Sequence record: NC_070870.1
Reading direction: 5' to 3' (one strand)
Length of the DNA stretch: 64,000 nt
Origin: Escherichia phage phi G17
Part shown: in pieces, positions 1 through 64,000 of the stretch
Layout: each line of letters starts with the position of its first letter
Numbering within the stretch: the first letter of the stretch is position 1
Made by a program: the position numbers and the translations under genes
The notes under the pieces: generated by a model
Database searches by the model: none
What the model saw: the letters and a program-made list of their open reading frames with translations, nothing else
What the model was told of the DNA's origin: nothing

Positions 1-1143
1 AATGTAACTTTTGTGGGTAATCAGACCACAATCGTATCCTCATCTTCTAATTATATATTTGAGAGCGGTTACTTTAGTTCAGGGGATCTGGTAACGAACT
101 GGGGTCTTGATGATACTACCTTGGTTGCTAATGCTATCGTTACAGATTCAAGATTTCTTAACACACACTTTATTGGTATTGATAAAGTATTTAATCTTCG
201 TGGATTTACTATCGGTTGCACTATAGGTAGTGAATCAAAGTGTGTTACTTTCACTTCCTGCGGCACGTGTGTTAATGCGGATATGTCTTTTTATAGTGCA
301 TTCCACTTCTTTGTCCGAGGTGATCACGCTACGAGTTCGGGGCAGTATGCTACTAATTTTGGGCATCAATGCAACCTTAACAGGATTAATGTAACATATG
401 CTGATCGTGCTTACGGGACAACATTGTCAGAGCCTGTATCGGGCGTAAGACCTAATGCAAACATGCAACTTCCTGATTTCTCCGGGTCTTCTTTTGAAGG
501 CATCTCAGGAATTGGTGTGTTGCTTCGTGGTGTAACCTATGGTGTAAAACTTGACAATATCTATGTTGAAAACGTTGCTGTGCTGGTAGGTAAGGATGAT
601 GGGTCGTTTCTAACTCATGAGATGAGATTAAATAACAACTCATGGAACTTCGGGGTTGTGAAACTGATCGGTATAGCTGGCGCTCGTGATATCAACATAG
701 GCGTTTCAGGGAAGGGTGGTGACTACCCTCAAATTGAATTTGTATCAGCTACCGGGATGGAAAATACAGGGGAAATAAATATATCAGGTGAATTCGGACT
801 TACACCTTCAAAGTTAATACTTGATATGAATGATGATATCAAGATAAATTTTAGATATGAATTTCGTGGTTCTGAGGTTACTTACACATCACCTGAAGCA
901 CATGTTGTTATGCCAAATGTTGGTTATCAGCAATTTAATTATACACTGAAAGCGTTTGATTCAACCCATTCAATTGTAAAGAGTGGGATAGCGTCACTTC
1001 AGGGTGTTAGCGGCCTTGGAGGAACTAACGCATATGTATCCCAAAACTCTGATGGAAGTATTGTTCTTCATTTTACAGGGCTTAATTCATCAGAAAATAC
1101 TTGGTTAACATCTGCTACTTTTGTCGTATCCACATGGAGTTAA
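1..1143 (+). CDS. tail fibre/tailspike-like structural protein, C-terminal part (ORF open to window start)
   Basis: Reading frame is open from nt 1 (no in-frame stop before the GTG at 13); Gly/Ser/Thr/Asn-rich, beta-rich composition typical of phage fibres/spikes; sits upstream of the lysis genes; followed by a strong terminator. Confidence 0.45.
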   Translation, partial: NVTFVGNQTTIVSSSSNYIFESGYFSSGDLVTNWGLDDTTLVANAIVTDSRFLNTHFIGIDKVFNLRGFTIGCTIGSESKCVTFTSCGTCVNADMSFYSAFHFFVRGDHATSSGQYATNFGHQCNLNRINVTYADRAYGTTLSEPVSGVRPNANMQLPDFSGSSFEGISGIGVLLRGVTYGVKLDNIYVENVAVLVGKDDGSFLTHEMRLNNNSWNFGVVKLIGIAGARDINIGVSGKGGDYPQIEFVSATGMENTGEINISGEFGLTPSKLILDMNDDIKINFRYEFRGSEVTYTSPEAHVVMPNVGYQQFNYTLKAFDSTHSIVKSGIASLQGVSGLGGTNAYVSQNSDGSIVLHFTGLNSSENTWLTSATFVVSTWS

Positions 1144-1147
1144 CAAA

Positions 1148-1176
1148 AACCCCGCTTCGGCGGGGTTAGTTTTATC
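1148..1176 (+). terminator. rho-independent terminator
   Basis: AACCCCGC-TTCG-GCGGGGTT hairpin followed by AGTTTTAT. Confidence 0.7.
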
Positions 1177-1365
1177 ATTATAATGGAATGTCATCTGAAA
1201 AGCCCATAGGAGGTTCATTACTTCCTTGTGGGCTTTGTTGTTTAATGTTTCGGGTTCCAGCCAGACCAATTCGGCAGATGATATGGGGTTTTTGTTGTAC
1301 CCCAAACAATTCATTAGGTAGACTGTTTTAGTCAATTACGACTTAACTAACCTGAGAAAGCCCTT

Positions 1366-1698
1366 ATGGGAAATGAACCAGATAACGTAACTCTAGCCAG
1401 ACTCGAAGAGAGACTGAGAAACATTTTCGAAAACCAAACTCGTGAATCGAGAGAAAGGGAGAAAATGGAAGAGTCTATTAAAAAACTAAGTGAGTCTATG
1501 GGCGACCTTAGTACCCGACTTAAGCGGGTAGAAGAGAGCATCACTAAGTCTGAACCTACCATCGAAGAGTTCATCACTATTAAACATAAAGTTGTTGGTG
1601 CTGGGATTTTTGGTAAGTGGGTGTGGGCTGGGGCAGGTGCAATTATTGGCGTATTGGCTGCTGCAAGACGGGAGATATTCGCATGGTTTGCAGGTTAA
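1366..1698 (+). CDS. hypothetical coiled-coil protein with C-terminal hydrophobic segment (possible lysis regulator/antiholin)
   Basis: 110 aa; charged helical N-terminus, C-terminal GAGIFGKWVWAGAGAIIGVLAA hydrophobic stretch; weak SD GAGAAAG; location at start of lysis cassette. Confidence 0.4.
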   Translation: MGNEPDNVTLARLEERLRNIFENQTRESREREKMEESIKKLSESMGDLSTRLKRVEESITKSEPTIEEFITIKHKVVGAGIFGKWVWAGAGAIIGVLAAARREIFAWFAG

Positions 1699-1943
1699 AA
1701 AGAAAGATAGAGTTAGTACCTAACTGGAAGAAGTCCTGGAAGTGGGCATCTGTTCAGATTAGCACGATTGGGTTAATTCTGTTTTCTGCTGTGGATATTA
1801 TCCAACCAATGCTAACGGGACTACCTCGACACATCCTGGAAGATATTCCACATGGTTCCAGTATTACAATCGCACTGTTTGCCTTAAACATTGTAGGTAG
1901 ATTGGTACGATTCCGATCAAAGGAGGATTCCCATGAAAGCTAA
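1683..1943 (+). CDS. putative holin (two predicted TM segments, pinholin-like)
   Basis: In-frame ATG at 1683 inside track ORF 1617..1943; two hydrophobic helices (ISTIGLILFSAVDII, SITIALFALNIVG) and charged C-terminus; immediately precedes the endolysin with a 4-codon overlap. Confidence 0.4.
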   Translation: MVCRLKRKIELVPNWKKSWKWASVQISTIGLILFSAVDIIQPMLTGLPRHILEDIPHGSSITIALFALNIVGRLVRFRSKEDSHES

Positions 1944-2568
1944 GCAGAAACTTGCTGCAAAAGGTGGTGCAGTGGGAGGAGTTGTCGCTGCTATTCTGGG
2001 GGCAGTGTTCTATATGGAGGGGGGATACGTAAACAATCCTCGTGACCCAGGTGGGGAAACTAATCATGGTATTACTCATTCGGTAGCTAAGACTCATAAA
2101 GAAGTTCTGGCTACTGAGTATGGATGGGATGGTTCCATGAAAGGCTTATCAAAAGAGATGGCTGCTGAGATATACATTGATGACTACGTACTTAAGCCTA
2201 ACTTCGTAGCCTTCGCTGATATATCCCCTGCTGTAACACACAAACTGGTTGATGCTGGTGTTAACACTGGTGTATCCCGTCCGGCTAAGTGGTTGCAGTT
2301 ATCTCTTAATGAAATGTCCCGTGATGGCAAAGACTACCCTAAAGTACAAGTTGATGGTAAAGTCGGTGCAGGTACTGTTAATGCATATAAAGCATTACAG
2401 AAAAAACGAGGCAAAGTTGCAGCATGCCAGGTAATGATTAAGTTACTTGATGCTAAACAACTGAACCACTACACCTCATTGAACATGCCAGACTTTACAT
2501 ACGGTTGGGTAGCTAACCGAATTGGCAATGTGCCACTGGAGGCATGTAATGAAGATGCTAATCTCTAA
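1933..2568 (+). CDS. endolysin, GH108-type N-acetylmuramidase with C-terminal peptidoglycan-binding domain and SAR-like N-terminus
   Basis: EGGYVNNPRDPGGETNHGIT matches the GH108 catalytic signature; Gly/Ala-rich weakly hydrophobic N-terminus (GGAVGGVVAAILGAVFY) typical of signal-arrest-release endolysins; strong SD AGGAGG before the ATG. Confidence 0.8.
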   Translation: MKAKQKLAAKGGAVGGVVAAILGAVFYMEGGYVNNPRDPGGETNHGITHSVAKTHKEVLATEYGWDGSMKGLSKEMAAEIYIDDYVLKPNFVAFADISPAVTHKLVDAGVNTGVSRPAKWLQLSLNEMSRDGKDYPKVQVDGKVGAGTVNAYKALQKKRGKVAACQVMIKLLDAKQLNHYTSLNMPDFTYGWVANRIGNVPLEACNEDANL

Positions 2569-3049
2569 AGGTTGGCCTTATCTTCTGGTGGTGGTCCTTG
2601 GGGCCACCATTTACTTTTGGGGTAATTCCAACGGACAGTCTACTGTTCAAAAGAAGTGGGATGACCAAAAGGTCGAAGACCTGAAGGCAACACAAAAATT
2701 ACAGGACAAATACAATGCTCTCCAAAGAAACCATAGTTATGAAGTCGGGTTACTCACTTCCCGGTTGCAGACGGCTGAGAGTAATTACGCAAGCGAGCTT
2801 GCTCGCGTTAGCAGTGATTACGACAGCCGGATGCAACAGTCTGAAAGACGAGCATCGATATATCAACGTCAAGCCGAAGCCGGAACCCTTGAGTGCAGAA
2901 GTCTTGCAAGCCATGCAACCAGACTCGACAATAGTCTTGAAGAAGGCAGACGTTTGGTTGAAGAACTCCGGGCAACTGTTAGACTCCGTGACAACCAACT
3001 AATTGAGTTGGGTAAACAAATTCAGGCTGACCGTAAACTTTTTGAATAG
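2549..3049 (+). CDS. i-spanin (Rz-like)
   Basis: Start [24 protein letters not shown] has an N-terminal TM followed by a long charged coiled-coil; GGAGG SD; overlaps endolysin stop; contains embedded o-spanin. Confidence 0.6.
2739..3002 (+). CDS. o-spanin (Rz1-like lipoprotein) embedded in +1 frame of Rz
   Basis: [32 protein letters not shown]: signal peptide with lipobox-like TTAGC, Pro-rich mature part; entirely inside the Rz ORF in another frame. Confidence 0.5.
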   Translation: MKSGYSLPGCRRLRVITQASLLALAVITTAGCNSLKDEHRYINVKPKPEPLSAEVLQAMQPDSTIVLKKADVWLKNSGQLLDSVTTN

Positions 3050-3057
3050 GAATAACT

Positions 3058-5328
3058 ATGGAACACCAAGACACTTTTAAGCCTTTACCAGACCCGGCTC
3101 AATCAGAGAAGCTAACAGACTGGGCGAAGGAACCAAGTATCCAATTACTGAAGGGTGATTTGGAATCTGCTAAACCTGCTCATGATGCCATTATGACACA
3201 GATTCGTGAGTGGAATGACTTGATGGAAATCAAGGGTAAGGCTAAACCCCCAAAGGTTAAGGGACGTTCGCAAGTCCAACCTAGACTGGTTCGTCGTCAG
3301 GCAGAGTGGCGATATGCACCATTATCTGAACCTTTCCTCTCATCTAGTAAACTCTTTAAGTTAACCCCGGTTACTTTTGAAGATGAGTTAGCTGCACGAC
3401 AGAATGAATTAGTTCTTAACTACCAATTCCGTACGCAACTTAATAAAGTAAAACTGGTGGATGATTACGTACACAGTGTCGTAGATGACGGTACTGGAAT
3501 TGCTCGTATTGGTTGGGAACGTAAGACTGTTAAGATTAAAACAGAAACACCAGTCTTCCAGTTGTATCCAATTGAGAACCAGGAACAGGCAGATGTTCTT
3601 CAACAGGCTTTACAACTTCAGGCAGAGAACCCTCGCGAGTATGATGAAACTATGCCAGAAGATATTAAAGAAGCTGTTAACTACTTTAATGAAACTGGAG
3701 AAGCTACCTATGCAATCCAGACAGGGGTTACTGAGGTAGAAGTAGAGAAGGCACTGGTTAACAGACCTACTGTTGAAATGCTTAATCCCAATAACGTAGT
3801 TATTGACCCAAGCTGTAATGGTGATTTGGATAAAGCTCTGTATGCAGTTATCTCGTTTGAGACATGCAAAGCAGACCTCATGAAGAACAAAGACCGTTAT
3901 CACAACTTAGATAAGATTGACTGGGAAAGTTCTAGTCCTATGACTGACCCAGACCATGAAAGTAAAACTCCAAGTGACTTCCAGTTTAAGGATTCACTTC
4001 GTAAGAAAGTGGTTGCCTACGAGTACTGGGGATTCTACGACATCAATGATGATGGTTCGCTGGAACCAATTGTTGCTACCTGGATTGGTTCCACTCTTAT
4101 TCGTATGGAGAAGAACCCTTTCCCTGACGGTAAGTTACCTTTGGTAGTTGTTCCATACATGCCACGTAAACGTGAACTCTTTGGCGAAGCTGATGCTGAA
4201 CTGTTAGGAGATAACCAAGCTATTCTTGGTGCAACTATGCGAGGGATGATTGACCTGTTGGGTCGAAGTGCAAATGGGCAACGTGGTTATCCTAAAGGGA
4301 TGTTGGATACATTGAACCGTCGTCGATATGACGATGGGCAAGACTATGAATACAACCCAATGCAGGGTAATCCTAGTCAGTCCATTATGGAACATAAGTT
4401 CCCTGAGCTACCACAGTCGGCAATAGTAATGACCCAGATGCAAAACCAGGAAGCAGAATCACTAACTGGTGTTAAAGCATTCTCCGGTGGTGTAACTGGT
4501 TCAGCTTATGGAGATGTGGCTGCCGGTATTCGTGGTGCACTTGATGCAGCATCTAAACGTGAGATGGCAATCCTTCGTCGATTGGCTAAAGGTATGGCAG
4601 ACATTGGTACTAAGATTTGTGCAATGAATGCTGTGTTCTTATCCGAGAAGGAAGTAGTACGTATTACTAACGAGCAGTATGTAGAGATTAACCGTGAAGA
4701 CCTTAAAGGTAACTTCGACATCGAGGTTGATATTAACACTGCTGAAATTGATAACCAGAAATCCCAGGACTTGGGCTTCATGGTTCAAACGTTAGGTAAC
4801 ACAGTTGACCAAAGTATTACGTTATCTCTCGTAGCTAAGATTGCAGAACTTAAACGTATGCCTGACCTTGCACATGAGTTACGTACTTGGCAACCACAAC
4901 CAGACCCTATGGAAGAACAACTTAAGCAATTGGCAATTCAGAAAGCACAGCTTGAGAACGAAGAGTTGCAAAGTAAGATTGCACTCAATATGGCTAAGGC
5001 TAAAGAGGCTGCTTCTGCTGGTGACCTTAAGGACCTGGATTATCTGGAACAAGAATCTGGTACTAAACATGCTCGTGATATGGAGAAACAAAAAGCACAA
5101 TCTCAAGGAAACCAGAACCTTCAGATAACTAAGGCATTGACAACACCTACCAAAGAAGGTGAAACTACCCCCAACATATCTGCTGCTGTTGGATATAACA
5201 CTTTGACTAATGGGAACTCTCCGCAAGAACGTGACCTAGCTGCTCAGCAAGACCCAGCTTATTCACTTGGTTCCCAATACTATGACCCTAGTCAAGACCC
5301 ATCATCGGCTCTTGGCATGAACCTGTAA
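3058..5328 (+). CDS. portal protein (N4 gp59-like)
   Basis: 756 aa, size and position (after lysis genes, before scaffold/capsid) match the N4 portal as recalled; acidic C-terminus. Confidence 0.65.
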
Positions 5329-5341
5329 GGCAGACCTTCAC

Positions 5342-5686
5342 ATGAGTAAAGAACTAACAATTGCTGGACTGGAACATCGACTGGAAGCTGCTAAAGGTGC
5401 AGTGGCACATGCAGAAGAAGTACGTAAACTGCTTGAGAACCCACTGTTCCGTAAAGTAATCCTTCGCCAGTTCTGTGTAGAAGATTGTGCACGTTACGTA
5501 CAAGAGTCTGGTGACCCACTGCTTGAAGCTAACAACCGTGCAGATGCATTGAACATGGCCCAAGCTGCTGGTCACTTACGTCGTTGGCTGGACCTCGCCA
5601 TTCGTATGGGTGAGCGTGAAGCTGATGTTATTCTACAGGTACAAGATGAACTCGATGTAGTTCGTGCTGAACCTGAAGACGAATAA
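5342..5686 (+). CDS. hypothetical head-module protein
   Basis: 114 aa ORF tightly packed between portal and scaffold-like gene. Confidence 0.45.
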   Translation: MSKELTIAGLEHRLEAAKGAVAHAEEVRKLLENPLFRKVILRQFCVEDCARYVQESGDPLLEANNRADALNMAQAAGHLRRWLDLAIRMGEREADVILQVQDELDVVRAEPEDE

Positions 5687-5705
5687 TTAACCGGAGATAT
5701 TCCCT

Positions 5706-6926
5706 ATGACTACGGAAGCTGCAACCACAGCTTCCGACATTCTCGCAATGTCGGATGATGAGATTCTGAATATGGAAGCCCCAGCAGTTATTGCTGAGGA
5801 AGATACTTCCACTCAGAACAACCCAGAAACCAACGGCGTACAGACTCCTGATGAAGAAGTTGACACTCCTGCTGTTGAAGACCTACCAACCGAAGAAACC
5901 TCCACCGAAACCGAACCAGATGAAGAAGATGCAGCAAATCCTTTAACTTCTGATAAAGTTGATGATACAGTTGTCGACACAGAAGTTGATAGTAACGGTA
6001 AGCCGATTACTAAAGCTGAACCTTCTACTACTGAACCAGGCCAGGAACAGAAAGAAGAAGGCAAACAGTCTGAAGGTCTGCCTGCTGACTTCAACTATAA
6101 AGAAGGTTACGAGAAGTTGATGGCTCCGTTCAAAGCTAACGGCAAAATGATTACTCCCCGTTCACCGGAGGAGGCCATTAGCCTGATGCAGATGGGTGCT
6201 AACTATACTCGCAAGATGCAAGAACTACAGCCTTACCGTAAGGTAATGCTGATGTTACAGAACAACGGTTTGATGGATGAGGATAAACTTTCTTACCTGA
6301 TTGACTTGGATAAGAAGAATCCTGAGGCCATTAAAAAGTTGTTGAAAGACTCTGGTACAGACCCTCTGGACTTTAACCCAGATGAGGAAATTAACTACCA
6401 GGGAGGCAATCACCGTGTTACCGACACCGAAGCAGATTTTGCAACCGAGATTGACGACTTAAAGTCTACTCAAGAAGGACAAGCTACATTAGGTGTTATC
6501 GGCTCGACATGGGATGCTGCCAGTAAAGATGCTCTTTACCAGAATCGTGGCTTACTTCAGACTATTCACGAACAACGTGAGAATGGTATTTATGACACCA
6601 TTGCAAATGAAGTGAACCGTCTTCAGATGTTAGGTCAGATTCCGGTTGGTACTCCGTTCATTCAGGCTTATAACCACGTTGGTAATCTCCTTGCACAACA
6701 AGGGGCATTTAACCAAGTGGCTAAGCCAGAACCGGTACAAGCAGTTAAACCAGTGGTTCAGCCGGTAGTGCGTGTAGCACAACCTAAGCAGACTCTGGCT
6801 AACAGTGAGCAAGCTAAAGCAGCTTCCCCTAGTCGGGCTGCTACACGTAAAGCAACACCTATTGTAAACCCACTCGCTATGAGTGATGAAGATTTCGCTA
6901 AACTCCCAGTACCGGGTAGTCTTTAA
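5706..6926 (+). CDS. putative scaffolding protein
   Basis: 406 aa, very acidic low-complexity N-terminus then helical region; position directly upstream of the major capsid gene. Confidence 0.4.
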   Translation: MTTEAATTASDILAMSDDEILNMEAPAVIAEEDTSTQNNPETNGVQTPDEEVDTPAVEDLPTEETSTETEPDEEDAANPLTSDKVDDTVVDTEVDSNGKPITKAEPSTTEPGQEQKEEGKQSEGLPADFNYKEGYEKLMAPFKANGKMITPRSPEEAISLMQMGANYTRKMQELQPYRKVMLMLQNNGLMDEDKLSYLIDLDKKNPEAIKKLLKDSGTDPLDFNPDEEINYQGGNHRVTDTEADFATEIDDLKSTQEGQATLGVIGSTWDAASKDALYQNRGLLQTIHEQRENGIYDTIANEVNRLQMLGQIPVGTPFIQAYNHVGNLLAQQGAFNQVAKPEPVQAVKPVVQPVVRVAQPKQTLANSEQAKAASPSRAATRKATPIVNPLAMSDEDFAKLPVPGSL

Positions 6927-6942
6927 ACAGGAATAAGATGAT

Positions 6943-8145
6943 ATGTTAAACTATAACGCTCCAATTGACGGTCAGAAATCTAGTATTGATGGTGCTGGTT
7001 CCGACCAGATGAATACCTTTTACTGGCTGAAGAAAGCTATTATTCAGTCTCGTAAAGACCAGTACTTCATGCCACTGGCTAACACCATTAACATGCCGAA
7101 GAACTACGGTAAGACTGTTAAGGTGTACGAGTACGTTCCACTGCTTGATGATAAGAACATCAACGACCAGGGTATTGATGCTAATGGTGCTACCATTGTT
7201 AATGGTAACCTGTACGGTTCTTCTAAAGACGTTGGTAACATCACCTCTAAACTGCCTCTGCTGACAGAGAACGGTGGTCGTGTTAACCGTGTAGGCTTTA
7301 CCCGTCTGTCCCGTGAAGGTTCTATCCATAAGTTCGGTTTCTTCTACGAATTTACCCAAGAGTCCCTGGACTTTGATTCTGATGACCAACTGAAAGAACA
7401 CCTGTCTCGTGAACTGATGAACGGTGCTGTACAGTTGACTGAAGCTGTTCTCCAGAAAGACCTGTTGGCTGCTGCCGGTACTGTACTGTATGCAGGTGCT
7501 GCTACCTCTGATGCTACCATTACAGGTGAAGGTTCTACCCCGTCTGTAGTTTCTTATAAGAACCTGATGCGTCTTGACCAGATTCTTACTGAGAACCGTA
7601 CCCCGACTCAGACTACTATCATCACTGGTTCTAAACTGACTGATACCAAAGTACTTGGTGGTACTCGTGTAATGTACGTTGGTTCTGAACTGGTTCCAGA
7701 ACTGAAAGCGATGAAAGACCTGTTCGGTAATAAAGCATTCATCGAAATTCAGCACTATGCTGATGCTGGTACTCTGATGAATGGTGAAGTTGGTTGTATC
7801 GACAAGTTCCGTATTATCCAGGTTCCTGAGATGCTGCATTGGGCAGGTGCTGGTGCTCAAGCTACTACTAACCCGGGTTACCGTTCTTCTATGGTTGGTG
7901 GCCAAGAACACTATGACGTGTTCCCGATGCTGGTAGTTGGTGATGACTCCTTCTCTACCATTGGCTTCCAGACTGATGGTAAGTCTGTTAAGTTCACCAT
8001 CATGACTAAGATGCCGGGTAAAGAAACTGCTGACCGTAATGACCCGTATGGCGAGACTGGTTTCAGTTCTATCAAGTGGTACTACGGTATTCTGGTTAAA
8101 CGTCCAGAACGTCTGGCTCTGATTAAGACTGTTGCTCCTCTGTAA
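6943..8145 (+). CDS. major capsid protein (N4 gp56-like)
   Basis: 400 aa, position after portal/scaffold, strong codon regularity, followed by terminator; size matches N4 MCP as recalled. Confidence 0.7.
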
Positions 8146-8162
8146 TAGTCCGAAATAAAACA

Positions 8163-8188
8163 AGGGGGACTCATGTCCCCCTCTTAAC
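8163..8188 (+). terminator. rho-independent terminator after capsid gene
   Basis: AGGGGGAC-TCAT-GTCCCCCT hairpin then CTTAAC (weak T tract). Confidence 0.5.
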
Positions 8189-8212
8189 AAAACTAAATGA
8201 ACCACAGGAAAT

Positions 8213-8854
8213 ATGAACATGAGCATTAACGATAAACCGACCGCTGACGTAGAACTGAACGTACAGGGCAACGAAGATACCGTTAACGATATTGCAATGC
8301 CTAGCGAACTTGAAGTTCTTAAGCAACGTGCAACGTTGATGAATATTAAGTTCTCTAACAACATCTCCGTTGAGAAACTCCGTGAGAAGATTGAAGCTGC
8401 ACAAGCAAGTGATGAACCAGAGGTAGCAGAATCTGCAATTAACCCTTTGGGTGAAAAACAAGAAGCTGGTGTTAAGAAGATGACCCTGGGCCAGAAGATT
8501 CGTGCAGAACAGACTCGACTGATTCGTGTACGTATTCAGAACCTTGACCCTAAGAAGAAAGACCTGCCGGGTGAGATTATCACCGTAGCTAACGAATATA
8601 TGGGTACTGTACGTAAGTTTGTTCCATTCGGTGAGGTAACCGACAATGGTTATCATATCCCGTACTGTATTTATGAATTCCTTAAAGAGCGTAAGTTCAT
8701 CAACATTACGACTCGTAAAGGTAAGAATGGCTTACCGGATATCCGTGCAACTGAGGCACGTGAGTTCTCCATTGAAGTATTGCCCCCACTGACTGAAGCA
8801 GAATTGGCTCAACTGGCTCAAGCACAGATTGCTGCTGGTAGCCTGAACGATTAA
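8213..8854 (+). CDS. hypothetical virion-module protein
   Basis: 213 aa ORF between capsid gene terminator and next terminator. Confidence 0.45.
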   Translation: MNMSINDKPTADVELNVQGNEDTVNDIAMPSELEVLKQRATLMNIKFSNNISVEKLREKIEAAQASDEPEVAESAINPLGEKQEAGVKKMTLGQKIRAEQTRLIRVRIQNLDPKKKDLPGEIITVANEYMGTVRKFVPFGEVTDNGYHIPYCIYEFLKERKFINITTRKGKNGLPDIRATEAREFSIEVLPPLTEAELAQLAQAQIAAGSLND

Positions 8855-8874
8855 CGTATAAGCTACAGTTCAAC

Positions 8875-8912
8875 ACGGCTCACTGGGGTAACTCCGTGGG
8901 CCGTTTCTTTTT
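8875..8912 (+). terminator. rho-independent terminator
   Basis: CGGCTCAC...GTGGGCCG stem followed by TTTCTTTTT. Confidence 0.5.
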
Positions 8913-8924
8913 GAACCAAGAGGA

Positions 8925-9767
8925 ATGATTATGTCTTGTTCTGCTGAGGTAGAAGCTAACCGACTCCTAGAAGAGTTGACTAAGGGTGATGACTTTACCC
9001 TTCCTGATATTGATATGTCCGGCCCTGAATGGGATATCCCAGGTGGGGATGATTCCCCAATCTTTGGTGCTATTACCAAAGTAACTAATGAATCCCTTAC
9101 TACCCGTGAAGTAGGGGGTAGTGGTACGTTCGATGCATTAATGGAATCTGCACACAACCATCTTAAAGCTGAGTTTAAAGCTAACCGTATTACCGGTGGT
9201 GAATATACCAAGGCATATATTGCTATGATGGAATCTTGCATGGGTAATGCTGTTCAGTTCTTACTTGGTCGTGACCAAGCATACTGGGCTGCTGCTATGG
9301 CACAGATTCAGGCAGTTACTGCACGTGTTCAACTGGCAACTTCTAAGGCACAGTTTGTACTGGCTAAGATTCAGGCACTGTCTGCTAAGAGTGAATATGC
9401 CCTTACTAAGATGAAGATTGCTACCGAGTCTGAAACATACTGTGCTGCATTGTTTAATGCTAATCAGATGTTACCTCAACAGCTTAAGCTGATTACAGAA
9501 CAGACCGAAGCACAACGTGCACAGACTCTGGATACCCGTACTGATGGTACTGCCGTTAAAGGTTCTGTAGGTAAACAGAAAGAGTTGTACACCCAACAGA
9601 TTACTTCTTACCAACGTGATGCAGAAGTTAAAGCATCTAAGCTGTTTACTGATGCATGGATTACACAGAAGACTATTGATGAAGGCTTGAACCCACCTAA
9701 TGGTTTCACTAACGCAAGTATTGATACCATTCTGACCAAGCTGAAGTCTAACAACGGGCTGAACTAA
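8925..9767 (+). CDS. virion structural protein (N4 gp54-like by position)
   Basis: 280 aa, coiled-coil rich; synteny. Confidence 0.45.
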
Positions 9768-9768
9768 T

Positions 9769-12411
9769 ATGGGCTTATTCAGTGGGAAGACCAAAGTATA
9801 CGTAGCATCCTCTGTCTATAACATGGCAGGGGATATACAGAAACGTCCAAACTATATGAAGACTGTAGTCATAGGTAAGATTGTTGCTGATACAGGATTC
9901 ACTATGGCAGACACTATCTCCGATAGTTATCTGAATGGGCCAGGTATTCGTATGCGACTGTTCTCTAGCTGGAGTAAGAACCACTATGACTCAGTAGTTG
10001 GTATGGCAGGTTCTTCATTAGGTGTACTAGCTAAGATTGACCCTACTGTTATAGAGGGACAAATTACCCCACCTGCTGGAGAATCTGTATATGTTCAGGC
10101 AGCAGAGATTGGCTTTGCTGACTTTGAACAATGGTGTGACCAGTATCTTTATGAGAATGCCCCTAGTCGAATCATGGAACGATTCGACGTAGACATTGAC
10201 GAAGATACCAATGAAATTACTATGACCTCCTTAGATGGAGGTTCTACTATTACATTCACACCTGCTAACTTTGAACCAGGTGCTTTGTATCTCTATGCTG
10301 ATTACACATTCTATAAGTCTCCATCTACCAATCCACCGGTAGTAGGGCCGACTACTGTATATGATAATGAGGATGACTTACCGTCTACTTTATTGTGGAC
10401 TACCATTTCAAGTGATACGACTGCTAATACAACCAACCTTACTAAGACTATACAGACTCATTCTGTTTACTCTGATGGTAGGCCGGATGAAGACAGTACT
10501 GTTACTGAACCAAGTGTGGATAACTGGAACTCCTACGTTAAGGTTTATCGTAGAGGATTCACTGAGAAACCTGATGATGTAACTGTAGTTGTATCCGACA
10601 GGGTAATGACTCATACAAAGTTTGGTGAGATTCAAACCAGTACTGCTGTAACTACCAATGTTGTTGATTTAGGTGGGGGTGTTACCCGTACTGACACAAT
10701 CACTACAACTACAGAGACGCTGGTTCGTAAGTACTCATCCCAGACTACCCGTACTGATACTGAGATGACTGCTGTTGGTACACCTAAGATGCTTATCTAT
10801 AAGCAGAACTCTGGTAACGTTGCACTTGATTCACTGTTTGAGACTGAAGCTACCGATAACCGATTCTACCCATTCATTCCAATCAGGAATGATAAACAAT
10901 GGGTAGAGAATGACCCAATCTACCCATACTGTAAGAAGGCTCTCTTTAAAGCTACCGGTGGTAAAATCAATACAGTAATGACAGAGCTTAAGAAGAACGA
11001 TGACATAGATGATATTCAGTACATCTATGGTTCATTCGGAGTATCTCTTAATACTCCAGAGGATACTGCTAAGGAATACATCTACCGTTTCTTTCAGATG
11101 GCTACTGAAGCATTTCCACCTGACCCAACCTACCCTACATTGGAAGCAGTGATTGCAGGTTATCAGGCAGCAAATGATGCAGTTGATGAATATGTAGAAT
11201 GGTGGAACAGACAGGAAGGTCAGATTGTTGGAACACCTCCACCACTCCCGGAATACCCTGTCATACCTAAACGAGAGTTTAGGGTACATAGTAATAAGCA
11301 GTACAAGTACGACATGACTATTGGCTGGAACTATGTATCTGAAACTACTCATTCAGGTGAAGCATGGTCTGGTGCTAAGCAGGGACAACTTCGAGCCAGA
11401 TATGCAGGAGATATAACTCTTACTCGCAAGAACATACGTACAGGTGCTAACAACAAACTGGAAGTTACTACTACGTTTTACTCTATGCAGGAGTACGAGT
11501 TACTTTGGCAGGATGGTAATGACACTTACCGTAAACTTAGAGTACTGGGTCTAAATCACAATAACAGGGTATACAAAAATAAATCAGTAAGTATTGACGT
11601 TGCCGAAGCAATGGGTGATGCAGAAGAGAGTGGTTTCATTATTCCACTGCACACTAACATCTACCGTTCAATGTCACTGGTTCGTAGTACCCAATTGTCT
11701 ACTGCTTGCTCTTACTTAGTGATGAACTCATATAAGAAGGTTAAGCAGAAATGGTATACATCATCAGCCTTTAAGATTGTGGTTGTTGTAGTTGCTGTTG
11801 TTGTATCCGTATTCACTATGGGTGCTGGTGGTGCAGGTATTCTTGGGGCATATGGTGCAGTTGGTGCATCACTTGGTTTTGTTGGATTAGCTGCTGTAAT
11901 AGTGGGTGCTGTAGCAAACGCCATTGCTGCAATGATTCTGGTATCCATCATCACTAAAGTATCCACTTCACTGTTTGGTGATAAGCTGGGCTTTATTGTT
12001 GCAGCTATTGCTTCAATGGTGGCTATGAACGTTGGTACTGCTATGTCTACTGGAACATCCTTATCCACCTTAGCTGGTGAAATGATGAATGCCCAAAACA
12101 TCATGCAGCTTACTAGTTCAGTAGGTAATGGTATTAGTCAGTATATTAATGCATCCACGGCTGCTACTATTCAGAAAGCAGAGAGTGTAATGCAGCAGTA
12201 CAATACTGATATGATGGCAATCAATAAGCAGTATGAAGAAATGTTTGGTACTGCTGGTCAAGGTGTAATTGACCCTATGCAATTCGTGTCAATGGAGTCG
12301 ATGGATTCTTTCCTCTCACGTACTCTCATGACTGGTTCAGATATAGCTGACATGTCCCTTAACATGGTTGGAAGCTACTCTGATATGACTCTTAATACTG
12401 ACCTCGTTTAA
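9769..12411 (+). CDS. large internal virion protein with C-terminal multi-pass hydrophobic region (N4 gp53-like by position)
   Basis: 880 aa; C-terminal 150 aa is Gly/Ala/Val-rich with several predicted TM helices (VVVVAVVVSVFTMGAGGAGILGAYGAVGASLGFVGLAAVIVGAV); start overlaps previous stop. Confidence 0.5.
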   Translation: MGLFSGKTKVYVASSVYNMAGDIQKRPNYMKTVVIGKIVADTGFTMADTISDSYLNGPGIRMRLFSSWSKNHYDSVVGMAGSSLGVLAKIDPTVIEGQITPPAGESVYVQAAEIGFADFEQWCDQYLYENAPSRIMERFDVDIDEDTNEITMTSLDGGSTITFTPANFEPGALYLYADYTFYKSPSTNPPVVGPTTVYDNEDDLPSTLLWTTISSDTTANTTNLTKTIQTHSVYSDGRPDEDSTVTEPSVDNWNSYVKVYRRGFTEKPDDVTVVVSDRVMTHTKFGEIQTSTAVTTNVVDLGGGVTRTDTITTTTETLVRKYSSQTTRTDTEMTAVGTPKMLIYKQNSGNVALDSLFETEATDNRFYPFIPIRNDKQWVENDPIYPYCKKALFKATGGKINTVMTELKKNDDIDDIQYIYGSFGVSLNTPEDTAKEYIYRFFQMATEAFPPDPTYPTLEAVIAGYQAANDAVDEYVEWWNRQEGQIVGTPPPLPEYPVIPKREFRVHSNKQYKYDMTIGWNYVSETTHSGEAWSGAKQGQLRARYAGDITLTRKNIRTGANNKLEVTTTFYSMQEYELLWQDGNDTYRKLRVLGLNHNNRVYKNKSVSIDVAEAMGDAEESGFIIPLHTNIYRSMSLVRSTQLSTACSYLVMNSYKKVKQKWYTSSAFKIVVVVVAVVVSVFTMGAGGAGILGAYGAVGASLGFVGLAAVIVGAVANAIAAMILVSIITKVSTSLFGDKLGFIVAAIASMVAMNVGTAMSTGTSLSTLAGEMMNAQNIMQLTSSVGNGISQYINASTAATIQKAESVMQQYNTDMMAINKQYEEMFGTAGQGVIDPMQFVSMESMDSFLSRTLMTGSDIADMSLNMVGSYSDMTLNTDLV

Positions 12412-12424
12412 CAGGAGAATCCTC

Positions 12425-12868
12425 ATGGATTTGTCATTCTTAACAGGCAACCAAACCCCACAGCCAGCGGCTATGTCTTGGATGTCTAATAACAACCAGA
12501 ACTTTAATACCCCAGCTATGAGCTATAACCCAGGTGCAGCTATTGGTATGGGTGCAGATACAGGAGTAGCCTCCCCTACTTCTTTCTTGTCTGGTTCAGC
12601 TAATCAGTTGGGCATGAACGTACCTACCTTCCAACTAGGACTGGGTGCACTTGGTTCATTAGCTAATATCTATGGTGGTTTCCAGGCTAACAAGTTAGCC
12701 AAAGACCAGCTGAATTTTACTAAGAGTGTTACTAACACTAACCTGAATAATCAGATTAAGTCTTATAACACTGCACTGGAAGACCGTGCTCGTAGCCGTG
12801 CTACGGCAGAGAACCGTGACCAGACTTCGGCTGATGCGTACATTGCAGCTAATAAACTAACTCGTTAA
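12425..12868 (+). CDS. hypothetical virion protein
   Basis: 147 aa, Gly/Asn/Ala-rich; synteny with virion module. Confidence 0.4.
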   Translation: MDLSFLTGNQTPQPAAMSWMSNNNQNFNTPAMSYNPGAAIGMGADTGVASPTSFLSGSANQLGMNVPTFQLGLGALGSLANIYGGFQANKLAKDQLNFTKSVTNTNLNNQIKSYNTALEDRARSRATAENRDQTSADAYIAANKLTR

Positions 12869-12880
12869 TAGGAAACCATC

Positions 12881-14836
12881 ATGAGCCAGATAACATGGAG
12901 AAATGTTGATGCACCTAACTTCTCTGGAGTTGGTGACAGCATTCGCACATTTGGCAGCATGATTGGTAACGCTACCTCCGGCTTGAGTGATGCACTGGGT
13001 AATTTCCAGAACGCTGCCAAGCAGGAGGCCGGCAATGCCGTCATGATGAATGCTATGCAATACCAAGACCCGAATGAGTACCGTAATGCTTTAGCATCCG
13101 GTGCATTGTTTCAGGGGGTTGACCCTTCACTAGTAAACCAGCGTACTCTCCAGAATCTGGATGAACGTGCAGGTACATTACTGACTCAACAAGGACAGCA
13201 GGGAACCAATGACTACAATGCCTATCGCTTTGGTCGTTTACAGGATACTAACTCTGCATTAGATAATGCTTCCCCTGCTATTCGTTTGCTGTCTGAGGCT
13301 TATCAGTCCGGTGACCAGAGCCGTATTAATGCAGCATTGGGACAGACTCGTGAGGCACTGTCTGCTCTCCCTGCTGACCAGCAACTTGAGATGCTGGGTC
13401 GTCTGCAAGGGCAAGGTGGTCAGGCTATTGGTCAGGCACAGAACCGTTTTGATTTGGGTGTTGCTCAACGTAATGATGCTGATAGTCAGGCAGCTATGGG
13501 TGTAATGTCACAGATTACCCGTGGTGCTGAGAACCCTAATGATGCTCGTCTGTTGGCTGAAGCATACAGTAAGAACCTGTCTCCAGTTGCACAAGCACGT
13601 TTGCAGGGATTACTGGCTAGTGCTTACCCGGGTGTATACGGTAACGGTGTTGGTGCTGCTTCTGCACCAGGTACTGCTGGTACTCGTCAGGGTTCTCCTT
13701 ATGATGTTACTTACCAGTTTGCTGGTACATCCACTCCTATTACTCAAATGAGTATTGGTGATGTAATCAAACACCAGGAAGGTATGAAGACGAACCAAGG
13801 TGCTTCACCTGTTGGTGCATTCCAGATTAACCAAGCTACCCTACAAGACTTCGCTCCCAAAGTTCTTGGTTCAGATTGGCAAAGCCAGCCACTCTCTGCT
13901 GAGAACCAGGATAAGATTGGTAAGGCTATCTTCGAACAGCGTAAGAATGGCAACCTTAAAGATACTTGGGCTGCACTTCCTAATGCTGGTGTTGGTGCTT
14001 ATAAAGACATGACATGGGAAGAGATTAAACCAATCATTGCACAAGCAGAAGTTGGTGCTAATCCATTGGCTATGCGGCAGACTGCACAAGGCAACCAAGC
14101 CGTATCTACCTTGGCTCAAGGTATGATTGGTACTCGTTCTATGCAGGATAACACCGGCAGTCTTAACACTGACTTCCTTGGTACAGTCACTGATAATACC
14201 CCGGTAGGTGAGATTACTAACCGTCTGTTGGAAGGTGACTTTAAAGGTGCTGACCGTAACTGGGTACTGAACCGACTGACTGATATTTCTCAACGTGGGA
14301 ATATGTCACCAGCTATGGCTGCTGCTGTTATGCAACGTGCACAGACTGGCGTACCGGAGGGTTGGATTAGTCGTGCCATAGATGGGGTTAACCCATTCAT
14401 TACTAATGAAGCTGGTAATGGTATGCGTCTTAATGACCGTCAGGTAGAACAGTTAATTGAAGGTGTAAAACGAGGTGAACCACTGGAAGGTAGTGTACGT
14501 AACCTTGGACGTGCTCAAGCTGCACAGAGCATTCAGGCAGCACAGACTGCTTATGATGCTGCTGTAGCTGCACTGACTAATACCCAGAACAAGATTAACA
14601 CTGGACAGAGTGGTCTTACTGCACTGTTACCTGCACGACAGGAAGCTGTTACTAGAGCTGCTGCAATGCTCCAGGCTGCACAGGCACAAGTACAAGCTGA
14701 CCCAGCTAACCTGGCTCCAAGAGGTTTCCAGTCACAGTCTAGTGTGGACCGGGCACGAGCTAAGGAAGATGAAGAACGTGCTGCACGGTACTTACGTCAG
14801 GCACAAGGTTTACCTGAGTATATGCAACCTCGCTAA
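12881..14836 (+). CDS. virion protein with possible lytic-transglycosylase-like (SLT-like) segment
   Basis: 651 aa; segment HQEG...ASPVGAFQINQAT resembles SLT motif (E-S ... G-L-M-Q ... T) imperfectly; immediately upstream of vRNAP. Confidence 0.4.
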   Translation: MSQITWRNVDAPNFSGVGDSIRTFGSMIGNATSGLSDALGNFQNAAKQEAGNAVMMNAMQYQDPNEYRNALASGALFQGVDPSLVNQRTLQNLDERAGTLLTQQGQQGTNDYNAYRFGRLQDTNSALDNASPAIRLLSEAYQSGDQSRINAALGQTREALSALPADQQLEMLGRLQGQGGQAIGQAQNRFDLGVAQRNDADSQAAMGVMSQITRGAENPNDARLLAEAYSKNLSPVAQARLQGLLASAYPGVYGNGVGAASAPGTAGTRQGSPYDVTYQFAGTSTPITQMSIGDVIKHQEGMKTNQGASPVGAFQINQATLQDFAPKVLGSDWQSQPLSAENQDKIGKAIFEQRKNGNLKDTWAALPNAGVGAYKDMTWEEIKPIIAQAEVGANPLAMRQTAQGNQAVSTLAQGMIGTRSMQDNTGSLNTDFLGTVTDNTPVGEITNRLLEGDFKGADRNWVLNRLTDISQRGNMSPAMAAAVMQRAQTGVPEGWISRAIDGVNPFITNEAGNGMRLNDRQVEQLIEGVKRGEPLEGSVRNLGRAQAAQSIQAAQTAYDAAVAALTNTQNKINTGQSGLTALLPARQEAVTRAAAMLQAAQAQVQADPANLAPRGFQSQSSVDRARAKEDEERAARYLRQAQGLPEYMQPR

Positions 14837-14852
14837 AATACTTCATACTAAT

Positions 14853-14877
14853 AAAAGCCCTCCGGGGCTTTTTTCTT
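14853..14877 (+). terminator. rho-independent terminator
   Basis: AAAGCCC-TCCG-GGGCTTT hairpin followed by TTTTCTT. Confidence 0.65.
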
Positions 14878-14921
14878 ACACTGGCTTACTGTAGAGTAGG
14901 CTTCCTATATACGATATAAGT

Positions 14922-17900
14922 TTGAACAGGAAACATGCTATGTCAACATTTGACCGTCTGGCAGGTTTCGCAGACAGCATCACTAATGCTAAGCAAGTCG
15001 ATGTCTCTACTGCAACCTCTCAGAAGCAAGCTGCTCAAGGGCAAAGCCCTTTCCAATTAACCCCAGAGAATGCTTACAATCTCCAGACTGGACGAGTAGG
15101 TAATCTTGGAACTGGTGCATTCGAACCAGGTTCACTTCAGGCTGATTTCACTCAAGCCTCTCCATTAGAAATTATTAATAAGTACGGTAATGAGCAAGGT
15201 CTACAGATTCTTAATAGCCGAGCTAATGCTGCTGATGTTGTACGTCAGGACTTATCTAAACAGCGTACTAACGCAGAAGCATTTGGCGATACTCTTTCTG
15301 GTGTTGGTCTTGGTGTTGCTAATACCCTTGGGGGCATTGCTGCTCTTGGCACAGGTCTGGTCAATGATAATGCCGGGGCATCCATTGCTTCCGGGATGGA
15401 TTGGCTGAATGAAGGTGTACGCAATCTCCAGTCTGATGCACTGAACGCTAATCGTAATGTTGTTCAGAATCAGAACCAGATTACTGCACAAGAGAACCAG
15501 AAACTTTACGAACAAGATATTAAGAATGGGGAGAATGACTTAGTTGCCTCCTTGTCTCGCATTGGTCGTGACGCTTTTGATTCTGTTGCTAATACACTTG
15601 ATAATGGTATGGCTGCTTCCGATGGACTGAGTGAAGGCATTGGTTCCCTCTTTACCGGTGGCCCACTTATCCGTGGTGTATCTGCACTTGGTAAAGTAAT
15701 GGTAGGAGGTGATAAAGCTGTTAAGGGTATTACCTTAGCTGCTGAGTTAGGTTCACGTCCTGCACAGGTTGCACTGTCTGCCGGTCGTGTTGCTGCACCT
15801 GCTGTAGCAATCGGTGGTATGGAAGCTGGTGGTGCATACCAACAGACTGCTTCTGAAATCATGAAGATGTCCCATCAAGAATTGGCAAGTAAGTCTCCTG
15901 TTTACCAACAACATATTGCTGATGGTTTATCTCCTGATGAAGCACGTCGTCAGACTGCATCTGAAACAGGTATCACTGCTGCTGGCTTAACTGCTCCAGT
16001 TGCTGCTGCCACCGGTCCACTGGTATCTCGCTTTGAACTTAACCCACTTAAGGTAGGTTCACTGGCAGGTGCTGGTTCTAATATGCTGCGTGAAACAGTT
16101 GAAGAAGGTATTCAATCCGGCTTCGGACAGTTCGCACAGAACACTGCAATCAAGGAAAATGTTGATGCATCCCGTGATACCCTCAAAGGGGTCGGTGAAC
16201 AAGCAGGTCTGGGTGCACTCTATGGCTTCGGTAGTGCTGGAGTTGCTCAAGCTCCAGGTGCAACTGTTAAAGCTGCTGGTGCTGCCGTTGCTCCTGCTGT
16301 ACGTACTACCCTGGCTGGTGCTTCTCTGGTTGGTAATGCATTAGCAAAAGCTGCCTCCCCTATTACTAACATCTTGGTTCAACGTGGCGAAGAAGTTGCT
16401 AAGCGTAATGAACAAGCGTCCCCTGTAGCAGATGCTACGGTTAGTGCTGCTGCACAGGAAGCTACTGCTCAGTCAGAACAAGCACAAGCAACTGTACAGG
16501 AAGCAGTAGATGCAATGGACATTACTCCTGAAGAGAAAGCTGCTGCTACTCAATATGCTTCTGACTTAACACAGGCAATGAACTTTGACCCAGTAGAAAT
16601 AGAACAAGCTAATCCAGCAATCCGTGAAGCTGTTTCTGGTTCCACTAACCGTGTAGAAGCTATTCAGAAGATGGCTGACTTGGTTAATACTGCTGAAGAC
16701 CCTAACGTTCAAATGGAAGCTGCAATCCAGATGTATGACAATATTATGTCCATGGATAGCTTCATTAACCGTGACCCGGGTGCTCTGGCTAATCTGGAAC
16801 AAGGTTCTCCTGCTGCTGCAATCGTAGACCAGTTCTCTGGCTTGATGGCTAACGTACAGAATACACCGAAGGTACTTCGTGCATTCCGTGCTATCCATTC
16901 CATGATTCAGGAACAGGCTGAAGCAGGTAAACTGAAAGCTACTGAAGAAGCTAACCAAGCCCAAGCAAACAACATTGCTATGGCTGCTGATGTATCTCCA
17001 GAAGTGCTGGATGCTGATTCAGTGAACATGGTTCTGAAACACGCTAGCGAAGGTAAGATTACTCTGGGGAATCGTCAACGTGCTGCCCTGCAATCGGCTG
17101 CTGCTGTCTTACAGGGTGCACGCGAGTTCGACGCTAAAGCAGAAGAACTAGGCTTACGACCTCAAGACATTGTTAGTAAACAGATTAAGACCGACGAGTC
17201 TCGCTCTAATGAAGGCCAGTACTCTGCGTTGCAACATGCGAAACGCATTCGTTCTGCGTACAACTCTGGTAACTTCGATTTGGCCTCCGCTTATCTGAAC
17301 GACTTTATGCAGTTCGCCCAGCACATGCAGAATAAGGTCGGAGCGTTGAATGAGCATCTGGTTTCGGGGAATGCGGATAAGAATAAGTCTGTTCACTATC
17401 AGGCTCTCTCGCCTTCCCGTGAATGGGTACGTAGTCGTACTGGCCTCGGTGTCAATCCTTACGATACCAAGTCTGTTAAGTTTGCCCAGCAAGTAGGACT
17501 GGAAGCCAAGACCGTAGCTGATATTGCTAACGCACTTGCTACGGCTTACCCGGAGCTTAATGTTTCTCATGTGAATGTTACCTCGTTGGATTCACGTCTG
17601 GACAAGCCAGCTGCCCAGGTAGTTAAAGAGTTCCGTCAAGGTGGTCTTGATGCCACTCAGTCTCAACAGACTAATGAACCAGTGAATCAGGTTGATGAAA
17701 CTCCTGCACCAGTGCAAGAGACTGCCCCCACTGTACAGCCTAAAGCTGAGCCGGTGGTAGAAAATAAACCTGCTCCTACTAAGGATACTAGTTCAAAAAC
17801 AGAAGAAGTCTCTACTACTAAGTCTGAAACAGTGGATGCTACCCTCACTAATGAGGATACCACCCAGGAAGTAGCTGAAACTAAAACGGAAATGGAATCA

Positions 17901-20900
17901 GTGTTCCCTGTCTATAACAATGAAAAAACACCGAACCAGTTCCTGAAAGCATTTACTCTGCCGGAAGAACCTAAGTCCCGTACCATTGGTTCTGAATCTC
18001 CTTTGACTGATGTTAAGCAAGCACTGTCTTCTGCTGCTCGCTTTGAAGCATTCACTCAAAAAGAAAATAACGCTCTCACAGGTGATGTGATGAAACGTTA
18101 TCAGGACTTGATGGACTTTGGTGAAACACTGAAGACTACTTTGTCTGACCGTCTGGCTAAGTTCCTTGCTAACAAGAATGTTGGTAAACGTTTTGCAGAA
18201 GGTACTGAAGCTAACCGTTGGGTAGGTGGAAAACTGCTGAATATCGTTGAGCAAGATGGTGATACCTTTAAGTTCAATAACCAGTTGTTAGAGACTGCTG
18301 TACTTGCTGGTCTGCAATGGCGACTGACTGCTACGCAGAATGCTGCCGTTAAAGATATGAAAGACGTAGCTGCTATTACTGGTGTAGAAGCATCTCTGTT
18401 ACCAGAAGGTATTCTGGCTGAGTTTGAGAATGCTCAGACTCTGGTTGAAGCTACTAACTCACTGGCTCAAAAGATAGAATCCTATTGGGGTTTGAATCGT
18501 AATGCTAATGCACCACTGGGTTATACCAAAGGTATCCCAATGGCAATGGCTACAGAGATTCTGTCTTCCCTTATTGAGATGGGTGAAGTTAAAGAGTCTA
18601 TGCTGGATGTGTCTGAAATTGACCCAGCCTCTAATAAGACTGTTGGTCTGTATACCATTGAAAAGCTGGATGACAACGATGCTATTAACAAATTCCCTAC
18701 TGCTATTGAGGAAGCTGTCCTCTTAGAACCAGAAGAGAAAATGTACTTTGGTGATGACATTCCTTCCGTGGCTCAAACTCAGTTACGTAACCCTGCTGTT
18801 AAGAATACCCCTGAACAGAAAGCTGCACTGAAAGCTGAACAGGCTACTGAGTTCCGTGTACACATGCCGATGGTTAACTTCTATGAAGCAATGGGCCGTG
18901 AAAACATTCTGGAACTGATGGGTGCTGGTACTCTTAACCCTGAGCTACTGAACGTGAATACTGCTAAGTCACTGGAAGGTAAAAACCTATCCGTGTCTAT
19001 GGCATATGATTCTCTGTTCGGTGTTATCAGTCAGGTACGGGAACAAGAAGCAGGACTGGATACTCCTATCCATTATGGTTACAACATGACCCGTGTCGGT
19101 CGTATGCAGATGCTTGGCAAGAATAACCCACAATCCAGTAAACTGGTTCGTGAAGCAATTCTGCCAACCTTCTCTACTATCGACTTGAGTAATGAAAACA
19201 GCCAAACGTTCTCTGACTTCCAGTTAGGTCTGGCTCAGGCATTAGGTATCAAGGTACATAACATGTCCCGTGAAGCTATGTCTGAAAAGTTGACCAAGGC
19301 TCTGGAAGGTAATCTGAAACCTGCTGTTGATATGATGGTTGAGTTTGATAAGTCTGGTCACTTACCTACTGATGCAGTAGATATTCTGAAGACTTCTCTG
19401 GGTGGTGATAAATCCTTCGTAGCTCTCATGGCTCTGATGGAATATGCCCGTTACCTGAACAGTGACGACCGTGCCAACTTTAATACCCCACTGTACGTTG
19501 AAGCTGATGGTGTAACCAACGGCCCAATCAACGCAATGGTATTAATGACTGGTGGTAAGTTCACTCCAGACTGGATTAAGAACACTGCTAAAGGTGGTCT
19601 TTTCTTTGATAAAGCTGGTAAGACTATGAACGAACATCGTTCACAGGATGACAGTGTTGACTTGTATGAAGCATCTACCAATGGTCTGCAACAAGCACTG
19701 AATGAGTTACGTACTACTTACCGTAACAACGTTCCTGTTATGAACCAGATGAATCATCTCCAGAAGATAATGGACCTGTTCATTAAAGACTTTAACCTGA
19801 ATGAAGACGGTACTCTGGACCTGAAACGTGGTATCGCTAAGAACCCACTCACCATTACCATCTATGGTTCTGGTGCACGTGGTATTGCTGGCAAGATGGT
19901 TAGTGCAATTACTGATACCATCTATGAACGCTTCAGCGACGTTCTGCAAGCACGTGCTGCTGACCCTAGCATTTCCCCAGCTATGGCAATGTTTGGTAAG
20001 GAGGCTGCGTCTGAGGCCGATGCTCAGGCTATGCTGGATACTTTCCTTACTTCTATGGAAGCACTGACAGGTAATGTTCCAGTTATGCGTAAGGGTGAAT
20101 TGTCTATTCAGCAAGCAGAAGGTGCACTGACTGGTAAGTTAGACCCTCAGAAGTTTACTGTATCTGGCAATGCTCTGAAGAACTTACAAGAGAACATGCT
20201 CCACCTGTTCGTTGAACCAATGCGTACCGGTATCCAGAATACTGTTGGTGAAGGTCTGATGCACTCTACTGAGAACTTGCAGAAGGCTACCCAGATTCAA
20301 TCTCTGGTATTGCAGGATATGTTCCAACAAGCAGTACAGGCTAAGCTGGCAGAAAAAGAAAATGACCCAACCTGGAAGAAGGGTGATTTCTTAACTCAGA
20401 AAGAACTGAATGAAATCCAGGAATCATTATCTCCACTGGCCCCAATGATTGAGACTGGTTCACAGACTTTCTACATTGCTGGTAGTGAGAATACTGATGT
20501 TGCTAACCAAGTACTGGCTACCAACTTAGATGACCGTATGCGTGTGCCAATGAGCATCTATGCTCCTTCACAAGCAGGTGTTGCAGGTATTCCATTTATG
20601 ACCATCGGTACTGGTGATGGCATGATGATGCAGACTCTTTCTACTATGAAAGGTGCTCCGAAGAATACCCTGAAAATCTTTGATGGTATGAACATTGGTA
20701 TCAATGACATCACTGATGCAAGTCGTAAAGCAAATGAGGCTGTATACACTTCTTGGCAGGGGAACCCTATCAAGAATGTTTACGACTCCTACGCTAAGTT
20801 CATGAAGAATGTAGACTTCAGCAAACTGTCTGATGAAACTAAACAGGCTATCGCTAAGTCTGCTCTGGAATATGACCAGCGTGAAGGTGCTACAGATGAC

Positions 20901-23900
20901 CTGTTACGTGTAGGTGCTGAGCAGATTGAACGTAACCTGCGTAACATTGCTCTGGGTGTAGATATTCGCCACAAAGTAATGAACCAGGTACAGACCACTG
21001 TTGACCAGATGGCTGCTGTAGGTGCTCCTTATGTGAACAACGGTAAAATCTCTCTGGAAGGTCTGACGGTAGACCAGCAAGTAGCTAAGCTGAACGAACT
21101 GTTTGATGCTGAATTAAACAAGCGTCGTGATGCAGTACGTGCTGCTAAAGCAGAACCAGTGAAAGAAGTACCGGCAATGGAACAAGTTGGTCGTGTGCTT
21201 AAGTCAGGTGTACGTCTGCTGTCCAATACTGCCATTACTAAACTGGCTAAAGAGATGTCCCCAGAACAGCAAGCAGTATTGAAAGAAGTACAGAACTCCC
21301 TTGCTGCTAAAGACTACAAGGTTGTTTATGGTACTCCTGCTCAACTGGATGCTTATGCTATTGAGAAGAACATTACTCGCCCAGCACCGGAAGATATTGA
21401 AGCTGCTGAAGCAGGTAATGCATACGGCTGGACTAACTTTGATGATAAGACTATCTACTTAGTTACCCCTTCCTTAGAGACTCTGGTTCATGAATTGGTA
21501 CATGCTTCTACTTTTGAATCTGTACTGGCTCACTACGAGGGTACTCCTAATGAAGCAGTCCAGAATATTGAAGACTTGATGAACCAGTTCCGTGCTCTGG
21601 ATGTTAAGGATGAATCCCCGGCAGTACGTGAAGCATATGCTGATGCACTCAATACCATTAACGGTCACTTGTCTAATGGTTTCATTGAGCCAGCAATGTC
21701 TAAAGCTGCTGCACTGAATGAGTACATGGCATGGGGCTTAACCAACCGTGAACTGATTGGTAAGCAGAAGAAGACCACTGCACTGAAAGCTATGGTTCAG
21801 TCTGTGTATGAAGCAATTAAGCGTCTGGTATTTGGTCGTAAGAAAGCACCTGTTAATGCAGATGATATGTTCTCTGGCTTACTGTTTAACTCATCTGTAG
21901 TTATGCGTGGACAGGCTCCTACTGCTGCTGTATCCAAGGACACTACCTTGTTCCATAGCAAAGCATATGGTGACAATACTCGTCTGGAAGAGTTAGGGCA
22001 GACCTTTGATAAGCTGATTACTAACTACATTGGTTCTGAACCAGTACAGCAAGTAATCCGTAAAGGTAAGTTTTCTGATGCAGTAGTGAATGCAACTAAA
22101 GTAACCCGTGATGTTCAGGCTCATGGCTTTACTATGAATATGCAGGAACAGCGACTGTTCACTAATATTGTTGCTGCTTTGGCTACTGAAGCTGCTATTA
22201 GTCCGGCTGCTCTTTCTCGTGCACAGGAATATTATGCACATGTTACTAAGAATCTGACTGTTGAAGCATTCATGACAGACCCGGATAGTACTAACCCTGC
22301 TGACCGTTATTATGCACAGCAGAAGTTCGATACCATCATGGGTGCTAATAATATTGAGTATGATGCACAGGGTCGTTCTTCCTTACTGCCTACCTTTGTG
22401 GCTCTGGCAATGGTAAGTGAAGATGTACGTAATGTACTGGCTGACATTCCTGTTATGAAAGCAGATAAGCAATCCGGTAATACCGTTGATGCAATGCTGA
22501 CTAACATTGGTACTGCTGCAATGGCTAGCCTGAATGCTCGTGTAGCAGGTGACACTAAAGCTACTAACGTACAGGAAGGTATGGATGCACTGGCTCAGAC
22601 AATCATGCAGACTAGTCTTAATGCACAGTCATTCTATGATTCCATTGCTACCCCTAGTGGTAATGCTATCGACCGTGCTAACCAGTATCTGGTGGACTCT
22701 ATTGATGTACTGTCCACCCGTGCTTTAGATGGTGCACGTGAGGTTGCAGCTAATACCAAGAATCCGTTGGTTAAGGGTGCTGCTCATGCTGCTCAACTGG
22801 TAGCTGCCATTGCTACAGAGAAGAATGGTGCAATCGTAGCTGAAGGTGTTATGGCTGCAATGAACCAGGGTAAAGCATGGCAACCTTTCCATGACCTGGT
22901 TAATGACTTAACCGGTCGTACTAAGAGCAATGCTTCTGTGTATGATTTAATTAAAGCAGTTCGTGCACAGGTACAGGCTGACCGTCAACAGTTCCGTGAA
23001 CATCTGCCTACCACTATCGCATCTAAGTTCAGCCGTAAGCTGACCAATGATGAATGGAAAGCAATGCACACTGGTATGGGTAAAACTGATTTGGCTGTTC
23101 TGCGTGACACTATGTCTCTGGCTGAAATCCGTGACTTGCTGACTGACCAGAAGATTGTTGACCGTGAAGTGAATAAGCTGGAAGCAGATTTGCAGAAGCA
23201 AGCTGGTCGTAACTGGCCCCTGATTAATCGTAAATCTAAGCAACTGGCTCAGTACATGATTAACGGTACAGTCGGTAATAACCTGCTGCGTAATGCTACT
23301 GCAATCTCCCGTATGCTGGGTGAACGTCAGGCTGCTCGCTCTACCGTAGATGTAGCTCAACTGGATAAACTGATTACTCTGTATGCACTGGAAGCAATGA
23401 ACAAGAAAGACCGTGAGATGTTATCTTCACTGGCTCAATCAGAAGTTGATGGAATGGACTTTGTTACTTCTTATCTGGTTGGTCAGCGTAAAGATGAAAT
23501 GGCTAAAGCCAAATCTGATATGCGTGCAACCCTGAACCAGTACAAAGGGCATATCCCTAGCGAGAACAAACAGGGTGTTAATCTGATTGTTGCTGAAGAT
23601 AGTCAGTTTGCTGATTTGATTGAGAAGTCTTATGTACGTCTGGGTACTTATCAGGGTAGCTCTGCTAACCGTGGTCCGGCACGTAGCTACTACTTCGCAC
23701 CAGTACAGGCACAGGCTCCATTCTCACAGGGTATCCTACAGAACGTTCGTAATACTGCTGGTGGTGTAGACCTCGGCACAGGTTTTACGATGGGTTCAAT
23801 GGTGGCTGGTCGTATTACTGACAAGCCTTCTGTAGACCGTATTACTAAAGCACTGGCTCGTGGTGAGCGTGGTAATGAACCACTGCTGCCTGTATATGAT

Positions 23901-25292
23901 GACAAAGGTAATGTGGTTGCCTATGAGCAATCAATTGACCCTAACATGCTGAAGCACATTGAAGGCGAGAATCACCTTGCCCGTGCAATCGGTGTATGGC
24001 GTGGTCGTCAGGTTGAAGAAGCTAAGGCACAGCGTTTCAACGATATGCTGATTGAGAACCTGCATAGCATGTACGAGAACGACATTAAAATGTCTGCCTC
24101 TAATAAGTCCCAGTACGTGAACCTTCTTGGTTCTAAACTGGACCCAGTAACTGCTGATGCGCTTAAGCTGATGAACAGTGAAACTCGTCAGAAAGCAGAG
24201 AGCCTGTTTGGTGAGGGCGAACTATGGGTACGTCGTGACATGCTGAATGATGCACTAGGTTATCGTGCAGCTTCAGTTGGTGATGCATGGTCTGGTAACT
24301 CTCGTTGGTCCCCGGAAACTCTGGATACCTTCAAGAAAGCTATGCTGGGTGTATTCGGCAACCGTGCTTATAAGTACACAATGGGTGGAGAGAACCTGGT
24401 TCAGAACTTAGTTAAAGAAGCCAAGACTCTGATTGTAGTTAAGTCAGTAGTCGTACCTGCTGTTAACTTCTTGGCCAACCTTTACCAGATGGTTGCTCGT
24501 GGTGTACCGGTTAAGAACATTGCTAAGAGCATTCCACAGAAAACTGCTGAGATTAACCAGTACCTGAAATCTCGTCTGCGTCAGGTGGATGCAGAAGCAG
24601 AATTACGTGCAGCTACTAACCCGAACCAGATTCGTAAACTTAAGGCTGAGATTCAGTCCATCTCTGATAGCCATAAGCGTATGAGTATCTGGCCCCTGTT
24701 GGAAGCTGGTGAGTTCTCTTCAATTGCAGATGCTGGTATTGGTCGTGATGACATCCTGATTACTGAGGGTAAGATTCACGAATACATGGATAAGCTGGCT
24801 GATAAGTTGCCCAAGTCTGTACGTACTGCTGGTCGTTATGCACTTATCACTAAGGATACTGCTCTGTTCCAGGGCATCCAGAAGACGGTTGAGTACTCTG
24901 ACTTTATTGCTAAAGCAATCATCTACGATGAACTGACCCAGCGTAAAGGTAAGACTCGTGAAGAGGCACTTGGTCGTGTAACGGAAGAGTTCGTTAACTA
25001 TGACCGTCTGCCTGGTCGCTTCCGTGGATATATGGAAAGCGTTGGTTTAATGTGGTTCTACAACTTTAAGATTCGTTCTGCAAAAGTTGCAGTATCCATG
25101 ATTCGTAATAACCCAGTACATGCAGCAATGGCTATGTTGGCTCCAACTCCTACCATGTTTGGTAATGTTGGCTTACCTATTCAGGACAACATCTTCAGCA
25201 TTGCAGCACAGGGTAACATGGGTTACTCGTGGGGCTTTGGTCAGGGACTTCGTGCTCACAACCTTAACCCTTGGCTGAACTTAACTAACTAA
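14922..25292 (+). CDS. virion-encapsidated RNA polymerase (giant vRNAP, N4 gp50-like)
   Basis: Single uninterrupted 3456-aa ORF; N4 vRNAP is about 3500 aa and is the last gene of the late strand, as here; internal K-x-P-x-T-x-x-YG segment (KNPLTITIYGSG) resembles T7-like motif B. Confidence 0.85.
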   Translation: MNRKHAMSTFDRLAGFADSITNAKQVDVSTATSQKQAAQGQSPFQLTPENAYNLQTGRVGNLGTGAFEPGSLQADFTQASPLEIINKYGNEQGLQILNSRANAADVVRQDLSKQRTNAEAFGDTLSGVGLGVANTLGGIAALGTGLVNDNAGASIASGMDWLNEGVRNLQSDALNANRNVVQNQNQITAQENQKLYEQDIKNGENDLVASLSRIGRDAFDSVANTLDNGMAASDGLSEGIGSLFTGGPLIRGVSALGKVMVGGDKAVKGITLAAELGSRPAQVALSAGRVAAPAVAIGGMEAGGAYQQTASEIMKMSHQELASKSPVYQQHIADGLSPDEARRQTASETGITAAGLTAPVAAATGPLVSRFELNPLKVGSLAGAGSNMLRETVEEGIQSGFGQFAQNTAIKENVDASRDTLKGVGEQAGLGALYGFGSAGVAQAPGATVKAAGAAVAPAVRTTLAGASLVGNALAKAASPITNILVQRGEEVAKRNEQASPVADATVSAAAQEATAQSEQAQATVQEAVDAMDITPEEKAAATQYASDLTQAMNFDPVEIEQANPAIREAVSGSTNRVEAIQKMADLVNTAEDPNVQMEAAIQMYDNIMSMDSFINRDPGALANLEQGSPAAAIVDQFSGLMANVQNTPKVLRAFRAIHSMIQEQAEAGKLKATEEANQAQANNIAMAADVSPEVLDADSVNMVLKHASEGKITLGNRQRAALQSAAAVLQGAREFDAKAEELGLRPQDIVSKQIKTDESRSNEGQYSALQHAKRIRSAYNSGNFDLASAYLNDFMQFAQHMQNKVGALNEHLVSGNADKNKSVHYQALSPSREWVRSRTGLGVNPYDTKSVKFAQQVGLEAKTVADIANALATAYPELNVSHVNVTSLDSRLDKPAAQVVKEFRQGGLDATQSQQTNEPVNQVDETPAPVQETAPTVQPKAEPVVENKPAPTKDTSSKTEEVSTTKSETVDATLTNEDTTQEVAETKTEMESVFPVYNNEKTPNQFLKAFTLPEEPKSRTIGSESPLTDVKQALSSAARFEAFTQKENNALTGDVMKRYQDLMDFGETLKTTLSDRLAKFLANKNVGKRFAEGTEANRWVGGKLLNIVEQDGDTFKFNNQLLETAVLAGLQWRLTATQNAAVKDMKDVAAITGVEASLLPEGILAEFENAQTLVEATNSLAQKIESYWGLNRNANAPLGYTKGIPMAMATEILSSLIEMGEVKESMLDVSEIDPASNKTVGLYTIEKLDDNDAINKFPTAIEEAVLLEPEEKMYFGDDIPSVAQTQLRNPAVKNTPEQKAALKAEQATEFRVHMPMVNFYEAMGRENILELMGAGTLNPELLNVNTAKSLEGKNLSVSMAYDSLFGVISQVREQEAGLDTPIHYGYNMTRVGRMQMLGKNNPQSSKLVREAILPTFSTIDLSNENSQTFSDFQLGLAQALGIKVHNMSREAMSEKLTKALEGNLKPAVDMMVEFDKSGHLPTDAVDILKTSLGGDKSFVALMALMEYARYLNSDDRANFNTPLYVEADGVTNGPINAMVLMTGGKFTPDWIKNTAKGGLFFDKAGKTMNEHRSQDDSVDLYEASTNGLQQALNELRTTYRNNVPVMNQMNHLQKIMDLFIKDFNLNEDGTLDLKRGIAKNPLTITIYGSGARGIAGKMVSAITDTIYERFSDVLQARAADPSISPAMAMFGKEAASEADAQAMLDTFLTSMEALTGNVPVMRKGELSIQQAEGALTGKLDPQKFTVSGNALKNLQENMLHLFVEPMRTGIQNTVGEGLMHSTENLQKATQIQSLVLQDMFQQAVQAKLAEKENDPTWKKGDFLTQKELNEIQESLSPLAPMIETGSQTFYIAGSENTDVANQVLATNLDDRMRVPMSIYAPSQAGVAGIPFMTIGTGDGMMMQTLSTMKGAPKNTLKIFDGMNIGINDITDASRKANEAVYTSWQGNPIKNVYDSYAKFMKNVDFSKLSDETKQAIAKSALEYDQREGATDDLLRVGAEQIERNLRNIALGVDIRHKVMNQVQTTVDQMAAVGAPYVNNGKISLEGLTVDQQVAKLNELFDAELNKRRDAVRAAKAEPVKEVPAMEQVGRVLKSGVRLLSNTAITKLAKEMSPEQQAVLKEVQNSLAAKDYKVVYGTPAQLDAYAIEKNITRPAPEDIEAAEAGNAYGWTNFDDKTIYLVTPSLETLVHELVHASTFESVLAHYEGTPNEAVQNIEDLMNQFRALDVKDESPAVREAYADALNTINGHLSNGFIEPAMSKAAALNEYMAWGLTNRELIGKQKKTTALKAMVQSVYEAIKRLVFGRKKAPVNADDMFSGLLFNSSVVMRGQAPTAAVSKDTTLFHSKAYGDNTRLEELGQTFDKLITNYIGSEPVQQVIRKGKFSDAVVNATKVTRDVQAHGFTMNMQEQRLFTNIVAALATEAAISPAALSRAQEYYAHVTKNLTVEAFMTDPDSTNPADRYYAQQKFDTIMGANNIEYDAQGRSSLLPTFVALAMVSEDVRNVLADIPVMKADKQSGNTVDAMLTNIGTAAMASLNARVAGDTKATNVQEGMDALAQTIMQTSLNAQSFYDSIATPSGNAIDRANQYLVDSIDVLSTRALDGAREVAANTKNPLVKGAAHAAQLVAAIATEKNGAIVAEGVMAAMNQGKAWQPFHDLVNDLTGRTKSNASVYDLIKAVRAQVQADRQQFREHLPTTIASKFSRKLTNDEWKAMHTGMGKTDLAVLRDTMSLAEIRDLLTDQKIVDREVNKLEADLQKQAGRNWPLINRKSKQLAQYMINGTVGNNLLRNATAISRMLGERQAARSTVDVAQLDKLITLYALEAMNKKDREMLSSLAQSEVDGMDFVTSYLVGQRKDEMAKAKSDMRATLNQYKGHIPSENKQGVNLIVAEDSQFADLIEKSYVRLGTYQGSSANRGPARSYYFAPVQAQAPFSQGILQNVRNTAGGVDLGTGFTMGSMVAGRITDKPSVDRITKALARGERGNEPLLPVYDDKGNVVAYEQSIDPNMLKHIEGENHLARAIGVWRGRQVEEAKAQRFNDMLIENLHSMYENDIKMSASNKSQYVNLLGSKLDPVTADALKLMNSETRQKAESLFGEGELWVRRDMLNDALGYRAASVGDAWSGNSRWSPETLDTFKKAMLGVFGNRAYKYTMGGENLVQNLVKEAKTLIVVKSVVVPAVNFLANLYQMVARGVPVKNIAKSIPQKTAEINQYLKSRLRQVDAEAELRAATNPNQIRKLKAEIQSISDSHKRMSIWPLLEAGEFSSIADAGIGRDDILITEGKIHEYMDKLADKLPKSVRTAGRYALITKDTALFQGIQKTVEYSDFIAKAIIYDELTQRKGKTREEALGRVTEEFVNYDRLPGRFRGYMESVGLMWFYNFKIRSAKVAVSMIRNNPVHAAMAMLAPTPTMFGNVGLPIQDNIFSIAAQGNMGYSWGFGQGLRAHNLNPWLNLTN

Positions 25293-25294
25293 AT

Positions 25295-25328
25295 AAAAAA
25301 GCCCCTCTAATGAGGGGCTTTGCTTTTT
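25295..25328. terminator. bidirectional terminator between convergent vRNAP and minus-strand genes
   Basis: AGCCCCTC-TAAT-GAGGGGCT hairpin flanked by AAAAAA upstream and TTTGCTTTTT downstream. Confidence 0.7.
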
Positions 25329-25342
25329 AAAAGTCTGGGTGT

Positions 25343-25546
25343 TCATCTTTCATTAGGAAGTTTTCCTGTTTCGATAATACTTCTCAGAGTTTCCTCTGTA
25401 GGGAACCACAGAAATGAGAAGTAGAGTTTCTTAGCCACGTAACGAGTTACTCCCAGCTTCTCTGCGATTTCATCGAATGAATATGTACGGACGGTATTGT
25501 TGAGAATGGCTTCACGAACAACAGAGGTAATAGATACTTGTGTCAT
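25343..25546 (-). CDS. hypothetical small protein
   Basis: 67 aa ORF between two terminator-like hairpins. Confidence 0.3.
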   Translation of the reverse strand: MTQVSITSVVREAILNNTVRTYSFDEIAEKLGVTRYVAKKLYFSFLWFPTEETLRSIIETGKLPNER

Positions 25547-25670
25547 AATAGTTTCCTACAGATATGAGAAAGCCCTCACTAGGAGGGCTTGTTTTGTTTT
25601 GGCTTCTAGAGCCTTACCACATGTCGGGTAGTTCAGTACCTTTCGGTAAAAACTACCTTACACCTGTTTG

Positions 25671-26063
25671 TTAAATTGTGCAACCACCACCGTCACATGT
25701 GTTGTTTTCTGCAAAGGAAGCCAGTGCCTTAGCAGTCTCCTCTTTCTCATGCAGTGCCTGACGTAGCAGGTAACCTTCTAATTCCCAAATCTTATTGAAT
25801 GCATTTTCATATGCATAACGACGACCTACCCACTCATCGTAGATAGCTGGGTCAACACAGGCAGATACGCCTTCAACTTTGAAGCCATTTTCCAGGATGA
25901 TAGTGCAATAGGTTACTAGGCTCAGATTAGCCAAATCATCTTCCGGGATTGCAGAAGGGTTAGCGAATCCAGACTTCACTGCATCAGCACCATTGAAATA
26001 GTAGACGCTTTTAATTTTAGCTTCGATTGATTCTTTACTTACTGTTGCCATTATTAGCCTCAT
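25671..26063 (-). CDS. hypothetical protein
   Basis: 130 aa ORF. Confidence 0.4.
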   Translation of the reverse strand: MRLIMATVSKESIEAKIKSVYYFNGADAVKSGFANPSAIPEDDLANLSLVTYCTIILENGFKVEGVSACVDPAIYDEWVGRRYAYENAFNKIWELEGYLLRQALHEKEETAKALASFAENNTCDGGGCTI

Positions 26064-26220
26064 AGAGTGGTTTGAGTTTGTACTTAAACATGACTGCGTT
26101 GTTATAGGCTACGCTACCTGCAAACACCAAGGACTTACGTCCTCGGTTATCCGTTACCTCATAGGCATACGGGGTTAAGATTAGGTCAATCATCTTGGAT
26201 GTCCAATTAACAATATTCAA
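26035..26220 (-). CDS. hypothetical small protein (doubtful)
   Basis: 61 aa ORF starting immediately after a minus-strand terminator; may be spurious. Confidence 0.2.
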   Translation of the reverse strand: MNIVNWTSKMIDLILTPYAYEVTDNRGRKSLVFAGSVAYNNAVMFKYKLKPLYEANNGNSK

Positions 26221-26247
26221 ATAAAAAAGTCCCTCCGAAGAGGGACT
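26221..26247 (-). terminator. rho-independent terminator (minus orientation)
   Basis: On minus strand AGTCCCTC-TTCG-GAGGGACT followed by TTTTTTAT. Confidence 0.65.
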
Positions 26248-26407
26248 TAGTAGCTTTTAATAGATAGCTGTATTTGAGCATTATAGTCTGCTCATACTCA
26301 CACTCTTCTGTCGAAGAATATGTTTACAATATCTAGAGTGCCGGACTGTCTTACCGGCATTGTCTTTAGAGTGCTAAGCAATCAGGACTATGTTCTCTAT
26401 TAATGGG

Positions 26408-26481
26408 TGCCCACTACTGGATTTGAACCAGTGACTTTCCGATTATTAGTCGGTTGCTTTCCCCGTCTAAGCTAAGTGGAC
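26408..26481 (-). tRNA. tRNA-like gene, canonical cloverleaf, apparent anticodon AAU
   Basis: Minus-strand read GTCCACT-TA-GCTT-AGACGGGGA-AAGC-A-ACCGA-CTAATAA-TCGGA-AAGTC-ACTGG-TTCAAAT-CCAGT-AGTGGGC-A: 7-bp acceptor (one G-U), 4-bp D stem with GG in D loop, 7-nt anticodon loop with U33, 5-bp T stem with TTCAAAT loop; anticodon stem has one A-A mismatch. Confidence 0.45.
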
Positions 26482-26613
26482 ATAATAGGGTGAGTCATGC
26501 CAGGCTCTAACTGGCTCCTTCTTCGCAATCCTTACATACCCCTACATAATTATTGCGTTAAGCTTTTTTGTTTAAGTTTAAGTGAAGGTGTTCTTGCTGA
26601 CTCATAATACTTT

Positions 26614-26687
26614 CAATTCAGAGTAGCACTCACACAGGATTGTGCCTTTGAATACCGGGAAGTATAAACGAGTGCTACTTTGAATTG
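26614..26687. repeat. long inverted repeat (18-nt arms, 1 mismatch, 38-nt spacer)
   Basis: CAATTCAGAGTAGCACTC at 26614-26631 versus GAGTGCTACTTTGAATTG at 26670-26687. Confidence 0.7.
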
Positions 26688-26857
26688 GTTCCCCGTTTCT
26701 AATACACGGACGGGGACACTCCATGGTCGTTTGATAATCAGGACGACTCACTCCTGACTGAGGTTACGCTGTTAGGCGACCATCAGATACGCTTCTTCGT
26801 TTGCATTTATGTTATTGGTTCGTTTCTAAAAAACCGCATAATCGCTACGAAAACTAT

Positions 26858-26936
26858 CGGGGAGTGCACTAGCTCTGGGCCACGCTCGTGGACATCGACC
26901 TTCCTTCCACAGCTAATCAACTAATACACTCCCCTG
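26858..26936. repeat. inverted repeat (8-9 bp arms GGGGAGTG / CACTCCCC, about 60-nt spacer)
   Basis: CGGGGAGTGCACT at 26858-26870 and ACACTCCCCTG at 26926-26936; shares motif with the 27042-27115 repeat. Confidence 0.6.
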
Positions 26937-27041
26937 TTAGGAAGCTGCCAGGGATTCCACCTGGCTCCATCTGTTTTTAAAGTCACTCAGATATCGTCTG
27001 GACTTCCCATTGCCGTGGGATGTTGATAGAAATGAGAGGTT

Positions 27042-27115
27042 CTATCGGGGAGTACACTTACTCGACTGGTTAAACTATATCTATCCAGCTCCCCAGCAAA
27101 TGTACTCCCCGATAG
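27042..27115. repeat. perfect 15-bp inverted repeat with 44-nt spacer
   Basis: CTATCGGGGAGTACA at 27042-27056 and TGTACTCCCCGATAG at 27101-27115. Confidence 0.75.
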
Positions 27116-27289
27116 TCCATAATAGGAGGGAGGGGACGAATCCTCCCTTTATACCCTATGTTGCATGTAAGATCTAACAATTCGATGCTGTAGATAGCGA
27201 TACTATCCGACATTAAACCCAGCCCCTGGGGGCTTGTGTGATTATAATGCTCAACATTGAGCGGTTAGTTGATAAGGGATCTGAAGCCT

Positions 27290-27317
27290 TATCCCAAAGA
27301 TAATAACCTTTGGGATA
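27290..27317. repeat. perfect 10-bp stem / 8-nt loop hairpin
   Basis: TATCCCAAAG-ATAATAAC-CTTTGGGATA. Confidence 0.6.
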
Positions 27318-27530
27318 TAGCCTAAGATTCAGAAATGGCCCCTATATGGAGAGGCCATTGATTAACCCGAATGTTGCTTTACATTTGCTGTGATAACCAG
27401 TTCTTAAAATAGTCTGTCTGACGGATGGGGAGCCACCCCTAGCGTCAGTGCCATACGGCAAAGATTAAGTTAAGAAAGGTTATGATAGGAGTTCCTATCT
27501 CAAAGGATTCTGACAGAACCCTTCACGATA

Positions 27531-27797
27531 TTAACTACTCTTCTTCAGTGCTTCTACTTCACCATCTTTATACCAGGCATATGGTATCAAGACTTTGCAG
27601 CCTTCTGAATCAATGTGGAATGCTTTGTTTCCTTCAACGGGTTCTCCACCCAGAAAAGAACTAACCTTTCCATTGTGCCAGTGAATAGTAAATTTGTTCA
27701 TATTAACCTCGGTTGAACCAATGGACTGGGGAGAGTATTCCAATCCACTGGTTCGGTTGTTGTTATTCTGGCGGCTTGTCACCACCGTGTTTACCAC
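27531..27797 (-). CDS. hypothetical small protein
   Basis: 88 aa ORF; true start may be internal Met (MNKFTIHW...). Confidence 0.3.
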   Translation of the reverse strand: MVNTVVTSRQNNNNRTSGLEYSPQSIGSTEVNMNKFTIHWHNGKVSSFLGGEPVEGNKAFHIDSEGCKVLIPYAWYKDGEVEALKKSS

Positions 27798-27932
27798 TGC
27801 ATTTCCACAGGATAATGACAGTGATGATAAAAGCTATGTATGGAGCCGACACGTCTATAATCCTGACTAGTAGTAACATCAGGACTATAAACACTACCAC
27901 ACCTAGCAGCAGCTTCTGAGCCACCTACCAGA

Positions 27933-28433
27933 TTAACTACGTTTCAGGCCAGCGAACAGTGAAGGTTTCGCAGCAGGTTTCTCTGCTGGTTCTTCAACCT
28001 TAACTTCTTCCTGCACAGCTTCTTCGTGTGCATCTGGTTCAGTTGTTGCTTCTTCTTCTTCAGCAACTTCTTCTTCAGGTTCCGGCGTAGAACTCTCGTT
28101 CTGACCACCAACTGAGGTCGGGGCATCTACTTTCAGTTCCAGAGGTGCTCCCTCCTTTACCGATTCGGTAACAACTTGTTCACCAACCTCAGGTTCTGGG
28201 GTTGAGTCAACAGGACGATGTTTGGCTTCTTGTGGATTCTTGCGAGGACGGCGGGTCTTCTTCTCTACCACGGGTGGAGTGTCATCATCATGACCGACCT
28301 CTTCATTGATGCCAACGGAGGCAGTACCATCTGAATTCACCAGGATACTAATGTCCCCGGCAAGATTAACTTGTTCATTTACGTAAGCTTCAATAGCAGC
28401 TTCTACTTCGGACTGATTCAGGACGATTTGCAT
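27933..28433 (-). CDS. hypothetical highly acidic protein
   Basis: 166 aa; C-terminal half Glu/Pro/Val-rich low complexity with a short basic patch (KKTRRPRK). Confidence 0.45.
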   Translation of the reverse strand: MQIVLNQSEVEAAIEAYVNEQVNLAGDISILVNSDGTASVGINEEVGHDDDTPPVVEKKTRRPRKNPQEAKHRPVDSTPEPEVGEQVVTESVKEGAPLELKVDAPTSVGGQNESSTPEPEEEVAEEEEATTEPDAHEEAVQEEVKVEEPAEKPAAKPSLFAGLKRS

Positions 28434-28434
28434 A

Positions 28435-28989
28435 TTATGCCTTTATTAATTTAATGAGGTTCTGGAAAGCTGGGAGATTTACACCAGCGTGAATTGCACC
28501 GATTGCATCAGCTAAGTGCTCATTCTTATTTAGAAGTTTGCCTTTCTTATCTGTGAGCCAGTTGGCTTCTGGATAGATGGCATGAGCAGCACGAATCATC
28601 GTGTCTTTGGATGCAGTTTTATCTCCGACCAGTGCAAGTTTGTTTTCAATTGGGGATACTTCAAAGATTGGACAACCCAATGCACGGAATGCACCGATTA
28701 ATCCTACGCATACGCCATAGGATTTCATACCGTTAGCAGACTGAGAGCCTACTGGTACTTCTACGAATACTGCTTTAGCAGACCGTAACCATTCCTCACA
28801 ACCAAGAAACAAATCATAAGAGGCTTGTATATCTTTGGAGTTGGTTCGAACTTGCTTGTTGTGGTCAACTTCAGTTTGAACCAGTTTAAGTTCGACTTGC
28901 TCGAAGACGCCGGACTCAATGTCCAGCATCCCACGAGCTAATCCCCAATTGCGGAGACTAATGTCTGCACCGACAATTGGGATTTTCAT
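28435..28989 (-). CDS. putative RuvC-like (RNase H-fold) Holliday junction resolvase
   Basis: 184 aa; N-terminal IVGADISL and C-terminal EHLADAIGAIHAG resemble RuvC-family catalytic segments; adjacent to SSB and RecA-like genes. Confidence 0.4.
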   Translation of the reverse strand: MKIPIVGADISLRNWGLARGMLDIESGVFEQVELKLVQTEVDHNKQVRTNSKDIQASYDLFLGCEEWLRSAKAVFVEVPVGSQSANGMKSYGVCVGLIGAFRALGCPIFEVSPIENKLALVGDKTASKDTMIRAAHAIYPEANWLTDKKGKLLNKNEHLADAIGAIHAGVNLPAFQNLIKLIKA

Positions 28990-29786
28990 TAACGTTTACC
29001 GAACAGAGATTTACCACCTGCCGGAGCAGAACTTGTACTAGCACCTGGTTTAGGAGGCAAGCCACCTTTACCATTACCACCAGTAGAACCCTTGGTCTTA
29101 TCGCGGGTTTTACCTTTGTTCTTTTCCAGCCATGCTGCATAGAATACAGCCAGTTCTGGGGTCAGTTCTTTCTCAGCCTTCTCTGCTTCCTGAGCCTCGA
29201 CGACTGTGACCAGCAGTTCCGGGTGAAACACTTTCTGAATCTCGTTTACTTCACGAGTTTCACCAGAGTCAACGTAACCGTTGTCACCCTTAACCTGCTT
29301 AGCTTCCAGAACCTTTTCCAGAGCGAAGGTAACAGTCTGACCAACCAGATCAACTGGAACCATGACGGACTTGTTGGTTTCTGCTTTTAGGTCAAAGTCA
29401 TAGACTTTAACAATCTTCTCTTCGAAGTCTGCATCCGGTAGTTCATTACCAGTAGCCATCAACATCATGTCGTTAATGACAGTGTAACCAGGCAGGAAGT
29501 ATTCTTTACCGTTCTTCTCATAAGTCGGCTTATTGCCTTTAGCATTACCAGAAGTGAAGTACACCTGAGCACGGAACTCACCGGCACTATTGCCAGCAGA
29601 ACCTTTCAGGTCTTCAATGATTAACTGCATCCAGTCTGCACCAGAGTCTGCTTTACCTACGTAAGCCACTTTGACAGTACCGGTGTAGATATCAGATTCT
29701 TTAGCGCCGAAGCCACCACCACCAAGGGAGTCTTTAGCAGCTTCAACGTTTTGGGTTTTTTCTTTCAAGTTACCGAACAGTGACAT
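28989..29786 (-). CDS. ssb: single-stranded DNA-binding protein (N4 gp45-like)
   Basis: 265 aa, same length as recalled for N4 SSB; Gly-rich flexible C-terminal tail; position next to replication/recombination genes. Confidence 0.5.
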   Translation of the reverse strand: MSLFGNLKEKTQNVEAAKDSLGGGGFGAKESDIYTGTVKVAYVGKADSGADWMQLIIEDLKGSAGNSAGEFRAQVYFTSGNAKGNKPTYEKNGKEYFLPGYTVINDMMLMATGNELPDADFEEKIVKVYDFDLKAETNKSVMVPVDLVGQTVTFALEKVLEAKQVKGDNGYVDSGETREVNEIQKVFHPELLVTVVEAQEAEKAEKELTPELAVFYAAWLEKNKGKTRDKTKGSTGGNGKGGLPPKPGASTSSAPAGGKSLFGKR

Positions 29787-29827
29787 AATATTTTTTCCTA
29801 ATAAGTGATTAACAACCAGGCAAACGC

Positions 29828-30580
29828 TTAAGCGTAGTATTCAGCCAGATGGTCTAAAAGTTTTTGAGCGTCATTATCAATGTACGTCTCGGATTTATCG
29901 AACATACCCATCGGTGAACGTAAGCGTTTACCAACAGACTTCTTGGTTGGGCGAGTCTGGAATACATGCTTATAACCTAAGTCACGCTCTTCTTCAGTAA
30001 TTTCAAGCATCTTGTTGCCATACTTCTCCAGTTCCTTGATGTCTACACGCTCAGCGTAAACCACTGTAGAGAAATAAGCCTCAAGGCCATTGTTCTTCAG
30101 GGAGCCTTTGACCGGGATGAATGTTTTCATCACACCGGCAGCTTCATCGAGTTCATCTTTGGCATGGGCAGTAATGATTACTGGCTTACCAAACTTAACG
30201 ACTTTCTGTTGCAGCAGTACTTTAAAGAACTGTGCAAAGTCTCCCCAGGCTTTCTGGGTATTAGCAGATGGTAATACATACTGGGATTCCAGCATGTCCA
30301 TCATGAAGGTAGCAGAGTCGATAATGATGCCATCAACATCGTCTGCCATTTCACCACCTGGAGATGCAACATCGAATGCTTCCCAAATCTGATATGGGTC
30401 TTCAATGTTGTAGGTGTTGAACTTATTACGGAAAGGCAGTCGCTTACCTGCTTCTGTATTCAGATACAGCCAGCGTTCCTGGTTCCTGATATTACGCAGT
30501 GATGCTGATTTACCACTCGCTGAGAATCCTGCAATCAGGATTAGCTGAGTGTTCATATCGTTGGAGATTTCTTCGGACAT
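29828..30580 (-). CDS. RecA-like P-loop ATPase (Sak4-like recombination protein)
   Basis: 250 aa; Walker A GFSASGKS, Walker B-like GIIIDSAT; core-only RecA-size protein next to SSB. Confidence 0.5.
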   Translation of the reverse strand: MSEEISNDMNTQLILIAGFSASGKSASLRNIRNQERWLYLNTEAGKRLPFRNKFNTYNIEDPYQIWEAFDVASPGGEMADDVDGIIIDSATFMMDMLESQYVLPSANTQKAWGDFAQFFKVLLQQKVVKFGKPVIITAHAKDELDEAAGVMKTFIPVKGSLKNNGLEAYFSTVVYAERVDIKELEKYGNKMLEITEEERDLGYKHVFQTRPTKKSVGKRLRSPMGMFDKSETYIDNDAQKLLDHLAEYYA

Positions 30581-30636
30581 TATTTTTCCTCGTTTAGTTT
30601 AGGAGTCCTTCAAACCAAAGAAAGACTCCTGTTTGC

Positions 30637-32847
30637 TTATTTGCCAGCGAAGCGTTTAGCCACGGTGACCATTACGGTTGCATTCAATTCATCATCTGGT
30701 AATGGATTAGCCAGTTTCTTATTGAACGAGTAGACGGCTTGCTGTACTTGAGCAAAGTCCCAACCACTGTCTACTAATGCCAGTGCGTACTTAATCATTT
30801 GATTATTACGATTACCGGAGGCAATACGACCAGCGAACCAACGCTCCAGATTGTCTAACGACTGTACTTCCTTCATCTGGTTCTGGAACTGTTCGTTCTT
30901 ACTGGTACGAGGAATAAAGTCACGTACATCCAACAGATTCGCATCAAGGTTGTAATGATAGGAACCAGTTTCACAGGACATCCACTTCTTGGCTCGTTGG
31001 TTAGCAGACTCATCCGTTTCGAATGGTAGCCAAGCCATAACGTTATTCATGAACTCTTTGTATTCCACAGTGTCGAGGTGCAACTCATAGTTCATTGGGA
31101 TAATCAGACGGAAGCGGTTCTCTTCGTCGGAATGACGCTTAGTGGTATAGGTCATGAACTTATATTCCTTCATCAGTTCATGGCACGTATGCAGTGGTAC
31201 TCCACCATCACAGTCAATAACAATCATGTTAAATCCTGGAATCACGTTCTCTTCAGAACGATGTCCATTCTTCATGTGATGGTTTACCCAGTGCATACCG
31301 GGAGCTTGGGTTAATACATGTAGCTGGTCAAACGGTACACGTTCACCAACATAGTCATAAGCAAAGCTATCACTATAAGCCACCAGCATCTCATTGGTGT
31401 CAGTCTCTTTCAGAGTCTCACCACGGAAGAACTCAATACCTTCATTGAATGTCTTCTTAATAATGATGTGCTGTTTGTAACCCCATGCTGTAGCAAGAGT
31501 CATCATCTCATTACGAGCTGCATTGCCACTCTTATAGAACGGCAGTGACTCCAGTAAGTCAGCATGAGTCACTTCTTTGCCTACGGAAGCAATGTACTTA
31601 GCCAGCTTAACATAGGCTTTCTCACGATTAAGGATAGTCTGGAAAGCTGCCCCGGATTCTTCTACGAGCAGGATTGCTTGTTTAAGATGAGCCATCTCAA
31701 TGAATGAACTCTGGTCAACAAACGCCAGTGCACCTGCCAGCTTAAGAGCTTTGAAGTAACGGTGGGAGATTTCAGCTTTACGAATTTCTTCGTGGTCTGC
31801 CATAGCTTCTGCTTGTTTCTCACAATCAATTTTGTAAGTAATCAGAGCAATACCCACTGCATCTTCCACAATCATCTTAAAGCCAAACAGGTTTGGGTCA
31901 GCCAGACTATGAAAGTGGTTAGCCCACTTGCCAAGAGACTGAACGTTATCCTGCTTAATCAGGTTACGGTAGATTTCTTCCGGGGTCAGCGTTGCATGTG
32001 CTCGCTTGTCTAAGTGCCCAATGGCAAACAGACAACGACGTGCATACCCCGTATCAAGGAAGTCATAGAACTGGTCTTCAGTCTGACCACCATCCAGCAG
32101 CTTACTCGGAGTACCGAATAGCAGCAGGTTAGCGGGAGTCTTACCATCCAGTTCTTCACCACGTACACTTTCAGCAGTGTTCTTGGTTAACTTCTGTTTT
32201 ACTTTCCCTTGGTCATACAACTCAAGGAACAGGTTAAGTACTTCAACGTTGGCAATGAGGTTGGAACCAATCTCATCAATCTGTAAGTTGATGCCACCAC
32301 AACCAGCCATAAGCAGTTTGTGACGAAGTTGCTTTACAGCAGGTGCTGTACCAGAGTCGAACGTGAACGGGAATGCCCCAGCACGCTTATACTCTGCTTC
32401 AACTTTATCGAACTCTTCTTGCTGGTCAGTACCCTGACGTGCAGAACGTTCGTTAGCAATCTTCCACAGACGGTCATTTGCAATGACGGGCATGGTGTCT
32501 TCCATAAAACGTTTACGGAAGCCAGTCATGAATCCGTCTTCAATGATATTTACCGAGTGACCTTTACCGAAACCAGATGTAGCCAACGCCATAGCGTAGA
32601 TGTTTACTGGCAGGTCACCACGGTCTTTAGTTACGATGGTTGCACCCATGCAGGATGCCATTTTAGCCAAGAAGTAGGCCACTTCGACACGGAAAAATCC
32701 CCGGTCGTTATTCTGGGTTTTATTGCAGAGCACATCTACGATTTCTTCAATCGCCGGATGGTGCACTACTCCGGTAAGGTCAATACTCATGATGGAAAAT
32801 ATCTCTCTCTTTGTTTGCAAATGGACGCGACAGGGCAATATAAACAA
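30637..32847 (-). CDS. DNA primase (AEP/prim-pol type, N4 gp43-like)
   Basis: 736 aa; C-terminal region has IVIDCD (motif I hhhDhD), RHS and RFRLIIP segments typical of archaeo-eukaryotic primase domains; start uncertain (MSIDLTG at residue 20 possible). Confidence 0.55.
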   Translation of the reverse strand: MFILPCRVHLQTKREIFSIMSIDLTGVVHHPAIEEIVDVLCNKTQNNDRGFFRVEVAYFLAKMASCMGATIVTKDRGDLPVNIYAMALATSGFGKGHSVNIIEDGFMTGFRKRFMEDTMPVIANDRLWKIANERSARQGTDQQEEFDKVEAEYKRAGAFPFTFDSGTAPAVKQLRHKLLMAGCGGINLQIDEIGSNLIANVEVLNLFLELYDQGKVKQKLTKNTAESVRGEELDGKTPANLLLFGTPSKLLDGGQTEDQFYDFLDTGYARRCLFAIGHLDKRAHATLTPEEIYRNLIKQDNVQSLGKWANHFHSLADPNLFGFKMIVEDAVGIALITYKIDCEKQAEAMADHEEIRKAEISHRYFKALKLAGALAFVDQSSFIEMAHLKQAILLVEESGAAFQTILNREKAYVKLAKYIASVGKEVTHADLLESLPFYKSGNAARNEMMTLATAWGYKQHIIIKKTFNEGIEFFRGETLKETDTNEMLVAYSDSFAYDYVGERVPFDQLHVLTQAPGMHWVNHHMKNGHRSEENVIPGFNMIVIDCDGGVPLHTCHELMKEYKFMTYTTKRHSDEENRFRLIIPMNYELHLDTVEYKEFMNNVMAWLPFETDESANQRAKKWMSCETGSYHYNLDANLLDVRDFIPRTSKNEQFQNQMKEVQSLDNLERWFAGRIASGNRNNQMIKYALALVDSGWDFAQVQQAVYSFNKKLANPLPDDELNATVMVTVAKRFAGK

Positions 32848-33839
32848 CGTTTAACCTGCCCCTCCACGACTTTGATAGCACCCTTGCCACCTTTTTCAGC
32901 CATGAAGATACGAGCAGATGCCATATCATCAAAGTTTTTGGTACTTCTGGCTCCGGGCATATCTACCTTAGAAGCATCAGAGAAGTATTTAAACTGTGGC
33001 TCTGTTCGCCACAACTCCTCGTCAGTACATTCAGGGATTTCCTCTTCAGGTGCATCCCAGTACTTTTCGATTAAGTGAATCTTCTCTTCCACCCAACGTT
33101 CAGTCTTCTCAGCAGACAGCAACGGAATATCCTTATGCATAATACGATTAGCAGGATAGTTCGGATTGCTATTAGCCATGTGTTTCATGAAGTCGGTGAA
33201 GATGTAGTTAATACGGATTACATCCTCGGTAATGATGTCGTTGTGAATCCAACGGTACAAGCTGCCTTGCATCTTATGTTCATCATCACGGGAACCAGCA
33301 ACCCAGGAATAGGTTGAGGTAGACTTGAAGTCTTGTAACAGACCTTCCGTTACGATGTCGAACTTACCACCGATGGTCCAACCCTTAACTACCTTGGTTC
33401 CACGTTGTTCAATGTAGATTGGGATAAGGTCTGGGTTAGCAGCAAAGTCTGCTTTGGTTGGGTTAATGACTACTGCATCAATTACTCGCTGAGGATAACC
33501 CAGCTTCTTCAATGCAGTCTTATGACCTAGCTTCCAGGCTTTCTCGATAGAGTCATGTAAGCCAGTTCCCATTGATGTGGAGACGAAATCCATAACATCA
33601 ATAGACTGGTCACTAAAATCTACACGATGTTTCATGACTATTTGCTTAAGTGGTTTAAGCAATGTAGTAGCAGACAGATACTTAGGATTGTCTACGTAAT
33701 CATACTCATCATGTAATAGCCATACAGCCAGAGCCAGCGAGACATCATGATTGTTGGTTATCTTCATTAGTAAGTAATCCTGTAACGATAAATATCTGCC
33801 CACCTGATAGATTGGAAATGTAGTTCTCCTGGAAAGCAT
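32787..33839 (-). CDS. PD-(D/E)xK-type nuclease with C-terminal Cys cluster (Cas4/RecB-like exonuclease)
   Basis: 350 aa; C-terminal C...CLYCPVASIC (CxxCx5C) pattern as in Fe-S containing Cas4/AddB nucleases; start overlaps primase so true start may be internal. Confidence 0.5.
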   Translation of the reverse strand: MLSRRTTFPIYQVGRYLSLQDYLLMKITNNHDVSLALAVWLLHDEYDYVDNPKYLSATTLLKPLKQIVMKHRVDFSDQSIDVMDFVSTSMGTGLHDSIEKAWKLGHKTALKKLGYPQRVIDAVVINPTKADFAANPDLIPIYIEQRGTKVVKGWTIGGKFDIVTEGLLQDFKSTSTYSWVAGSRDDEHKMQGSLYRWIHNDIITEDVIRINYIFTDFMKHMANSNPNYPANRIMHKDIPLLSAEKTERWVEEKIHLIEKYWDAPEEEIPECTDEELWRTEPQFKYFSDASKVDMPGARSTKNFDDMASARIFMAEKGGKGAIKVVEGQVKRCLYCPVASICKQRERYFPS

Positions 33840-34240
33840 GTGTACGTTTTACAATGGTTTATGTACTCATACTCAATCTTCTTCCACTTACACATGAAGG
33901 ATGGTCTTTCATTACTGTAAACCCAATCGGTACTGGATTCTTCCAACTTATCTATTTCACCACTATCCTTAGAATCAATATAAGCTTTAACAAGTAGACG
34001 ATTAGCGTAATGAACTAGCTTCTCACAGTCATAGACTGTAGTGTTTCCAGGTTTACCATTACCCATACGGGCAGCAGCATTTCGCCATAGAGCCTTAAAG
34101 GCACAACCTTCATCGAAGGTCATGCCCAGTGCTTGGATAATATCTTCACACTCTGCTTGGTATGGCTCTTGCTCTTTCCGTTGGGGATTCTTAATCGGAA
34201 CTACATAGTAGTTATTAAGACCACCGGAGAGCTTAGTCAT
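33767..34240 (-). CDS. hypothetical protein (DUF3310-like N-terminal region)
   Basis: 157 aa; N-terminus NNYYVVP...AECEDIIQALGMTF...GNAA...KLVHYANRLL resembles the phage DUF3310 family from memory. Confidence 0.35.
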   Translation of the reverse strand: MTKLSGGLNNYYVVPIKNPQRKEQEPYQAECEDIIQALGMTFDEGCAFKALWRNAAARMGNGKPGNTTVYDCEKLVHYANRLLVKAYIDSKDSGEIDKLEESSTDWVYSNERPSFMCKWKKIEYEYINHCKTYTCFPGELHFQSIRWADIYRYRITY

Positions 34241-34545
34241 TATTCCCCCTTGGGAACCATGTTTGCTTGGAACTCAGGTTCAGACATCAGGCCCAGGTTG
34301 TTGATAGACAGATAAACAATATCTTTCAGGTCAACCGAGGTGTCGAAACGCTGGTCCAGACTAATCTTCAGAGAGTGATTGGCACGGGCCAAATCTTTAT
34401 AGGTCACATGAGGTTCGGCAGTGAGCAGCATTGTATTCATGGTAAGCAGGGAACCATCATCAGCTTTAGGAAGCTGGAAGATTACCTGTGCTGCTACCAT
34501 CCAATGATATTTTTTGACGACGGTTTCTTTAGTACTTTTAGTCAT
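34240..34545 (-). CDS. hypothetical protein
   Basis: 101 aa ORF, start overlaps upstream stop. Confidence 0.35.
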   Translation of the reverse strand: MTKSTKETVVKKYHWMVAAQVIFQLPKADDGSLLTMNTMLLTAEPHVTYKDLARANHSLKISLDQRFDTSVDLKDIVYLSINNLGLMSEPEFQANMVPKGE

Positions 34546-35513
34546 GCGAATGCCTTTTGAATTGTTTGATTAACTTCTTCAGGGGTAGCGTGATTTGGAA
34601 TCTCAATCTCGTTAGCCCACGTTGGGTAGAACAAGGACAGTTCCCCACCCAAACCAACTTCTGGATGAGCAATATCGGGATGGTCTTGCCAGTTAACGGC
34701 TTCAACCAAATGCTTGTTCGTGTACTGCAAGGTATCCATGTTGTCACGAATCATGAAGTACTGAGCATCATGAATGTGAATACTAGGACGTATATCTAAT
34801 CTGAACTCACTGGTTCTGACTTTACGCATAAATTCTGAGCCAGCACGGTTATTCAGTAGACACCAGCTTTGCCCTAAGGCATTGCCAGCAGTTCTACCTT
34901 CAGCCTCTGCTTCATATGGAGTCTTACATGTCCCACGTAAAACCTGAGCCAGTAAAGGAGTACGCACTCTTAAACCAAATGCAGCAGTTACATAACCAGT
35001 CTTAGCAGCCTCGTCTAGCTTAGCCTGAACCCAGGCATCACTAACTGTATACATCTCATGGTATCTGGACTCGATTAACTTAGCCTTCTCTTCAGAGAAG
35101 CCACAGTTTTTCATCAAGCCCATGTAAGTCCCACCGTAGGTCAGTAGGAAAGTGGGTGCTTTTGACTCACTACGTAAAGCCTTATACTTTTTCTGTATAG
35201 AGTTGATGCCTTCCACAGAGTCATCAATATCCGGCATTTGTTCACCGAAATAAAATTTAGCTCTGAGCGAATGCCCGTCGAACCCGTCAGTATAGACGCG
35301 CAATTTATTAGGGTCTTTGGTTGTTAGGGCTGATATACGATCCTCTAAGGACGCAAAATCGAGGCCACAGAACAACCAACCTCCCTCATAGTTAAAGCAT
35401 TCTGATACTTGTTCCTGCATGCCATATTTACTAGCCAATTGCATTAACTCGTCATAATCATCCAGGGTTACTCTATCTTTTATGCTAACTAATTTATTTA
35501 ATAAGTCCTGCAT
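34542..35513 (-). CDS. DNA polymerase (family A) C-terminal fragment, carrying motifs A, B and C
   Basis: GLDFASLEDRI (motif A, D-Y/F-S-Q-I-E-L-R), K-x3-F-x3-YG (SKAPTFLLTYGGTYMG, motif B), IHIHDAQ (motif C); own strong SD AGGAGAAGG 8 nt upstream of ATG at 35513. Confidence 0.8.
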   Translation of the reverse strand: MQDLLNKLVSIKDRVTLDDYDELMQLASKYGMQEQVSECFNYEGGWLFCGLDFASLEDRISALTTKDPNKLRVYTDGFDGHSLRAKFYFGEQMPDIDDSVEGINSIQKKYKALRSESKAPTFLLTYGGTYMGLMKNCGFSEEKAKLIESRYHEMYTVSDAWVQAKLDEAAKTGYVTAAFGLRVRTPLLAQVLRGTCKTPYEAEAEGRTAGNALGQSWCLLNNRAGSEFMRKVRTSEFRLDIRPSIHIHDAQYFMIRDNMDTLQYTNKHLVEAVNWQDHPDIAHPEVGLGGELSLFYPTWANEIEIPNHATPEEVNQTIQKAFA

Positions 35514-36150
35514 TACGAAGTACCTTCTCCTGTTCAACCATGTTATTAGCTAATACATAGGTAATAACTGCATTCATAACAGTATCTAGATCTCTATCTA
35601 CTAGGATTTCCACTCTCTTACCTAAATGGGTAATTCTACCTACCCATTTATTTTTCGACTTACTGTAACTAACATAAGGAGTTGTACTCCAAACCCTTTT
35701 GTTAGTTTGTTGGGTACTCCTATTTGCCCATCTACAATTGTCTGGAGAGTAGTCTTTGTAGGCGTCAATCCTGTCAATACTCAGTCCTATTTCATAGCCG
35801 GAAGATAATGCCCAATCTCGGAAATTTTCATATGAATTTTTCCACTCATCACAAACATTTATGCCTTTGGCCCCATATTTGTAATAAGTGGAACATTTTT
35901 CATTATGACAGCGGTCTAGCATACCGTAGTAAACCTTGTATAGAGGCTCTTTTGAACGCCCATCCTTGTAATTACGAGGGCATTCTTTGTACAAGCAACC
36001 ACAGCTTCTTGTATGACCACTTTTTAATTTTTGAATATTGACCACAGTGGTATTACCACAGTCACACAGACATACCCAATGCTTTGCATAGTATTTGTCT
36101 TTGTGGCTGAATCTCACTACGGTCAATCTATTAAATTTCTTTCCAATCAT
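35494..36150 (-). CDS. HNH homing endonuclease (HNH_3-type with AP2-like DNA-binding domain)
   Basis: CDCG...SCGC zinc-binding cysteines, LSIDRIDAYKDYSPDNCRWANRSTQ signature, C-terminal WVGRI...GKRVEIL AP2-like segment; ATG overlaps the TGA of the upstream polymerase fragment (ATGA). Confidence 0.8.
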   Translation of the reverse strand: MIGKKFNRLTVVRFSHKDKYYAKHWVCLCDCGNTTVVNIQKLKSGHTRSCGCLYKECPRNYKDGRSKEPLYKVYYGMLDRCHNEKCSTYYKYGAKGINVCDEWKNSYENFRDWALSSGYEIGLSIDRIDAYKDYSPDNCRWANRSTQQTNKRVWSTTPYVSYSKSKNKWVGRITHLGKRVEILVDRDLDTVMNAVITYVLANNMVEQEKVLRNAGLIK

Positions 36151-37964
36151 TTGGCACCACCAATTGTATTTTTCAGGGACTGGATTAATGTATCCAGCTT
36201 GTCCCTGTTTGGCAAGTAACAACTGGGTGGGGCTTCGAAGCATTTCTTAATCTTCTTGGCGTATTTAGAACCGGATGGAATTGTTTGTAGATTGGGCTCT
36301 GAAGCCGATAGCCTACCGGAGACTGTGCCTCCCAGATTGAGGTTGCCGAACAGATAGTGCCAGCCATCCGGCCCCGGTTGGGCATTCCTGAAAGCTGGTA
36401 TAAAACTAGTGATAATCTTATCCACGAGTTTATAGTCGATAAGTGCATTGAGCAGTTCCTTAACATCTTCACTCTGCGTATGTGTACGCAGTGCTTTAAT
36501 AGTGTCACCGTCAGTAGCAGGTTGCTTGCTCTTAGTAAGACCAAGAACCGGTAAGCCAATGTAATCAAATAACAGTTTCTGTAACTGTGGACCGGAGTTA
36601 GGATTAAACTCTATGTCACAATCAGCCAGTGTTACTTGCTTCTTCTTGAGCTTAGCATTCTTATCGTCTACCCATTCCTGACGAAGCGTCAGGGTGAAGT
36701 TCTTCATGAGCTTAGACTCACGAATAGTTTTCAGAGCCTGGTTCCTGTCAGTTTCCATCTCTTCAGCTACTTGGTTAACGGTTTCCATATTCATGGGCAT
36801 ACCGGTTAACTGCATCTGAATAATGTCTTCACAGGCTGGTTTAAAGATGTTGTTGTAAACATCCAGTTGGTCATCAGCAATGAGAGTATCCCAGTGCTTC
36901 TCGTAGGTGTACCACGTACACAAACCATCAATGAGGTTGTAACGTAACAGTTGCTCATTAGGAATAAGACAAATGTCTTTAATATCATCCTGAGCATAGT
37001 TACCGGCATACTCCTGAGCCTGGTCTTTCAGACTAAGGTGATTACCAGCACAACTGTTAGTAGCCAAGTAGGTGATTAACTTAGTACAGTCCCAATTACG
37101 CAGCATGATTTCCATGCCATGTAGTAAGCCTTCTGTATCAATCAGGTTATCCATGAATAGCTGATAGATAAGTATGTACACGTCATAGCTAATGTTGTGA
37201 TACATCTGCCGTTGAGTGTACTTAATGAAGAACTCACGTAACAGGTTACGAACAATATCGTTCCTGTTAATGCGCCCATAGGGTGCTTCAGTAGCCCCCT
37301 TAATCGGCTCGTAGTCCACATTAAAGGCTATGCCTTGTGTCTTACTCCAACAGAACGTAATCGTTCCTATACCTGCGTTATAGTGCTTTAAACCGAAGGA
37401 TTCGATGTCTATAGCCAGAGGCTTATTCATCTCAAGCAACTGGTCTAACCAGGCTTTAATCTTTTCGGGTGTGTCTGGATAGGCTTCAAACTCAATGATT
37501 CCCTGCCCAGGTTCAGCATACTGTCCTCGAATGTGGTTAAGTAATGCATCCATACCCTGAGCAATCTTGGCTCTCACTACAGGTGGGTCATAAAAGACCT
37601 GTCTGTAGTTAGGTGTATAGATAACCTTCTGCTTACCCCATACTGAGTCACAAACATAGCCGAGGTTAGCCTCTGCTTTAGCTTCTTTAGTCAGTATTTT
37701 GAAGTAGTCAGAATCGGTACAGATAATGTACTGAGTCTCTGCGTCATCCAGTACTTGTTGCAGTTCCTGCTGTATGAACTCTTTAATCTCCCTTGCAGGA
37801 GTCTTCTTCTTGCCTGGGGCAGAATGAAGTTCAAGGAAGATGAAATCTTCCATGCTTAGGTCATAAGGCAGCAGGTAGGTTTTAATCATCTCCTCCCTTC
37901 GGATTTGATGACCGAGGATAGCAATAGGATACTTACCCGTATCCTGAGAGGTGATGTAACGCAT
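36147..37964 (-). CDS. DNA polymerase (family A) N-terminal fragment: 3'-5' exonuclease plus N-terminal polymerase region
   Basis: Exo I LAIDIESFG, Exo II HNISYDVYIL, Exo III RYNLIDG; FNPNSGPQLQKLLFDYIGLP and SGRLSASEPNLQTIP match Pol I family segments; ORF stops just before motif A. Confidence 0.8.
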   Translation of the reverse strand: MRYITSQDTGKYPIAILGHQIRREEMIKTYLLPYDLSMEDFIFLELHSAPGKKKTPAREIKEFIQQELQQVLDDAETQYIICTDSDYFKILTKEAKAEANLGYVCDSVWGKQKVIYTPNYRQVFYDPPVVRAKIAQGMDALLNHIRGQYAEPGQGIIEFEAYPDTPEKIKAWLDQLLEMNKPLAIDIESFGLKHYNAGIGTITFCWSKTQGIAFNVDYEPIKGATEAPYGRINRNDIVRNLLREFFIKYTQRQMYHNISYDVYILIYQLFMDNLIDTEGLLHGMEIMLRNWDCTKLITYLATNSCAGNHLSLKDQAQEYAGNYAQDDIKDICLIPNEQLLRYNLIDGLCTWYTYEKHWDTLIADDQLDVYNNIFKPACEDIIQMQLTGMPMNMETVNQVAEEMETDRNQALKTIRESKLMKNFTLTLRQEWVDDKNAKLKKKQVTLADCDIEFNPNSGPQLQKLLFDYIGLPVLGLTKSKQPATDGDTIKALRTHTQSEDVKELLNALIDYKLVDKIITSFIPAFRNAQPGPDGWHYLFGNLNLGGTVSGRLSASEPNLQTIPSGSKYAKKIKKCFEAPPSCYLPNRDKLDTLIQSLKNTIGGAK

Positions 37965-37973
37965 ATCTTTACC

Positions 37974-38504
37974 TTAGAAAATCAGATGAGAAGCTGCATA
38001 GTACTCAATGGAAGGTAGAATCTTCTCATACTGTTTGATTGCCATAGCATCACCAGCAAGAGTCCAAGCCGCTTCACGAGTACGCTGTAGCCCTTTGTAC
38101 TGACCAGTCTGGTCTTGTGCTACCAGACATTCAGGCAGAGCATCACGTACATCCTGATAGGACATACAACCACGAACCAGTCGATATACAGTCTGGTTCA
38201 CAAGATGTACTTCCATAATCAGACGACTGGAGGCTTTCAGATACTTGTCCATTGCAGGCCATAGTTCTGGATTAAGCGTCAATCGTTCACCGTAGGTTGG
38301 AGGCCTAGTAGCGTTAGAACGCTGATAGAACTCCCCTTGGTAAAGAAATCCAGCCGATACATCTACACCATTGATACGGTCGTTCTTATCAATGATACCG
38401 TTTAACACACCATCAAGACGAACCAGTTCTGCTAAGAACAGGTGCTTGACTATCTCACTACTATTGGCAACCTGACCAATAGTCGTTGAACCAATCTGAG
38501 GCAT
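37974..38504 (-). CDS. hypothetical protein
   Basis: 176 aa ORF between helicase and polymerase. Confidence 0.45.
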   Translation of the reverse strand: MPQIGSTTIGQVANSSEIVKHLFLAELVRLDGVLNGIIDKNDRINGVDVSAGFLYQGEFYQRSNATRPPTYGERLTLNPELWPAMDKYLKASSRLIMEVHLVNQTVYRLVRGCMSYQDVRDALPECLVAQDQTGQYKGLQRTREAAWTLAGDAMAIKQYEKILPSIEYYAASHLIF

Positions 38505-38514
38505 ATACCCTCCC

Positions 38515-39825
38515 TTAGAAAGTTAGACCACCATACTTACTAGCAAGATTGCCATAGAACACTACACGCTTACGAGCACGAGACACAGCGACGTAAAGCA
38601 GTCGAGCAACCATATCAGGTTGGCGACAGCTTGAGAGGTCATCTGCATCAATGAATATTGTGTCGTAAGTAGAGCCTTGTGATTTATGAACAGTACATGC
38701 ATGAGTAGCACGAAGGTCTGGAATGGTTTCTTTAAGACGGAAATATGGTTCCCAGTTCTTCTCTTTACCTAACCACTTAACCAAACGATTGAAGTAGTCT
38801 GGGTCGGTAGGAATTGGGACTTCACTAACAATACCACCATAACCAAGGTCTAGGGTACTATCACGGACTTCTAGTTCCAGGTCGCCTGTAACTTTAATCA
38901 TGCGAGTACTACTATCTTGGTCAATGAGTTTTACGTCTTGTTCGATAGACAGACGGTCTTCCACACCTAAGCGAACGGCTGAGTTAGAGACTAATTGTTC
39001 GCCAATGGAGTATTCTCCCACGTAGCCGTTAGCTTCACGAATGTAGTTATTGTAATTGATAACCTGGTCATTGGTGTAAGCAACAATACGGCTATTGGTT
39101 GGTTGAGTGAAGTGACTGAGAACCAGTTTCTCCATCTCTTCTCCTTGTACCCAGTCAATAATTCCTGGGATACATTTAATAGGCAGGAAGCCTGTCTTAC
39201 CTTCCACCGTATCACGCAATTGCTGGTGCAACGCTTTGAGTTCCGGTGTATCGGTACGCATCTGTTCAGTCAGATAGTGTGTTGGGATATTGCCTGCATA
39301 CACTGGAGACTTATTCTCTTTAACAGGTAGAAGCTGAGAAGCATCACCTACGAATACCAGTTTGCACTGGTGAGTACCTTCACGAGCATACTTAAGTAAC
39401 TGACGGTCAATCATGGATGCTTCGTCTACGAAGATGATTTTGTTCTTCTTAATGGCGAACGATTTAGAAGGTACGACGTTAGCCTCACCAGTCTTAAAGT
39501 CATTCTTAACAATCAATCCCTGGAAGGAATGATAGGTAGAGGTTGGACGTCCAGTAGCTTGAGCCAGAACTTCAGCAGCCTTGTTCGTGGTCGCAGTCAT
39601 TACGACTTCATTATACAGAGGCTTGGTTCCCATCAGAGAGCAAGTTTCCATATATGCAGGCATAGTGTCATCAATGAGGTGCGACATCAGGAATGTCTTA
39701 CCAGTTCCCCCAGGGCCACTGATTCCAAATTCTGAGGCATTAGGGTCGAGCAGGAAGTCGAAGAACTCCTTCGCAACCGCTTCTTGCCCCTGGTTCAATG
39801 GGGCTTTGGTAGGTTTGGAAAACAT
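38515..39825 (-). CDS. SF1 DNA helicase (Dda/RecD-like)
   Basis: Walker A GPGGTGKT, Walker B FVDEASM, motif V/VI HACTVHKSQGSTYDT and AVSRARKRVVFYG. Confidence 0.8.
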   Translation of the reverse strand: MFSKPTKAPLNQGQEAVAKEFFDFLLDPNASEFGISGPGGTGKTFLMSHLIDDTMPAYMETCSLMGTKPLYNEVVMTATTNKAAEVLAQATGRPTSTYHSFQGLIVKNDFKTGEANVVPSKSFAIKKNKIIFVDEASMIDRQLLKYAREGTHQCKLVFVGDASQLLPVKENKSPVYAGNIPTHYLTEQMRTDTPELKALHQQLRDTVEGKTGFLPIKCIPGIIDWVQGEEMEKLVLSHFTQPTNSRIVAYTNDQVINYNNYIREANGYVGEYSIGEQLVSNSAVRLGVEDRLSIEQDVKLIDQDSSTRMIKVTGDLELEVRDSTLDLGYGGIVSEVPIPTDPDYFNRLVKWLGKEKNWEPYFRLKETIPDLRATHACTVHKSQGSTYDTIFIDADDLSSCRQPDMVARLLYVAVSRARKRVVFYGNLASKYGGLTF

Positions 39826-39844
39826 TTAAATCTCCAGTAAAAAA

Positions 39845-39869
39845 CCCTCCGTAGAGGGTTAGATGTAAG
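39845..39869 (-). terminator. terminator/attenuator hairpin (minus orientation)
   Basis: Minus strand AACCCTC-TACG-GAGGGTT followed by TTTTTAC; overlaps stop of upstream gene. Confidence 0.35.
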
Positions 39870-40320
39870 GTTTTAAATCTGGGGGAGTGTAATCTTTCCC
39901 CTTCATGACTTTCTTATTCTCGTTGAAGATAGGTTCCCCATCTTCGAACTTAGAATAGTTTGAGCGATTGACTTCAGCCAATGCTCCCGGGACATTCATC
40001 CCAAGGAAAGTACCGACGCCTGTTGCTGTAACAATCTGATCAGCAAGGCTATCAAGGATAGCTAAACGATGGCTGTTCGGTGCATATACCTCTTTGTCAT
40101 CTTTTTTCATTAAATCAGACAGTTTAGTTAATGCTGTAATAGCATTATGAAGAGTATTGTAAGCATCTTCTGAGTTAGAAACTAACTCGTCGAGCATCTC
40201 AACTACTTCTTCCAGATGGCAACCAATCTGGGTACTAATATTCTTACTCGTCGGATTCGATACGGCTTTTAGAAACCATTGCCGTGTGTTTTCCAGCGTA
40301 CAAACGGATGAACTTGTCAT
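39859..40320 (-). CDS. hypothetical protein, possibly MazG-like all-alpha NTP pyrophosphohydrolase
   Basis: 153 aa; HLEEVVEMLDEL resembles the E-E-x-x-E metal-binding helix of MazG-like enzymes; weak. Confidence 0.3.
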   Translation of the reverse strand: MTSSSVCTLENTRQWFLKAVSNPTSKNISTQIGCHLEEVVEMLDELVSNSEDAYNTLHNAITALTKLSDLMKKDDKEVYAPNSHRLAILDSLADQIVTATGVGTFLGMNVPGALAEVNRSNYSKFEDGEPIFNENKKVMKGKDYTPPDLKPYI

Positions 40321-40639
40321 GCTCGCTCTCTTGGTTAAGGTGGCGATTATTATATGCCTCCAGAATCAAGTCCCTTACATATGAGCGAATCTCATAAGCA
40401 GGACCAACTTGCTCTGATAGCCAATCTGCCACATGGGTTGGTAATGGTCGGAGTACATTCTCCATGAACGTCCGACGTGTGTCGGCTGGTTCAATGTTTA
40501 AAGAACGCAACCGTAAGGTCACGGTCGTTGGGTGAACACCCAATGTTTTAGCAATGGTTGCCAGAGACAATCCAACAGCATTCATTCGAATGATGTCTTC
40601 ATCAGTAGCCTTACGGTTTACACGATATACATTACTCAT
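40244..40639 (-). CDS. putative helix-turn-helix DNA-binding protein
   Basis: LSLATIAKTLGVHPTTVTLRLRSL HTH-like segment; start set to internal Met (MSNVYRV). Confidence 0.4.
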   Translation of the reverse strand: MSNVYRVNRKATDEDIIRMNAVGLSLATIAKTLGVHPTTVTLRLRSLNIEPADTRRTFMENVLRPLPTHVADWLSEQVGPAYEIRSYVRDLILEAYNNRHLNQESEHDKFIRLYAGKHTAMVSKSRIESDE

Positions 40640-40701
40640 AGTACATTTCCTCTTCAAATTTACCCTCACTTTATTACAAGTGAGGGCATTTGAACAGGCT
40701 A

Positions 40702-42747
40702 TTACTTAGCAGCTTTGGTCAGCTTGGTAGCTAACTTAGCTTCTTCTTCAGTCAGACCCATTGCAGTGAATGACTTCTTAGCAGCACGCTTGTAGTCTTG
40801 CAGAGCATGGCCTTTCTGATAGTCGGAGTACGACGTATCGTTCAGGATGCTACGCAGGTTATCAGCGTGTTTACCAGACGGTGCTACCTTGGTGGCAGTA
40901 GCCGAGCGAGAAACCTTAGCTTTCTTCGCTGGTTCAGTCTTTGGTGCAGGTGTACGGGTACTACGAATAGCAGCAATAGCATCCACAACATCATTGTTAA
41001 CACCGAAAGCAGCCCAAGGCTTACGAGCTTTACTTCGCAGTTCCACCAGTAGGTCGGCAACAGGCAACGCATCTTCCAGTGTAGTTGCAGCTTTGAACTC
41101 TTCAACGAGTTCCCGGATTTGTTCTTTCACAGTAGGAGCCTTCTTAATAACAGGTTTAAGGTCAGTAGCCTTCACTGGTTCGGAAGCTACAGCTTCATTC
41201 AGTGACTCTTCCATATTCAGTGCTTCTTTGTTAGCAACAGTACGGAATTGTTCTACGGAACCAGATGAGAGATTGGTGTATTTGAGGTTAGTTCCACGAT
41301 GCCCACCAACCATAACAAGTGTGGTAGGTGAACTATGGTTCCCAACGATGACATCATTGAGTAACTTCTTGCCTACTTCTGTATTAGACAGATAGATACC
41401 ATTGTTAACGTTATTACGTTCCTCTTCCGGCAGTTCAGCAATAATGTGATACGCAGCTACACGCATCTTATTGGTGTTGTATTCAGGAACAGCAAATACA
41501 TCTTCTGGTGCTACTTTACCGAGGATAGTTACATCACCGCTGAAGGTGCGGATATAGCTCATGGATGCTACATGCAGACCATTGGAGCAGTCCTGACGGC
41601 GGTCGGGGTCTACCAGGTCTTCGCGTACCTGTACTTTACAGCCTACCCACTGACGGATGTTGCCTGAGTGACAGTCAACATATACACGTTTACCATCTTC
41701 CGTACCTTTAGACCGAAGGCGTTTCAGGAACAGGATAGAGCCATCATCAGCAATAGGTAGTTCAGCTGTTTCCATGAACTTCATCAGGTCTTCCACTGAA
41801 TGCAGACGGTCTTTAATAACCGGAGCCAGACGCTCAAGGAACCTGGTAAAGCCCTTGTAGTCCTTCAGCTTGGCAGATTGACGCAAGTGACGTTGCAGGT
41901 TCTCAACTCCAGGGATAACCCCATCGTTGGTAACAGCAACAACCACTTCATCTTCCTTCACATCAGTGTGGAAGTTGGCGTCATCGGTACTAATAGCCCC
42001 CAATGCAGTTAGCTTCTCAGAAGCAGCAGCCAGTTTATCCTGGTTCGTAACTTTATCCTCTTCTACGTAAGGTAGAGGGGTTTCCTCACGATTGGTAAAT
42101 ACAATTTGTACGCCTTTGATGTTCCGGGCTTGTTTAGCAAACTCACCCATTTCATCATCAGATACCCCACGAATTGCAATAGGCCATTCCTGTGCAAGAA
42201 TGTTGTTGGTGTGGTAATAACCCCAACCCAGCACATCGTTAATAAAACGAACCAGTGCAGTATGGTTATGGTCTTTATCCCAGCCGGTAACCCACATCAG
42301 ATTGTCGCGTTTGTCACGCCAACCCTCTGATACAGTTACTACTGGTTCATTAGCCTGTACAGCCAGGAAGGTATCCATAGCGTTAGACACTAATGTCTTA
42401 GTGGGACTGCCAAGCTTAATATCTGAAACGATACGGGTAGGAGGAGTACCCGTGCCATCTTCGAAGAACTCTTTAAGTTTAGCTTTAGCTACTTTAAAGA
42501 AGCGGACGAACCCATTAGTGCTCTTCTCTGCTTCCAGATATTCAGTACGCAGATCTACTTCTGGTGCAATGTTTACTTCTATCAGGTCTTGGGTAGTTCC
42601 CAGACCTTTGATTTGTGCTTCAGATACAATACGAGCAACCCGTGGGTCGCTCTGAGGATATACAACTGTGGAGCCGTCAGGCTTCCACAATGTGAGGTTA
42701 CGACTGTCAACTGCCAGTGCGATGATAGAAATCAGCTCGATTTTCAT
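40702..42747 (-). CDS. rIIB: rIIB-like protein (by position next to rIIA-like gene)
   Basis: 681 aa; immediately downstream of rIIA-like gene with 4-nt gap; no strong motif recognised. Confidence 0.35.
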   Translation of the reverse strand: MKIELISIIALAVDSRNLTLWKPDGSTVVYPQSDPRVARIVSEAQIKGLGTTQDLIEVNIAPEVDLRTEYLEAEKSTNGFVRFFKVAKAKLKEFFEDGTGTPPTRIVSDIKLGSPTKTLVSNAMDTFLAVQANEPVVTVSEGWRDKRDNLMWVTGWDKDHNHTALVRFINDVLGWGYYHTNNILAQEWPIAIRGVSDDEMGEFAKQARNIKGVQIVFTNREETPLPYVEEDKVTNQDKLAAASEKLTALGAISTDDANFHTDVKEDEVVVAVTNDGVIPGVENLQRHLRQSAKLKDYKGFTRFLERLAPVIKDRLHSVEDLMKFMETAELPIADDGSILFLKRLRSKGTEDGKRVYVDCHSGNIRQWVGCKVQVREDLVDPDRRQDCSNGLHVASMSYIRTFSGDVTILGKVAPEDVFAVPEYNTNKMRVAAYHIIAELPEEERNNVNNGIYLSNTEVGKKLLNDVIVGNHSSPTTLVMVGGHRGTNLKYTNLSSGSVEQFRTVANKEALNMEESLNEAVASEPVKATDLKPVIKKAPTVKEQIRELVEEFKAATTLEDALPVADLLVELRSKARKPWAAFGVNNDVVDAIAAIRSTRTPAPKTEPAKKAKVSRSATATKVAPSGKHADNLRSILNDTSYSDYQKGHALQDYKRAAKKSFTAMGLTEEEAKLATKLTKAAK

Positions 42748-42751
42748 CAGA

Positions 42752-45316
42752 TTAGTTACCTTTCAGTTTATTTAGACGATTACGGTAGAGGGACTTAAAC
42801 CCAGGAATATCCTCTGGGTGTTTCTTGAGATACCTGACTAAGCTAGTCAAGTCCAGGTTTTGCAGGATGTCATCCTGTTTCCAGCTATAACAAAATAAAT
42901 TTTTGTACTTGCTGAGTATTTCGTAATGTTTATGATTATGTGGGTTAGTCATTGTCATGTATGGCACTAAGTCTTCCTCTGACTTAATGTACCCCATTTC
43001 AATGAGCTTCCTCTCTTTACTCCGATGATTTCTTAGGAAATCATACGCCCATTCATACTCTGGATTAAAAATCAGATTTTGTAGTGGTTTGAATGTTAGA
43101 CCAAGAATATCGAGGATTTCCCAATACTCTCTGTCATCCAATCCTGTGTGCTCAGTAATACCAATACGCTGTTCAGTGACATACTTCTTGAATCCCTTAC
43201 TGGTAATAACCGACATCAGTTCACTAAAGCGAACATCGTCAATGTGAATAGCACCACGTCGTTTAGCCTTGTTAACTTCGATTTGATTGCGACAGACAAC
43301 AGTCTCTGCTTTCATCTCATCGGACAACTCATACCATTTCCACATGGTTCCAATTTGGGCATTATCTGGTCTACCAGAACCAACCTGATTGGCTAGTACG
43401 TAGTACTTAGGCATCTCCACTTCAACGAATCGAGGTTCTGCATGGTATCTTGGGTCAGCAAATTCACTCTGAATGTAAGGTTTAGTTTCCCAATCACCAT
43501 TACTATTTCGTACAGGAGTAGTACCAAGTACAGCATTCAATGAAACCAGGGCATTAGTTTTACCACCTGCTTTGGTTTTATTTTCAGCTATAGTTTTAGC
43601 CCGTTTAGCAGCAGCTATTTTAGCCTGTTCCTTACGGAAGTTAGTTGGCTTGTCCCACTCATTATATTGAGTAAGGTCAATTACCCGATAACCCATAGCA
43701 GTGAACTTAGCTACAGCTTTTTCTGCTTCGCCTTTCTTAGGACTAACCACATGAACAAAAGCTGTACGCTCCAAGTCACCTCGATTGTATTCAGGGAAGT
43801 ACGAGAAAGAATCTGCACAGTCAGATAAACGTCTGGTAACTACAACGTTTTTGGTAGTGAATATGCCAATACCTTTATGGCAGTCGTAATCCGTCTTAAA
43901 GTAGGTAACAAGATTGCTCTTCTCTAAGCTAACACAGTTACCTTGGTTCATGATGTAGCCAGACCACTTAACACCAGATGCTTTTAATTTAGCAAGCTGA
44001 GGTAAATGCAAATGACGATACACCAATTCCTGGAAAGGATAGTATGTACCCTCTTCACGCGTTTCCTTAAGAGCACTCATGGCTTTACCATACAGTTTCT
44101 TAAGACCTGCATATTCAGGACGAGCCAGTAATGTTTTATTGGATAGGTTACGCCAATGCTTAATATAATGCTTACGCTGCTTAGCCCACAAGCTAGAGGA
44201 CATATAGTGTTGAACAGTTCTGTCTGTAACAGCACGCAGGAAAGATGGATATTCCCAGTAACGAGTAGAAGATTCGGAGGCATATTCTTCAACCTGCTTA
44301 ATAGCTTCAGGAATCTTAGCCTTAATCTCTTTCTCCATACGGTCTACTAAATCTACACATAGAGTAGTAATACCATCGTCGGTTAACTTCTGGTTAGACA
44401 AAGTTTCTCGACTAGGAGCAATAGCTAAGGTATCTGGTGCAGCCTGAACTACTAAAGTGCCAGCACCAATGATATTCATGAAGTTGAGGATAAGACCTAC
44501 AGCCTCTTCACTAGCTGGGCTGGATACTACTGGGTACATTACATTACCGTAGCGAACAAAGATGTTACTGTTGCCCATATAGTTCTGATACCAGCTATCA
44601 GACAAATCATATGAACCAGGTTCGAATGACATACCTAATGTACCCAGAAGAGTGTAGTCACCCTGTGTAATACTATTACCTGTTTCAACCCGATTGAGTT
44701 TAGGAGTACTAAGTTCAGCCTTAATCTCACCGTTAAATACGATGGATTTAATGTACTGAATAAAGGTATCTAAATCTCGCTTACCTAACTGGAATTTAAC
44801 TTCCAGACCGGATTCCTTAGTTGGAATACCAGTAACAATAGGAATAATACCCGGTTTGCCGTCATTCTCAATTGCAGCCTTAGCTACGTTATATACCGAC
44901 ATCTTTCCTTGGTTCCATGAAGTAACCTGGAAGCTATCTGTATAAGCGAATGGGGACTTACATCCCAGACCAAATCCACCAGTAACACTACTGTTGGACT
45001 TCTTGGTAGATGCACCATAGACACCATAAATGGAACCAATGAGTTCATCTGGGATACCGTTACCAAAGTCACGGAAGGTAATAAAGTGGTCTGTATCAAT
45101 GGTAATACGGATAGGAATATCAGTCTTACCTGCTTCAATATGAGCATCCCAACTGTTACAGATAGTCTCACGGACTACTGCCAGGGTAGGATTGTTATAT
45201 AGGGAAGTACTTAATACGTGAAAGAATGCCGGGTCATCAGAGATGCCAAAGGCGATTGCTTCTTTACCACCCAGTGTCGCTGAAGTGGCTGATTGATTGG
45301 TATCTGCAACTAACAT
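42752..45316 (-). CDS. rIIA: rIIA-like protein with GHKL-type ATPase fold
   Basis: 854 aa; N-terminal ICNSWDAH (N box), DFGNGIP (G1), GGFGLG (G2) as in histidine-kinase-like ATPases found in rIIA. Confidence 0.55.
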   Translation of the reverse strand: MLVADTNQSATSATLGGKEAIAFGISDDPAFFHVLSTSLYNNPTLAVVRETICNSWDAHIEAGKTDIPIRITIDTDHFITFRDFGNGIPDELIGSIYGVYGASTKKSNSSVTGGFGLGCKSPFAYTDSFQVTSWNQGKMSVYNVAKAAIENDGKPGIIPIVTGIPTKESGLEVKFQLGKRDLDTFIQYIKSIVFNGEIKAELSTPKLNRVETGNSITQGDYTLLGTLGMSFEPGSYDLSDSWYQNYMGNSNIFVRYGNVMYPVVSSPASEEAVGLILNFMNIIGAGTLVVQAAPDTLAIAPSRETLSNQKLTDDGITTLCVDLVDRMEKEIKAKIPEAIKQVEEYASESSTRYWEYPSFLRAVTDRTVQHYMSSSLWAKQRKHYIKHWRNLSNKTLLARPEYAGLKKLYGKAMSALKETREEGTYYPFQELVYRHLHLPQLAKLKASGVKWSGYIMNQGNCVSLEKSNLVTYFKTDYDCHKGIGIFTTKNVVVTRRLSDCADSFSYFPEYNRGDLERTAFVHVVSPKKGEAEKAVAKFTAMGYRVIDLTQYNEWDKPTNFRKEQAKIAAAKRAKTIAENKTKAGGKTNALVSLNAVLGTTPVRNSNGDWETKPYIQSEFADPRYHAEPRFVEVEMPKYYVLANQVGSGRPDNAQIGTMWKWYELSDEMKAETVVCRNQIEVNKAKRRGAIHIDDVRFSELMSVITSKGFKKYVTEQRIGITEHTGLDDREYWEILDILGLTFKPLQNLIFNPEYEWAYDFLRNHRSKERKLIEMGYIKSEEDLVPYMTMTNPHNHKHYEILSKYKNLFCYSWKQDDILQNLDLTSLVRYLKKHPEDIPGFKSLYRNRLNKLKGN

Positions 45317-45449
45317 TTATTTACTCTCCAGTTTAAATGTTGCTTATAGGAAAAGACTTAATACAACTACGGAAATACCTATGGCTGTACCGTATGTACC
45401 TAATAATTCATTAAGTAAGTAGGGTAGAGCCATGAAATAGTTGAATACT

Positions 45450-45782
45450 TCAGCCATTGCGTTTACTTGCCATTGCTTGAAGGACGAATACAGCTATATC
45501 ACTTGCAGTGTCATCAGTAAGTTCCTCCACTGAATAGTGACTTTCACCATCAAGTTCACCATTTTGCCATTCATCCAGCATACGCTGCACTTCAGCTAAT
45601 CCAGCCTGAATCATTTCCTTGCTTGGTTCCAGCCATAATTTACGTTCCTCTGCCAGTGCAGCAATGCACATACACAGTGAAGCGATGTTAGCCGGACAAG
45701 CAGCAATATCACCAGTGAGAGCTATCTCACTTAAAGGTTTAGATTCCCCAGTTTGGGCCAGTATAACTTCAGGATTAATCAC
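45450..45782 (-). CDS. hypothetical protein
   Basis: 110 aa ORF. Confidence 0.35.
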   Translation of the reverse strand: MINPEVILAQTGESKPLSEIALTGDIAACPANIASLCMCIAALAEERKLWLEPSKEMIQAGLAEVQRMLDEWQNGELDGESHYSVEELTDDTASDIAVFVLQAMASKRNG

Positions 45783-45990
45783 GTATTTGCTCCAGGTTAT
45801 GAGTAGGAATAGGGAAGAACGGATAGTCCCCAGTAGGGTCTAAGGTTACGGACACATGATGAATACCAGTAATCTGGGACATGCTAATAGCAGTGTCGAA
45901 ATCATCCTGTGTACAGGCGTAAACAACATCACCTTTATTGACTTGTGGGTCCATTACAGGTGTGTCTTTGATACGGTATTTAGCAGGCAT
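45775..45990 (-). CDS. hypothetical small protein
   Basis: 71 aa ORF. Confidence 0.3.
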   Translation of the reverse strand: MPAKYRIKDTPVMDPQVNKGDVVYACTQDDFDTAISMSQITGIHHVSVTLDPTGDYPFFPIPTHNLEQIRD

Positions 45991-45999
45991 ACTATTTCC

Positions 46000-46254
46000 T
46001 TATTTTTTATAAATAAAAGGATTTCTGTAATCCCAGGCTCTATTAAGTTTTTCCAGCTTAAACCCTGCATAACCTGATTCTTTAGACAGGGTTTCTTCTG
46101 CAATATCTACTGCGTTAATCGTGCATAAACGCCCATCTATACAGATGTTTTTGAAACTGCCAGTGGATTCCCTGTATAGTCCATTGGAATCTTTCTCCAA
46201 CATAGTTGCATACCAACTTGCCATAAGTCCTCCTGGGGCAGTAATTGAAACCAA
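46000..46254 (-). CDS. hypothetical small protein
   Basis: 84 aa ORF. Confidence 0.3.
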   Translation of the reverse strand: MVSITAPGGLMASWYATMLEKDSNGLYRESTGSFKNICIDGRLCTINAVDIAEETLSKESGYAGFKLEKLNRAWDYRNPFIYKK

Positions 46255-46279
46255 AAAAAGACCTCCCGGAGGAGGTCTT
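46252..46279 (-). terminator. rho-independent terminator (minus orientation)
   Basis: 9-bp stem AAGACCTCC / GGAGGTCTT with CGGA loop; A7 on plus strand gives T7 after the hairpin on minus strand. Confidence 0.65.
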
Positions 46280-46283
46280 AGGT

Positions 46284-46523
46284 TTACTTACGATTCCGTC
46301 CTACGAAGAATTGTAATAGACGTTCCTCAGCATCATCCTGTTCCTTGGTGGCTACATAGTCGCGTGCATAGTAATACACACACCATAAGCCAAGAACACA
46401 TGCAGAGAAACGGGCTACTACGAAGAACATCTCTTCCAGGCTCTGTGCACCATGTAGTGCAAATACAAATTCCAGAACCAGGATGATACTTATAATCATT
46501 GCTTGGATAGCTAAACGTTTCAT
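46284..46523 (-). CDS. small membrane protein (two predicted TM helices)
   Basis: 79 aa; IQAMIISIILVLEFVFAL and SACVLGLWCVYYYA hydrophobic segments. Confidence 0.4.
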   Translation of the reverse strand: MKRLAIQAMIISIILVLEFVFALHGAQSLEEMFFVVARFSACVLGLWCVYYYARDYVATKEQDDAEERLLQFFVGRNRK

Positions 46524-47464
46524 TCTGTAATTGTTTCTCCGGGTATTAGTTTCCTAAATTGGATGAAATCCAGTAAGTTGCCTGAATACAGCTTACCTTC
46601 ACGATCCATTGAAGTAACACCCTGTTCCCAGGTTAATGGGTTCTGGTTGTTAATGAACTTATCACCGAACAGCATAGGAGTTGCCTGGTGTTCAGTAGGG
46701 GATGCATGAATAGGTTGGTCTTCAACTAACTTAGCAAACAATCCTAAGTCCTCTTCAATAGTAGAAGGACGGCCTTCGAAATTGTTGTAAGAAGCACGAG
46801 CACAGCGAGCAGCACTTACTTTAAGAAGTAAGCCATACACTTCTGTAGCACTTGGTTCATCACGAGTAATTCGTTGATGTTTGCAATGAGAGTAAGCAGC
46901 ACTACGGTCAGGAAAGCCGATGTAAGGCAGATGCCACTCACCTTGGGACAGCTTAGATGGAACACTTTCATTATGAGCCTTACGCATTGCTTGAGCCAAT
47001 TCACGAATCTCTGGCTGTGCATCCTTATGGTCACGCAAGCCATAGAAGTTAGCCCAGCTAGTTGAGGTTACCACTACACGGATATGTGTGAATGGCTCCA
47101 GAATACGGTTAACAATCTGCTTATGTACTTGCCCACGACGTAGTTGTTCAGCATATACAGCAGCAGCAGATGCAGCGTTATCCCAGATAAACTTAGCATC
47201 CTCAATCTCCATAGGAGTGAGTTCTTCATCTGCTTGCATACCTTTCTGGTTCTTGCCCCAGTGACTTGGCATCACTGGTTCATTACGAACCTGTTCAATG
47301 AATTTAGAAGTAGGAATAGCACGACTGCTTGAAGCATTACGGTTGAATACACGGTGGGTCATAAACTCACTGTGGATGAATCGGGGATAGACCAATTCAA
47401 AGGTAGTAATACGAGTACCCGTTGCATGATGAACGGAATCTGCAATGACAGTTGCCTTAATCAT
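46520..47464 (-). CDS. thyX: flavin-dependent thymidylate synthase (ThyX)
   Basis: EFMTHRVFNRNASSSR matches the ThyX signature (R/T-H-R-x7-S-x-R). Confidence 0.7.
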   Translation of the reverse strand: MIKATVIADSVHHATGTRITTFELVYPRFIHSEFMTHRVFNRNASSSRAIPTSKFIEQVRNEPVMPSHWGKNQKGMQADEELTPMEIEDAKFIWDNAASAAAVYAEQLRRGQVHKQIVNRILEPFTHIRVVVTSTSWANFYGLRDHKDAQPEIRELAQAMRKAHNESVPSKLSQGEWHLPYIGFPDRSAAYSHCKHQRITRDEPSATEVYGLLLKVSAARCARASYNNFEGRPSTIEEDLGLFAKLVEDQPIHASPTEHQATPMLFGDKFINNQNPLTWEQGVTSMDREGKLYSGNLLDFIQFRKLIPGETITE

Positions 47465-47907
47465 TAGAATGACCTTAGATAGTTGGTAATACCACTACGG
47501 TTTTCTGTAATCCTCTTGGCCTGAACATATACCAGCTTAAACTCACTACGGGGTAGTTCCTGTAATACTGCTATACCTTCAGTAAGAGCCACAGAACACG
47601 CTACAGCGGTTTCTTCTTTAAAGGAGTACAAGTCTTCATACATGAGGGCTTCATACTCTTTACGGAGCATACAGAGAGCATCTCTTGCCTTATCACTTAC
47701 TTCTTGTGAACCAGCAGACATAGCTAAGCTGTATATGATAAAGACTTGTTCGAAAACAAAGTCCAGTAATCTATCAGGGGTGTTAGTACCCATGAATAAT
47801 TTTGTTGTGTAGGAACGAGCTTTACGGTTGAGTACATACTCATCCTCTATGCCTTTCTTATAAAGAACAGGGTTTCGTTCCCTTTTTCGTAGGAATGGAA
47901 TACGCAT
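47464..47907 (-). CDS. hypothetical protein
   Basis: 147 aa ORF, start overlaps ThyX gene end. Confidence 0.4.
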   Translation of the reverse strand: MRIPFLRKRERNPVLYKKGIEDEYVLNRKARSYTTKLFMGTNTPDRLLDFVFEQVFIIYSLAMSAGSQEVSDKARDALCMLRKEYEALMYEDLYSFKEETAVACSVALTEGIAVLQELPRSEFKLVYVQAKRITENRSGITNYLRSF

Positions 47908-47926
47908 TAGTAAGTCTTTCCTAGTA

Positions 47927-47955
47927 AATAAAAAAGCCCACGGGTTAGGTGGGCT
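47927..47955 (-). terminator. rho-independent terminator (minus orientation)
   Basis: AGCCCAC / GTGGGCT stem; plus-strand A-run gives T-run after hairpin on minus strand. Confidence 0.55.
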
Positions 47956-48035
47956 TGGGTTAGGAGATGGATAAGCAATGAGCTGGAAGTAACTTCCACA
48001 AATAGCCCTACTAGAGGGCTATTCAGGTAAGTTAC

Positions 48036-48242
48036 TTATTCAGCTTCTGCTTCAGGCTTAGCTCCAGACAGTGCTTTAGCTACATTACGACGAACAGAGT
48101 CGTAACCTACTTCAGTTCGTAGAAGAGAGCCGTCAACAAAAGCAATATCTGCTTTTCCGTCATCGCTGCATTGTACTGTTACTACGTTTGCTGCAACTAC
48201 TGTAAACTTACGACCATTTGCTTTGGTAGTGAATACTGACAT
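48036..48242 (-). CDS. hypothetical small protein
   Basis: 68 aa ORF. Confidence 0.3.
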   Translation of the reverse strand: MSVFTTKANGRKFTVVAANVVTVQCSDDGKADIAFVDGSLLRTEVGYDSVRRNVAKALSGAKPEAEAE

Positions 48243-48251
48243 GTTGTTTCC

Positions 48252-48758
48252 TTATTTACTGCTTCTCGCAGCTACTGGTTTGTTTTCCTGGTTATTGTAC
48301 TTGCCTGTGTATGTGGCAGGTTCTTGAACCAGATGAAATAGTACTTGAGCTATCCCGGAACCAGCCGGGATATGTAATTTCTTACGCCCGTGATAGACCA
48401 GTTCAAGGGTAAGATACCCTTTCCATCCTGGTTCTATTACGGTATTGAACACTGATAGTGCACGTCTTGCCCATGTAGACTTATCGTGAACGATAGCTAC
48501 ACAGGACGGGGACATGTTGAACTTCTCAATTGCTGAAGCCAATGCGAATTTACCAAGATGGTGTGATATTTGTTTTCCATCAACGACTTTCACCATTGGA
48601 ATCAACCCAAATAAGCGATAGAAGGTAATGTCCTGCTTTATGCGTATGTCGTAACCAGCTTCACCCAATCCATAGCTTACACCATGCTCGGATACCTTAT
48701 GGTCTGGGACATCCAGCAACTGAGATGAACGATATAGAGAATTACCATTAACAACCAT
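48252..48758 (-). CDS. dcd: dCTP deaminase / dUTPase-fold enzyme
   Basis: 168 aa; GYDIR and IEPGWKGYLTLELVY segments resemble the dCTP deaminase family. Confidence 0.6.
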   Translation of the reverse strand: MVVNGNSLYRSSQLLDVPDHKVSEHGVSYGLGEAGYDIRIKQDITFYRLFGLIPMVKVVDGKQISHHLGKFALASAIEKFNMSPSCVAIVHDKSTWARRALSVFNTVIEPGWKGYLTLELVYHGRKKLHIPAGSGIAQVLFHLVQEPATYTGKYNNQENKPVAARSSK

Positions 48759-49933
48759 TATTTCATTCCTTTAGGGATATGAACTACCTCCCCAAAAGGT
48801 ACGGTAGCACTAGGGTTATTCAGAACACACCAGATGATTGGAATATCAAACGGGAGTTCTTCCATTGGGCGAACGTACATATCAGAGAATATGATTGCAG
48901 CGGTTGGCTTATTCTTAATAATCCATTCGCGTACTGGTTCAAGGTTTGTACCACCACGACCAGTAATCTTAATCTCTTCAAAAGTATCTTCTTCAGTGAT
49001 GTCTATTTCTTCTTGGATAATATCGTCGAAGGTAATAAGGGACATCTTCTTAGGATTGAACTGGCTCTTAACGTAGGCAACCTCTGAGTTAAAACGCAGA
49101 GAGTCAGCACTACTGATAGAACCAGATACATCCTCAAAGTATGCTAAATGTCGTAAACGTCCTTCATCATCTTCCAGGGATGGTAGATAGATGTCAGTGA
49201 AACGACGGTTAGGTCTGGCCCACGTATAGCGTGAGTCATCAATGTCAGTGAAGAAGTCCATAAGGACTTCCTGCCAAGGAACCACTGGTTTAAGGAATTG
49301 GGTAATAACCTCTTCCATATGACCAGCACCTTTACCTGGCATCACTCCACCAGCCATCTTCTGGCTTTGCATTGCACGTACTACGTTGTTGACAACAGCA
49401 CCCTGGGACTGCCCCGAAGAGGGAGCTTTCATGTCGCCAGCAAGACCTGCTCCGGCACCCCCTGACGGCTGCTGCCTTTTCTGTGGGTTCTTCATCAGGT
49501 CATCGTAGATGTCTTCTTCGACCCATCCTTTATATTGAGGGTCTTTGCAAATACCTTCGTCGATACCAGTGAACTTGTAACCATCTTCCTCTAACTGAAG
49601 GTTAATGAAGTGGTCACATGCCTGGTTCCAGACTTCTGGGTCACGGCTTCCACAACGGATGCCATGCAGATATGCCACATGCCAGAGTTCGTGCATTAGC
49701 ACTGTTTCTCTTGCATCAGGACACATCCAGATAAAGAAGTCTGGGTTGAATCGTAGTTCTATCCCATCGGTACATGCAGTAGGACAATCCTCACGATTCC
49801 ATGAGAACTTAAGACTACACAGCAATGAACCAAAGAAAGCAGCACTCCTGCCCAAAAATGCCTGTGCTTGAATACGGTCATACTCACGCATGAGTTGTTC
49901 ATCACTAAGTGTGTGCTGAGGTATCTGGTTCAT
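48758..49933 (-). CDS. VWA-domain protein with N-terminal HExxH metallopeptidase-like domain (MoxR partner)
   Basis: 391 aa; HELWHVAYLH zinc-binding-like motif; C-terminal region consistent with VWA; directly downstream of MoxR-like ATPase. Confidence 0.55.
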   Translation of the reverse strand: MNQIPQHTLSDEQLMREYDRIQAQAFLGRSAAFFGSLLCSLKFSWNREDCPTACTDGIELRFNPDFFIWMCPDARETVLMHELWHVAYLHGIRCGSRDPEVWNQACDHFINLQLEEDGYKFTGIDEGICKDPQYKGWVEEDIYDDLMKNPQKRQQPSGGAGAGLAGDMKAPSSGQSQGAVVNNVVRAMQSQKMAGGVMPGKGAGHMEEVITQFLKPVVPWQEVLMDFFTDIDDSRYTWARPNRRFTDIYLPSLEDDEGRLRHLAYFEDVSGSISSADSLRFNSEVAYVKSQFNPKKMSLITFDDIIQEEIDITEEDTFEEIKITGRGGTNLEPVREWIIKNKPTAAIIFSDMYVRPMEELPFDIPIIWCVLNNPSATVPFGEVVHIPKGMK

Positions 49934-49940
49934 GATGTAA

Positions 49941-50993
49941 TTATCCGTGAATGTAGCGGGAGATATTGGCAGCAGCCTTACGCCATTCAGGGGTAGCCTG
50001 AATTTCTGGTAATGCTTTGCCTACTGTACGGAAGTACAGAATCTTATGGGTGAACGTTTTAAAGCGTTCAATGTACTGAAGAACATCAGCGAAGTTATCT
50101 TCAGTGGTCTTGTTAGCCAGATGGTTAACGGTAGCCCAACACAGGTTATTATCTTCCGGCAGTGCACAGCCCATGGGGTCTTTGACTACCTTCTCAATCG
50201 TAATCATACGATTGTATACCTGAGTGAACTGTACAAACTCCACAGCTTTACCCGGTGTAACAAATCCACTGTAGTAAAGGGAATCTTCATCAGGCAGTGC
50301 CCCTTCGGGGCAGTTATGTAAGTCCTTGTTAATGAAGTCCCATGTTCTCGGACACGCGAATGTTTTGTTCTTATGTGCTGGGTCGAAGTCATGCAGGTAG
50401 CCTGGGTTAGCATGTAAGAATGCAACCAGACGTTCATCCCACTCATATGGAATCATTACGTCTTCAACAAAGATGTCGAAGTTAAGTTCCATTTCGAAGT
50501 GTACAACACGAGACTGCATTGCAGTACCCAGTGGGTTAACGATGGCACGGTCAGTAGCTTTGTTACCGGCACAGACAATCATCACATTGGGGTGAAGTTT
50601 CTTCTGACCGGTCATACGGTCAAGAATCAGCTTGTATGCAGCAGCTACTACTTCTTTCTTAGCTGAGTTGAACTCATCCAGGAACAGGAGCCAGCCATTA
50701 TAACCTTCAGGGATTTCATCCCCTTCAATAGGGAACAGGTCAGCGAATGGAATAAATTCTGCACGGTCACCATTACGGAATGGTAGACCGGACAAGTCTT
50801 CAGGAGCAGAAGTAGACAGACGATGGTCAATCAGCTTCATGCCAAATTCCTCTGCAACAGAACGAATGATCGCAGACTTACCCATGCCTGGTGATGAAGT
50901 CAGAAACGGAACGTTACCTGCTTGCAAGGCACGGATGATAAAGTTACGGGCTTGACGTGTATTACATACGGTCAAGGAGTCAATGCTCGCCAT
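49941..50993 (-). CDS. MoxR-like AAA+ ATPase
   Basis: Walker A SSPGMGKS, Walker B LLFLDEFN, about 350 aa. Confidence 0.7.
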   Translation of the reverse strand: MASIDSLTVCNTRQARNFIIRALQAGNVPFLTSSPGMGKSAIIRSVAEEFGMKLIDHRLSTSAPEDLSGLPFRNGDRAEFIPFADLFPIEGDEIPEGYNGWLLFLDEFNSAKKEVVAAAYKLILDRMTGQKKLHPNVMIVCAGNKATDRAIVNPLGTAMQSRVVHFEMELNFDIFVEDVMIPYEWDERLVAFLHANPGYLHDFDPAHKNKTFACPRTWDFINKDLHNCPEGALPDEDSLYYSGFVTPGKAVEFVQFTQVYNRMITIEKVVKDPMGCALPEDNNLCWATVNHLANKTTEDNFADVLQYIERFKTFTHKILYFRTVGKALPEIQATPEWRKAAANISRYIHG

Positions 50994-51027
50994 TTACTTA
51001 CTCTCCTAAAGTTAATGGAATTGCTAA

Positions 51028-51357
51028 TTAAGATTTAACGCAAGGGTATGCTTTGTGGATTGCCACATTAATCATGTCAGCAGGATGGTTCAGTTTTTGG
51101 ATAGTTGCATCCAACAGAATCTCATCTGCTACTTTGTGAAGTACATGCTTAAGCTGGATACCTTCTGGTACGCAGTTATCGGTAATATCCACAGCCATGG
51201 ATACCATACCCATGTAATAACCTTGGCTCGTATAATCAGGTGTATCGTACTTGTAGGCTTTGGCAGCAGCTTCCAGCAAGGTTGCACGACTAGATGCTTG
51301 AGCACCGAATGAAAGAGCTGATAGAACCACTACAGCAACAGCAATTAAAGTTTTCAT
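51028..51357 (-). CDS. secreted/periplasmic small protein (signal peptide)
   Basis: N-terminal MKTLIAVAVVVLSALSFGAQA signal-peptide-like sequence; 109 aa with two Cys. Confidence 0.45.
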   Translation of the reverse strand: MKTLIAVAVVVLSALSFGAQASSRATLLEAAAKAYKYDTPDYTSQGYYMGMVSMAVDITDNCVPEGIQLKHVLHKVADEILLDATIQKLNHPADMINVAIHKAYPCVKS

Positions 51358-51543
51358 TTAGTTACCTTTTAACTCGTTGAGTTGAAGTACTCCGGTAGGG
51401 GTTAATGACCACCCAAGACCGGCATTGAACTGTACTAAGCCCAGCTTCTTAAGAGACTGTGCGGTTTTGTTATTACGGTTGCTGGTGGCAGAACCACCTT
51501 GAACCATGCGAATGAAGATTACTTGGGACTGGGTAAGTTTCAT
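51358..51543 (-). CDS. hypothetical small protein
   Basis: 61 aa ORF. Confidence 0.3.
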   Translation of the reverse strand: MKLTQSQVIFIRMVQGGSATSNRNNKTAQSLKKLGLVQFNAGLGWSLTPTGVLQLNELKGN

Positions 51544-51728
51544 TTTTTCTCCGGTACGAACTGCATTACGCAGTTTTGATTACGAGGGATACTCAATTCA
51601 CATTCATGCTTGAGGGTTTGCGTTACAGAATTTGGTGTAGGACCAAAGTAGTTATTATTAATAGCTACAATTCCTGCACCAATGAACCCACCTAGTACGA
51701 ATGAGAAGAATGCAATCTCTTTGTACAT
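51540..51728 (-). CDS. small membrane protein
   Basis: 62 aa; FFSFVLGGFIGAGIVAI hydrophobic helix. Confidence 0.35.
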   Translation of the reverse strand: MYKEIAFFSFVLGGFIGAGIVAINNNYFGPTPNSVTQTLKHECELSIPRNQNCVMQFVPEKK

Positions 51729-51753
51729 TTCCTGGCTCCAGTTTGTTTAAGTC

Positions 51754-51782
51754 AAAAAAAGACCTCCTATTTCTAGGAGGTC
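51754..51782 (-). terminator. rho-independent terminator (minus orientation)
   Basis: GACCTCCTA-TTTC-TAGGAGGTC perfect 9-bp stem; A7 on plus strand. Confidence 0.65.
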
Positions 51783-51831
51783 AAACTTGAGGGTTTCGTG
51801 TCAGGGTTTATAACCCCAAATAAGAACTCAA

Positions 51832-52428
51832 TTACAGAGCAGAGTAGGCTAATTGTAGCGTAGTAGATACACCATCTTTGGTAATAGTCAGTTCTGCATC
51901 ATAAACCCCAGGGCTTGGCTCAGTGCCCCACTTATAACTGATTACCCCGTAACCTAAGGTTGGTTCCAGTTTAATATCATAGGAAGCTGCTGCTTCCCCT
52001 TCCACAGCAAGGGTGATGGTTCCAGTTGAACCAGTAGGCTTAGGTACTACACGGAGGTAGCGTACACCTTCATATACATCCAAAGTCTCCCCGTCTTGGT
52101 ACAGGCGGGAAATTTCCTCTGTTTCCGGGTCATAGCGATAAACATCAAACCCAACTGGTACAGGGTCTGAGCCGGGAACTACTTCATAGATATCCCAGTC
52201 GTTAAGGTTGGTCAGGTTGTCCGGGAAGAATGCAGTCTGAGCTACATTTCCACCGTTACGGAAGTAAGCAATCTTACGGATACCGTGCCAGATAACATAA
52301 CTATCCGGGTAGGTAGCATCAGGGTGTTCAAATGAACCGATAGCTACAAAACCATCCTCCATAGAGGGAGAGGTTGAGTAGTTAATTTTCTTGGTAGATT
52401 GTTGAGCAGATACATATACAGTTGGCAT
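51832..52428 (-). CDS. beta-rich protein, possible capsid decoration protein
   Basis: 198 aa, Gly/Thr/Val-rich; N4 is recalled to encode its decoration protein (gp17) just after RNAP II genes; tentative. Confidence 0.3.
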   Translation of the reverse strand: MPTVYVSAQQSTKKINYSTSPSMEDGFVAIGSFEHPDATYPDSYVIWHGIRKIAYFRNGGNVAQTAFFPDNLTNLNDWDIYEVVPGSDPVPVGFDVYRYDPETEEISRLYQDGETLDVYEGVRYLRVVPKPTGSTGTITLAVEGEAAASYDIKLEPTLGYGVISYKWGTEPSPGVYDAELTITKDGVSTTLQLAYSAL

Positions 52429-52429
52429 C

Positions 52430-53671
52430 TTAGATTTCCTCTTTGTATGACATGCCTAAGTTGGCAGCGAAGCCCATATTATTGAACTGAAGGTTAATGT
52501 TACCACCAACTGGTTGCATATCCACAACGTCGGGTGATGCCAGCATTACTGTAGTTAGGGAGAGGCTATCAGCCAGTATCTGTACATTTGACAGAGTACA
52601 ATTCTCATTTGATGAGATTCTGATTGAGTGGTAATACGCACCACTCGCAGAAGATTCAATCATTACTTCTTGGTCTGTTATTGGTCCCATCAGGATATGT
52701 GTACGAGATGCCCCATTAGGACTCATAAACTTAATAACCATAGAACCTGCTTGAGAAAGGGTAGTTGTGAACCGGATGGCATTGTACTTACTAGAATCAG
52801 TTGCTCCACCCGGATAGGTTAATTCCAGGTATTCATTAGCATCATCATTACCACCGGTATACGTAGCAGTACCTGCTGAGTAAGTCCAGGTAGCTTTAGA
52901 AGCAGAAGCTGTAGGAGTAGCTGGAGTACCTCCCATAATGCGTTTATAAGCTAGCAGGTCTACTGGAGTACCACTGGTTCCAACGTAGTCCTTAAAGCCT
53001 CTGTAACCTATCAGGAAGCGTAAATACTTCTGCTCAGGTAATTGCTCAAACTTCAGGGAAAACACACTGGAGTTCTCTGTATTGGATACAAACTCTGCAT
53101 CCACAACAGGATGTTCTTTATCAATGATACGACCAATCAGTGGTGTAATTGGTTCATCTGCTTCCACTATAAGGTCTGCCTCTTCCAGAGTGAGGTTGGA
53201 ACCAATGAAGATAGCTGCCCAGCATACCCAGTCATTAGCCTGAGTATAGTAAGCCAACTGGAGAGGCTCACCTCCATGCGTTGCACGTAATCCTTGTAAA
53301 CCTTGGCTCATTTCTTTACGACCTGTAACCATAAGGATGCAGTTCGGATAGGCCATAGTGTAAGGCACAGTGTATGAGGTCAGTCTGCTCTCGCTGGTAT
53401 TGAAATCCATTGGACCTGGTTCCAGTGGCTCAGGGCCAGATTGAATCATACGGATAGGATAGTTCATTGCATCATCTTGCCCATCTCTGTACAGGAGGTC
53501 TTGAACGTGATGGAACATGACATGGTTAAGCGGATTGCCTAAAATATCTTGTCCTTCTTCATGATGGTATTCCCCAATAGGTACATACCCATCAAGACCG
53601 GCATTCACCTCATAGGGAACTACGGCTATAGCTTTAGGCTTATCTGATTTAAACACTTTACGGTTTGGCAT
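52430..53671 (-). CDS. hypothetical beta-rich protein
   Basis: 413 aa ORF abutting the next gene. Confidence 0.4.
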   Translation of the reverse strand: MPNRKVFKSDKPKAIAVVPYEVNAGLDGYVPIGEYHHEEGQDILGNPLNHVMFHHVQDLLYRDGQDDAMNYPIRMIQSGPEPLEPGPMDFNTSESRLTSYTVPYTMAYPNCILMVTGRKEMSQGLQGLRATHGGEPLQLAYYTQANDWVCWAAIFIGSNLTLEEADLIVEADEPITPLIGRIIDKEHPVVDAEFVSNTENSSVFSLKFEQLPEQKYLRFLIGYRGFKDYVGTSGTPVDLLAYKRIMGGTPATPTASASKATWTYSAGTATYTGGNDDANEYLELTYPGGATDSSKYNAIRFTTTLSQAGSMVIKFMSPNGASRTHILMGPITDQEVMIESSASGAYYHSIRISSNENCTLSNVQILADSLSLTTVMLASPDVVDMQPVGGNINLQFNNMGFAANLGMSYKEEI

Positions 53672-53723
53672 ACTTCGTACCCTCTTTTAGTTGTATATGC
53701 ACGAGAGAGTATACAGTGGAAAT

Positions 53724-53755
53724 AAAAAAGCCCCACACTGTTTAGGTGTGAGGCT
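53724..53755 (-). terminator. rho-independent terminator (minus orientation)
   Basis: AGCCCCACAC / GTGTGAGGCT stem (one mismatch); plus-strand A-run. Confidence 0.5.
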
Positions 53756-53759
53756 AGTT

Positions 53760-53978
53760 TCAGCTGTTGATGCAGTATATCCAGTAACCTATCCATCCTG
53801 CTAATACAAAACAAGCAGCAGAGTAAGCACCATAGTATTGCAATGGTTCCTTCTCTTCGTGTGCTTTAACGATTGTTATCAATACAATGCCTGATAAAAC
53901 TATCAGGATTACCTTAGTAATTACTTCATAAGTAAATGGCATGTTGACTACCTCCAAGCAAAAAATAAAAGGCCCCAC
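53760..53978 (-). CDS. small membrane protein
   Basis: 72 aa; two hydrophobic helices. Confidence 0.4.
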   Translation of the reverse strand: MGPFIFCLEVVNMPFTYEVITKVILIVLSGIVLITIVKAHEEKEPLQYYGAYSAACFVLAGWIGYWIYCINS

Positions 53979-54129
53979 TCCCGAAGGAATGAGGCCAGTT
54001 TATTAACACACTTTCACAGTCCAGCCTTTGTAAGCATCTATAAAGGCAATCCAGTCATCTTCTGCCCATAGTCTAGAACAAACTCCTGGGGCTTTAAATC
54101 TATATAAACCTTGTCTATAAGCTTCTTTT

Positions 54130-55347
54130 TTAGCTAAGGGCATAATCGGTCTCCAGAATGTCTTGCCAGAGGCTGTCATCCAGCTTACCAGCAGAGAACT
54201 CTTGTCCCAGTACCTGAGACAGAATGAAGCCTAGCAAGTCACTCTTAGCAATGTCAGACAGAATCTGATTGTACTGACGACGCAAGTCATTGCCATAGTT
54301 AGGATGGCAACGGAAGCAGTCATGTACGGTCATTACAGGGAATGATTTCTTAGGCATGGTATTGAGCATAGCCATGATTACATCCGTATCAACCAATGCA
54401 ATTGTTTCTGAATCCAGGTAGTCAAAGATACGAGTAGACAGGAAGCCTGACTTCTCATAGCTAGCCCACAGTGTGTTAACCATTTCATAGTTATCATCAG
54501 AACCAACCATGTAATCACTAGTTCCTTCACAGAGTGACTTAACATAGCTCACCTGGTTCATGTCGAAGTTACAACGACGCAGCATCTCACGTACCACCAT
54601 CCCATCAATAGAGTGGGTGATGTTAGCAGAGAGCATACGAGTCTTCTCTTCAGTACCCTGAACCATACGAGTGATGTCGAATGGTTTACCTAAGAAGTTA
54701 ACAGTCTGTACTTCAGGAACCATGACCTTAATGACAGCATGATAGTTGTCAGGCAGTACCCATACGTATCGGTTAGCATCCGGGTTACCACATTGCAGTA
54801 AGAACTTGTTCAATGCCCAAGGCCCACTAGCAACAGTTTCCATTACATTCTCAAAAGTCTTGAGACGGATACCTTCTCCGAATACTTCTTTAGGCTTAGC
54901 TTCTGAGCCATAGAACGCAGTCATAACTGCCTGCTTAGTGTCACTACGTTTGATGCGAGATGCTTCGCCAAGGATATCCAGCATCTTGTGGTAGATAACT
55001 GTATAAGCATCACGGCGTAATGGCTTACCATTTTCTCCCATGTAGTTAACTACGTTACACAGTTCGGCAGCAGAACGATCACCAGTCAGACAGGCTAATA
55101 ACTGTAAGCCAGATGATGTAGCATCCAGAGCTACGGTATAGCCAATAGGCTTACCTGCTTTCATATCTTTCCATGCGTTTACACCTGCATAGAACAGTGC
55201 AGATTCTTCAGCCTCATCTACCAGATTAAGCAGATTAGCTTCATTCTCATCGAACCAGCTAATACGTTCATCCCATGTCTTCTTATCTAAGCCATAGTTG
55301 TTAGCAATATCTACTTTCAGGTATTCACGGGCAGTTAACAGTTGCAT
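54130..55347 (-). CDS. T7-like single-subunit RNA polymerase, catalytic subunit (N4 RNAP II gp16-like)
   Basis: ALDATSSGLQ (motif A, cf. T7 FDGSCSGIQH), RSDTKQAVMTAFYGS (motif B), MTVHDCF (motif C); 405 aa. Confidence 0.8.
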   Translation of the reverse strand: MQLLTAREYLKVDIANNYGLDKKTWDERISWFDENEANLLNLVDEAEESALFYAGVNAWKDMKAGKPIGYTVALDATSSGLQLLACLTGDRSAAELCNVVNYMGENGKPLRRDAYTVIYHKMLDILGEASRIKRSDTKQAVMTAFYGSEAKPKEVFGEGIRLKTFENVMETVASGPWALNKFLLQCGNPDANRYVWVLPDNYHAVIKVMVPEVQTVNFLGKPFDITRMVQGTEEKTRMLSANITHSIDGMVVREMLRRCNFDMNQVSYVKSLCEGTSDYMVGSDDNYEMVNTLWASYEKSGFLSTRIFDYLDSETIALVDTDVIMAMLNTMPKKSFPVMTVHDCFRCHPNYGNDLRRQYNQILSDIAKSDLLGFILSQVLGQEFSAGKLDDSLWQDILETDYALS

Positions 55348-55402
55348 TTTATGTTCCTTAGCGTCTTGAGCCTATTGGCTCGCATAGTGGATTAATAAGT
55401 GG

Positions 55403-56221
55403 TTAGTCTTCGTTTACTAATTCTTTATCAGCGAACTCCAGTACAGCTTTGTTGTAACTGGTTCCTTGATAGTTGATGTGATAGCCCTGAGCGTAAGTAC
55501 GCCCACGTTTATCGAATTTGTGACCTAGTGAGAAGTTATTACCCTCTTGGGTCACTAACTCCATTACTTCCTTAGCAGTACGGCTGTACTTCTCAAAGGC
55601 TTTGACACGTTTCTCATAGTCCTGACGGGTTTCACCCTCTTTAGGTTTATCCATGTTAGGACGGGAGTCTTTTACATAGTTAGCAACGTCCCAGTTAATA
55701 CAGAGACGTTGGTTGTTCATACGGTTGATGTGGTCAAGACAGACATCCATCTCATGATGGTTCTTCTTGAGGATGATTGAGCCTTTGGACTCATAGTAAC
55801 CAGTATCCCGGTTAGTCAGGACAGGCTTAGGTTTACTTACGATAGGCAATGGATACTGGAATGCCTCCAGTTCCATCTGAACATCTTCACTAATCTCATA
55901 GATAACACCGAACTTGTCGATGGTAGGGTCATAGTTGAAGCAGTCATTCTCTGCCATCTTATACAGACAGTCAGCGATATACTGAGCATCATCTGAGTGA
56001 CTCATGAGAGAGCCAATCATAGTCTGAATGTCAGCACGTTTATGTAGGGCAATCTGCACCATTGCATCAATGAGCAGCTTATAATCAATTTCCAGGTAGG
56101 CAGCGAATGCCTTAAAGTCAATTTCTTTGGATTCCTCGAACTCTTTCCTCATGCGAGGCAAAAGTTGATTCTTATTAAATAGTTTTTCGAGGGTTTTCTG
56201 GTGCTCAATGGATGCGTACAT
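55403..56221 (-). CDS. RNA polymerase II small subunit (N4 gp15-like, N-terminal T7-RNAP-like part)
   Basis: 272 aa ORF immediately upstream of the catalytic subunit; size matches N4 gp15 as recalled. Confidence 0.5.
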   Translation of the reverse strand: MYASIEHQKTLEKLFNKNQLLPRMRKEFEESKEIDFKAFAAYLEIDYKLLIDAMVQIALHKRADIQTMIGSLMSHSDDAQYIADCLYKMAENDCFNYDPTIDKFGVIYEISEDVQMELEAFQYPLPIVSKPKPVLTNRDTGYYESKGSIILKKNHHEMDVCLDHINRMNNQRLCINWDVANYVKDSRPNMDKPKEGETRQDYEKRVKAFEKYSRTAKEVMELVTQEGNNFSLGHKFDKRGRTYAQGYHINYQGTSYNKAVLEFADKELVNED

Positions 56222-56271
56222 AGCTTCTTTCCTTTAATGAGTTAATTACCACAAGGTGCGGAGCACCCTTC

Positions 56272-56619
56272 TTATGACCAGTAGTTGTAATCGTCACCTA
56301 AGTACGGTTTCCATTGTTCAGGGAGCAGTACATTACCGGTGACATTAATGAATTGATGTGGAAGTAGGTCTTCCGAGATTGCTACTTTGAAATCCCATTG
56401 AGGATTCATAGAGGCATAAGCAATAAATCCATTAATGAATTTCTGCACATCCTCTTGGTTCAATAAACCATCACGACCTTGCGTAGGAATAGCAAAGCTA
56501 TTTCCGTATTGACCATAGGCCATACCCCAACGAGCACCATGCTTCTTATAAGCCAGCTTGGCTGAGTCAGATGAGTGCTGGCCCATAAAGTTAGATGTGA
56601 ATACGAATATCTCTTTCAT
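56272..56619 (-). CDS. hypothetical protein
   Basis: 115 aa ORF. Confidence 0.4.
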   Translation of the reverse strand: MKEIFVFTSNFMGQHSSDSAKLAYKKHGARWGMAYGQYGNSFAIPTQGRDGLLNQEDVQKFINGFIAYASMNPQWDFKVAISEDLLPHQFINVTGNVLLPEQWKPYLGDDYNYWS

Positions 56620-56623
56620 GTTA

Positions 56624-56944
56624 TTAACCCTTTGGTTTAAGTACTTGGAATGCGAATACAGGACGTTTACTACGCCATTGGTTCATAGCTAGTTCACTGG
56701 TATGTGAGCCGTCATGTAAGTCGTATATGAATGTAATCATATATTCTGGTTCTTCTGGGAAGTTCTCTGTAGAGAATGGAAGACCAGCTTCCTTTAATAC
56801 AGGAACCAGTGGTGATTCAGCTACGCAGTAGATAATGAACTCTTCACTGAATGCTTTACTACTCTGAGATACGTAATCAATATTACGCATCATCTTATCG
56901 ACATCAGTAAATGTATTATCATGTACTACTACAATGCTATTCAT
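56624..56944 (-). CDS. hypothetical protein
   Basis: 106 aa ORF. Confidence 0.4.
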   Translation of the reverse strand: MNSIVVVHDNTFTDVDKMMRNIDYVSQSSKAFSEEFIIYCVAESPLVPVLKEAGLPFSTENFPEEPEYMITFIYDLHDGSHTSELAMNQWRSKRPVFAFQVLKPKG

Positions 56945-57198
56945 ACTTTCTCCAGTGTACTGTAGATTGAATCTTTAGTGGGTTTATAGTGCGTATTAAG
57001 CCCTATATCTTCTTGCTTACCTTTCTTACTAACCCATATTCCATGGTCAGTTAGTTTAGGTTTATGACTGAATCCAATTAAGGTTGAACTCTTAGTAAAT
57101 GTATTTGGAAGCAAAGCAATGTAATTAACCCATAAAGGGACATCGACAGTGCTTCCCATATATTCAACCATCTTGTGAGTAGGATAGGTAATAATCAC
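56941..57198 (-). CDS. hypothetical protein
   Basis: 85 aa ORF, overlapping start/stop with neighbours. Confidence 0.35.
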   Translation of the reverse strand: MIITYPTHKMVEYMGSTVDVPLWVNYIALLPNTFTKSSTLIGFSHKPKLTDHGIWVSKKGKQEDIGLNTHYKPTKDSIYSTLEKV

Positions 57199-57416
57199 TT
57201 CTGGTATCCTTGTATATAGTTAATACGACGAATACGTTGAGTAGATGCCTTAACAGCCATCTGTTGATTCTCTTCTTTGTGCTGATTTTCCAGCACCTTA
57301 GCCCATTCTTCCTGGTTCCGTTGTTTCTGTAATATACGACTACAACGTTTATGATTGGCAACTCCACGTCCTTTCTTACAGACTGGGCAAATACCATAAT
57401 CGCTTGTGTACATCAT
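57195..57416 (-). CDS. small Cys-containing protein (possible zinc ribbon)
   Basis: 73 aa; CPVC plus downstream Cys, basic. Confidence 0.35.
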   Translation of the reverse strand: MMYTSDYGICPVCKKGRGVANHKRCSRILQKQRNQEEWAKVLENQHKEENQQMAVKASTQRIRRINYIQGYQK

Positions 57417-57721
57417 TGGCTTAAAGCCTCCATTAATATTTTACGAATAACGTTAACATCAGATTCAGTACCAATTAAACCAACAGGTTTCTTAGTACCA
57501 TCAGTGACAAAGGATGCAATCCTTTCCATCTCTGCTGTAATTAATTTGTCACCACTAATAAGACGATTACGAAGGTAAGCTTCATAAGCTACCTCTACAT
57601 CTTCTACCGTGGTTCTTTCATTACGAGTGAATGGATTACTTAATGGGAAGGGTAAATGTACCCGTATATTCCTGTCAGCTACCTTAGCTAGGTGAGGAAG
57701 TATACATACTATTTCATTCAA
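57413..57721 (-). CDS. hypothetical protein
   Basis: 102 aa ORF. Confidence 0.4.
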   Translation of the reverse strand: MNEIVCILPHLAKVADRNIRVHLPFPLSNPFTRNERTTVEDVEVAYEAYLRNRLISGDKLITAEMERIASFVTDGTKKPVGLIGTESDVNVIRKILMEALSQ

Positions 57722-57761
57722 GGTTCTTTCTCCTATTTAAATACATATCTAACTATTCAAA

Positions 57762-57797
57762 AATAAAAAATAGGAGCCTCCTATTGGAGGACTCCTA
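57762..57797 (-). terminator. rho-independent terminator (minus orientation)
   Basis: TAGGAGCCTCC-TATT-GGAGGACTCCTA stem; A-run on plus strand. Confidence 0.55.
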
Positions 57798-57854
57798 GTT
57801 CTACTAATGCACCATAGGTTAACAGTGCACACATAATTAATGTTATAGGCCAAT

Positions 57855-58067
57855 TCATATAAATGGGTATAGGTAGTTGACTACACAATAATATACGAAC
57901 CATAAACCATAGCCTATGCTCAATCCCTTAGTTAATGCAGTAACATAACCAAATATTGCAAAACCTCTGGCATCATTATTAGTAACAAAGGTTTTAGTGA
58001 TATTACCAGCTGCATTAGTGAGCCAAACGTTCAGGTATAGTAATACTATAAAGATTATAAAGTACAT
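57855..58067 (-). CDS. small membrane protein
   Basis: 70 aa, two hydrophobic helices. Confidence 0.35.
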   Translation of the reverse strand: MYFIIFIVLLYLNVWLTNAAGNITKTFVTNNDARGFAIFGYVTALTKGLSIGYGLWFVYYCVVNYLYPFI

Positions 58068-58363
58068 TATTAATTTCCTAAGATTGGATGATTGAAGGTA
58101 ACAATCTTACGTACTGGTTCAGTTGTCTGTTGCTTAGCAGCCAGACGCTCTTTCATCTTTTGTACGTCAGCTTTGGTTCCCATGATTAATGACTTACGCA
58201 TGTTTGGTACTCCACATAAAGTTAAAAGGTTTATTGTTACGTACAATTCTTACAGCCATTTGATGACCATTGATTTGCACAACACCATAGTGTCGTTTCT
58301 GGTCACCAGTGTGATATCTACGATAGATACACTCTTCAATGGCATCCTCAATGTTAGTGAACA

Positions 58364-58606
58364 TCACTGGTTCCTCTTTGCATAGTCTTCTGCTTCTTTA
58401 GCCCAGAGTTGCTTACGAACTTCTTTGGCTATGATGGAAGCAAACAGACACTTAACGAATACAACTGGTAACTTAACAATGAGGATAGTCTTAGTGACTA
58501 CCCACTTAACTAATTTCAGTGCAATGAATCTCACTCGGTAAGCCACATAGAAGATGAACAACCATGTAGCAACAGAGATTAAATAGCCTAATTCGTATAC
58601 AGACAT
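58364..58606 (-). CDS. small membrane protein
   Basis: 80 aa, hydrophobic N-terminal helices, basic C-terminus. Confidence 0.35.
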   Translation of the reverse strand: MSVYELGYLISVATWLFIFYVAYRVRFIALKLVKWVVTKTILIVKLPVVFVKCLFASIIAKEVRKQLWAKEAEDYAKRNQ

Positions 58607-58710
58607 AGTACATATCCTCTTCTAATATAAATCTATATCTAACTGGTTACTGTTTCAGTACCCTTCGTCTAAAGATACTCAAAAAGTAGAAATAGCTTAT
58701 CGCATAGTTA

Positions 58711-58739
58711 AAAATAAAAGGACTACCCGAAGGTAGTCC
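58711..58739 (-). terminator. rho-independent terminator (minus orientation)
   Basis: GGACTACC-TTCG-GGTAGTCC on minus strand followed by TTTTATTTTT. Confidence 0.7.
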
Positions 58740-58748
58740 AGTTGTTGA

Positions 58749-59132
58749 TTAGAAAGTCAGTTTACGAGCATATTTATTCTCGTCTGCTGGGATGTCAGCA
58801 GCCTCTGCTTTCACACGACGAAGTTGAACTTGCAGGTTAATGATACCTTCTTCACCTGGTTCCAGGTTCTGAGCATATTCGATTAACTGTTCCAGCAAAT
58901 CGTTCTGTGCACAACGCATAGCACGGAAGTCAGCATTGCTGCTGTTAGTAGGCAGTGCTTCCTGAGTATCCAGTGGAATACCAGTAGGCAGAGAGATGAA
59001 CTTCTCTTCTTCAGAGCCTTCGTTAGCAACATAACCAATGTTCAACCAGAACTGAGCCTTAGGCTTAGCAGCTTTAGTTTCAGTGGTAGCAGCAGCGTTA
59101 GATTGACCGAAAGTGAATTTTTGAATAGACAT
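58749..59132 (-). CDS. early protein, unknown function
   Basis: Start set to internal ATG ([11 protein letters not shown]) with SD GGAGAG 8 nt upstream; first ORF downstream of candidate hairpin promoter at 59243-59257. Confidence 0.45.
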
Positions 59133-59242
59133 TTTGTACTCTCCAGATAAATGATTGTTTGATTTATGGGTTTGTCTGTCGGTGACTAAACCCAAGAAAA
59201 GACTTAAGATTTCAATGATTAGTGGATTCACATGAATCCTTT

Positions 59243-59257
59243 AGACGCGGAGCGTCT
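59243..59257 (-). promoter_or_regulatory. candidate virion-RNAP hairpin promoter
   Basis: Plus (template) strand A-GACGC-GGA-GCGTC-T: 5-6 bp stem, 3-nt purine loop; shares GCGGAGC core with hairpin at 60013-60027. Confidence 0.45.
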
Positions 59258-59262
59258 GGTTT

Positions 59263-59556
59263 TTAAGACAAGCGTTTAAGCAACTCTGCTCTAGCAGATT
59301 CGTAGTCAGAACTATTCTGTCTTACTGCATCTTCGAAGCGAGCCAGTAGTTCTTCCTTATCAGGACCAACAAGTTCTTCCCATTGCCATACATAACCAGT
59401 TAATGGAACAAGTTCTCCTTTCTGGAAGTAAGGATATTGTCCAAGTAGAACAGTAGAATCTTTAGTGAGAACTATCGTTTCTCCACTAAGTTCTCCTTCA
59501 ATAATTGTTCCAACAGGAAGTTCAGAATTGCCTTTGATACAACGGAATTTAGTCAT
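59263..59556 (-). CDS. hypothetical early protein
   Basis: 97 aa ORF. Confidence 0.4.
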   Translation of the reverse strand: MTKFRCIKGNSELPVGTIIEGELSGETIVLTKDSTVLLGQYPYFQKGELVPLTGYVWQWEELVGPDKEELLARFEDAVRQNSSDYESARAELLKRLS

Positions 59557-59610
59557 GATTTTCTATCCTTAAAGTAGATAAATATCTACTTAGACTATCT
59601 ATCTAATCTT

Positions 59611-59638
59611 TATAAAAGGAGACTCCGAAGAGCCTCCT
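59611..59638 (-). terminator. rho-independent terminator (minus orientation)
   Basis: AGGAGGCTC-TTCG-GAGTCTCCT on minus strand followed by TTTTATA. Confidence 0.6.
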
Positions 59639-59646
59639 ATATTGAT

Positions 59647-59970
59647 TTAGTCTTTAGTCAGGATGTCGATTACTTTTGAATATTCTGCGTTATAGATACG
59701 AGCGTTCTCAGAATCTTTGCAGAATTCTTCGATACTTTTCTTACGCAGAGTTTCGTTCATAGCTGTTTCTTCAGCTAATTTGTTTACGAATGTATGCATT
59801 TCTAATTTAGTACGGATGGCTTGTTTCTCAGCCATAGTAGATACATATGAGTTAAGCATACCAACTGCTTTAGTAGCTGTGCCGAATGTATCAGCAACAG
59901 TAGTAGCAGCAGAGTTAACAGTACCAAGTAAAGTTCCTGCGGTCATACGTACAGTAGCGGTAGTAGTCAT
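59647..59970 (-). CDS. hypothetical early protein
   Basis: 107 aa ORF; first ORF downstream of candidate hairpin promoter at 60013-60027. Confidence 0.4.
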   Translation of the reverse strand: MTTTATVRMTAGTLLGTVNSAATTVADTFGTATKAVGMLNSYVSTMAEKQAIRTKLEMHTFVNKLAEETAMNETLRKKSIEEFCKDSENARIYNAEYSKVIDILTKD

Positions 59971-60012
59971 GATGATAGCTCCAAGGTTAGATGATAGGAC
60001 GACATGTCCATA

Positions 60013-60027
60013 ACATGCGGAGCATGT
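60013..60027 (-). promoter_or_regulatory. candidate virion-RNAP hairpin promoter
   Basis: Plus (template) strand A-CATGC-GGA-GCATG-T: 5-6 bp stem, GGA loop; same GCGGAGC core as 59243-59257 with covarying outer stem. Confidence 0.45.
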
Positions 60028-60175
60028 GTAACGTGTAAGGTGGGGTAGGGCAGTGGCTACACGGTCAACATACCGGGGGGGATGGTTGAGTGTAAGGGTG
60101 TAGCCCCAGCCACACCACTACAGCTATACATAGCTATCAATATTTTGATATGCAAAAATATCATAGCTATCTCAC

Positions 60176-60463
60176 TTATAAGCAGTTAAATAGGAGGTGA
60201 GGGGTTTGGTAGCTATCTGTATTCACATGCCACGGGGAGGACATGCTTCCCTCCCACGGGAGTACCTTTCCTGGTTCAAGTACCCTTACTATAAGTTTCT
60301 TACCTGCTATCAGTGCCAAGCCTTGTAACTCATGAAGGGTATCTTCATCGGGGACCAGAACCAGTGTGGCTTTAGCTAGCTTTAGATCTTGGAAGTCTAT
60401 CTGTCTTTTTACAGAGTCGGGTCTATACCCTTTAAGAGGAATACGCGTGATAATCATAGTCAT
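60176..60463 (-). CDS. hypothetical early protein
   Basis: 95 aa ORF. Confidence 0.35.
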   Translation of the reverse strand: MTMIITRIPLKGYRPDSVKRQIDFQDLKLAKATLVLVPDEDTLHELQGLALIAGKKLIVRVLEPGKVLPWEGSMSSPWHVNTDSYQTPHLLFNCL

Positions 60464-60822
60464 ACGCCGTAGTCTATCTTAACCAATCTGCCTTTGTAGT
60501 AGCCAAAGTTCTTGGGAAAGGCATCATATTCGTAGAACTCTCTGGATAACTCACAAGAGTGGTATAGGGATTCTAACTCACACCAGAATAACCCCTCATT
60601 GTTAACTTTACTGGCTCTAGCCATGACAACCAGTAGGCCAAATCTATTCGAGTAATGGATTGGACATAGATGCTTGTCTGGGTAATCTTTCCATTGACCC
60701 TCTGTAAGGTTGCTAAGCATACCCTGTACAAAGGTCTTCCATGTCTTGGGGATAGGGAACTTAATAGCATACTTACGTGTTAATAGTACCCATCTGGTTC
60801 CACCTGATTTAATCAGTCTCAT
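60460..60822 (-). CDS. hypothetical early protein
   Basis: 120 aa ORF. Confidence 0.4.
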   Translation of the reverse strand: MRLIKSGGTRWVLLTRKYAIKFPIPKTWKTFVQGMLSNLTEGQWKDYPDKHLCPIHYSNRFGLLVVMARASKVNNEGLFWCELESLYHSCELSREFYEYDAFPKNFGYYKGRLVKIDYGV

Positions 60823-61026
60823 GGTTTTAGTAACCTCAGTATAAGTTTAAACATTACCAGTTCTATAAGATGGTGCTTTGGTGATTATACGGATAGTTCT
60901 GAAGGAGTTACCTTCTCTTACCGTACCGGTCGGAAGTACACGGTAACTTTATTCCGGGACATTAAACCCCAGCGTGGGTTGAATATTTCCTGGGTAGATA
61001 CCCCTCCTTCAAACATCATGAATAGT

Positions 61027-61341
61027 TTAAGGTTCATACTTCAGTACCTGATTAAGAAGACTATCCATGTAATAGCAGTATGCCTCGGAGGATTCGTCAT
61101 TAATAGGAAGACCAATTAAGCCAAAGGTGTATATGCAGAAGTGATTGAGTTCATGAACCAAGGTGATAGGGTCATTATCTTTTGCATAGATGAGTACCGA
61201 ACCATTAGGGAGTAGTGAGGTTATACCTTTGCTTCCATCCTCTGGTTCAATGCCTTTAGCCTTCTTATATTTCTTAGAGAAGGTAGACCAGTCATGTACT
61301 ACTTCTAACTGTACTGGATAGGGGGATGTGTTTAGTTTCAT
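61027..61341 (-). CDS. hypothetical early protein
   Basis: 104 aa ORF. Confidence 0.4.
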   Translation of the reverse strand: MKLNTSPYPVQLEVVHDWSTFSKKYKKAKGIEPEDGSKGITSLLPNGSVLIYAKDNDPITLVHELNHFCIYTFGLIGLPINDESSEAYCYYMDSLLNQVLKYEP

Positions 61342-61661
61342 TAGATACTCTCGTCGCTAGATAAATATGAGGTAGAAGGATAAAGGGTAATCAGTCTACC
61401 GGTAAGGGTAGTAGCTACCATAGGTTCACAAGTAGATAGGATGTATACACCTTTATTCTTAGGTACTTCGACAGGGGTATCTATCTTAATAAAAGTAACT
61501 GGTATACCTAACATTAAGCATGTACCAAGGAATTCATCAGCTTCTTGACTAGGTTCATACAGGACTGTAGTAGTCTTAGCCTTACCGTTGTACCAATCCT
61601 GCTTTGTTATGCTGGATAGATAGCAACTATCACTGTAGTTAGCTAAACAATAGAAGTGCAT
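61341..61661 (-). CDS. hypothetical early protein
   Basis: 106 aa ORF abutting neighbours. Confidence 0.4.
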   Translation of the reverse strand: MHFYCLANYSDSCYLSSITKQDWYNGKAKTTTVLYEPSQEADEFLGTCLMLGIPVTFIKIDTPVEVPKNKGVYILSTCEPMVATTLTGRLITLYPSTSYLSSDESI

Positions 61662-61664
61662 AGC

Positions 61665-61979
61665 TTACTTCCTTACATAGTAGTAACGGTATTCGTCATT
61701 CTCATAACGACTATCCCATTGGTATTCATCAGATACCAGCATGTATGGGATAGGATCATTAGCACTGTGGTTTGTATAGACGGAAGGGGGAACAAGACAT
61801 ACAACCTTACGGTCATTACTTGCCAAGAAGAGTTGACCCCTTACTTCATGGTAATCCTCTAAGGTAGGAACCAGGATTACTTGATGTGGGTTACTGTTCA
61901 TGACCTCTTCTAAAGTGAAGTCAGTTGTGTACATAGACACCCTTTCAGCAAAACTGGGGATGGTCATTATAAATTTCAT
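61665..61979 (-). CDS. hypothetical early protein
   Basis: 104 aa ORF. Confidence 0.4.
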   Translation of the reverse strand: MKFIMTIPSFAERVSMYTTDFTLEEVMNSNPHQVILVPTLEDYHEVRGQLFLASNDRKVVCLVPPSVYTNHSANDPIPYMLVSDEYQWDSRYENDEYRYYYVRK

Positions 61980-62343
61980 GATTGGTTCTCCTTCCTTTAG
62001 GAAGAGGTCTGAAGTAAATGGAAAGTGTTTTATTAAAGACGTTATGGTCAGCTATCAATTCCCAACCGTCTATCTTATAGAAGCGTACACCGGGGAAGAA
62101 CTCATTGAATCCTATATAGCGGGTAAGGTCATACACCTTTGGTTCAGTAAGTATCTCAGTGTTAAGCTGAAGGTTGTATAAGAAAAGAGAACCAATAACC
62201 TCATGGGACTCTTCGCAGTCAGGTAAGAATACTGATTGCCATGGAGCAATGAACTTACTTACTGCTTCTGGTTCCCCAAGGTAATAGGGTTCCTGCTTAT
62301 GAAGTACTCCAGTAATATCAATATCAAAACAGTAGATGCTCAT
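61945..62343 (-). CDS. hypothetical early protein
   Basis: 132 aa ORF. Confidence 0.4.
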   Translation of the reverse strand: MSIYCFDIDITGVLHKQEPYYLGEPEAVSKFIAPWQSVFLPDCEESHEVIGSLFLYNLQLNTEILTEPKVYDLTRYIGFNEFFPGVRFYKIDGWELIADHNVFNKTLSIYFRPLPKGRRTNHEIYNDHPQFC

Positions 62344-62358
62344 AATTGCATACCTCCA

Positions 62359-62395
62359 GAAAAAGAAATGGGGTAGAGCCTCTCGACTCTACCCC
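62359..62395 (-). terminator. rho-independent terminator (minus orientation)
   Basis: GGGGTAGAG / CTCTACCCC 9-bp stem; on minus strand followed by ATTTCTTTTTCT. Confidence 0.6.
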
Positions 62396-62545
62396 TTACC
62401 GTTTTCAATCACGGGTCAGTTCATCCCCCTAGGTACTTATGTACCGTTAGACCAACTGGGTTGGCAAAGGAGCCGGGGAACCCTGACTGTAGAAGTTATT
62501 AACTCTTTACGAGTACCGCCACTGTCTACTAGGCGGTATGACTAA

Positions 62546-62863
62546 TCACATCGTCACCGTCATCCGAACGCTATCGTTGCTTCGTTTGATGGAGACACTA
62601 TGAGGTAATTTTGTGAAGAACACAAGAGATGAAACAGACTTTTCTAAAGAGTAAGTTTCTTGTGGTTCTAAGATGGTAACACCGGGACGATTCTCTAATA
62701 ACATCATTCCAGATAACTCATGGAAAGAATCCCAGTCATGGGTAACAACTATGTCACCCTTCATTAAGCCAGCCTTGGTGTGGCTTACTTCAAAGTATTT
62801 GTCTCCGGAGTCTTGGACTCTCATAAAGATTCTCAAGGGGTACTCCTTGGGGAATAAGGTCAT
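62546..62863 (-). CDS. hypothetical early protein
   Basis: 105 aa ORF, rightmost minus-strand gene. Confidence 0.4.
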   Translation of the reverse strand: MTLFPKEYPLRIFMRVQDSGDKYFEVSHTKAGLMKGDIVVTHDWDSFHELSGMMLLENRPGVTILEPQETYSLEKSVSSLVFFTKLPHSVSIKRSNDSVRMTVTM

Positions 62864-63006
62864 CGGAACATTACATACTATTTAGTATCATGAACTTTTT
62901 CTATATCATGACTAAAGTGTAACTGTGTGGTAGAGTTTCTTCAAGGGGTATCTCACCCCAAGAAAAGAATCTTCGTTAATAGACATAACTTTGTAGAGAG
63001 ATAAGT

Positions 63007-63696
63007 ATGAGTGAACTAACTAAGCAGCAGATTGTTAATGCCTTACCTGCTAACTTCAAGAACAGTGTGAGCCAAGAGTTGGTAGACACGATTAACAACG
63101 TAACCCAGGACCAATTGGTTGCTGAGGCATTTCGTGAAAACTTCATCTCTTACTCTGGTGTCATGAAGGAAGGCAAGTTTAAGACACAGGACTACATGAA
63201 TGCAGTTCAGTATGTAACTTACAAACACATGGGCTACTCGAATAAGGAAGCCTACTTCAAGACATTCCCCAACCGACAAGCAGAACTAGTAGCACGAGGA
63301 ACCAGTGAGAAAGATATTAGTGCTTACGTATCTGCTTATCACAGAGGTAAGTTAGTTAACCTAATCATGGAACAAAGTTTGGTTCCAGTGTGGATTGTGA
63401 ACCAAGACAATTATCAGAAGGCAATCAACGTACAGGTTGAACTAATGAATACGGCTGTTAGTGAGAAGGTTCGTTGCGATGCAGCTAACTCTATCCTTAC
63501 TCACTTAGCTAAACCAAAAGATCAGGTAACGAATATCAATCTGGACTTGAGAGAGAACTCCGGGTTGACTGACCTCAAGGCAACACTTGCTGCATTGGCT
63601 GAACAGCAAATTAGTGCAATCAATAGTGGTGTACCTACTAAAGAGATTGCTGGTTCTAAACTCGTACGTGCAGATGAGGACATTACAGATGTCTGA
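63007..63696 (+). CDS. hypothetical protein preceding terminase (possible small terminase subunit)
   Basis: 229 aa ORF whose stop overlaps the ATG of the next ORF (ATGTCTGA); position only. Confidence 0.3.
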   Translation: MSELTKQQIVNALPANFKNSVSQELVDTINNVTQDQLVAEAFRENFISYSGVMKEGKFKTQDYMNAVQYVTYKHMGYSNKEAYFKTFPNRQAELVARGTSEKDISAYVSAYHRGKLVNLIMEQSLVPVWIVNQDNYQKAINVQVELMNTAVSEKVRCDAANSILTHLAKPKDQVTNINLDLRENSGLTDLKATLAALAEQQISAINSGVPTKEIAGSKLVRADEDITDV

Positions 63697-64000
63697 GTTA
63701 ATTAAACAGGAACTAGATGAATGGCTAGACCAGGTGGATTACTCCCACCTTAATTCTTCTAACTATGTTCCTAGTCAGTTTGCTCTTACCTTTGCCAACT
63801 TCATTAAGTTGGTTAATGGCAAAGAGGGCGAATCAAACAAAACACCTCCAGTTCACCTGAAGATGTTGGATAAGATGATTAGCCCTAACCAGTATGTAGT
63901 TAACCTGTGTTTCCGTGGTGCAGGTAAGACTGCTGTATTCATGGAATACTTTACTCTGTTCCTGGCAGTGTTTGGTCACTTACCTAGTTTGGGTAAAGTA
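63689..64000 (+). CDS. probable terminase large subunit, N-terminal part (ORF runs off window end)
   Basis: Open frame from ATG 63689 to window end; FRGAGKT Walker-A-like motif; location at head of late strand. Confidence 0.4.
   Translation, partial: MSELIKQELDEWLDQVDYSHLNSSNYVPSQFALTFANFIKLVNGKEGESNKTPPVHLKMLDKMISPNQYVVNLCFRGAGKTAVFMEYFTLFLAVFGHLPSLGKV

Follow-up and report, generated by a model that had tools for sequence, protein, structure and literature searches.

The window, a 64,000-nucleotide stretch of DNA from Escherichia phage phi G17 (PhiG17; NC_070870.1), comes from a Gamaleyavirus, an N4-like coliphage, and carries two ORFs of 413 and 198 aa that lie exactly where the first-pass annotation had placed them, on the minus strand (Table 1). 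The stop codon of the 413-aa gene and the start codon of the 198-aa gene are separated by 1 nt, and each gene is preceded, 8 nt 5′ and with matching spacing, by a Shine-Dalgarno sequence of the AGAGG type. The pair is located downstream of the RNAP2 genes, as had been noted, although it does not directly adjoin them, since ORFs of only 58 and 72 aa, together with two terminator-like hairpins, intervene. This location, taken earlier as an oddity because it is away from the structural module, is in fact normal for N4-like phages (PMC6950046). Decoration proteins of the gp17 type are encoded just after the RNAP2 genes, within the early/middle arm, and this is the slot that the pair occupies.

Table 1. 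Features of the two-gene locus and its surroundings (positions are those of the window)
Feature	Position	Strand	Description
RNAP2 genes, upstream of the pair	55403..56221 and 54130..55347		
Replaced cassette	51825..53761	.	1,937 bp without DNA homology to G7C, against a gp17 segment of ~0.9 kb in G7C
Terminator-like hairpin and T-run, upstream of the pair	53729..53755	-	10-bp stem with 6 GC pairs, then TTTTTATTT
413-aa gene	52430..53671	-	ATG start; 45.3 kDa, pI 4.8; diverged gp17 paralogue, DI-like anchor and ~330-aa beta module
413-aa residues 1-78	53438..53671	-	DI-like (gp17 capsid-anchor) domain, long-loop subtype
413-aa residues 79-246	52934..53437	-	Predicted beta domain 'PGPxD ... ATHGGE ... 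LTxE ... GRIxD', family-defining core
413-aa residues 247-413	52433..52933	-	Predicted C-terminal jelly-roll-like beta domain, part richest in G/T/S/V
198-aa gene	51832..52428	-	ATG start; 21.8 kDa, pI 4.35; short gp17 orthologue, putative capsid decoration protein
198-aa residues 1-80	52189..52428	-	Canonical gp17 DI domain with HPDATYPDSYVIWHG motif, by sequence and profile matches
198-aa residues 81-198	51835..52188	-	Orphan beta domain (predicted), clade-restricted
Terminator-like hairpin and T-run, downstream of the pair	51761..51782	-	9-bp stem, then TTTTTTT

Both ORFs are genuine genes under purifying selection, because the dN/dS values obtained against close relatives by the Nei-Gojobori method, from orthologues in independent metagenome contigs with 65-97% identity, were 0.08-0.15 for the 413-aa gene and 0.12-0.19 for the 198-aa gene; a gene-calling artefact or spurious ORFs can thus be ruled out. 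A single frameshifted gene was likewise discarded, since each ORF has its own DI (the N-terminal capsid-anchor domain of gp17) and its own Shine-Dalgarno sequence, and the arrangement is kept in at least seven loci. The 413-aa protein is 100% identical to the database entry 'hypothetical protein PP764_gp52, Escherichia phage phi G17'.

In blastn comparisons, the homology to phage G7C ends at window position 51824 and restarts at 53762, while the genes flanking this interval are 93-97% identical to those of G7C at the protein level and the major capsid proteins of the two phages are 97.25% identical. A single gp17 of 273-277 aa occupies the slot in G7C, NAN33P5, ShWW44 and E20, and the two-gene cassette of PhiG17 has therefore cleanly taken the place of the three-domain gp17 that typical Gamaleyaviruses encode in one gene. 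The hairpins that border the pair also have counterparts in G7C, where a stem-loop is annotated at the place equivalent to the upstream one and another after gp17. Between the two genes no strong hairpin was detected, the scan giving only a 5-bp stem without T-run inside the 198-aa ORF (52373-52356), so the pair looks like one transcription unit, and the genes are probably co-transcribed and translationally coupled. A scan for sigma-70 promoters returned fewer sites than it did in shuffled sequence, and gives no information on middle transcription in N4.

The 198-aa protein is an orthologue of gp17 composed of a canonical DI and one clade-specific beta domain. In DI it shares 39% identity with G7C gp17 (E 8e-19); this DI matches the decoration proteins of Moo19 (9d7z_J, E 1.6e-14) and N4 (9e99_J, E 5e-14), a profile HMM built from the canonical gp17 DI alone scores 97 bits on it, and hhalign of its family against gp17 reaches a probability of 98.6%, with only DI aligned and neither DII nor DIII homology recovered. 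Among the PHROGs it matches only phrog_38673, of unknown function, and phrog_2973, 'Hoc-like head decoration' (E 2.7e-8), whereas no match was found in Pfam. The similarity to 111 N4-like phage records is confined to residues 1-80, and residues 81-198 are shared by P0008-P0010 only and have no match among PDB sequences, so that the C-terminal beta domain appears to be devoid of detectable relatives outside its clade. The AlphaFold2 (AF2) model contains around eight strands in this domain, with pLDDT of about 33-66, and the overall pLDDT of 46.5 was too poor to judge the fold, the model being left out of the fold search. The DI homology, together with the gp17 slot, supports the earlier suggestion that one of the two proteins is a capsid decoration protein of the N4 gp17 type.

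The 413-aa protein is related to gp17 as well, which had not been anticipated: it is a diverged paralogue that begins with a DI-like domain, the evidence for which is weak but consistent. Its N-terminus is 28% identical to residues 1-62 of G7C gp17 (BLASTP, E 2e-5); its family profile matches residues 12-78 of N4 gp17 (9e99_J) with an E value of 0.044 on the PDB scale; hhalign between its family and the gp17 family gives E 3.6e-5 and a probability of 71%, again with only DI aligned; and the canonical-DI HMM detects residues 15-68 with 20.1 bits (E 4e-6), no ORF of the window outside the pair exceeding 1.3 bits. These four independent comparisons place the N-termini of the 413-aa protein and gp17 in the same register, and the comparison with N4 gp17 that had been recommended thus reveals a DI homology that is strong in the 198-aa protein and, though in register, weak in the 413-aa one. 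The DI-like segment has a dN/dS of about 0.06-0.12 and differs in its loop from the canonical HPDxTYPDS motif, and no match to phrog_2973 was found.

Beyond the anchor, the module of ~330 aa is predicted, with moderate confidence, to comprise two beta domains with a fold resembling carbohydrate-binding modules (CBMs). The AF2 model has a mean pLDDT of 60, with strands at residues 89-183 (pLDDT about 55-82) and unreliable stretches at residues 192-247 and 369-413. The top structural neighbours of the model are non-catalytic CBMs and glycan-binding proteins, the CBM matches not being attributed to a particular domain, and most of those retrieved by Foldseek are receptor-binding proteins or tail fibres. 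Beta-sandwiches of the CBM kind are very widespread among proteins. CBM29, CBM8, CBM22, CBM32 and Bacteroides SGBP-B share only about 10% identity with the module, which has no Pfam CBM match, and its ligand-binding residues are not identifiable in a model of moderate confidence. The beta-rich nature proposed earlier for the two proteins agrees with the all-beta predictions, which are moderately reliable for the 413-aa protein and poorly so for the 198-aa one; of the Ig-like or jelly-roll folds anticipated, a CBM/jelly-roll-like one was predicted for the former, whereas neither protein matched an Ig family. The described richness in Gly, Thr, Ser and Val holds in part: it is clear in the C-terminal domains only (35.7% and 37.8%), the whole proteins having 29.1% (413 aa) and 34.3% (198 aa), compared with 26.5% for the long ORFs of the window, in which the 75th and 95th percentiles are 29.2% and 38%.

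An exhaustive HMMER search with the module gathered 32 representatives, most of them matching residues 80-185 of the protein (query residues 1-106), and in this family, at about 20% identity, D89, H132, G133, E163, R181 and D184 are invariant or near-invariant. The module family is absent from Pfam and PHROGs, in which the whole 413-aa protein has no match either (Pfam at E up to 1). By tblastn, the 413-aa protein matched none of 50,697 phage records, pattern scans of IMG/VR with the family alignments were equally empty, scans of viral contigs for P0021 and P0015 recovered the gateway domain only or nothing, and tblastn with P0028 and P0021 matched the N-terminal adaptors and not the module. 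Elsewhere, the module is fused to the neck gateway domain of E217 gp29, beside a collar gene, to a tail-protein PHROG, and to other N-terminal adaptors. Its distribution, as judged from these fusions, is modular, and other phages appear to attach it to other parts of the virion.

The long and short genes recur together. A gene of 413-416 aa immediately followed by a DI gene of 198 or 180 aa is found in the window and in L004, L005, L013, L014, L016 and L017, and in L015 the order is the same, but the long gene is split. In the distant loci L008 and L009, a 404-aa gene is followed by a 180-aa DI-like/Big_2-like gene, whose product is weakly related to the short protein of L004 (E 1e-4), and in L019 three DI-bearing genes follow RNAP2. 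The pair is therefore present in every locus with the 413-aa family and in two distant N4-like lineages, and fusions of DI with a module persist in three divergent N4-like lineages.

Known decoration proteins provide several terms of comparison. N4 gp17 is a virion protein seen by cryo-EM (PDB 9E99), in which DI is seated at the quasi-3-fold axes of a T=9 shell (PMC11768535), and Moo19 gp28 is listed among the virion proteins of its phage and built into a cryo-EM map (PDB 9d7z). The PhiG17 pair shares with these proteins and with G7C gp17 the slot after the RNAP2 genes and the N-terminal DI, on a capsid 97% identical to that of G7C, but differs in that the former are encoded by a single gene of 273-279 aa, with DI and two Ig-like domains, instead of two genes. 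No homology to DII or DIII of gp17 is detectable in either PhiG17 protein, and no Ig-like domains were recognized after DI, neither protein having a match to an Ig family in Pfam; G7C gp17 matches Ig_3 and I-set in that database. The two-domain architecture of the 198-aa protein, a 'short gp17', is shared by gp26 of Klebsiella phage KP8, a protein of 171 aa with DI and one Ig-like domain that was identified in the virion by MALDI-TOF (PMC6950046) and is 49% identical to the DI of the 198-aa protein; its C-terminal domain is, however, a recognisable Big_2 Ig-like domain, whereas that of the 198-aa protein matches no family, and a second DI gene has not been reported in KP8. A precedent for a T=9 head with more than one decoration protein is Shigella phage Sf14, whose capsid is reported to have two different types (PMC11821841); those of PhiG17 would be tandem-encoded paralogues with one shared type of anchor.

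A similar principle has been proposed for T4 Hoc and for Ig- or lectin-like head adhesins, namely, a non-essential head protein consisting of an anchor and outward binding domains. The domains that these proteins display on the capsid have been proposed to let the particle adhere to host surfaces or to mucus. Hoc has no sequence relationship to the pair, and its anchor is C-terminal, with Ig-like display domains, while the PhiG17 proteins carry their anchor, DI, at the N-terminus, and display by the 413-aa protein is predicted to rely on a CBM-like jelly roll. The pair does not belong with T4 Hoc, no Hoc or Ig Pfam match having been obtained and the anchor being N-terminal, and the label 'Hoc-like' derives from the PHROG annotation only.

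Taken together, these data point, with a probability of roughly 0.6, to a cassette that encodes two capsid-decoration paralogues in place of the single gp17 and provides the head with a mixed coat. Both proteins would be made as middle-region products, as their genome position suggests, and would bind the finished capsid through DI, the head thus acquiring two surface proteins; the lectin-like module would probably confer weak adhesion to a glycan, be it a polysaccharide of the host surface or the mucus of the gut, and some cementing of the capsid may come from DI. Virion incorporation of either protein, the use of capsid sites, glycan binding and the biological role are what we infer from the homologies and the locus.

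It is unlikely that the capsid is decorated by the 198-aa protein only, the 413-aa protein being a non-virion, middle-expressed protein in which DI is a relic or serves another interaction. The weak DI similarity and the replacement of the canonical HPDxTYPDS loop agree with this possibility, and imply that the 413-aa protein may occupy a different site on the capsid, or none at all; its gene also lies in the non-structural half of the genome, but gp17 itself does so in all N4-like phages, and the strong purifying selection on the DI-like segment, the maintenance of DI-module fusions in divergent lineages and the union of the module with virion proteins in other phages argue for a role on the particle. 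That the 413-aa protein belongs to the virion but is mounted on the neck or tail instead of the icosahedral shell, acting there as an accessory fibre or in receptor binding, is decidedly unlikely, even though the fusions to neck gateway and tail-protein domains and the nature of the Foldseek neighbours would fit, as would a match of the broad module profile to the chain 'neck fiber gp82N', which, at E 0.013, was the only one among PDB sequences besides antibody noise and is too marginal to be relied on. The N-terminus of the 413-aa protein resembles the capsid anchor DI and no tail or neck adaptor of N4, its gene is paired and coupled with that of the gp17 orthologue, and no tail-attachment domain was seen, with Pfam and PHROGs empty for this protein.

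The near-invariance of D89, H132, E163, R181 and D184 at such low identity is what would be expected if the module were an enzyme displayed on the head, for example, one modifying or depolymerising polysaccharides; this is very unlikely in view of the predicted all-beta-sandwich structure, the non-catalytic character of the top structural neighbours and the lack of a match to any catalytic Pfam family. Fibre proteins usually carry the attachment domain at the N-terminus. In relatives of ~1000 aa, the conserved core domain is located at the extreme N-terminus, so that the core could serve to dock onto another protein and not to bind a ligand. Finally, the receptor-blocking or superinfection-exclusion role advanced in the first-pass annotation for one of the proteins finds some basis in the N4 gene annotated for superinfection exclusion directly after gp17, and in the gene of this kind after gp17 in some Gamaleyaviruses, but it is scarcely credible for the pair: both proteins lack signal peptides and membrane segments, neither resembles exclusion genes in Pfam or PHROGs, both carry a capsid-anchor domain, and N4 has its exclusion gene, gp18 (104 aa), apart from gp17. 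Better candidates lie on either side of the pair, among small ORFs for membrane or secreted proteins, the small neighbouring ORFs having maximum Kyte-Doolittle values of 2.0-2.8, compared with 1.34 and 0.55 for the two proteins.

The gp17 locus of N4-like phages may, more tentatively and with the balance somewhat against it, operate as a plug-and-play display in which a DI anchor of ~75 aa is recombined with interchangeable cargoes and the module behaves as a mobile adhesin. The cargoes would be Ig-like domains, the orphan beta domain, the lectin-like module of ~330 aa or an extension of ~700 aa; two of them (PhiG17 clade and L008) or three (L019) would be co-displayed on a single T=9 head, and the DI subtypes may be split among the three non-equivalent gp17 sites per asymmetric unit. 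The 'PGPxD/ATHGGE' unit would then represent a new mobile adhesin module of the virion surface, common to the heads, necks and tails of unrelated phages.

The stability of capsids and the way in which phages adhere to mucus or hosts are influenced by decoration proteins, which phage engineering also uses as display scaffolds. Were neither protein on the virion, the region would be an ordinary variable accessory locus; were a capsid essentially unchanged from that of G7C to carry two paralogous decorations on one type of anchor, DI would prove to be an anchor transferable to foreign domains of 330 residues or more, the pair would offer a test system for the sharing of non-equivalent capsid sites between competing ligands, and attention would be drawn to an uncharacterised, probably glycan-binding module moved between head, neck and tail. 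The present analysis also corrects the 'hypothetical protein' annotation of a gene of a phage that has been proposed for O157:H7 biocontrol.

The two adjoining ORFs that the first-pass annotation had located downstream of the RNAP2 genes were recovered at those positions on the minus strand (see the table), with a gap of one base between the stop codon of the 413-aa ORF and the ATG of the 198-aa ORF, and each start is preceded, at 8 nt, by a Shine-Dalgarno sequence of the AGAGG type. Both are real genes: orthologues occur in independent metagenome assemblies (65–97% identity), and Nei-Gojobori dN/dS against close relatives is 0.08–0.15 for the 413-aa gene and 0.12–0.19 for the 198-aa gene, a low ratio that extends to each domain, the DI-like N-terminus of the longer product among them. 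The pair does lie downstream of the RNAP2 genes, although not directly, as had been claimed, since two small ORFs and two terminator-like hairpins intervene. For the stretch between the flanking structures the hairpin scan lists nothing comparable to them; its sole entry, within the 198-aa ORF, is a 5-bp stem that lacks a T-run. G7C gp17 is likewise flanked by annotated stem-loops. The reported richness in Gly, Thr, Ser and Val holds modestly and for the C-terminal domains only (35.7% and 37.8% in the 413-aa and 198-aa proteins, respectively), whereas the whole proteins (29.1% and 34.3%) are nearer the background of 26.5%.

Features of the window at and around the gene pair
Feature	Coordinates	Strand	Remark
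RNAP2 subunit gene	55403..56221		upstream of the pair
RNAP2 large-subunit gene	54130..55347	-	upstream of the pair
58-aa ORF	54003-54179	-	in its listed form shares 50 nt with the 3' end of the gene for the RNAP2 large subunit
72-aa ORF	53760-53978	-	predicted membrane protein flanking the cassette
Hairpin with T-run	53755-53729		strong; flanks the pair
413-aa ORF	52430..53671	-
198-aa ORF	51832..52428	-
Hairpin with T-run	51782-51761		strong; flanks the pair
62-aa ORF	51540-51728	-	predicted membrane protein flanking the cassette
109-aa ORF	51028-51357	-	equivalent of G7C gp17.3

The same slot holds a single gp17 of 273–277 aa, a capsid decorating protein, in G7C, NAN33P5, ShWW44 and E20. In N4 the gp17 has 279 aa, and the next gene, gp18, is distinct from it and bears a superinfection-exclusion annotation. 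DNA homology to G7C ends at window position 51824 and restarts at 53762, so that a 1.94-kb cassette has precisely replaced the G7C gp17 segment of about 0.9 kb; protein identity to G7C is 92–97% for the flanking genes and 97.25% for the major capsid protein. Related loci have also gained or lost HNH genes around gp24 and gp25, and G7C carries the HNH homing endonuclease gp15.1 between its RNAP2 subunit genes (L001:5192-5773), a position taken in the window by a spacer of just 55 nt (55347-55403).

The earlier suggestion that one of the two ORFs might be the gp17 capsid decoration protein is borne out by the 198-aa protein, whose residues 1–80 match gp17 of G7C (39% identity, E 8e-19), Moo19 gp28 (9d7z_J, E 1.6e-14) and N4 gp17 (9e99_J, E 5e-14), with an hhalign probability of 98.6% to domain DI. 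By tblastn, 111 N4-like phage records match this protein at 40–51% identity, within residues 1–80 to 1–98 only. The N-terminal region is thus identified by sequence as DI, and the protein is, with high confidence, a gp17 orthologue with a swapped display domain. The C-terminal residues (about 118) have no Pfam or PDB match and no homology to gp17 DII or DIII, and are common to three close clusters only; the AF2 model is all-beta, but at pLDDT 46.5 it is too uncertain for use. In one orthologue (L014:2739-3335) a second, partial match to the canonical DI HMM (residues 89–122, HMM positions 2–36) hints that this orphan domain may have arisen from partial DI duplication. In the 2.45 Å structure of the N4 capsid there are three gp17 copies per asymmetric unit, with DI on the quasi-3-fold axes, DII on the capsid-protein P-domain and DIII flexible (PMC11768535); Moo19 gp28 is listed among virion proteins, with its first 183 residues built into the cryo-EM map (PMC11654681), and the short KP8 gp26 (171 aa, DI plus one Ig-like domain) was found in virions by MALDI-TOF (PMC6950046).

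The 413-aa protein, previously left unassigned, can be placed as a gp17 paralogue, since its N-terminus aligned in register with DI in four separate tests: BLASTP (E 2e-5 to G7C gp17, 1e-3 to the 198-aa protein), the 413-family profile against residues 12–78 of 9e99_J (E 0.044 at PDB scale), hhalign against the gp17 family alignment (E 3.6e-5, probability 71%), and an HMM built from canonical DI domains only, which scored residues 15–68 at 20.1 bits (E 4e-6) and all other six-frame ORFs of the window at 1.3 bits or less. The common pattern is MP-beta-beta ... G(F/Y)xxIGx(F/Y)xH ... (N/S)(H/Y)V(I/M)xxHx(V/I)(R/Q)xxxY, with the HPDxTYPDS loop of canonical DI swapped for a longer acidic loop. Homology to a diverged DI may be considered established from these alignments, and use of the same binding site is unproven. 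PhiG17, whose sole publication is a genome announcement, is a G7C-like N4-like podophage recovered from cattle faeces with E. coli O157:H7 as the isolation host; the Escherichia phage phi G17 entry identical (100%) to the 413-aa protein, 'hypothetical protein PP764_gp52', carries no annotation beyond hypothetical.

Neither Pfam nor PHROGs has a match to residues 80–413, and tblastn against 50,697 phage records likewise gave none; the 413-family profile, run exhaustively with HMMER over 1.84 billion representatives, retrieved only 32 proteins. Their alignment delimits a unit of about 330 aa with the motifs PGPxD, ATHGGE, LTxExA and GRIxD, in which D89, G133 and R181 are invariant and H132, E163 and D184 nearly so. 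The unit stands alone in protein P0020. In two further N4-like lineages (P0015, P0026) it follows a DI-like N-terminus; elsewhere it follows other N-terminal adaptors of about 80 residues (P0030, P0040, P0041, P0044) or, in a gene beside the gp28 collar gene, the neck 'gateway' domain of E217 gp29 (P0021). It also forms the N-terminus of proteins of about 1000 aa, one with a tail-protein PHROG. The AF2 model of the 413-aa protein (mean pLDDT 60) contains beta domains at residues 85–190 and 250–367 (mostly 56–88) and is unreliable at 192–247 and 369–413. The top Foldseek neighbour in the PDB is a Bacteroides surface glycan-binding protein, and those in BFVD are an N4-like Achromobacter phage protein, tail fibres, CenC-like CBM proteins and receptor-binding proteins. 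At the level of fold, this evidence of moderate quality suggests that residues 80–413 may be a lectin-like display module; such similarity does not prove sugar binding, which is putative. The conserved core (residues 80–185) could instead serve docking or oligomerisation, since it lies at the extreme N-terminus of the ~1000-aa relatives, which have the C-terminal phrog_18498 in common with a 799-aa DI protein of contig L019.

A DI-bearing gene of 198 or 180 aa immediately follows the 413-family gene in every recovered locus with one, counted as the window, L004, L005, L013, L014, L016 and L017, plus L015 with a split long gene. In a distant lineage (L008/L009) a 404-aa DI-plus-module gene is followed 10 nt on by a 180-aa gene, whose product resembles DI only weakly (E 1e-4 against the short protein of L004), gives no significant match to the canonical DI HMM and reaches 19.1 bits against Big_2, below the cut-off of 22.8. 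The 73.8-kb N4-like contig L019 (SRR29078211, L019:4176-9224) carries three consecutive DI-bearing genes after RNAP2, of 799 aa, 169 aa (Big_2 Ig-like) and 407 aa (the ~330-aa module). Multi-DI loci appear uncommon among isolates at tblastn sensitivity, because each of the 111 cultured N4-like records yields one DI place only when queried with the 198-aa protein. No published description was found of tandem decoration paralogues with one common anchor, or of a CBM-like module of about 330 aa on a gp17 anchor.

Neither protein has a signal peptide or membrane segment, and both are predicted to be cytoplasmic. Expressed together from one transcription unit, they would dock through DI onto the finished T=9 shell and form a mixed coat, in which the 198-aa protein would display a small orphan domain and the 413-aa protein a lectin-like module that would adhere weakly to glycans of the host surface or of mucus, by analogy with the role proposed for Hoc-type and other head adhesins. 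The two DI subtypes might compete for the same sites (about 180) or be partitioned among the three non-equivalent positions. There is a small but appreciable chance that the 413-aa protein, its DI-like N-terminus notwithstanding, is not virion-bound, and a somewhat smaller one that it is located at the neck or tail, as in the gateway fusion and the tail-PHROG relative. The conserved polar residues of the module would suit an enzyme, which is considered improbable. Least credible is the superinfection-exclusion factor proposed in the first pass: both proteins lack export signals and similarity to superinfection-exclusion proteins, a capsid anchor is present, and a better case can be made for the small ORFs for membrane or secreted proteins on either side of the pair.

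Among these, the 72-aa and 62-aa ORFs (Kyte-Doolittle maxima 2.78 and 2.34), kept in Gamaleyaviruses (phrog_12530 and phrog_7508), are more plausible as superinfection-exclusion or membrane-acting candidates than the two ORFs of the pair. The 109-aa ORF, which has a signal-peptide-like N-terminus, matches phrog_11132 and falls short of the cut-off (21.9 against 27.7 bits, E 2.6e-4) for Pfam Rap1a, an immunity protein of type VI secretion, may encode a periplasmic immunity-like or exclusion protein.

Several features of the compared contigs may be added. In L015:3001-4249 (SRR19416399) the 413-aa homologue consists of overlapping ORFs of 263 and 163 aa, which points to a pseudogene with a frameshift or else to faulty assembly, and the DI gene that follows is cut by the contig end. 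Downstream of the tandem of L008:113-1880 and L009 (SRR21291448/9) lie an AAA ATPase gene and one resembling T4 Y07C, and in L019 a stretch of about 0.9 kb without called gene precedes the third DI gene. In L022:331-2242 (SRR28413681) a gateway protein of the E217 gp29 type, encoded directly after the gp28 collar gene, carries the module as a C-terminal fusion, which implies a putatively decorated neck in a PB1/E217-like myophage. In the window, the PHROG and Pfam (DUF5484) matches of the 58-aa ORF start only at residues 12–17, so that its translation probably begins at an internal Met, residue 13.

Follow-up and report, generated by a model that had tools for sequence, protein, structure and literature searches.

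The window analyzed here, a stretch of 64,000 nucleotides from Escherichia phage phi G17 (NC_070870.1), contains a short inverted repeat in its early gene region. The region shares 94% identity with Escherichia phage vB_EcoP_PhAPEC7 (Gamaleyavirus, Schitoviridae, Enquatrovirinae), and 82 phage records match it, mostly N4-like Gamaleyavirus phages of Escherichia, Klebsiella, and Shigella. Judged by this similarity, the window is a Gamaleyavirus (N4-like) genome in reverse orientation. PhAPEC7 nucleotide 1 corresponds approximately to window position 60112 on the reverse strand, and the window beyond approximately 60112 (60113-64000) matches PhAPEC7 70190-71778, its right end. Since the window thus spans both ends of the PhAPEC7 genome, the source record is either circularly permuted or joined at the terminal repeat. 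Because the genome is reversed and the credible genes from approximately 54 to 60 kb all lie on the minus strand, the plus strand is the template strand of the early genes.

The minus-strand genes run in the order gp1-like, gp2-like, and further on gp15/16-like. Mapping the PhAPEC7 annotation onto the window places a homologue of N4 gp1 at 59647..59970, a 97-aa ORF without an N4 counterpart (phrog_24403) at 59263..59556, the gene for an "N4 gp2-like protein", a cofactor of the second phage RNA polymerase, at 58749..59231, and the small subunit of that polymerase (the N4 gp15 homologue) at 55403..56221, all on the minus strand. The gp2 unit ends in an intrinsic terminator at 58720..58739 (minus strand; GGACTACCTTCGGGTAGTCC followed by TTTTATTTTT), which was found by a consensus scan and coincides with a terminator annotated at the same place in PhAPEC7.

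The inverted repeat reads A-GACGC-GGA-GCGTC-T on the plus strand at 59243-59257 and is followed there by GGTTTTTAAG. It occupies the 130-nt spacer between the stop codon of ORF 59263..59556 and the ORF ending at 58749, with that stop codon (TTA at 59263-59265 on the plus strand) 5 nt from the stem. Relative to the PhAPEC7 genome, approximately 870 nt separate it from the left end, and the gene directly downstream of it is the gp2 homologue. A consensus scan of the spacer (59133-59262) detected no sigma-70-like promoter on the minus strand. On the basis of its sequence, its fold, a covariance model, and its orthology with the N4 promoter P2, we refer to this element (stem GACGC/GCGTC and loop GGA, 59244..59256, on the plus or template strand) as the predicted P2 promoter hairpin.

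The P2 stem consists of five perfect pairs, which the outer pair A59243:T59257 extends to 6 bp and which become 8 if G-T pairs are allowed. When folded as single-stranded DNA, the segment 59220-59265 has a predicted energy of -9.3 kcal/mol (z = -4.8 against shuffled sequences). The hairpin sits on the plus strand, the template strand of the minus-strand genes, and its dimensions agree with the 5-7 bp stem and 3-nt loop of N4-type virion RNA polymerase (vRNAP) promoters. Numbered as in N4 from the center of the loop, it spans -5 to -17, with the loop bases -12A, -11G, and -10G at 59251, 59250, and 59249, the loop-closing pair formed by -9C (59248) and -13G (59252), and -8G at 59247. The putative initiation region, at 59238..59243 on the plus (template) strand and placed by the spacing of its CC and the +1C determinant, comprises C59238 (+2), C59239 (+1), and TTTA (-1 to -4). 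C59239 lies 11 nt from the loop center, which fits the N4 rule exactly. By homology with N4, the P2 transcript is predicted to begin with G at 59239 and to run leftward on the minus strand.

The determinants against which we compared the site are those given in a 2015 review (PMC4496689). Extrusion and stability of a vRNAP promoter require a loop-closing 3'G:C5' pair together with 3'A and 5'G in the loop, the polymerase specifically recognizes -11A/G, -10G, -8G, and +1C, and the other stem bases are variable provided that they pair (PMC4496689). All of these published determinants are present at 59243-59257, namely the closing C:G pair, -12A, -11G, -10G, -8G, and +1C. The sole departure from N4-type features in the hairpin and start region is the pyrimidine T59240 at -1, where the accessory feature is a purine. 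In N4 structures the initiating nucleotide stacks on the -1 purine (PMC4496689), and the T at this position could reduce the strength of the P2 promoter.

Two further hairpins of this design are present in the window. The initial annotation had described the P2 hairpin as sharing its architecture and an identical GCGGAGC core with a hairpin at 60013-60027, with a different outer stem in which pairing is kept, and the sequences bear this out. The second hairpin reads A CATGC GGA GCATG T, and two of its three outer stem pairs differ from those of P2, both with compensation. This sister promoter, P1 (60014..60026, plus strand, flank gtcc ataa), lies upstream of the gp1 homologue at 59647..59970. 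A search of the whole sequence for such hairpins, which the initial annotation had proposed, returned three plus-strand sites, the third of which had escaped that annotation: P3 (56255..56267, plus strand, GGTGC GGA GCACC, flank tacc acaa), which precedes the gene for the gp15-like RNAPII subunit at 55403..56221. The corresponding flank of P2 is atcc-ttta, so that all three sites carry CC and then four bases (NNNA) directly 5' of the stem.

The heptamer GCGGAGC is by itself not significant, with 3 matches in the 64-kb window where 2.3 are expected. Nevertheless, all three copies are on the plus strand and each forms the core of a perfect 13-nt hairpin, and among the 123 hairpins of five pairs and a three-base loop in the 64 kb these are the only plus-strand ones with a GGA loop. 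Hairpins of this kind with the CC-N4 flank were observed 3 times against an expected 0.037, as estimated from 300 first-order Markov simulations in which the maximum was 1. A covariance model built solely from sites in other phages, with no window sequence, matches the three sites at 28-32 bits (E of 1.5e-5 to 1.4e-4), and the next match on either strand is at 11 bits (E of 2.1), a gap of 17 bits. No further vRNAP promoter was detected in the window, either with the covariance model run with its filters off or with a looser pattern that admitted one stem mismatch and any GNA loop on both strands.

The same window searches detected no hairpin promoter for ORF 59263..59556 or for the minus-strand ORFs at the right end (60176-62863). 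A probable terminator follows the gp1 homologue at 59618-59637 (minus strand; GGAGGCTC-TTCG-GAGTCTCC, with one mismatch, then TTTTAT). This hairpin is homologous to the one that follows N4 gp1 and was missed by the consensus scan, apparently due to the mismatch. Flanked by the gp1 terminator and P2 and lacking its own hairpin promoter, ORF 59263..59556 would have to be transcribed by read-through from P1. Just upstream of the start of this 97-aa ORF there is also a perfect AT-rich hairpin, AGTAGAT-AAAT-ATCTACT at 59573-59590 (plus strand), preceded by tatcc-ttaa. Its geometry of CC, four nucleotides, and a hairpin is like that of the vRNAP sites, but its loop has 4 nt, and both the GNA loop and the closing C:G pair are lacking. 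The covariance model gave no score to 59573-59590, and the 5' part of the element (ttaaagtagata) is also found in N4, where it adjoins P2.

The arrangement of the three sites reproduces that of N4. Within the first 9 kb of the N4 genome the heptamer GCGRAGC occurs exactly three times, always on the template strand: at 93-99 before gp1 (P1, gtcc ataa GTTGC GAA GCAAC), at 562-568 before gp2 (P2, catcc aaaa GAAGC GGA GCTTC), and at 4551-4557 before gp15 (P3, tacc aaaa GCTGC GGA GCAGC). All three are mapped promoters of the virion polymerase, P1-P3 (PMC4496689; PMC13492108), and the oligonucleotide used for cryo-EM carries ...CC AAAA GAAGC GGA GCTTC (PMC13492108). The three hairpins of the window precede the homologues of N4 gp1, gp2, and gp15, matching the positions of P1, P2, and P3. 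Their stems differ from those of N4 by compensated changes, from GTTGC to CATGC at P1 and from GCTGC to GGTGC at P3, and by one compensated change, from GAAGC to GACGC, at P2. The N4 and window P2 sites share the template-strand hairpin with its 5-bp stem, GGA loop, and GCGGAGC core, the -8G, the +1C after a 4-nt spacer, and the position directly upstream of gp2; their flanks align, and the residues by which the polymerase recognizes the promoter are conserved. They differ in one compensated stem pair (GACGC/GCGTC in the window, GAAGC/GCTTC in N4), in the spacer (TTTA instead of AAAA, with a pyrimidine at -1 in the window where N4 P1-P3 have A), and in the extra 97-aa ORF (59263..59556) that in the window stands between the gp1 terminator and the promoter. 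N4 P2 is a mapped promoter represented by polymerase-bound crystal and cryo-EM structures, and the window P2 is its predicted counterpart.

The window also encodes the enzyme that would use these sites. A plus-strand gene at 14922..25292 specifies a virion RNA polymerase of 3456 aa, which matches the solved N4 vRNAP structures with E = 0. In N4 mini-vRNAP numbering, K114, R119, and W129, the residues reading -10G and -11G, are kept (motif LANKNVGKRFAEGTEANRW in the window, LNTKDVGKRFAQGTEANRW in N4). The specificity loop likewise retains D901 and R904, the residues reading -9C/-10G and -8G, in a motif identical to that of N4 (ATNLDDRMRVPM). Conservation is not full: the intercalating hairpin has two lysines in N4, and the window polymerase has N in place of K267 but keeps K268.

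To set the site among its relatives, we used 34 viral contigs that encode a gp2 relative, which together with N4 give 35 related loci. Of the hairpins with a C-GNA-G core in these loci, 65 lie on the template strand and 8 on the coding strand; CC stands at the N4 spacing in 58 of the 65, as it does at all three window sites. Among the 44 unique related sites, G is present at -8 in 42 and a purine at -11 in 41, neither position having been used for selection; A is found at -4 in 36, and the -1 position is A in 37 and T in 7. These 44 sites have 14 different stems. In an alignment of 22 orthologues from upstream of gp2 the promoter helix is 100% paired, a value that is partly a selection effect because the related sites were gathered by a search for perfect hairpins. 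At four of the five pairs both partners are altered among these orthologues, and the closing C:G pair is invariant. For the closer gp2-upstream sequences, orthology is clear from the flanks. Six more distant gp2 loci (L020, L026, L030, L031, L033, and L035) have no recognizable hairpin in the 260-400 nt upstream of the tblastn match and so contribute nothing to the comparison.

We therefore regard the hairpin at 59243-59257, with high confidence on this comparative sequence evidence, as early promoter P2 of a coliphage of the G7C/PhAPEC7 type (N4-like, Gamaleyavirus). The initial annotation had suggested a hairpin promoter of the virion RNA polymerase, and this reading is supported by the strand, the loop, the closing pair, -8G, the spacing to +1C, the position, the covariation, and the polymerase residues. 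Our case is built on the architecture, determinants, position, covariation, and enzyme residues described above, and the steps of the mechanism are taken from N4 biochemistry (PMC4496689). By analogy with N4, negative supercoiling driven by gyrase after injection would extrude the short inverted repeat as a cruciform, and E. coli SSB would then melt the non-template arm and spare the stable GCGGAGC "mini-hairpin" on the template (plus) strand (PMC4496689). The template-strand arm would survive SSB because GCGGAGC belongs to an exceptionally stable class, the GCGNAGC DNA "mini-hairpins", which are unusually stable, have a three-base loop, and include the N4 promoter as a cited example (PMC13037366). 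The GCGGAGC core of P2 places it in this class, which is a structural class and not a functional family, a promoter needing in addition -8G, +1C, and the outer stem. Once injected, the virion RNA polymerase would bind the template-strand hairpin, and RNA synthesis would begin with GTP opposite C59239 and proceed leftward, as in N4 (PMC4496689). At N4-type promoters, initiation at +1 resists rifampicin and requires both gyrase and E. coli SSB. The resulting unit of approximately 520 nt would carry the gp2-like gene and end at the terminator at 58720-58739.

Other functions for the hairpin must be weighed against this one. Read on the plus strand, AGACGC-GGA-GCGUCU followed by GGUUUUU could be an intrinsic (Rho-independent) terminator that stops rightward transcription, for example antisense transcription by the host polymerase, as its sole or second function, and this was the alternative offered in the initial annotation. 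Our consensus scan does list plus-strand 59241..59259 as terminator-like (8 pairs with G-T allowed, then TTTTTAAGAC), and 19 of the 44 unique related sites, mostly of P2 type, have a T-run after the stem. The other 25 sites lack it, among them P1- and P3-type sites and several P2 orthologues, and it is missing at P1 and P3 of the window as well; at P2 it is made up partly of the stop codon TTA (59263-59265) of ORF 59263..59556 plus five spacer bases. No plus-strand gene ends here: the nearby plus-strand ORFs are antisense and lie inside minus-strand genes, and the remark in the initial annotation that no plus-strand gene is nearby agrees with the minus-strand location of all credible genes from 54 to 60 kb. 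Moreover, a terminator has no need of a conserved loop sequence, of -8G, or of CC exactly 4 nt away on the opposite side of the stem. Strand-specific conservation of this kind fits a leftward promoter, and we reject the plus-strand terminator as improbable. In relatives, the T-run corresponding to 59258-59266 (plus strand), just upstream of the hairpin in the sense of the early genes, occurs mainly at sites directly after the stop codon of an ORF. It may be just a stop codon plus AT-rich spacer, or an AT-rich flank that eases cruciform extrusion.

The hairpin could also act at the RNA level, in leftward read-through transcripts, where AGACGC-UCC-GCGUCU might serve as a 3' stabilizer, a processing site, or a terminator of the ORF 59263..59556 message. 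It does stand directly downstream of that ORF on the same strand, 5 nt past the stop codon, and in a nearest-neighbor model the minus strand folds equally well. However, no U-run comes next on the minus strand, where the sequence continues AAAGGAUUC, and the corresponding hairpin before gp2 in N4 has no adjoining upstream ORF. The strong bias to one strand, the conservation of the GGA rather than the UCC reading, and the conserved flank on the gp2 side also speak against such a role, and we consider it even less probable than the terminator and reject it, above all for the missing U-run and the N4 hairpin that does without the ORF. That the hairpin is a functionless chance palindrome in an AT-rich spacer is scarcely credible. 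The count of GCGGAGC alone (3 against 2.3) would allow it, but the count of CC-flanked hairpins (3 against 0.037), the covariance-model E values of 1e-5 to 1e-4 with their 17-bit gap, and the compensatory changes that conserve the site across 22 orthologous loci all oppose it, and this reading was likewise rejected.

Returning to the P2 promoter, its predicted transcript would itself begin in a stem-loop, GGAUUC-AUGU-GAAUCC (59224..59239, minus strand), which was recognized from its fold and as a helix in the alignment. This helix is 78.6% paired in the 22 orthologues, and one of its pairs changes on both sides. When the partner columns of the promoter helix and the 5'-transcript helix, tested together, were slid by 1-3 positions, pairing fell from 89% to 27-53%. 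A GUG start codon at 59231-59229 (+9), 8 nt after the predicted transcription start, lies inside the stem-loop and opens a long form of gp2 of 160 aa; the internal ATG at 59132, which stands behind a strong GGAGAG ribosome-binding site identical to that of N4, gives 127 aa. While the initial annotation was right to place the hairpin just upstream of an ORF at 58749-59132, the start of that gene needs refinement, and the gene served by P2 probably begins at GTG 59231 (the long form) and not only at ATG 59132.

The 33-residue hydrophobic N-terminal extension ((M)...) of the long form is conserved in 16 relatives, in which it starts 9-12 nt after the predicted +1. That the extension is coding follows from its length differences, which are whole codons, from the distribution of its variable columns over the codon positions (11/3/9), and from a serine kept through an AGT/TCC switch. 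The N4 annotation (gp2 at 586..1071, +1 at 576) likewise implies a coding extension, and an association with the membrane has been reported for N4 gp2 (PMC4496689). It is thus possible that two forms of gp2 are made, one of them from a nearly leaderless start.

In relatives, most sites of P1 or P2 type have stem-loops that include +1; such stem-loops are missing from P3 and from promoters that serve inserted ORFs. The stem is GGAUUC..GAAUCC at the window P2 and GGAUG..CAUCC in N4, more distant relatives have other stems, and the window P1 has its own at 59997-60009. The first or second base of the transcript is paired in 34 of 42 unique sites, with a mean z of -2.2. These 5' hairpins possibly protect the mRNA, control the gp2 start codon, or help to release the RNA from its template. 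The further proposal that the P2 unit is more than a plain promoter, with the 5' hairpin setting the ratio of membrane-bound to soluble gp2 cofactor, protecting the message, or peeling the RNA off the template, is speculative, and we hold it to be rather unlikely. No description of a dual-form gp2 or of regulation by a 5' hairpin was found in the literature searched.

Hairpin promoters of this type have been listed for other phages. Putative promoter P2 of the N4-like Klebsiella phage KP8 (AAGACGCTCCGCGTCTTATGGA; PMC6950046, Table 1) shares all 15 nt of the hairpin, which reads AGACGC-TCC-GCGTCT on the coding strand (AGACGCTCCGCGTCT), and its transcript likewise starts with GGA (PMC6950046). 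In contrast, the coding-strand spacer is TAT in KP8 and AAA in the window, and the KP8 site precedes ORF4 and not a gp2 analogue, having been predicted by N4 similarity only. The early hairpin promoters of Pseudomonas phage LUZ7 were mapped by ONT-cappable-seq (PMC9163698). They resemble the window sites in a stem of at least 4 bp, a conserved 3-nt loop, G-initiated transcripts, and an injected vRNAP that reads the promoters (PMC9163698), but the LUZ7 start is 13-14 nt from the hairpin center, whereas the window keeps the N4 spacing of 11 nt, and LUZ7 has nine early starts where the window has three sites. It is routine for papers describing the genomes of N4-like phages to list hairpins of this kind from their similarity to N4 (PMC6027278; PMC3715699; PMC9163698). 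For the G7C-like phages, the literature searched offered no usable transcript map or promoter description under either phage or genus, and the GenBank record of PhAPEC7, the nearest relative, annotates none of the three promoters in its early region. The P2 hairpin is therefore already known as a kind and unannotated as an instance; as the orthologue, in both position and sequence, of a phage promoter that ranks among the best characterized, it is a textbook element and not a new one.

The value of the assignment is mainly one of annotation: the gp2 transcription unit gains a defined start, and P1, P2, and P3 together make up the full set of virion-polymerase promoters of this genome. As far as the sequences indicate, the promoter rules worked out by N4 biochemistry apply unchanged to the G7C/PhAPEC7 group, and the 14 natural stems form a covariation set consistent with a recognition model of "structure plus four bases". 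The identification of P2 opens no new question.

We would like to note one further feature of the relatives. In five of the related loci (L003, L005, L011, L012, and L016) an additional hairpin promoter occupies the interval from gp1 to gp2, where the window has the 97-aa ORF, and in several relatives this additional promoter comes with an extra ORF. The window P2 hairpin, together with the sequence directly flanking it (CC TTTA ... TGGTTTTTAA), matches exactly a site in L005 that precedes an inserted ORF and not gp2. This identity suggests that promoter-ORF cassettes have been shuffled.

Follow-up and report, generated by a model that had tools for sequence, protein, structure and literature searches.

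The window, that is, the whole 64-kb stretch of DNA that was analysed, carries at 60013-60027 a short perfect inverted repeat that on the plus strand reads A CATGC GGA GCATG T; its six base pairs (stem ACATGC/GCATGT) run from A60013-T60027 through C60018-G60022 and leave G60019, G60020 and A60021 as a three-nucleotide loop. Since all neighboring genes, like all plausible genes in the 55-64 kb region, lie on the minus strand, the plus strand is the template strand here, in agreement with the original prediction, which had called a stem of 5-6 bp with a GGA loop on the template strand. The same prediction had placed the hairpin 40-50 nt upstream of the ORF 59647-59970; the hairpin does lie upstream of this ORF, but the measured distance to the ATG at 59970 is 43-57 nt.

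The ORF 59647-59970 (minus strand, 107 aa) is the orthologue of gp1 of phage N4 (66% identity, E 8e-50) and is predicted to be served by the hairpin at 60013-60027 (plus strand), a P1-type early promoter hairpin orthologous to N4 nt 90-102. It is followed by a terminator-like hairpin at 59612-59637 (minus strand; GGAGGCUC-UUCG-GAGUCUCC and then UUUUAU), a feature that is also present after N4 gp1. A second candidate promoter hairpin, the orthologue of N4 P2, is found at 59243-59257 (plus strand; AGACGC/GCGTCT, loop GGA, predicted +1 at C59239) and precedes the gp2 orthologue (58749-59231, minus strand; 160 aa, 67% identity to N4 gp2, E 1e-81), whose GUG start falls at predicted +9. Behind gp2 there is another terminator-like hairpin at 58710-58739 (minus strand; GGACUACC-UUCG-GGUAGUCC and then UUUUAUUUUU), and the corresponding site in PhAPEC7 is annotated as a terminator. 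The third candidate, the orthologue of N4 P3, occupies 56255-56267 (plus strand; GGTGC/GCACC, loop GGA, predicted +1 at C56250) and would serve the gp15 orthologue (55403-56221, minus strand; 272 aa, 66% identity to N4 gp15, E 1.5e-138), the small subunit of RNAP II, which is annotated as RNAP1 in relatives. The presumed reader of these hairpins, the virion RNA polymerase (vRNAP), is encoded at 14940-25292 on the plus strand, within an ORF of 3456 aa.

Between the gp1 terminator and the P2-type hairpin lies an ORF of 97 aa (59263-59556, minus strand) at a place where N4 has no gene. This ORF has no hairpin promoter of its own, and directly upstream of it there is a 9-bp palindrome, AAGTAGATA-aa-TATCTACTT (59573-59592). 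In the same interval, several related loci (L003, L010/L011, L013 and the KP8 locus L015) carry a fourth GCGGAGC hairpin.

Sequence and statistics of the hairpins

The heptamer GCGGAGC is found three times in the window (56258, 59247 and 60017), always on the plus strand and always within a hairpin; the earlier statement that it occurs in hairpins thus holds, but its count of only two copies does not. On its own the heptamer shows no enrichment (3 copies, 2.3 expected), whereas embedded in a stem of at least 5 bp it does: the window has three such hairpins, while 3000 dinucleotide-preserving shuffles average 0.09 and never reach three. All three hairpins are also accompanied by CC exactly 7 nt 5' of the heptamer, at predicted +2/+1, and adding this requirement lowers the shuffle mean to 0.006. 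If the core is relaxed to GCGRAGC, with 5 bp again the minimum stem, the 64 kb still yield only three hairpins, all of them on the template strand; a search for a fourth promoter of the kind described in phage KP8 came up empty, GRA loops closed by GC/GC pairs being limited in the window to these three.

Folded as single-stranded DNA, 60013-60027 adopts the hairpin as its minimum-energy structure, with -4.7 kcal/mol. The folding z-score is modest (-1.6, with 17 of 200 shuffles folding equally well), and it was computed with nearest-neighbor parameters that omit the special stability of GCGNAGC mini-hairpins. PMC13037366 describes GCGNAGC sequences as extraordinarily stable compact DNA hairpins, and the heptamer of the window fits the pattern given there; this pattern is a structural motif rather than a functional class, and explains stability but not recognition by a polymerase. 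A scan of 55000-64000 against Rfam gave no match at E values up to 1.

Comparison with N4 and other phages

The definition of N4 promoters was taken from a 2015 review (PMC4496689), two structure papers of 2026 (PMC13434306 and PMC13492108) and the N4 genome itself. According to the review, the N4 promoters P1-P3 lie in the genome's leftmost 10% and share a GC-rich heptamer centered at -11, defined by -12A, a purine at -11, -10G, -9C and -8G; the polymerase contacts -11G, -10G, -9C and -8G, and transcription starts 8 nt downstream of -8 (PMC4496689). The genes gp1, gp2 and gp15/16 are those transcribed by N4 vRNAP (PMC13434306). When the rule derived from the window (GCGRAGC, a stem of at least 5 bp and CC 7 nt 5') was applied to the complete N4 genome (NC_008720, 70,153 bp), exactly three sites were returned (93-99, 562-568 and 4551-4557), located before gp1, gp2 and gp15, respectively. 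On the template strand these read GTTGC-GAA-GCAAC (nt 90-102), AAGAAGC-GGA-GCTTCTT (nt 557-573) and AAGCTGC-GGA-GCAGCTT (nt 4546-4562). They match both the published description of P1-P3 and the P2 oligonucleotide used for cryo-EM, which reads ...CCAAAAGAAGCGGAGCTTC... (PMC13492108), and therefore constitute a positive control for the rule. The original prediction was right that N4 P2 shares the GCGGAGC core (nt 562-568, template strand); the comparison with P1-P3, which had been suggested as a check, finds this core in both P2 and P3 and shows the heptamer at 60017-60023 to differ from that of P1 by one loop base.

As the hairpin at 60013-60027 precedes the gp1 orthologue, it is the counterpart of N4 P1 and not of P2. 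Both sites lie upstream of gp1, some 90 nt in from the genome's left end, between the flanks CATGTCCATAA and GTGTAACGTGTA, and both have the same geometry, with CC at +2/+1, a heptamer centered at -11 and a 3-nt purine-rich loop. In the alignment of P1 sites the conserved flanks are CATGTCCATAA on the side of the start site and GTGTAACGTGTAAGGTGGGGTAGG on the other side. The stem between them differs by paired substitutions, being ACATGC/GCATGT in the window, PhAPEC7 and L010 as opposed to GTTGC/GCAAC in N4, G7C and KP8. In comparison with N4 P1, the window has a loop of GGA instead of GAA and a stem of 6 instead of 5 bp, a difference that amounts to two paired substitutions and one extra pair; moreover, N4 P1 has been mapped and its structure with vRNAP solved (PMC13434306), whereas the site in the window is predicted. 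By transfer of the N4 geometry (PMC4496689), -11G, -10G, -9C and -8G would correspond to plus-strand positions 60020, 60019, 60018 and 60017, and the template CC at 60008-60009 (plus strand) would supply the start, with C60009 as +1, 8 nt downstream of -8G, and C60008 as +2; a CC pair is likewise found at all three N4 promoters.

With N4 P2 and P3 the hairpin shares an identical GCGGAGC heptamer, the GGA loop and the spacing of CC-N7, but these promoters serve gp2 and gp15 rather than gp1, and their orthologues in the window are the hairpins at 59243-59257 and 56255-56267. The spacer from -4 to -1 also differs, being AAAA in N4 P2 and P3 and AATA for the hairpin at 60013-60027.

Similar hairpins are known from other phages. 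For Klebsiella phage KP8, four early promoters (P1-P4) have been predicted by similarity to N4 (PMC6950046, Table 1; 'early promoter' in GenBank MG922974); they have the same core (GCTCCGC on the coding strand), the same spacing to a GG at +1 and the same positions before gp1 and the RNAP genes (PMC6950046). KP8 has four hairpins and the window three, their stem sequences differ, and both sets are predictions. The more distant Pseudomonas phage LUZ7, which belongs to another subfamily and infects another host, also uses an N4-type vRNAP, together with hairpins on the template strand that have 4 bp of stem or more, a conserved 3-nt loop and a G start (PMC9163698); its nine early start sites lie 13-14 nt from the hairpin center according to ONT-cappable-seq, as compared with the 11 nt expected in the window (PMC9163698). 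The CB1-like phages of Pectobacterium are a further example of predicted N4-like promoter hairpins.

Conservation among relatives

The early-region DNA is 89-94% identical to that of the G7C-like coliphages Moonfish, IME11 and PhAPEC7 (Gamaleyavirus, Schitoviridae), and 80 phage records share the conserved P1 region, nearly all of them leaving it without annotation. For a closer comparison we used 18 IMG/VR loci found with the gp1 orthologue as query, which contain three to four hairpins per complete early region and 32 distinct hairpins overall. The heptamer is invariant among these except for the GAA loop of N4 P1; C at +2 is invariant as well, and 31 of the 32 have C at +1. At stem positions -6/-16 four types of pair occur and at -7/-15 three, with no unpaired case; since only stems of at least 5 bp had been admitted to the set, the inner pairs are paired by construction, and it is the variety of pair types that is informative. 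In these 18 loci GCGGAGC never occurs on the non-template strand, and just once on the template strand outside a hairpin, an orientation bias that argues against a symmetric binding site in duplex DNA. In one locus (L006) the hairpin is kept despite an unrelated upstream terminal flank.

The only exception to CC at +2/+1 among the 32, a CG, belongs to an extra GCGGAGC hairpin of phage G7C, AACGC-GGA-GCGTT, which sits directly after gp1 within the 1160-bp terminal repeat (L007 503-515 and L008 6359-6371).

The virion RNA polymerase of the window

The vRNAP ORF is listed from a TTG at 14922 to 25292; it is the ATG at 14940 that aligns with Met1 of N4 gp50 (MSTFDRLAGF...), and judging by this alignment the gene probably starts there. 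At the DNA level the gene is about 95% identical to the virion RNA polymerase gene of PhAPEC5, and its product shares 66% identity with N4 gp50 and 70% across the mini-vRNAP region. We verified the N4 residue numbering by the presence of the expected residues at an offset of 997. The residues that contact promoter bases in N4, K114, R119, W129, D901 and R904 (PMC4496689), are identical in the vRNAP of the window, as are the backbone-contacting residues K849 and K850; in the beta-intercalating hairpin K268 is kept and K267 is replaced by Asn, a difference that speaks against the promoter reading.

The genome end

Beyond the hairpin, the 85 nt from 60028 to 60112, among them seven consecutive G and an inverted repeat formed by GGCTACAC (60056-60063) and GTGTAGCC (60099-60106), show conservation with N4 nt 1-89. 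In many relatives, as in N4, the start of the record corresponds to 60111-60112 of the window, which places the physical left end of the genome inside the window and, in turn, indicates that the window stems from a circularly joined or permuted assembly. Just past this junction, TAGCTATC is repeated three times on the plus strand within 87 nt (60131-60217); there are seven copies of it in the window against 2.5 expected, the other four lying elsewhere on the minus strand.

These surroundings bear on a reading under which the palindrome would be bound as duplex DNA, or would act as a genome-end element in packaging, replication or ejection. The hairpin is indeed situated only about 90 nt from the physical left end and inside the terminal repeat, next to the conserved 85 nt, and G7C and KP8 have the site at both contig ends (L007/L008 and L015/L017). 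The motif is, however, also present before gp2 and gp15, both of them internal locations well away from the end, and L006 retains the hairpin in the absence of the usual terminal flank; a duplex operator, in addition, would not be expected to leave its stem free to vary while an asymmetric loop is fixed and always placed on the template strand. On the strength of the two internal sites and the strand-specific loop we rejected a duplex operator or terminal element as the main role, which we deem highly unlikely.

The presence of the P1 site at both ends of the G7C and KP8 contigs does imply that the promoter is placed inside the direct terminal repeat, and by analogy a copy of the P1-type hairpin presumably exists at the right end of the virion DNA too. 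A second role in addition to that of a promoter, be it as a docking site that couples the ejected polymerase to internalization of the leading end or in priming replication at the genome ends, is conceivable but rather doubtful; terms for the terminal repeat and the genome end had no match in the N4 structure paper PMC13434306.

Predicted early transcripts

The transcript expected from the P1-type hairpin would begin 5'-GGACAUGUCGUCC... (extended, 5'-GGACAUGUCGUCCUAUCAUCUAACCUUGGAGCUAUCAUCAUG) and have a leader of 39 nt in which GGAG precedes the AUG of gp1 by 9 nt. That from the P2-type hairpin would begin GGAUUCAUGUG... and have a leader of just 8 nt before its GUG, and that from the P3-type hairpin would begin GGUAAUUAACUCAUUAAAGGAAAGAAGCUAUG, with a 29-nt leader that includes AAAGGAAAG before the AUG.

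At the very 5' end of the predicted P2 transcript (59224-59239, minus strand), a stem-loop, GGAUUC-AUGU-GAAUCC, encloses the GUG start of gp2. The stem is kept in relatives, and its position 5 covaries with codon 2, being G-C with His CAU in six relatives and U-A with Asn AAU in three (a single covarying pair). The predicted P1 transcript (59997-60009, minus strand) begins with GGAC-AUGUC-GUCC, a stem that is also preserved in the variants of L019 and L006. When all predicted early transcripts were tested generically for stems at the 5' end, the results were no better than shuffles (mean 4.4 versus 4.0 bp), and a consistent stem of this kind is confined to the P1 and P2 classes, in which it might control how stable the first messages of the phage are or how they are translated.

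The hairpins with UUCG tetraloops and U-runs on the minus strand after gp1 and gp2 are markedly stable (z -3.1 and -4.8, respectively) and, judging by their sequence and by their counterparts in N4 and PhAPEC7, are likely to delimit short early transcription units. These hairpins also help to judge whether 60013-60027 could itself work in RNA, either as a terminator or as a stem-loop at which, for example, read-through transcripts are ended or processed, instead of as a promoter in DNA. A simple scan flags 59241-59259 and 56255-56267 as terminator-like on the plus strand; yet the region has no plus-strand genes, 60013-60027 is not flagged and has a T-run on neither side, and on the strand with the sense of the mRNA a U-run is missing behind all three hairpins, while separate terminators of the UUCG type are present after gp1 and gp2. 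A strand-specific GGA loop with a fixed spacing to CC is, moreover, a trait of N4 promoters and not of terminators. Function at the RNA level is thus very improbable indeed, and 60013-60027 as an intrinsic terminator was rejected for being on the wrong strand and without a U-run.

Matches to Sigma-70-like promoters are depleted about three-fold between 55 and 61 kb (5 found versus 17.0 ± 3.9 expected), which fits a region that is not read by the host polymerase early in infection.

Discussion

We estimate at about 90% the probability that in this G7C-like (Gamaleyavirus) relative of N4 the hairpin at 60013-60027 serves as the first early promoter, orthologous to N4 P1, its promoter function being assigned by orthology. 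The call of a virion-RNAP promoter in the original prediction is thereby upheld, to the extent that sequence comparison allows, by geometry, orthology, covariation and the conserved contact residues of the polymerase. In particular, the available evidence supports the view that the site has every sequence-level trait of an N4 virion-RNAP promoter: where such promoters have a 5-7 bp stem and a 3-nt loop on the template strand, it has 6 bp and GGA; its version of the GC-rich heptamer GCGRAGC centered at -11 is GCGGAGC at 60017-60023; it is located in the left-end early region upstream of the early genes (gp1, gp2 and gp15/16); its stem bases vary with pairing kept, as is seen in the changes at the P1 site and, with the selection for stems of at least 5 bp borne in mind, in the 32 hairpins; and a cognate vRNAP with the promoter-reading residues is encoded in the same window. 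That the hairpin might be a chance palindrome devoid of function has next to no probability, for although hairpins that combine a 3-nt loop with 5 bp of stem or more are common (123 per strand in the window), the heptamer as such is not overrepresented and the folding z-score is modest, the combination of heptamer, strand and CC spacing common to three hairpins is reached in 0 of 3000 shuffles, the site is conserved across the 80 phage records, and its stem has undergone compensatory changes between conserved flanks.

How such a promoter would operate can be outlined by homology with N4. After ejection of the DNA, negative supercoiling by host gyrase would extrude the inverted repeat as a cruciform, of which host SSB would melt the non-template arm while leaving intact the stable mini-hairpin of the template strand (C-GGA-G, with a sheared G:A pair). 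The injected vRNAP (encoded at 14940-25292) would then read two loop bases, -11G and -10G, and two stem bases, -9C and -8G; template C60009, placed 8 nt downstream of -8G, would direct a start with GTP, and transcription of gp1 (59970-59647) would run as far as the UUCG-loop terminator at 59637-59612. The sister promoters at 59243-59257 and 56255-56267 would likewise drive gp2 and gp15/gp16, and gp1, gp2 and gp15/gp16 would together supply the machinery for middle transcription. Both initiation at C60009, which for a promoter of this type would be resistant to rifampicin, and dependence on gyrase and SSB are carried over from N4 by analogy, and would apply here insofar as the two systems behave alike.

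Early promoters of the N4 type are of a textbook kind, and three to four of them are routinely predicted when an N4-like phage is newly sequenced; the one at 60013-60027 is a new, unannotated example of this known kind, expected and ordinary in its phage family. Its value is therefore mainly one of annotation, in that it places three early units (P1-gp1, P2-gp2 and P3-gp15/16), together with their predicted starts, in a Gamaleyavirus genome; GenBank entries for the genus carry no annotation of such sites. The rule that emerges (CC-N7-GCGRAGC on the template strand, with 5 bp of stem or more) has the specificity needed to annotate these promoters automatically in the N4-, G7C- and KP8-like phages sampled, and the natural variants of the stem provide a ready-made series of compensatory mutations for the model of hairpin recognition by N4 vRNAP.

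Follow-up and report, generated by a model that had tools for sequence, protein, structure and literature searches.

The closest described counterparts of the locus studied here are ORFs 70–71(–72) of phage N4 and the genes gp70, gp71, gp71.1 and gp71.2 of G7C, which are orthologous and, from gp69 to the right terminal repeat, keep the gene order and orientation seen here. N4 enters the cell left end first and right end last (PMC4496689). The promoters of its virion RNA polymerase (vRNAP) are hairpins with a stem of 5–7 bp and a loop of three nucleotides, the middle one (−11) a purine; on the template strand they carry G at −10 and −8 and C at +1 (PMC4496689). In the Pseudomonas phage LUZ7, the right terminal repeat is immediately preceded by 29 small genes of unknown function (Ceyssens 2010, PMC3715699), and late-expressed small RNAs have been reported. 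LUZ7 shares with our locus the N4-like right-end niche and small genes without database matches whose presence varies among relatives; it differs in belonging to another subfamily and in its far larger cluster, the comparison being one of location and gene type. Our literature search turned up nothing on the roles or expression of N4 gp70–72 or on an N4 origin, and no expression data that cover this locus in an N4-like coliphage. Likewise, no described function was found for the gp70–gp71.2 proteins of N4 and G7C or for the three additional proteins of phi G17.

We analysed a 64,000-nucleotide stretch of Escherichia phage phi G17 (record NC_070870.1; the window), which represents a G7C-like phage (Gamaleyavirus) assembled with its repeats collapsed. 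Window positions 64000–61359 align with G7C 69048–71686 and positions 60197–59647 with G7C 71673–72225, and the right terminal repeat of G7C begins at 71758. The end of the PhAPEC7 record corresponds to window position 60113, the right repeat of Mimir124 starts at about 60112, and the PhageTerm ends of Mimir124 agree with run-off sequencing of G7C. The G7C left end, TGACAGGGGCTACACCC, is present in the window as TGGCTGGGGCTACACCC. From the verified ends of the homologous G7C and Mimir124 genomes, we infer that the physical left end of phi G17, where the repeat starts, lies at about 60112. The block at 60176–62863 would therefore represent the right end of the genome, immediately before the right terminal repeat, with the divergent late gene gp69 on its other side. 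The junction between unique right-end DNA and the terminal repeat (60113–60175) carries an inverted repeat, ATAGCTATCAATATTTTG / CAAAAATATCATAGCTAT, at 60130–60170.

This location changes how the block is to be read. The first-pass annotation had placed it at the start of the minus-strand transcription unit, among the first-expressed genes. Synteny with G7C, PhAPEC7 and Mimir124 maps it instead to the right end, and its orthologs are N4 gp70 and gp71 and not N4 early genes; the block looks like an early-gene region because the assembly was circularised. It does lie upstream of two GC-GGA-GC promoter hairpins, as had been noted: these are found downstream, at 60014–60026 and 59241–59259, past the inferred genome end.

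Seven minus-strand ORFs of at least 95 amino acids, rather than the nine originally counted, occupy the block, and their lengths of 95–132 residues are as described earlier. The gp70 ortholog spans 62546–62836. Its longest ORF extends to 62863, and the start codon is probably TTG 62836, preceded by AAGGAG six nucleotides upstream, which gives a protein of 96 amino acids. It is followed by the orthologs of gp71 (61945–62343, 132 amino acids), gp71.1 (61665–61979, 104 amino acids) and gp71.2 (61341–61661, 106 amino acids). Beyond these lie a 104-residue protein with a gluzincin-type zinc-peptidase motif (61027–61341), a 120-residue miniature protein-kinase-like protein (60460–60822) and a 95-residue paralog of gp70 (60176–60463), the last gene ahead of the terminal repeat. 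Several starts and stops overlap or abut: gp71 and gp71.1 share 35 nt (61945–61979), gp71.2 and the 104-residue ORF share 1 nt (61341), the 120- and 95-residue ORFs overlap in an ATGA (60460–60463), and gp71.1 and gp71.2 lie 3 nt apart (61661/61665). The packing is not as uniform as first thought, being broken by about 200 nt of non-coding DNA at 62344–62545 and by a 204-nt gap at 60823–61026. Only one further minus-strand ORF was found, of 39 codons (60918–61037) within the 204-nt gap. A 69-residue plus-strand ORF (62336–62545) was rejected, as it is not conserved and its frame is broken by 1-nt indels.

These ORFs are genuine conserved small genes. Orthologs of six of the seven show dN/dS values of 0.17–0.34 together with an excess of third-position substitutions, a signature of purifying selection, and 30 columns are invariant among the 44 homologs of the seventh. 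Most starts are preceded by Shine–Dalgarno sequences, and the AlphaFold2 models of two of the ORFs are confident. All seven fall into PHROG families, every one of which is listed as 'unknown function'. Sequence searches of Pfam, NCBIfam, PADLOC and the PDB with all ORFs returned no significant match; for PADLOC this means that none of the seven matched its anti-phage defence or anti-defence profiles. The earlier statement that the ORFs lack recognizable motifs does not hold, given a set of paralogs with H-E-[LV]-x-G, a set of kinase-like residues and an invariant HExxH…E. Its proposal that they are candidates for host-interaction or counter-defence roles is a reasonable one for genuine, conserved, small genes.

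Four of the proteins, gp70, gp71, gp71.1 and the 95-residue protein, are paralogs that form a single Schitoviridae-specific small α/β family, of which the gp70 ortholog is the founding member. The family signature is H-E-[LV]-x-G, with His39 and Gly43 invariant throughout. The gp70 protein is 36% identical to N4 gp70 over 110 residues (E = 8e-20), in agreement with the G7C annotation, and its position adjoining gp69 is conserved, as in N4 and G7C. The gp71 ortholog is 74–89% identical among Gamaleyaviruses, clusters with N4 gp71 and has a dN/dS of 0.25. For gp71.1 (phrog_11661; dN/dS 0.17) there is a weak cross-match to phrog_16338, the family of the 95-residue protein, which in turn cross-matches the gp70 family phrog_7213 and whose tblastn cross-matches land on gp70 genes of other phages. 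Profile comparisons with hhalign connect gp71 to gp71.1 (76%), gp71.1 to the 95-residue family (89.7%) and the 95-residue family to gp70 (92.6%), against at most 1% for controls. In a Foldseek search the gp70 model matches the 95-residue phi G17 protein and several different small proteins from the same N4-like phages. No informative structural neighbour was found for the gp70 fold; a search with it retrieved RecA-like domain 2, in matches that were weak and generic. Profile comparison hints at a weak kinship of gp71.2 (phrog_12099; dN/dS 0.28) with this family, its strongest hhalign link being 21%.

The 104-residue protein carries His63-Glu64-x-x-His67, Glu86 and Tyr90 in a gluzincin-type arrangement. 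All five residues are invariant in 52 members with 22–47% identity. The family has 658 cluster representatives at E ≤ 1e-3, and the dN/dS of the gene is 0.20. On this pattern we consider the protein a putative small metallopeptidase. It resembles the minigluzincins, SprT/Spartan-like proteins and DUF4344 in having HExxH with a glutamate 19 residues on in a domain of about 100 residues. The likeness is one of sequence, and the protein reaches no family threshold, its sub-threshold matches being M4 (0.01), DUF4344 (0.023), M10 (0.039), SprT-like (0.056) and Spartan (0.82). The invariant Tyr90 and the conserved Cys69 and Cys89 set the family apart from the known small gluzincins.

The 120-residue protein is predicted to adopt a kinase fold with a five-stranded N-lobe, helix C, a catalytic loop and a DFG motif, here Asp-Tyr-Gly. 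The chain stops two residues past the DFG equivalent and so has no complete C-lobe. Lys21, Glu41, Asp100 and Asn105 are invariant and Asp117 is present in at least 90% of the sequences, with spacings of 20, 59, 5 and 12 that resemble those of kinases. Their equivalence to the β3 lysine, the helix-C glutamate, the D-x4-N motif and the DFG aspartate was assigned from order and secondary structure. Family profiles retrieved no kinase from the PDB or Pfam, and NCBIfam likewise gave no kinase match. The model thus points to a putative kinase-like ATP-dependent enzyme. This small kinase fold is shared with T1-like and T4-like phages, and in a T4-like phage a homolog adjoins Acb1 and IPI. Phage kinases have been reported as broad anti-defence factors. 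In particular, T7 gp0.7 (T7K) and JSS1_004 share with the phi G17 protein a protein-kinase fold and a place among the non-essential genes of a lytic phage, and these known members disarm defence systems through phosphorylation.

Overall, the block is equivalent to N4 gp70–gp71 plus a shuffled cassette. The segment distal to gp71.2 has been subject to gain and loss and differs among close relatives: G7C lacks about 1.16 kb of the block and the genes for the HExxH protein, the mini-kinase and the 95-residue paralog. The gap at 60823–61026, on the minus strand, is the 3'-end remnant of a deleted gene of a family that we call c6. A 68-nt stretch in it matches the 3' end of PhAPEC7_80, and in a related phage the HExxH gene overlaps the kinase-like gene with no gap. 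Because the 39-residue ORF lies inside this remnant, it is probably spurious and was dropped.

Between gp70 and gp71 lies a conserved pseudoknotted RNA of about 190 nt (62359–62545, minus strand). The element is 92–98% identical in 55 Gamaleyavirus records and comprises eight helices including the pseudoknot. Helix P1 pairs 62536–62532 with 62520–62516, and its loop UAGA (62528–62525) forms the pseudoknot with UCUA at 62493–62490; an extra G62529–C62489 pair would compete with P3a. P2 pairs 62514–62511 with 62505–62502, P3a 62489–62486 with 62420–62417, P3b 62480–62475 with 62429–62424, P5 62445–62441 with 62436–62432 and P6 62414–62411 with 62402–62399. P4 (62464–62452) is the hairpin CCAAC-TGG-GTTGG and P7 (62359–62395; GGGGUAGAG / CUCUACCCC followed by AUUUCUUUUU) is an intrinsic terminator. 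The first-pass annotation had located both correctly and had taken both to subdivide the block. The terminator is real, being found by a terminator scan and annotated as such in PhAPEC7; the hairpin proves to be one helix of a larger covarying RNA.

The covariation alignment comprises 26 distinct sequences from about six independent lineages, and in 18 of its 46 pairs both sides have changed, counts that are inflated by relatedness. In the alignment 95.3% of cells are paired, compared with at most 46% for slid controls, and none of 500 shuffles reached this value. Read in the gene sense, there are 49 G–U cells versus 17 A–C cells, and one U–G pair is kept in 22 sequences. Five of the nine pairs of P7 covary, and the minimum free energy z-score of the element is −3.86. 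No conserved ORF is found in it. These compensatory changes in the alignment, together with the lack of coding potential, identify the element as a structured functional RNA. It matches no Rfam 15 covariance model at E ≤ 1 over 58500–63300, and the top Rfam match to a 231-nt stretch, Moco, scores 13.9 bits, where the gathering score is 36. A search of IMG/VR returned already known contigs only, a metagenome scan yielded one further N4-like copy besides close relatives, and a scan of GTDB genomes gave only chance matches in GC-rich genomes. No description of the element, or of any N4-like non-coding RNA, was found in the literature. The gp70–gp71 interval of N4 itself retains the pseudoknot and terminator as well as hairpin P1. 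The RNA is always 3' of gp70. The gene after it varies, being gp71 in most phages, an HExxH gene after a gap of about 200 nt in one relative (L014) and another ORF in a second (L015).

A candidate promoter for the block lies upstream of gp70, in a region (62916–62959, minus strand) conserved in an alignment of the gp69–gp70 intergenic sequence from 15 loci, including N4 and one distant N4-like locus. It consists of a hairpin, GGGGT-GAGAT-ACCCC (62959–62945), followed by the σ70-like hexamers TTGAAG (62944–62939) and TACACT (62921–62916) with a 17-nt spacer; the N4 equivalent is TTGCAG-17-TAGACT. The match to the σ70 consensus is 8 of 12, and a σ70 scan listed nothing upstream of gp70. The motif does not recur elsewhere in the window, the occurrence of the upstream motif GTTASACTTTAGTC is not above chance, and a scan of the window for a hairpin followed by TTTA revealed no shared architecture.

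On balance we favour the interpretation of the block as a right-terminal Gamaleyavirus accessory module with an RNA–terminator gate, and not an early operon. Transcription would begin in the gp69–gp70 intergenic region once the right end has entered the cell, and would therefore belong to the middle or late phase, not the immediate-early one. Most transcripts would end at the terminator, so that the gp70 mRNA would close with the structured RNA. The ribosome-binding site of gp71 (GGAGG) lies about 3 nt downstream of the terminator, which leaves no room for a promoter, so that the six downstream genes would be expressed by read-through only. The architecture suggests that this read-through is probably gated, either by the structured RNA or according to which type of polymerase is transcribing. 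The phage could presumably do without the proteins, which would interact with the host or counter its defences, some as small binders, one as a kinase-like enzyme and one as a small metallopeptidase. A pseudoknotted RNA followed by a terminator and the ribosome-binding site of a multi-gene unit recalls attenuating riboswitches, HK022 put and EAR. The phi G17 RNA differs from these in matching no Rfam family, in coming after a coding gene and not a promoter, and in having no identified ligand or alternative antiterminator helix; two candidate antiterminator pairings with the 5' arm of the terminator, one of them junction-to-arm, show no covariation in the 26-sequence alignment. A bolder reading, possible if rather unlikely, makes the RNA a new class of riboregulator: an attenuator that senses a ligand or factor, or else an antiterminator specific to one polymerase. 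It would control the expression of the terminal accessory and counter-defence genes, the half-size kinase and the mini-metallopeptidase included, with the adjacent gp70 protein as a possible partner.

The accessory-module interpretation has to be weighed against the view that these are immediate-early genes encoding host-takeover inhibitors and transcribed from a vRNAP promoter, perhaps the hairpin at 62452–62464. [quoted passage not shown] We nevertheless regard this as highly improbable. Early genes of the N4 type lie downstream of a hairpin promoter at the first-injected left end, and the block is found at the end that enters last. The template strand of the phi G17 hairpin has the central loop base G, but its −8 position is A and not G, the loop varies (TGG, GGA, TAG), and the stem covaries within the larger fold. 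Moreover, transcripts begun there would meet the terminator 60 nt downstream. That the ORFs are decaying or spurious frames in junk near the genome end deserves next to no credence and is largely refuted. The highly variable gene content among close relatives, the remnant at 60823–61026 and the segment missing from G7C fit such decay, but not the low dN/dS values, the Shine–Dalgarno sequences, the two confident models, the catalytic-type residues invariant over hundreds of homologs or the retention of gp70 and gp71 out to N4.

Two other roles can be considered for the RNA. A stable trans-acting sRNA, derived from the 3' UTR of gp70 or from a promoter of its own, might have targets in the host or the phage, or might tie up a protein; we hold this to be possible, if rather unlikely. 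It would explain the strong terminator with its long U tract, the very high conservation of the whole element and the constancy of gp70 upstream while the downstream gene differs, and LUZ7 offers a precedent in its late small RNAs. Against it, the element has no similarity to E. coli genomes that would point to mimicry or an extended antisense target, and the terminator runs straight into a ribosome-binding site and start codon in N4, Moo19 and the Gamaleyaviruses. A role in trans and read-through control in cis are not exclusive. Alternatively, the element could act as DNA, whether in replication (as an origin), in packaging (as a site recognised for it or by terminase) or in transcription (as a hairpin promoter), given that it lies 1–2.3 kb from the terminal-repeat boundary and that extruded DNA hairpins are used in N4 biology. 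This is very unlikely: the pair changes pass through gene-sense G–U intermediates, the pseudoknot of a loop with a single strand shows compensatory changes, and the end signals appear elsewhere, at 60113–60175.

If the accessory-module interpretation is correct, repeat-collapsed assemblies make the right-end genes of terminal-repeat phages resemble first early genes, an artefact that would mislead screens for early host-takeover factors. The block itself would resolve into a multi-copy Schitoviridae-wide protein family, a kinase fold reduced to 120 residues that keeps its catalytic-type residues, and a zinc-motif family of about 100 residues. The RNA, new to Rfam, would be placed where read-through into the accessory genes is decided. 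N4-like phages use three RNA polymerases in succession, and a gate made up of an RNA and a terminator, at the end injected last, would add a further, directly testable layer to this three-polymerase programme.

The region 60176–62863 holds seven ORFs of 95–132 aa, all on the minus strand, and not the nine counted in the first-pass annotation, which was otherwise right about the minus-strand ORFs, the hairpin at 62452–62464 and the terminator at 62359–62395, as well as the two GC-GGA-GC hairpins downstream of the block (60014–60026 and 59241–59259). In an ORF scan these are, in order of transcription, gp70 (62546–62863 as the longest ORF), gp71 (61945–62343), gp71.1 (61665–61979), gp71.2 (61341–61661), a 104-aa HExxH ORF (61027–61341), a 120-aa kinase-like ORF (60460–60822) and a 95-aa ORF (60176–60463), with non-coding interruptions at 62344–62545 and 60823–61026. 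The gp70 start preferred by most gene callers is TTG 62836 (96 aa), with AAGGAG six nt before it. The reading of the ORFs as real, uncharacterised accessory genes holds: orthologs of six of the families in 7–16 related loci give dN/dS values of 0.17–0.34 (0.135 for the control gene gp1) with third-position changes over-represented, and all seven ORFs are covered by PHROG families, each of `unknown function'. For the seventh (120 aa) there are 44 homologs, and 30 columns of their alignment are invariant. Elsewhere in the window, ARAGORN detects a single tRNA-Ile gene, its anticodon an unusual AAT (26404–26482, minus strand), in the middle-gene region.

The block region is 84–88% identical to Gamaleyavirus (G7C-like, N4-related) coliphages. 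In the linear genome of G7C the orthologs gp70, gp71, gp71.1 and gp71.2 occupy the right end, flanked by the late gene gp69 on one side and the right terminal repeat on the other. Its left end carries gp1 and gp2. G7C 69048–71686 aligns with window 64000–61359, and G7C 71673–72225 with window 60197–59647, spanning the start of the G7C repeat at 71758. The left end of G7C, TGACAGGGGCTACACCC, corresponds to TGGCTGGGGCTACACCC at about 60112 in the window, the PhAPEC7 record ends at 60113 and the right repeat of Mimir124 begins at the equivalent of 60112; according to the Mimir124 paper, its PhageTerm left end is the G7C end that was verified by run-off sequencing. Judged from these sequence correspondences, the window is a circularly joined, repeat-collapsed assembly and the block is right-end unique DNA. 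In N4 the left end enters the cell first and the hairpin promoters are restricted to it (PMC4496689). The proposal that the block contains the first-expressed early genes is thus wrong in position and timing and lacks support. In the N4-like phage LUZ7 the same niche is filled by 29 small unknown genes (PMC3715699). The 64 nt separating the last gene from the inferred start of the terminal repeat (60113–60175), a junction about 90% conserved with G7C, contain an 18-nt inverted repeat (60130–60147/60153–60170) with GATAGCTAT cores. The GATAGCTAT motif is found again some 40 nt in from the other repeat boundary of G7C (about 1115–1125), and the inverted repeat is a possible signal for recognition or cutting by terminase.

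Four of the seven ORFs (gp70, the 95-aa ORF, gp71.1 and gp71) share a common core consisting of a hydrophobic strand, P/H-D-x-[DE]-x-x-H-E-[LV]-x-G and then a helix. They are connected by PHROG cross-hits, and in tblastn the 95-aa ORF matches gp70 genes of other phages while gp71.1 matches gp71. Three hhalign links within the family reach 92.6%, 89.7% and 76%, against at most 1% for the controls (gp1, gp2, a 97-aa family and the HExxH family); the link to gp71.2 is weak (21%). His39 and Gly43 are invariant in the joint alignment. Among predicted viral structures, gp70 resembles small uncharacterised proteins from many N4-like phages (TM-score up to 0.88); several different proteins of one phage are among them, as is the 95-aa protein of phi G17. 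In a related Gamaleyavirus locus, a 97-aa variant of this family (3391–3684) is the final gene ahead of the repeat and carries H-H-I-Q-G in place of H-E-[LV]-x-G, so the glutamate is not strictly required.

The 104-aa protein carries a zinc-peptidase motif, His63-Glu64-x-x-His67, which together with Glu86 and Tyr90 is invariant in 52 members of 22–47% identity, from a family of 658 cluster representatives. Matches of the family to metallopeptidase families are sub-threshold only. The best PDB match of the family profile, which is non-significant (E = 0.33), is to the segment `...TLIHELVHA' of the N4 virion RNA polymerase (residues ∼2178–2234); the 56 aligned residues take in the stretch ahead of the motif. 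A homolog of the kinase-like protein is encoded in a variable region of the T4-like Serratia phage PhiZZ30 (4001–4381 of the locus), beside Acb1 (anti-CBASS) and internal protein I, a neighbourhood typical of anti-defence genes.

The order gp70–gp71–gp71.1–gp71.2 is conserved among relatives, and distal to gp71.2 the HExxH, `c6', 95-aa, `c16' and kinase-like genes (`c6' and `c16' being further cassette families) vary in combination and order. The 204-nt gap at 60823–61026 is, by its sequence, what remains of a c6-type gene. G7C lacks 1.16 kb of the distal part. The last residues of its gp71.2 (...LLFNCL) correspond to the C-terminus of the 95-aa ORF of the window (G7C 71673–71698, compared with window positions 61359 and 60197), and there is a 13-nt overlap between the alignment blocks. 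This suggests that G7C gp71.2 is a chimera formed by deletion of about 1.16 kb. Two 30-nt direct repeats (60269–60298 and 60819–60848; 80% identical, 550 nt apart) flank the kinase-like gene and the 5′ part of the 95-aa ORF and may be a recombination scar of cassette acquisition.

Upstream of gp70 there is a conserved hairpin and a candidate promoter, a weak sigma-70-like TTGAAG-17-TACACT, kept in N4. The gp69–gp70 intergenic region also contains a perfect palindrome, ATACTA-AA-TAGTAT (62875–62888), and TCATGATA twice, 20 nt apart (62875–62911). These are conserved in Gamaleyaviruses, the N4 region being shorter, and look like an operator or a piece of a divergent late promoter. A literature search found no expression data for the block region.

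Between gp70 and gp71 lie ∼200 nt that are 92–98% identical in 55 Gamaleyavirus records, above the flanking genes, and that are also present in Moo19, Jgk1 and two metagenomic lineages and, more loosely, in N4. Neither strand holds a conserved reading frame. An alignment of 26 sequences supports a helix P1, whose stem is invariant and whose conserved 11-nt loop pairs with a downstream single strand as a pseudoknot; a P2 that varies; a long-range P3a/P3b around the hairpins P4 (62452–62464) and P5; then P6 and the terminator P7 (62359–62395). In this fold 95.3% of cells are paired and both sides have changed in 18 of 46 pairs, in an alignment of about six independent lineages and with the structure derived from the same sequences; none of 500 shuffles equals it, and in slid controls the paired share stays at or below 46%. 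The element has an MFE z-score of −3.86. One P3b pair runs through C-G, G-U and A-U, and the element has 49 G-U versus 17 A-C cells, a pattern that suggests an RNA in gene-sense orientation. Searches of Rfam and of E. coli genomes returned no match and no similarity, respectively.

Since a promoter cannot fit into the about three nt between the U tract of P7 and the GGAGG of gp71, gp71 through the 95-aa ORF would have to be expressed by reading through the strong terminator P7. The layout of RNA element, P7 and gp71 ribosome-binding site is similar to that of an attenuator or riboswitch, or of a terminator obeyed by one polymerase and ignored by another. No antiterminator helix with covariation was found in the element, and this step is therefore one that we infer. 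The RNA element is the most novel item of the block.
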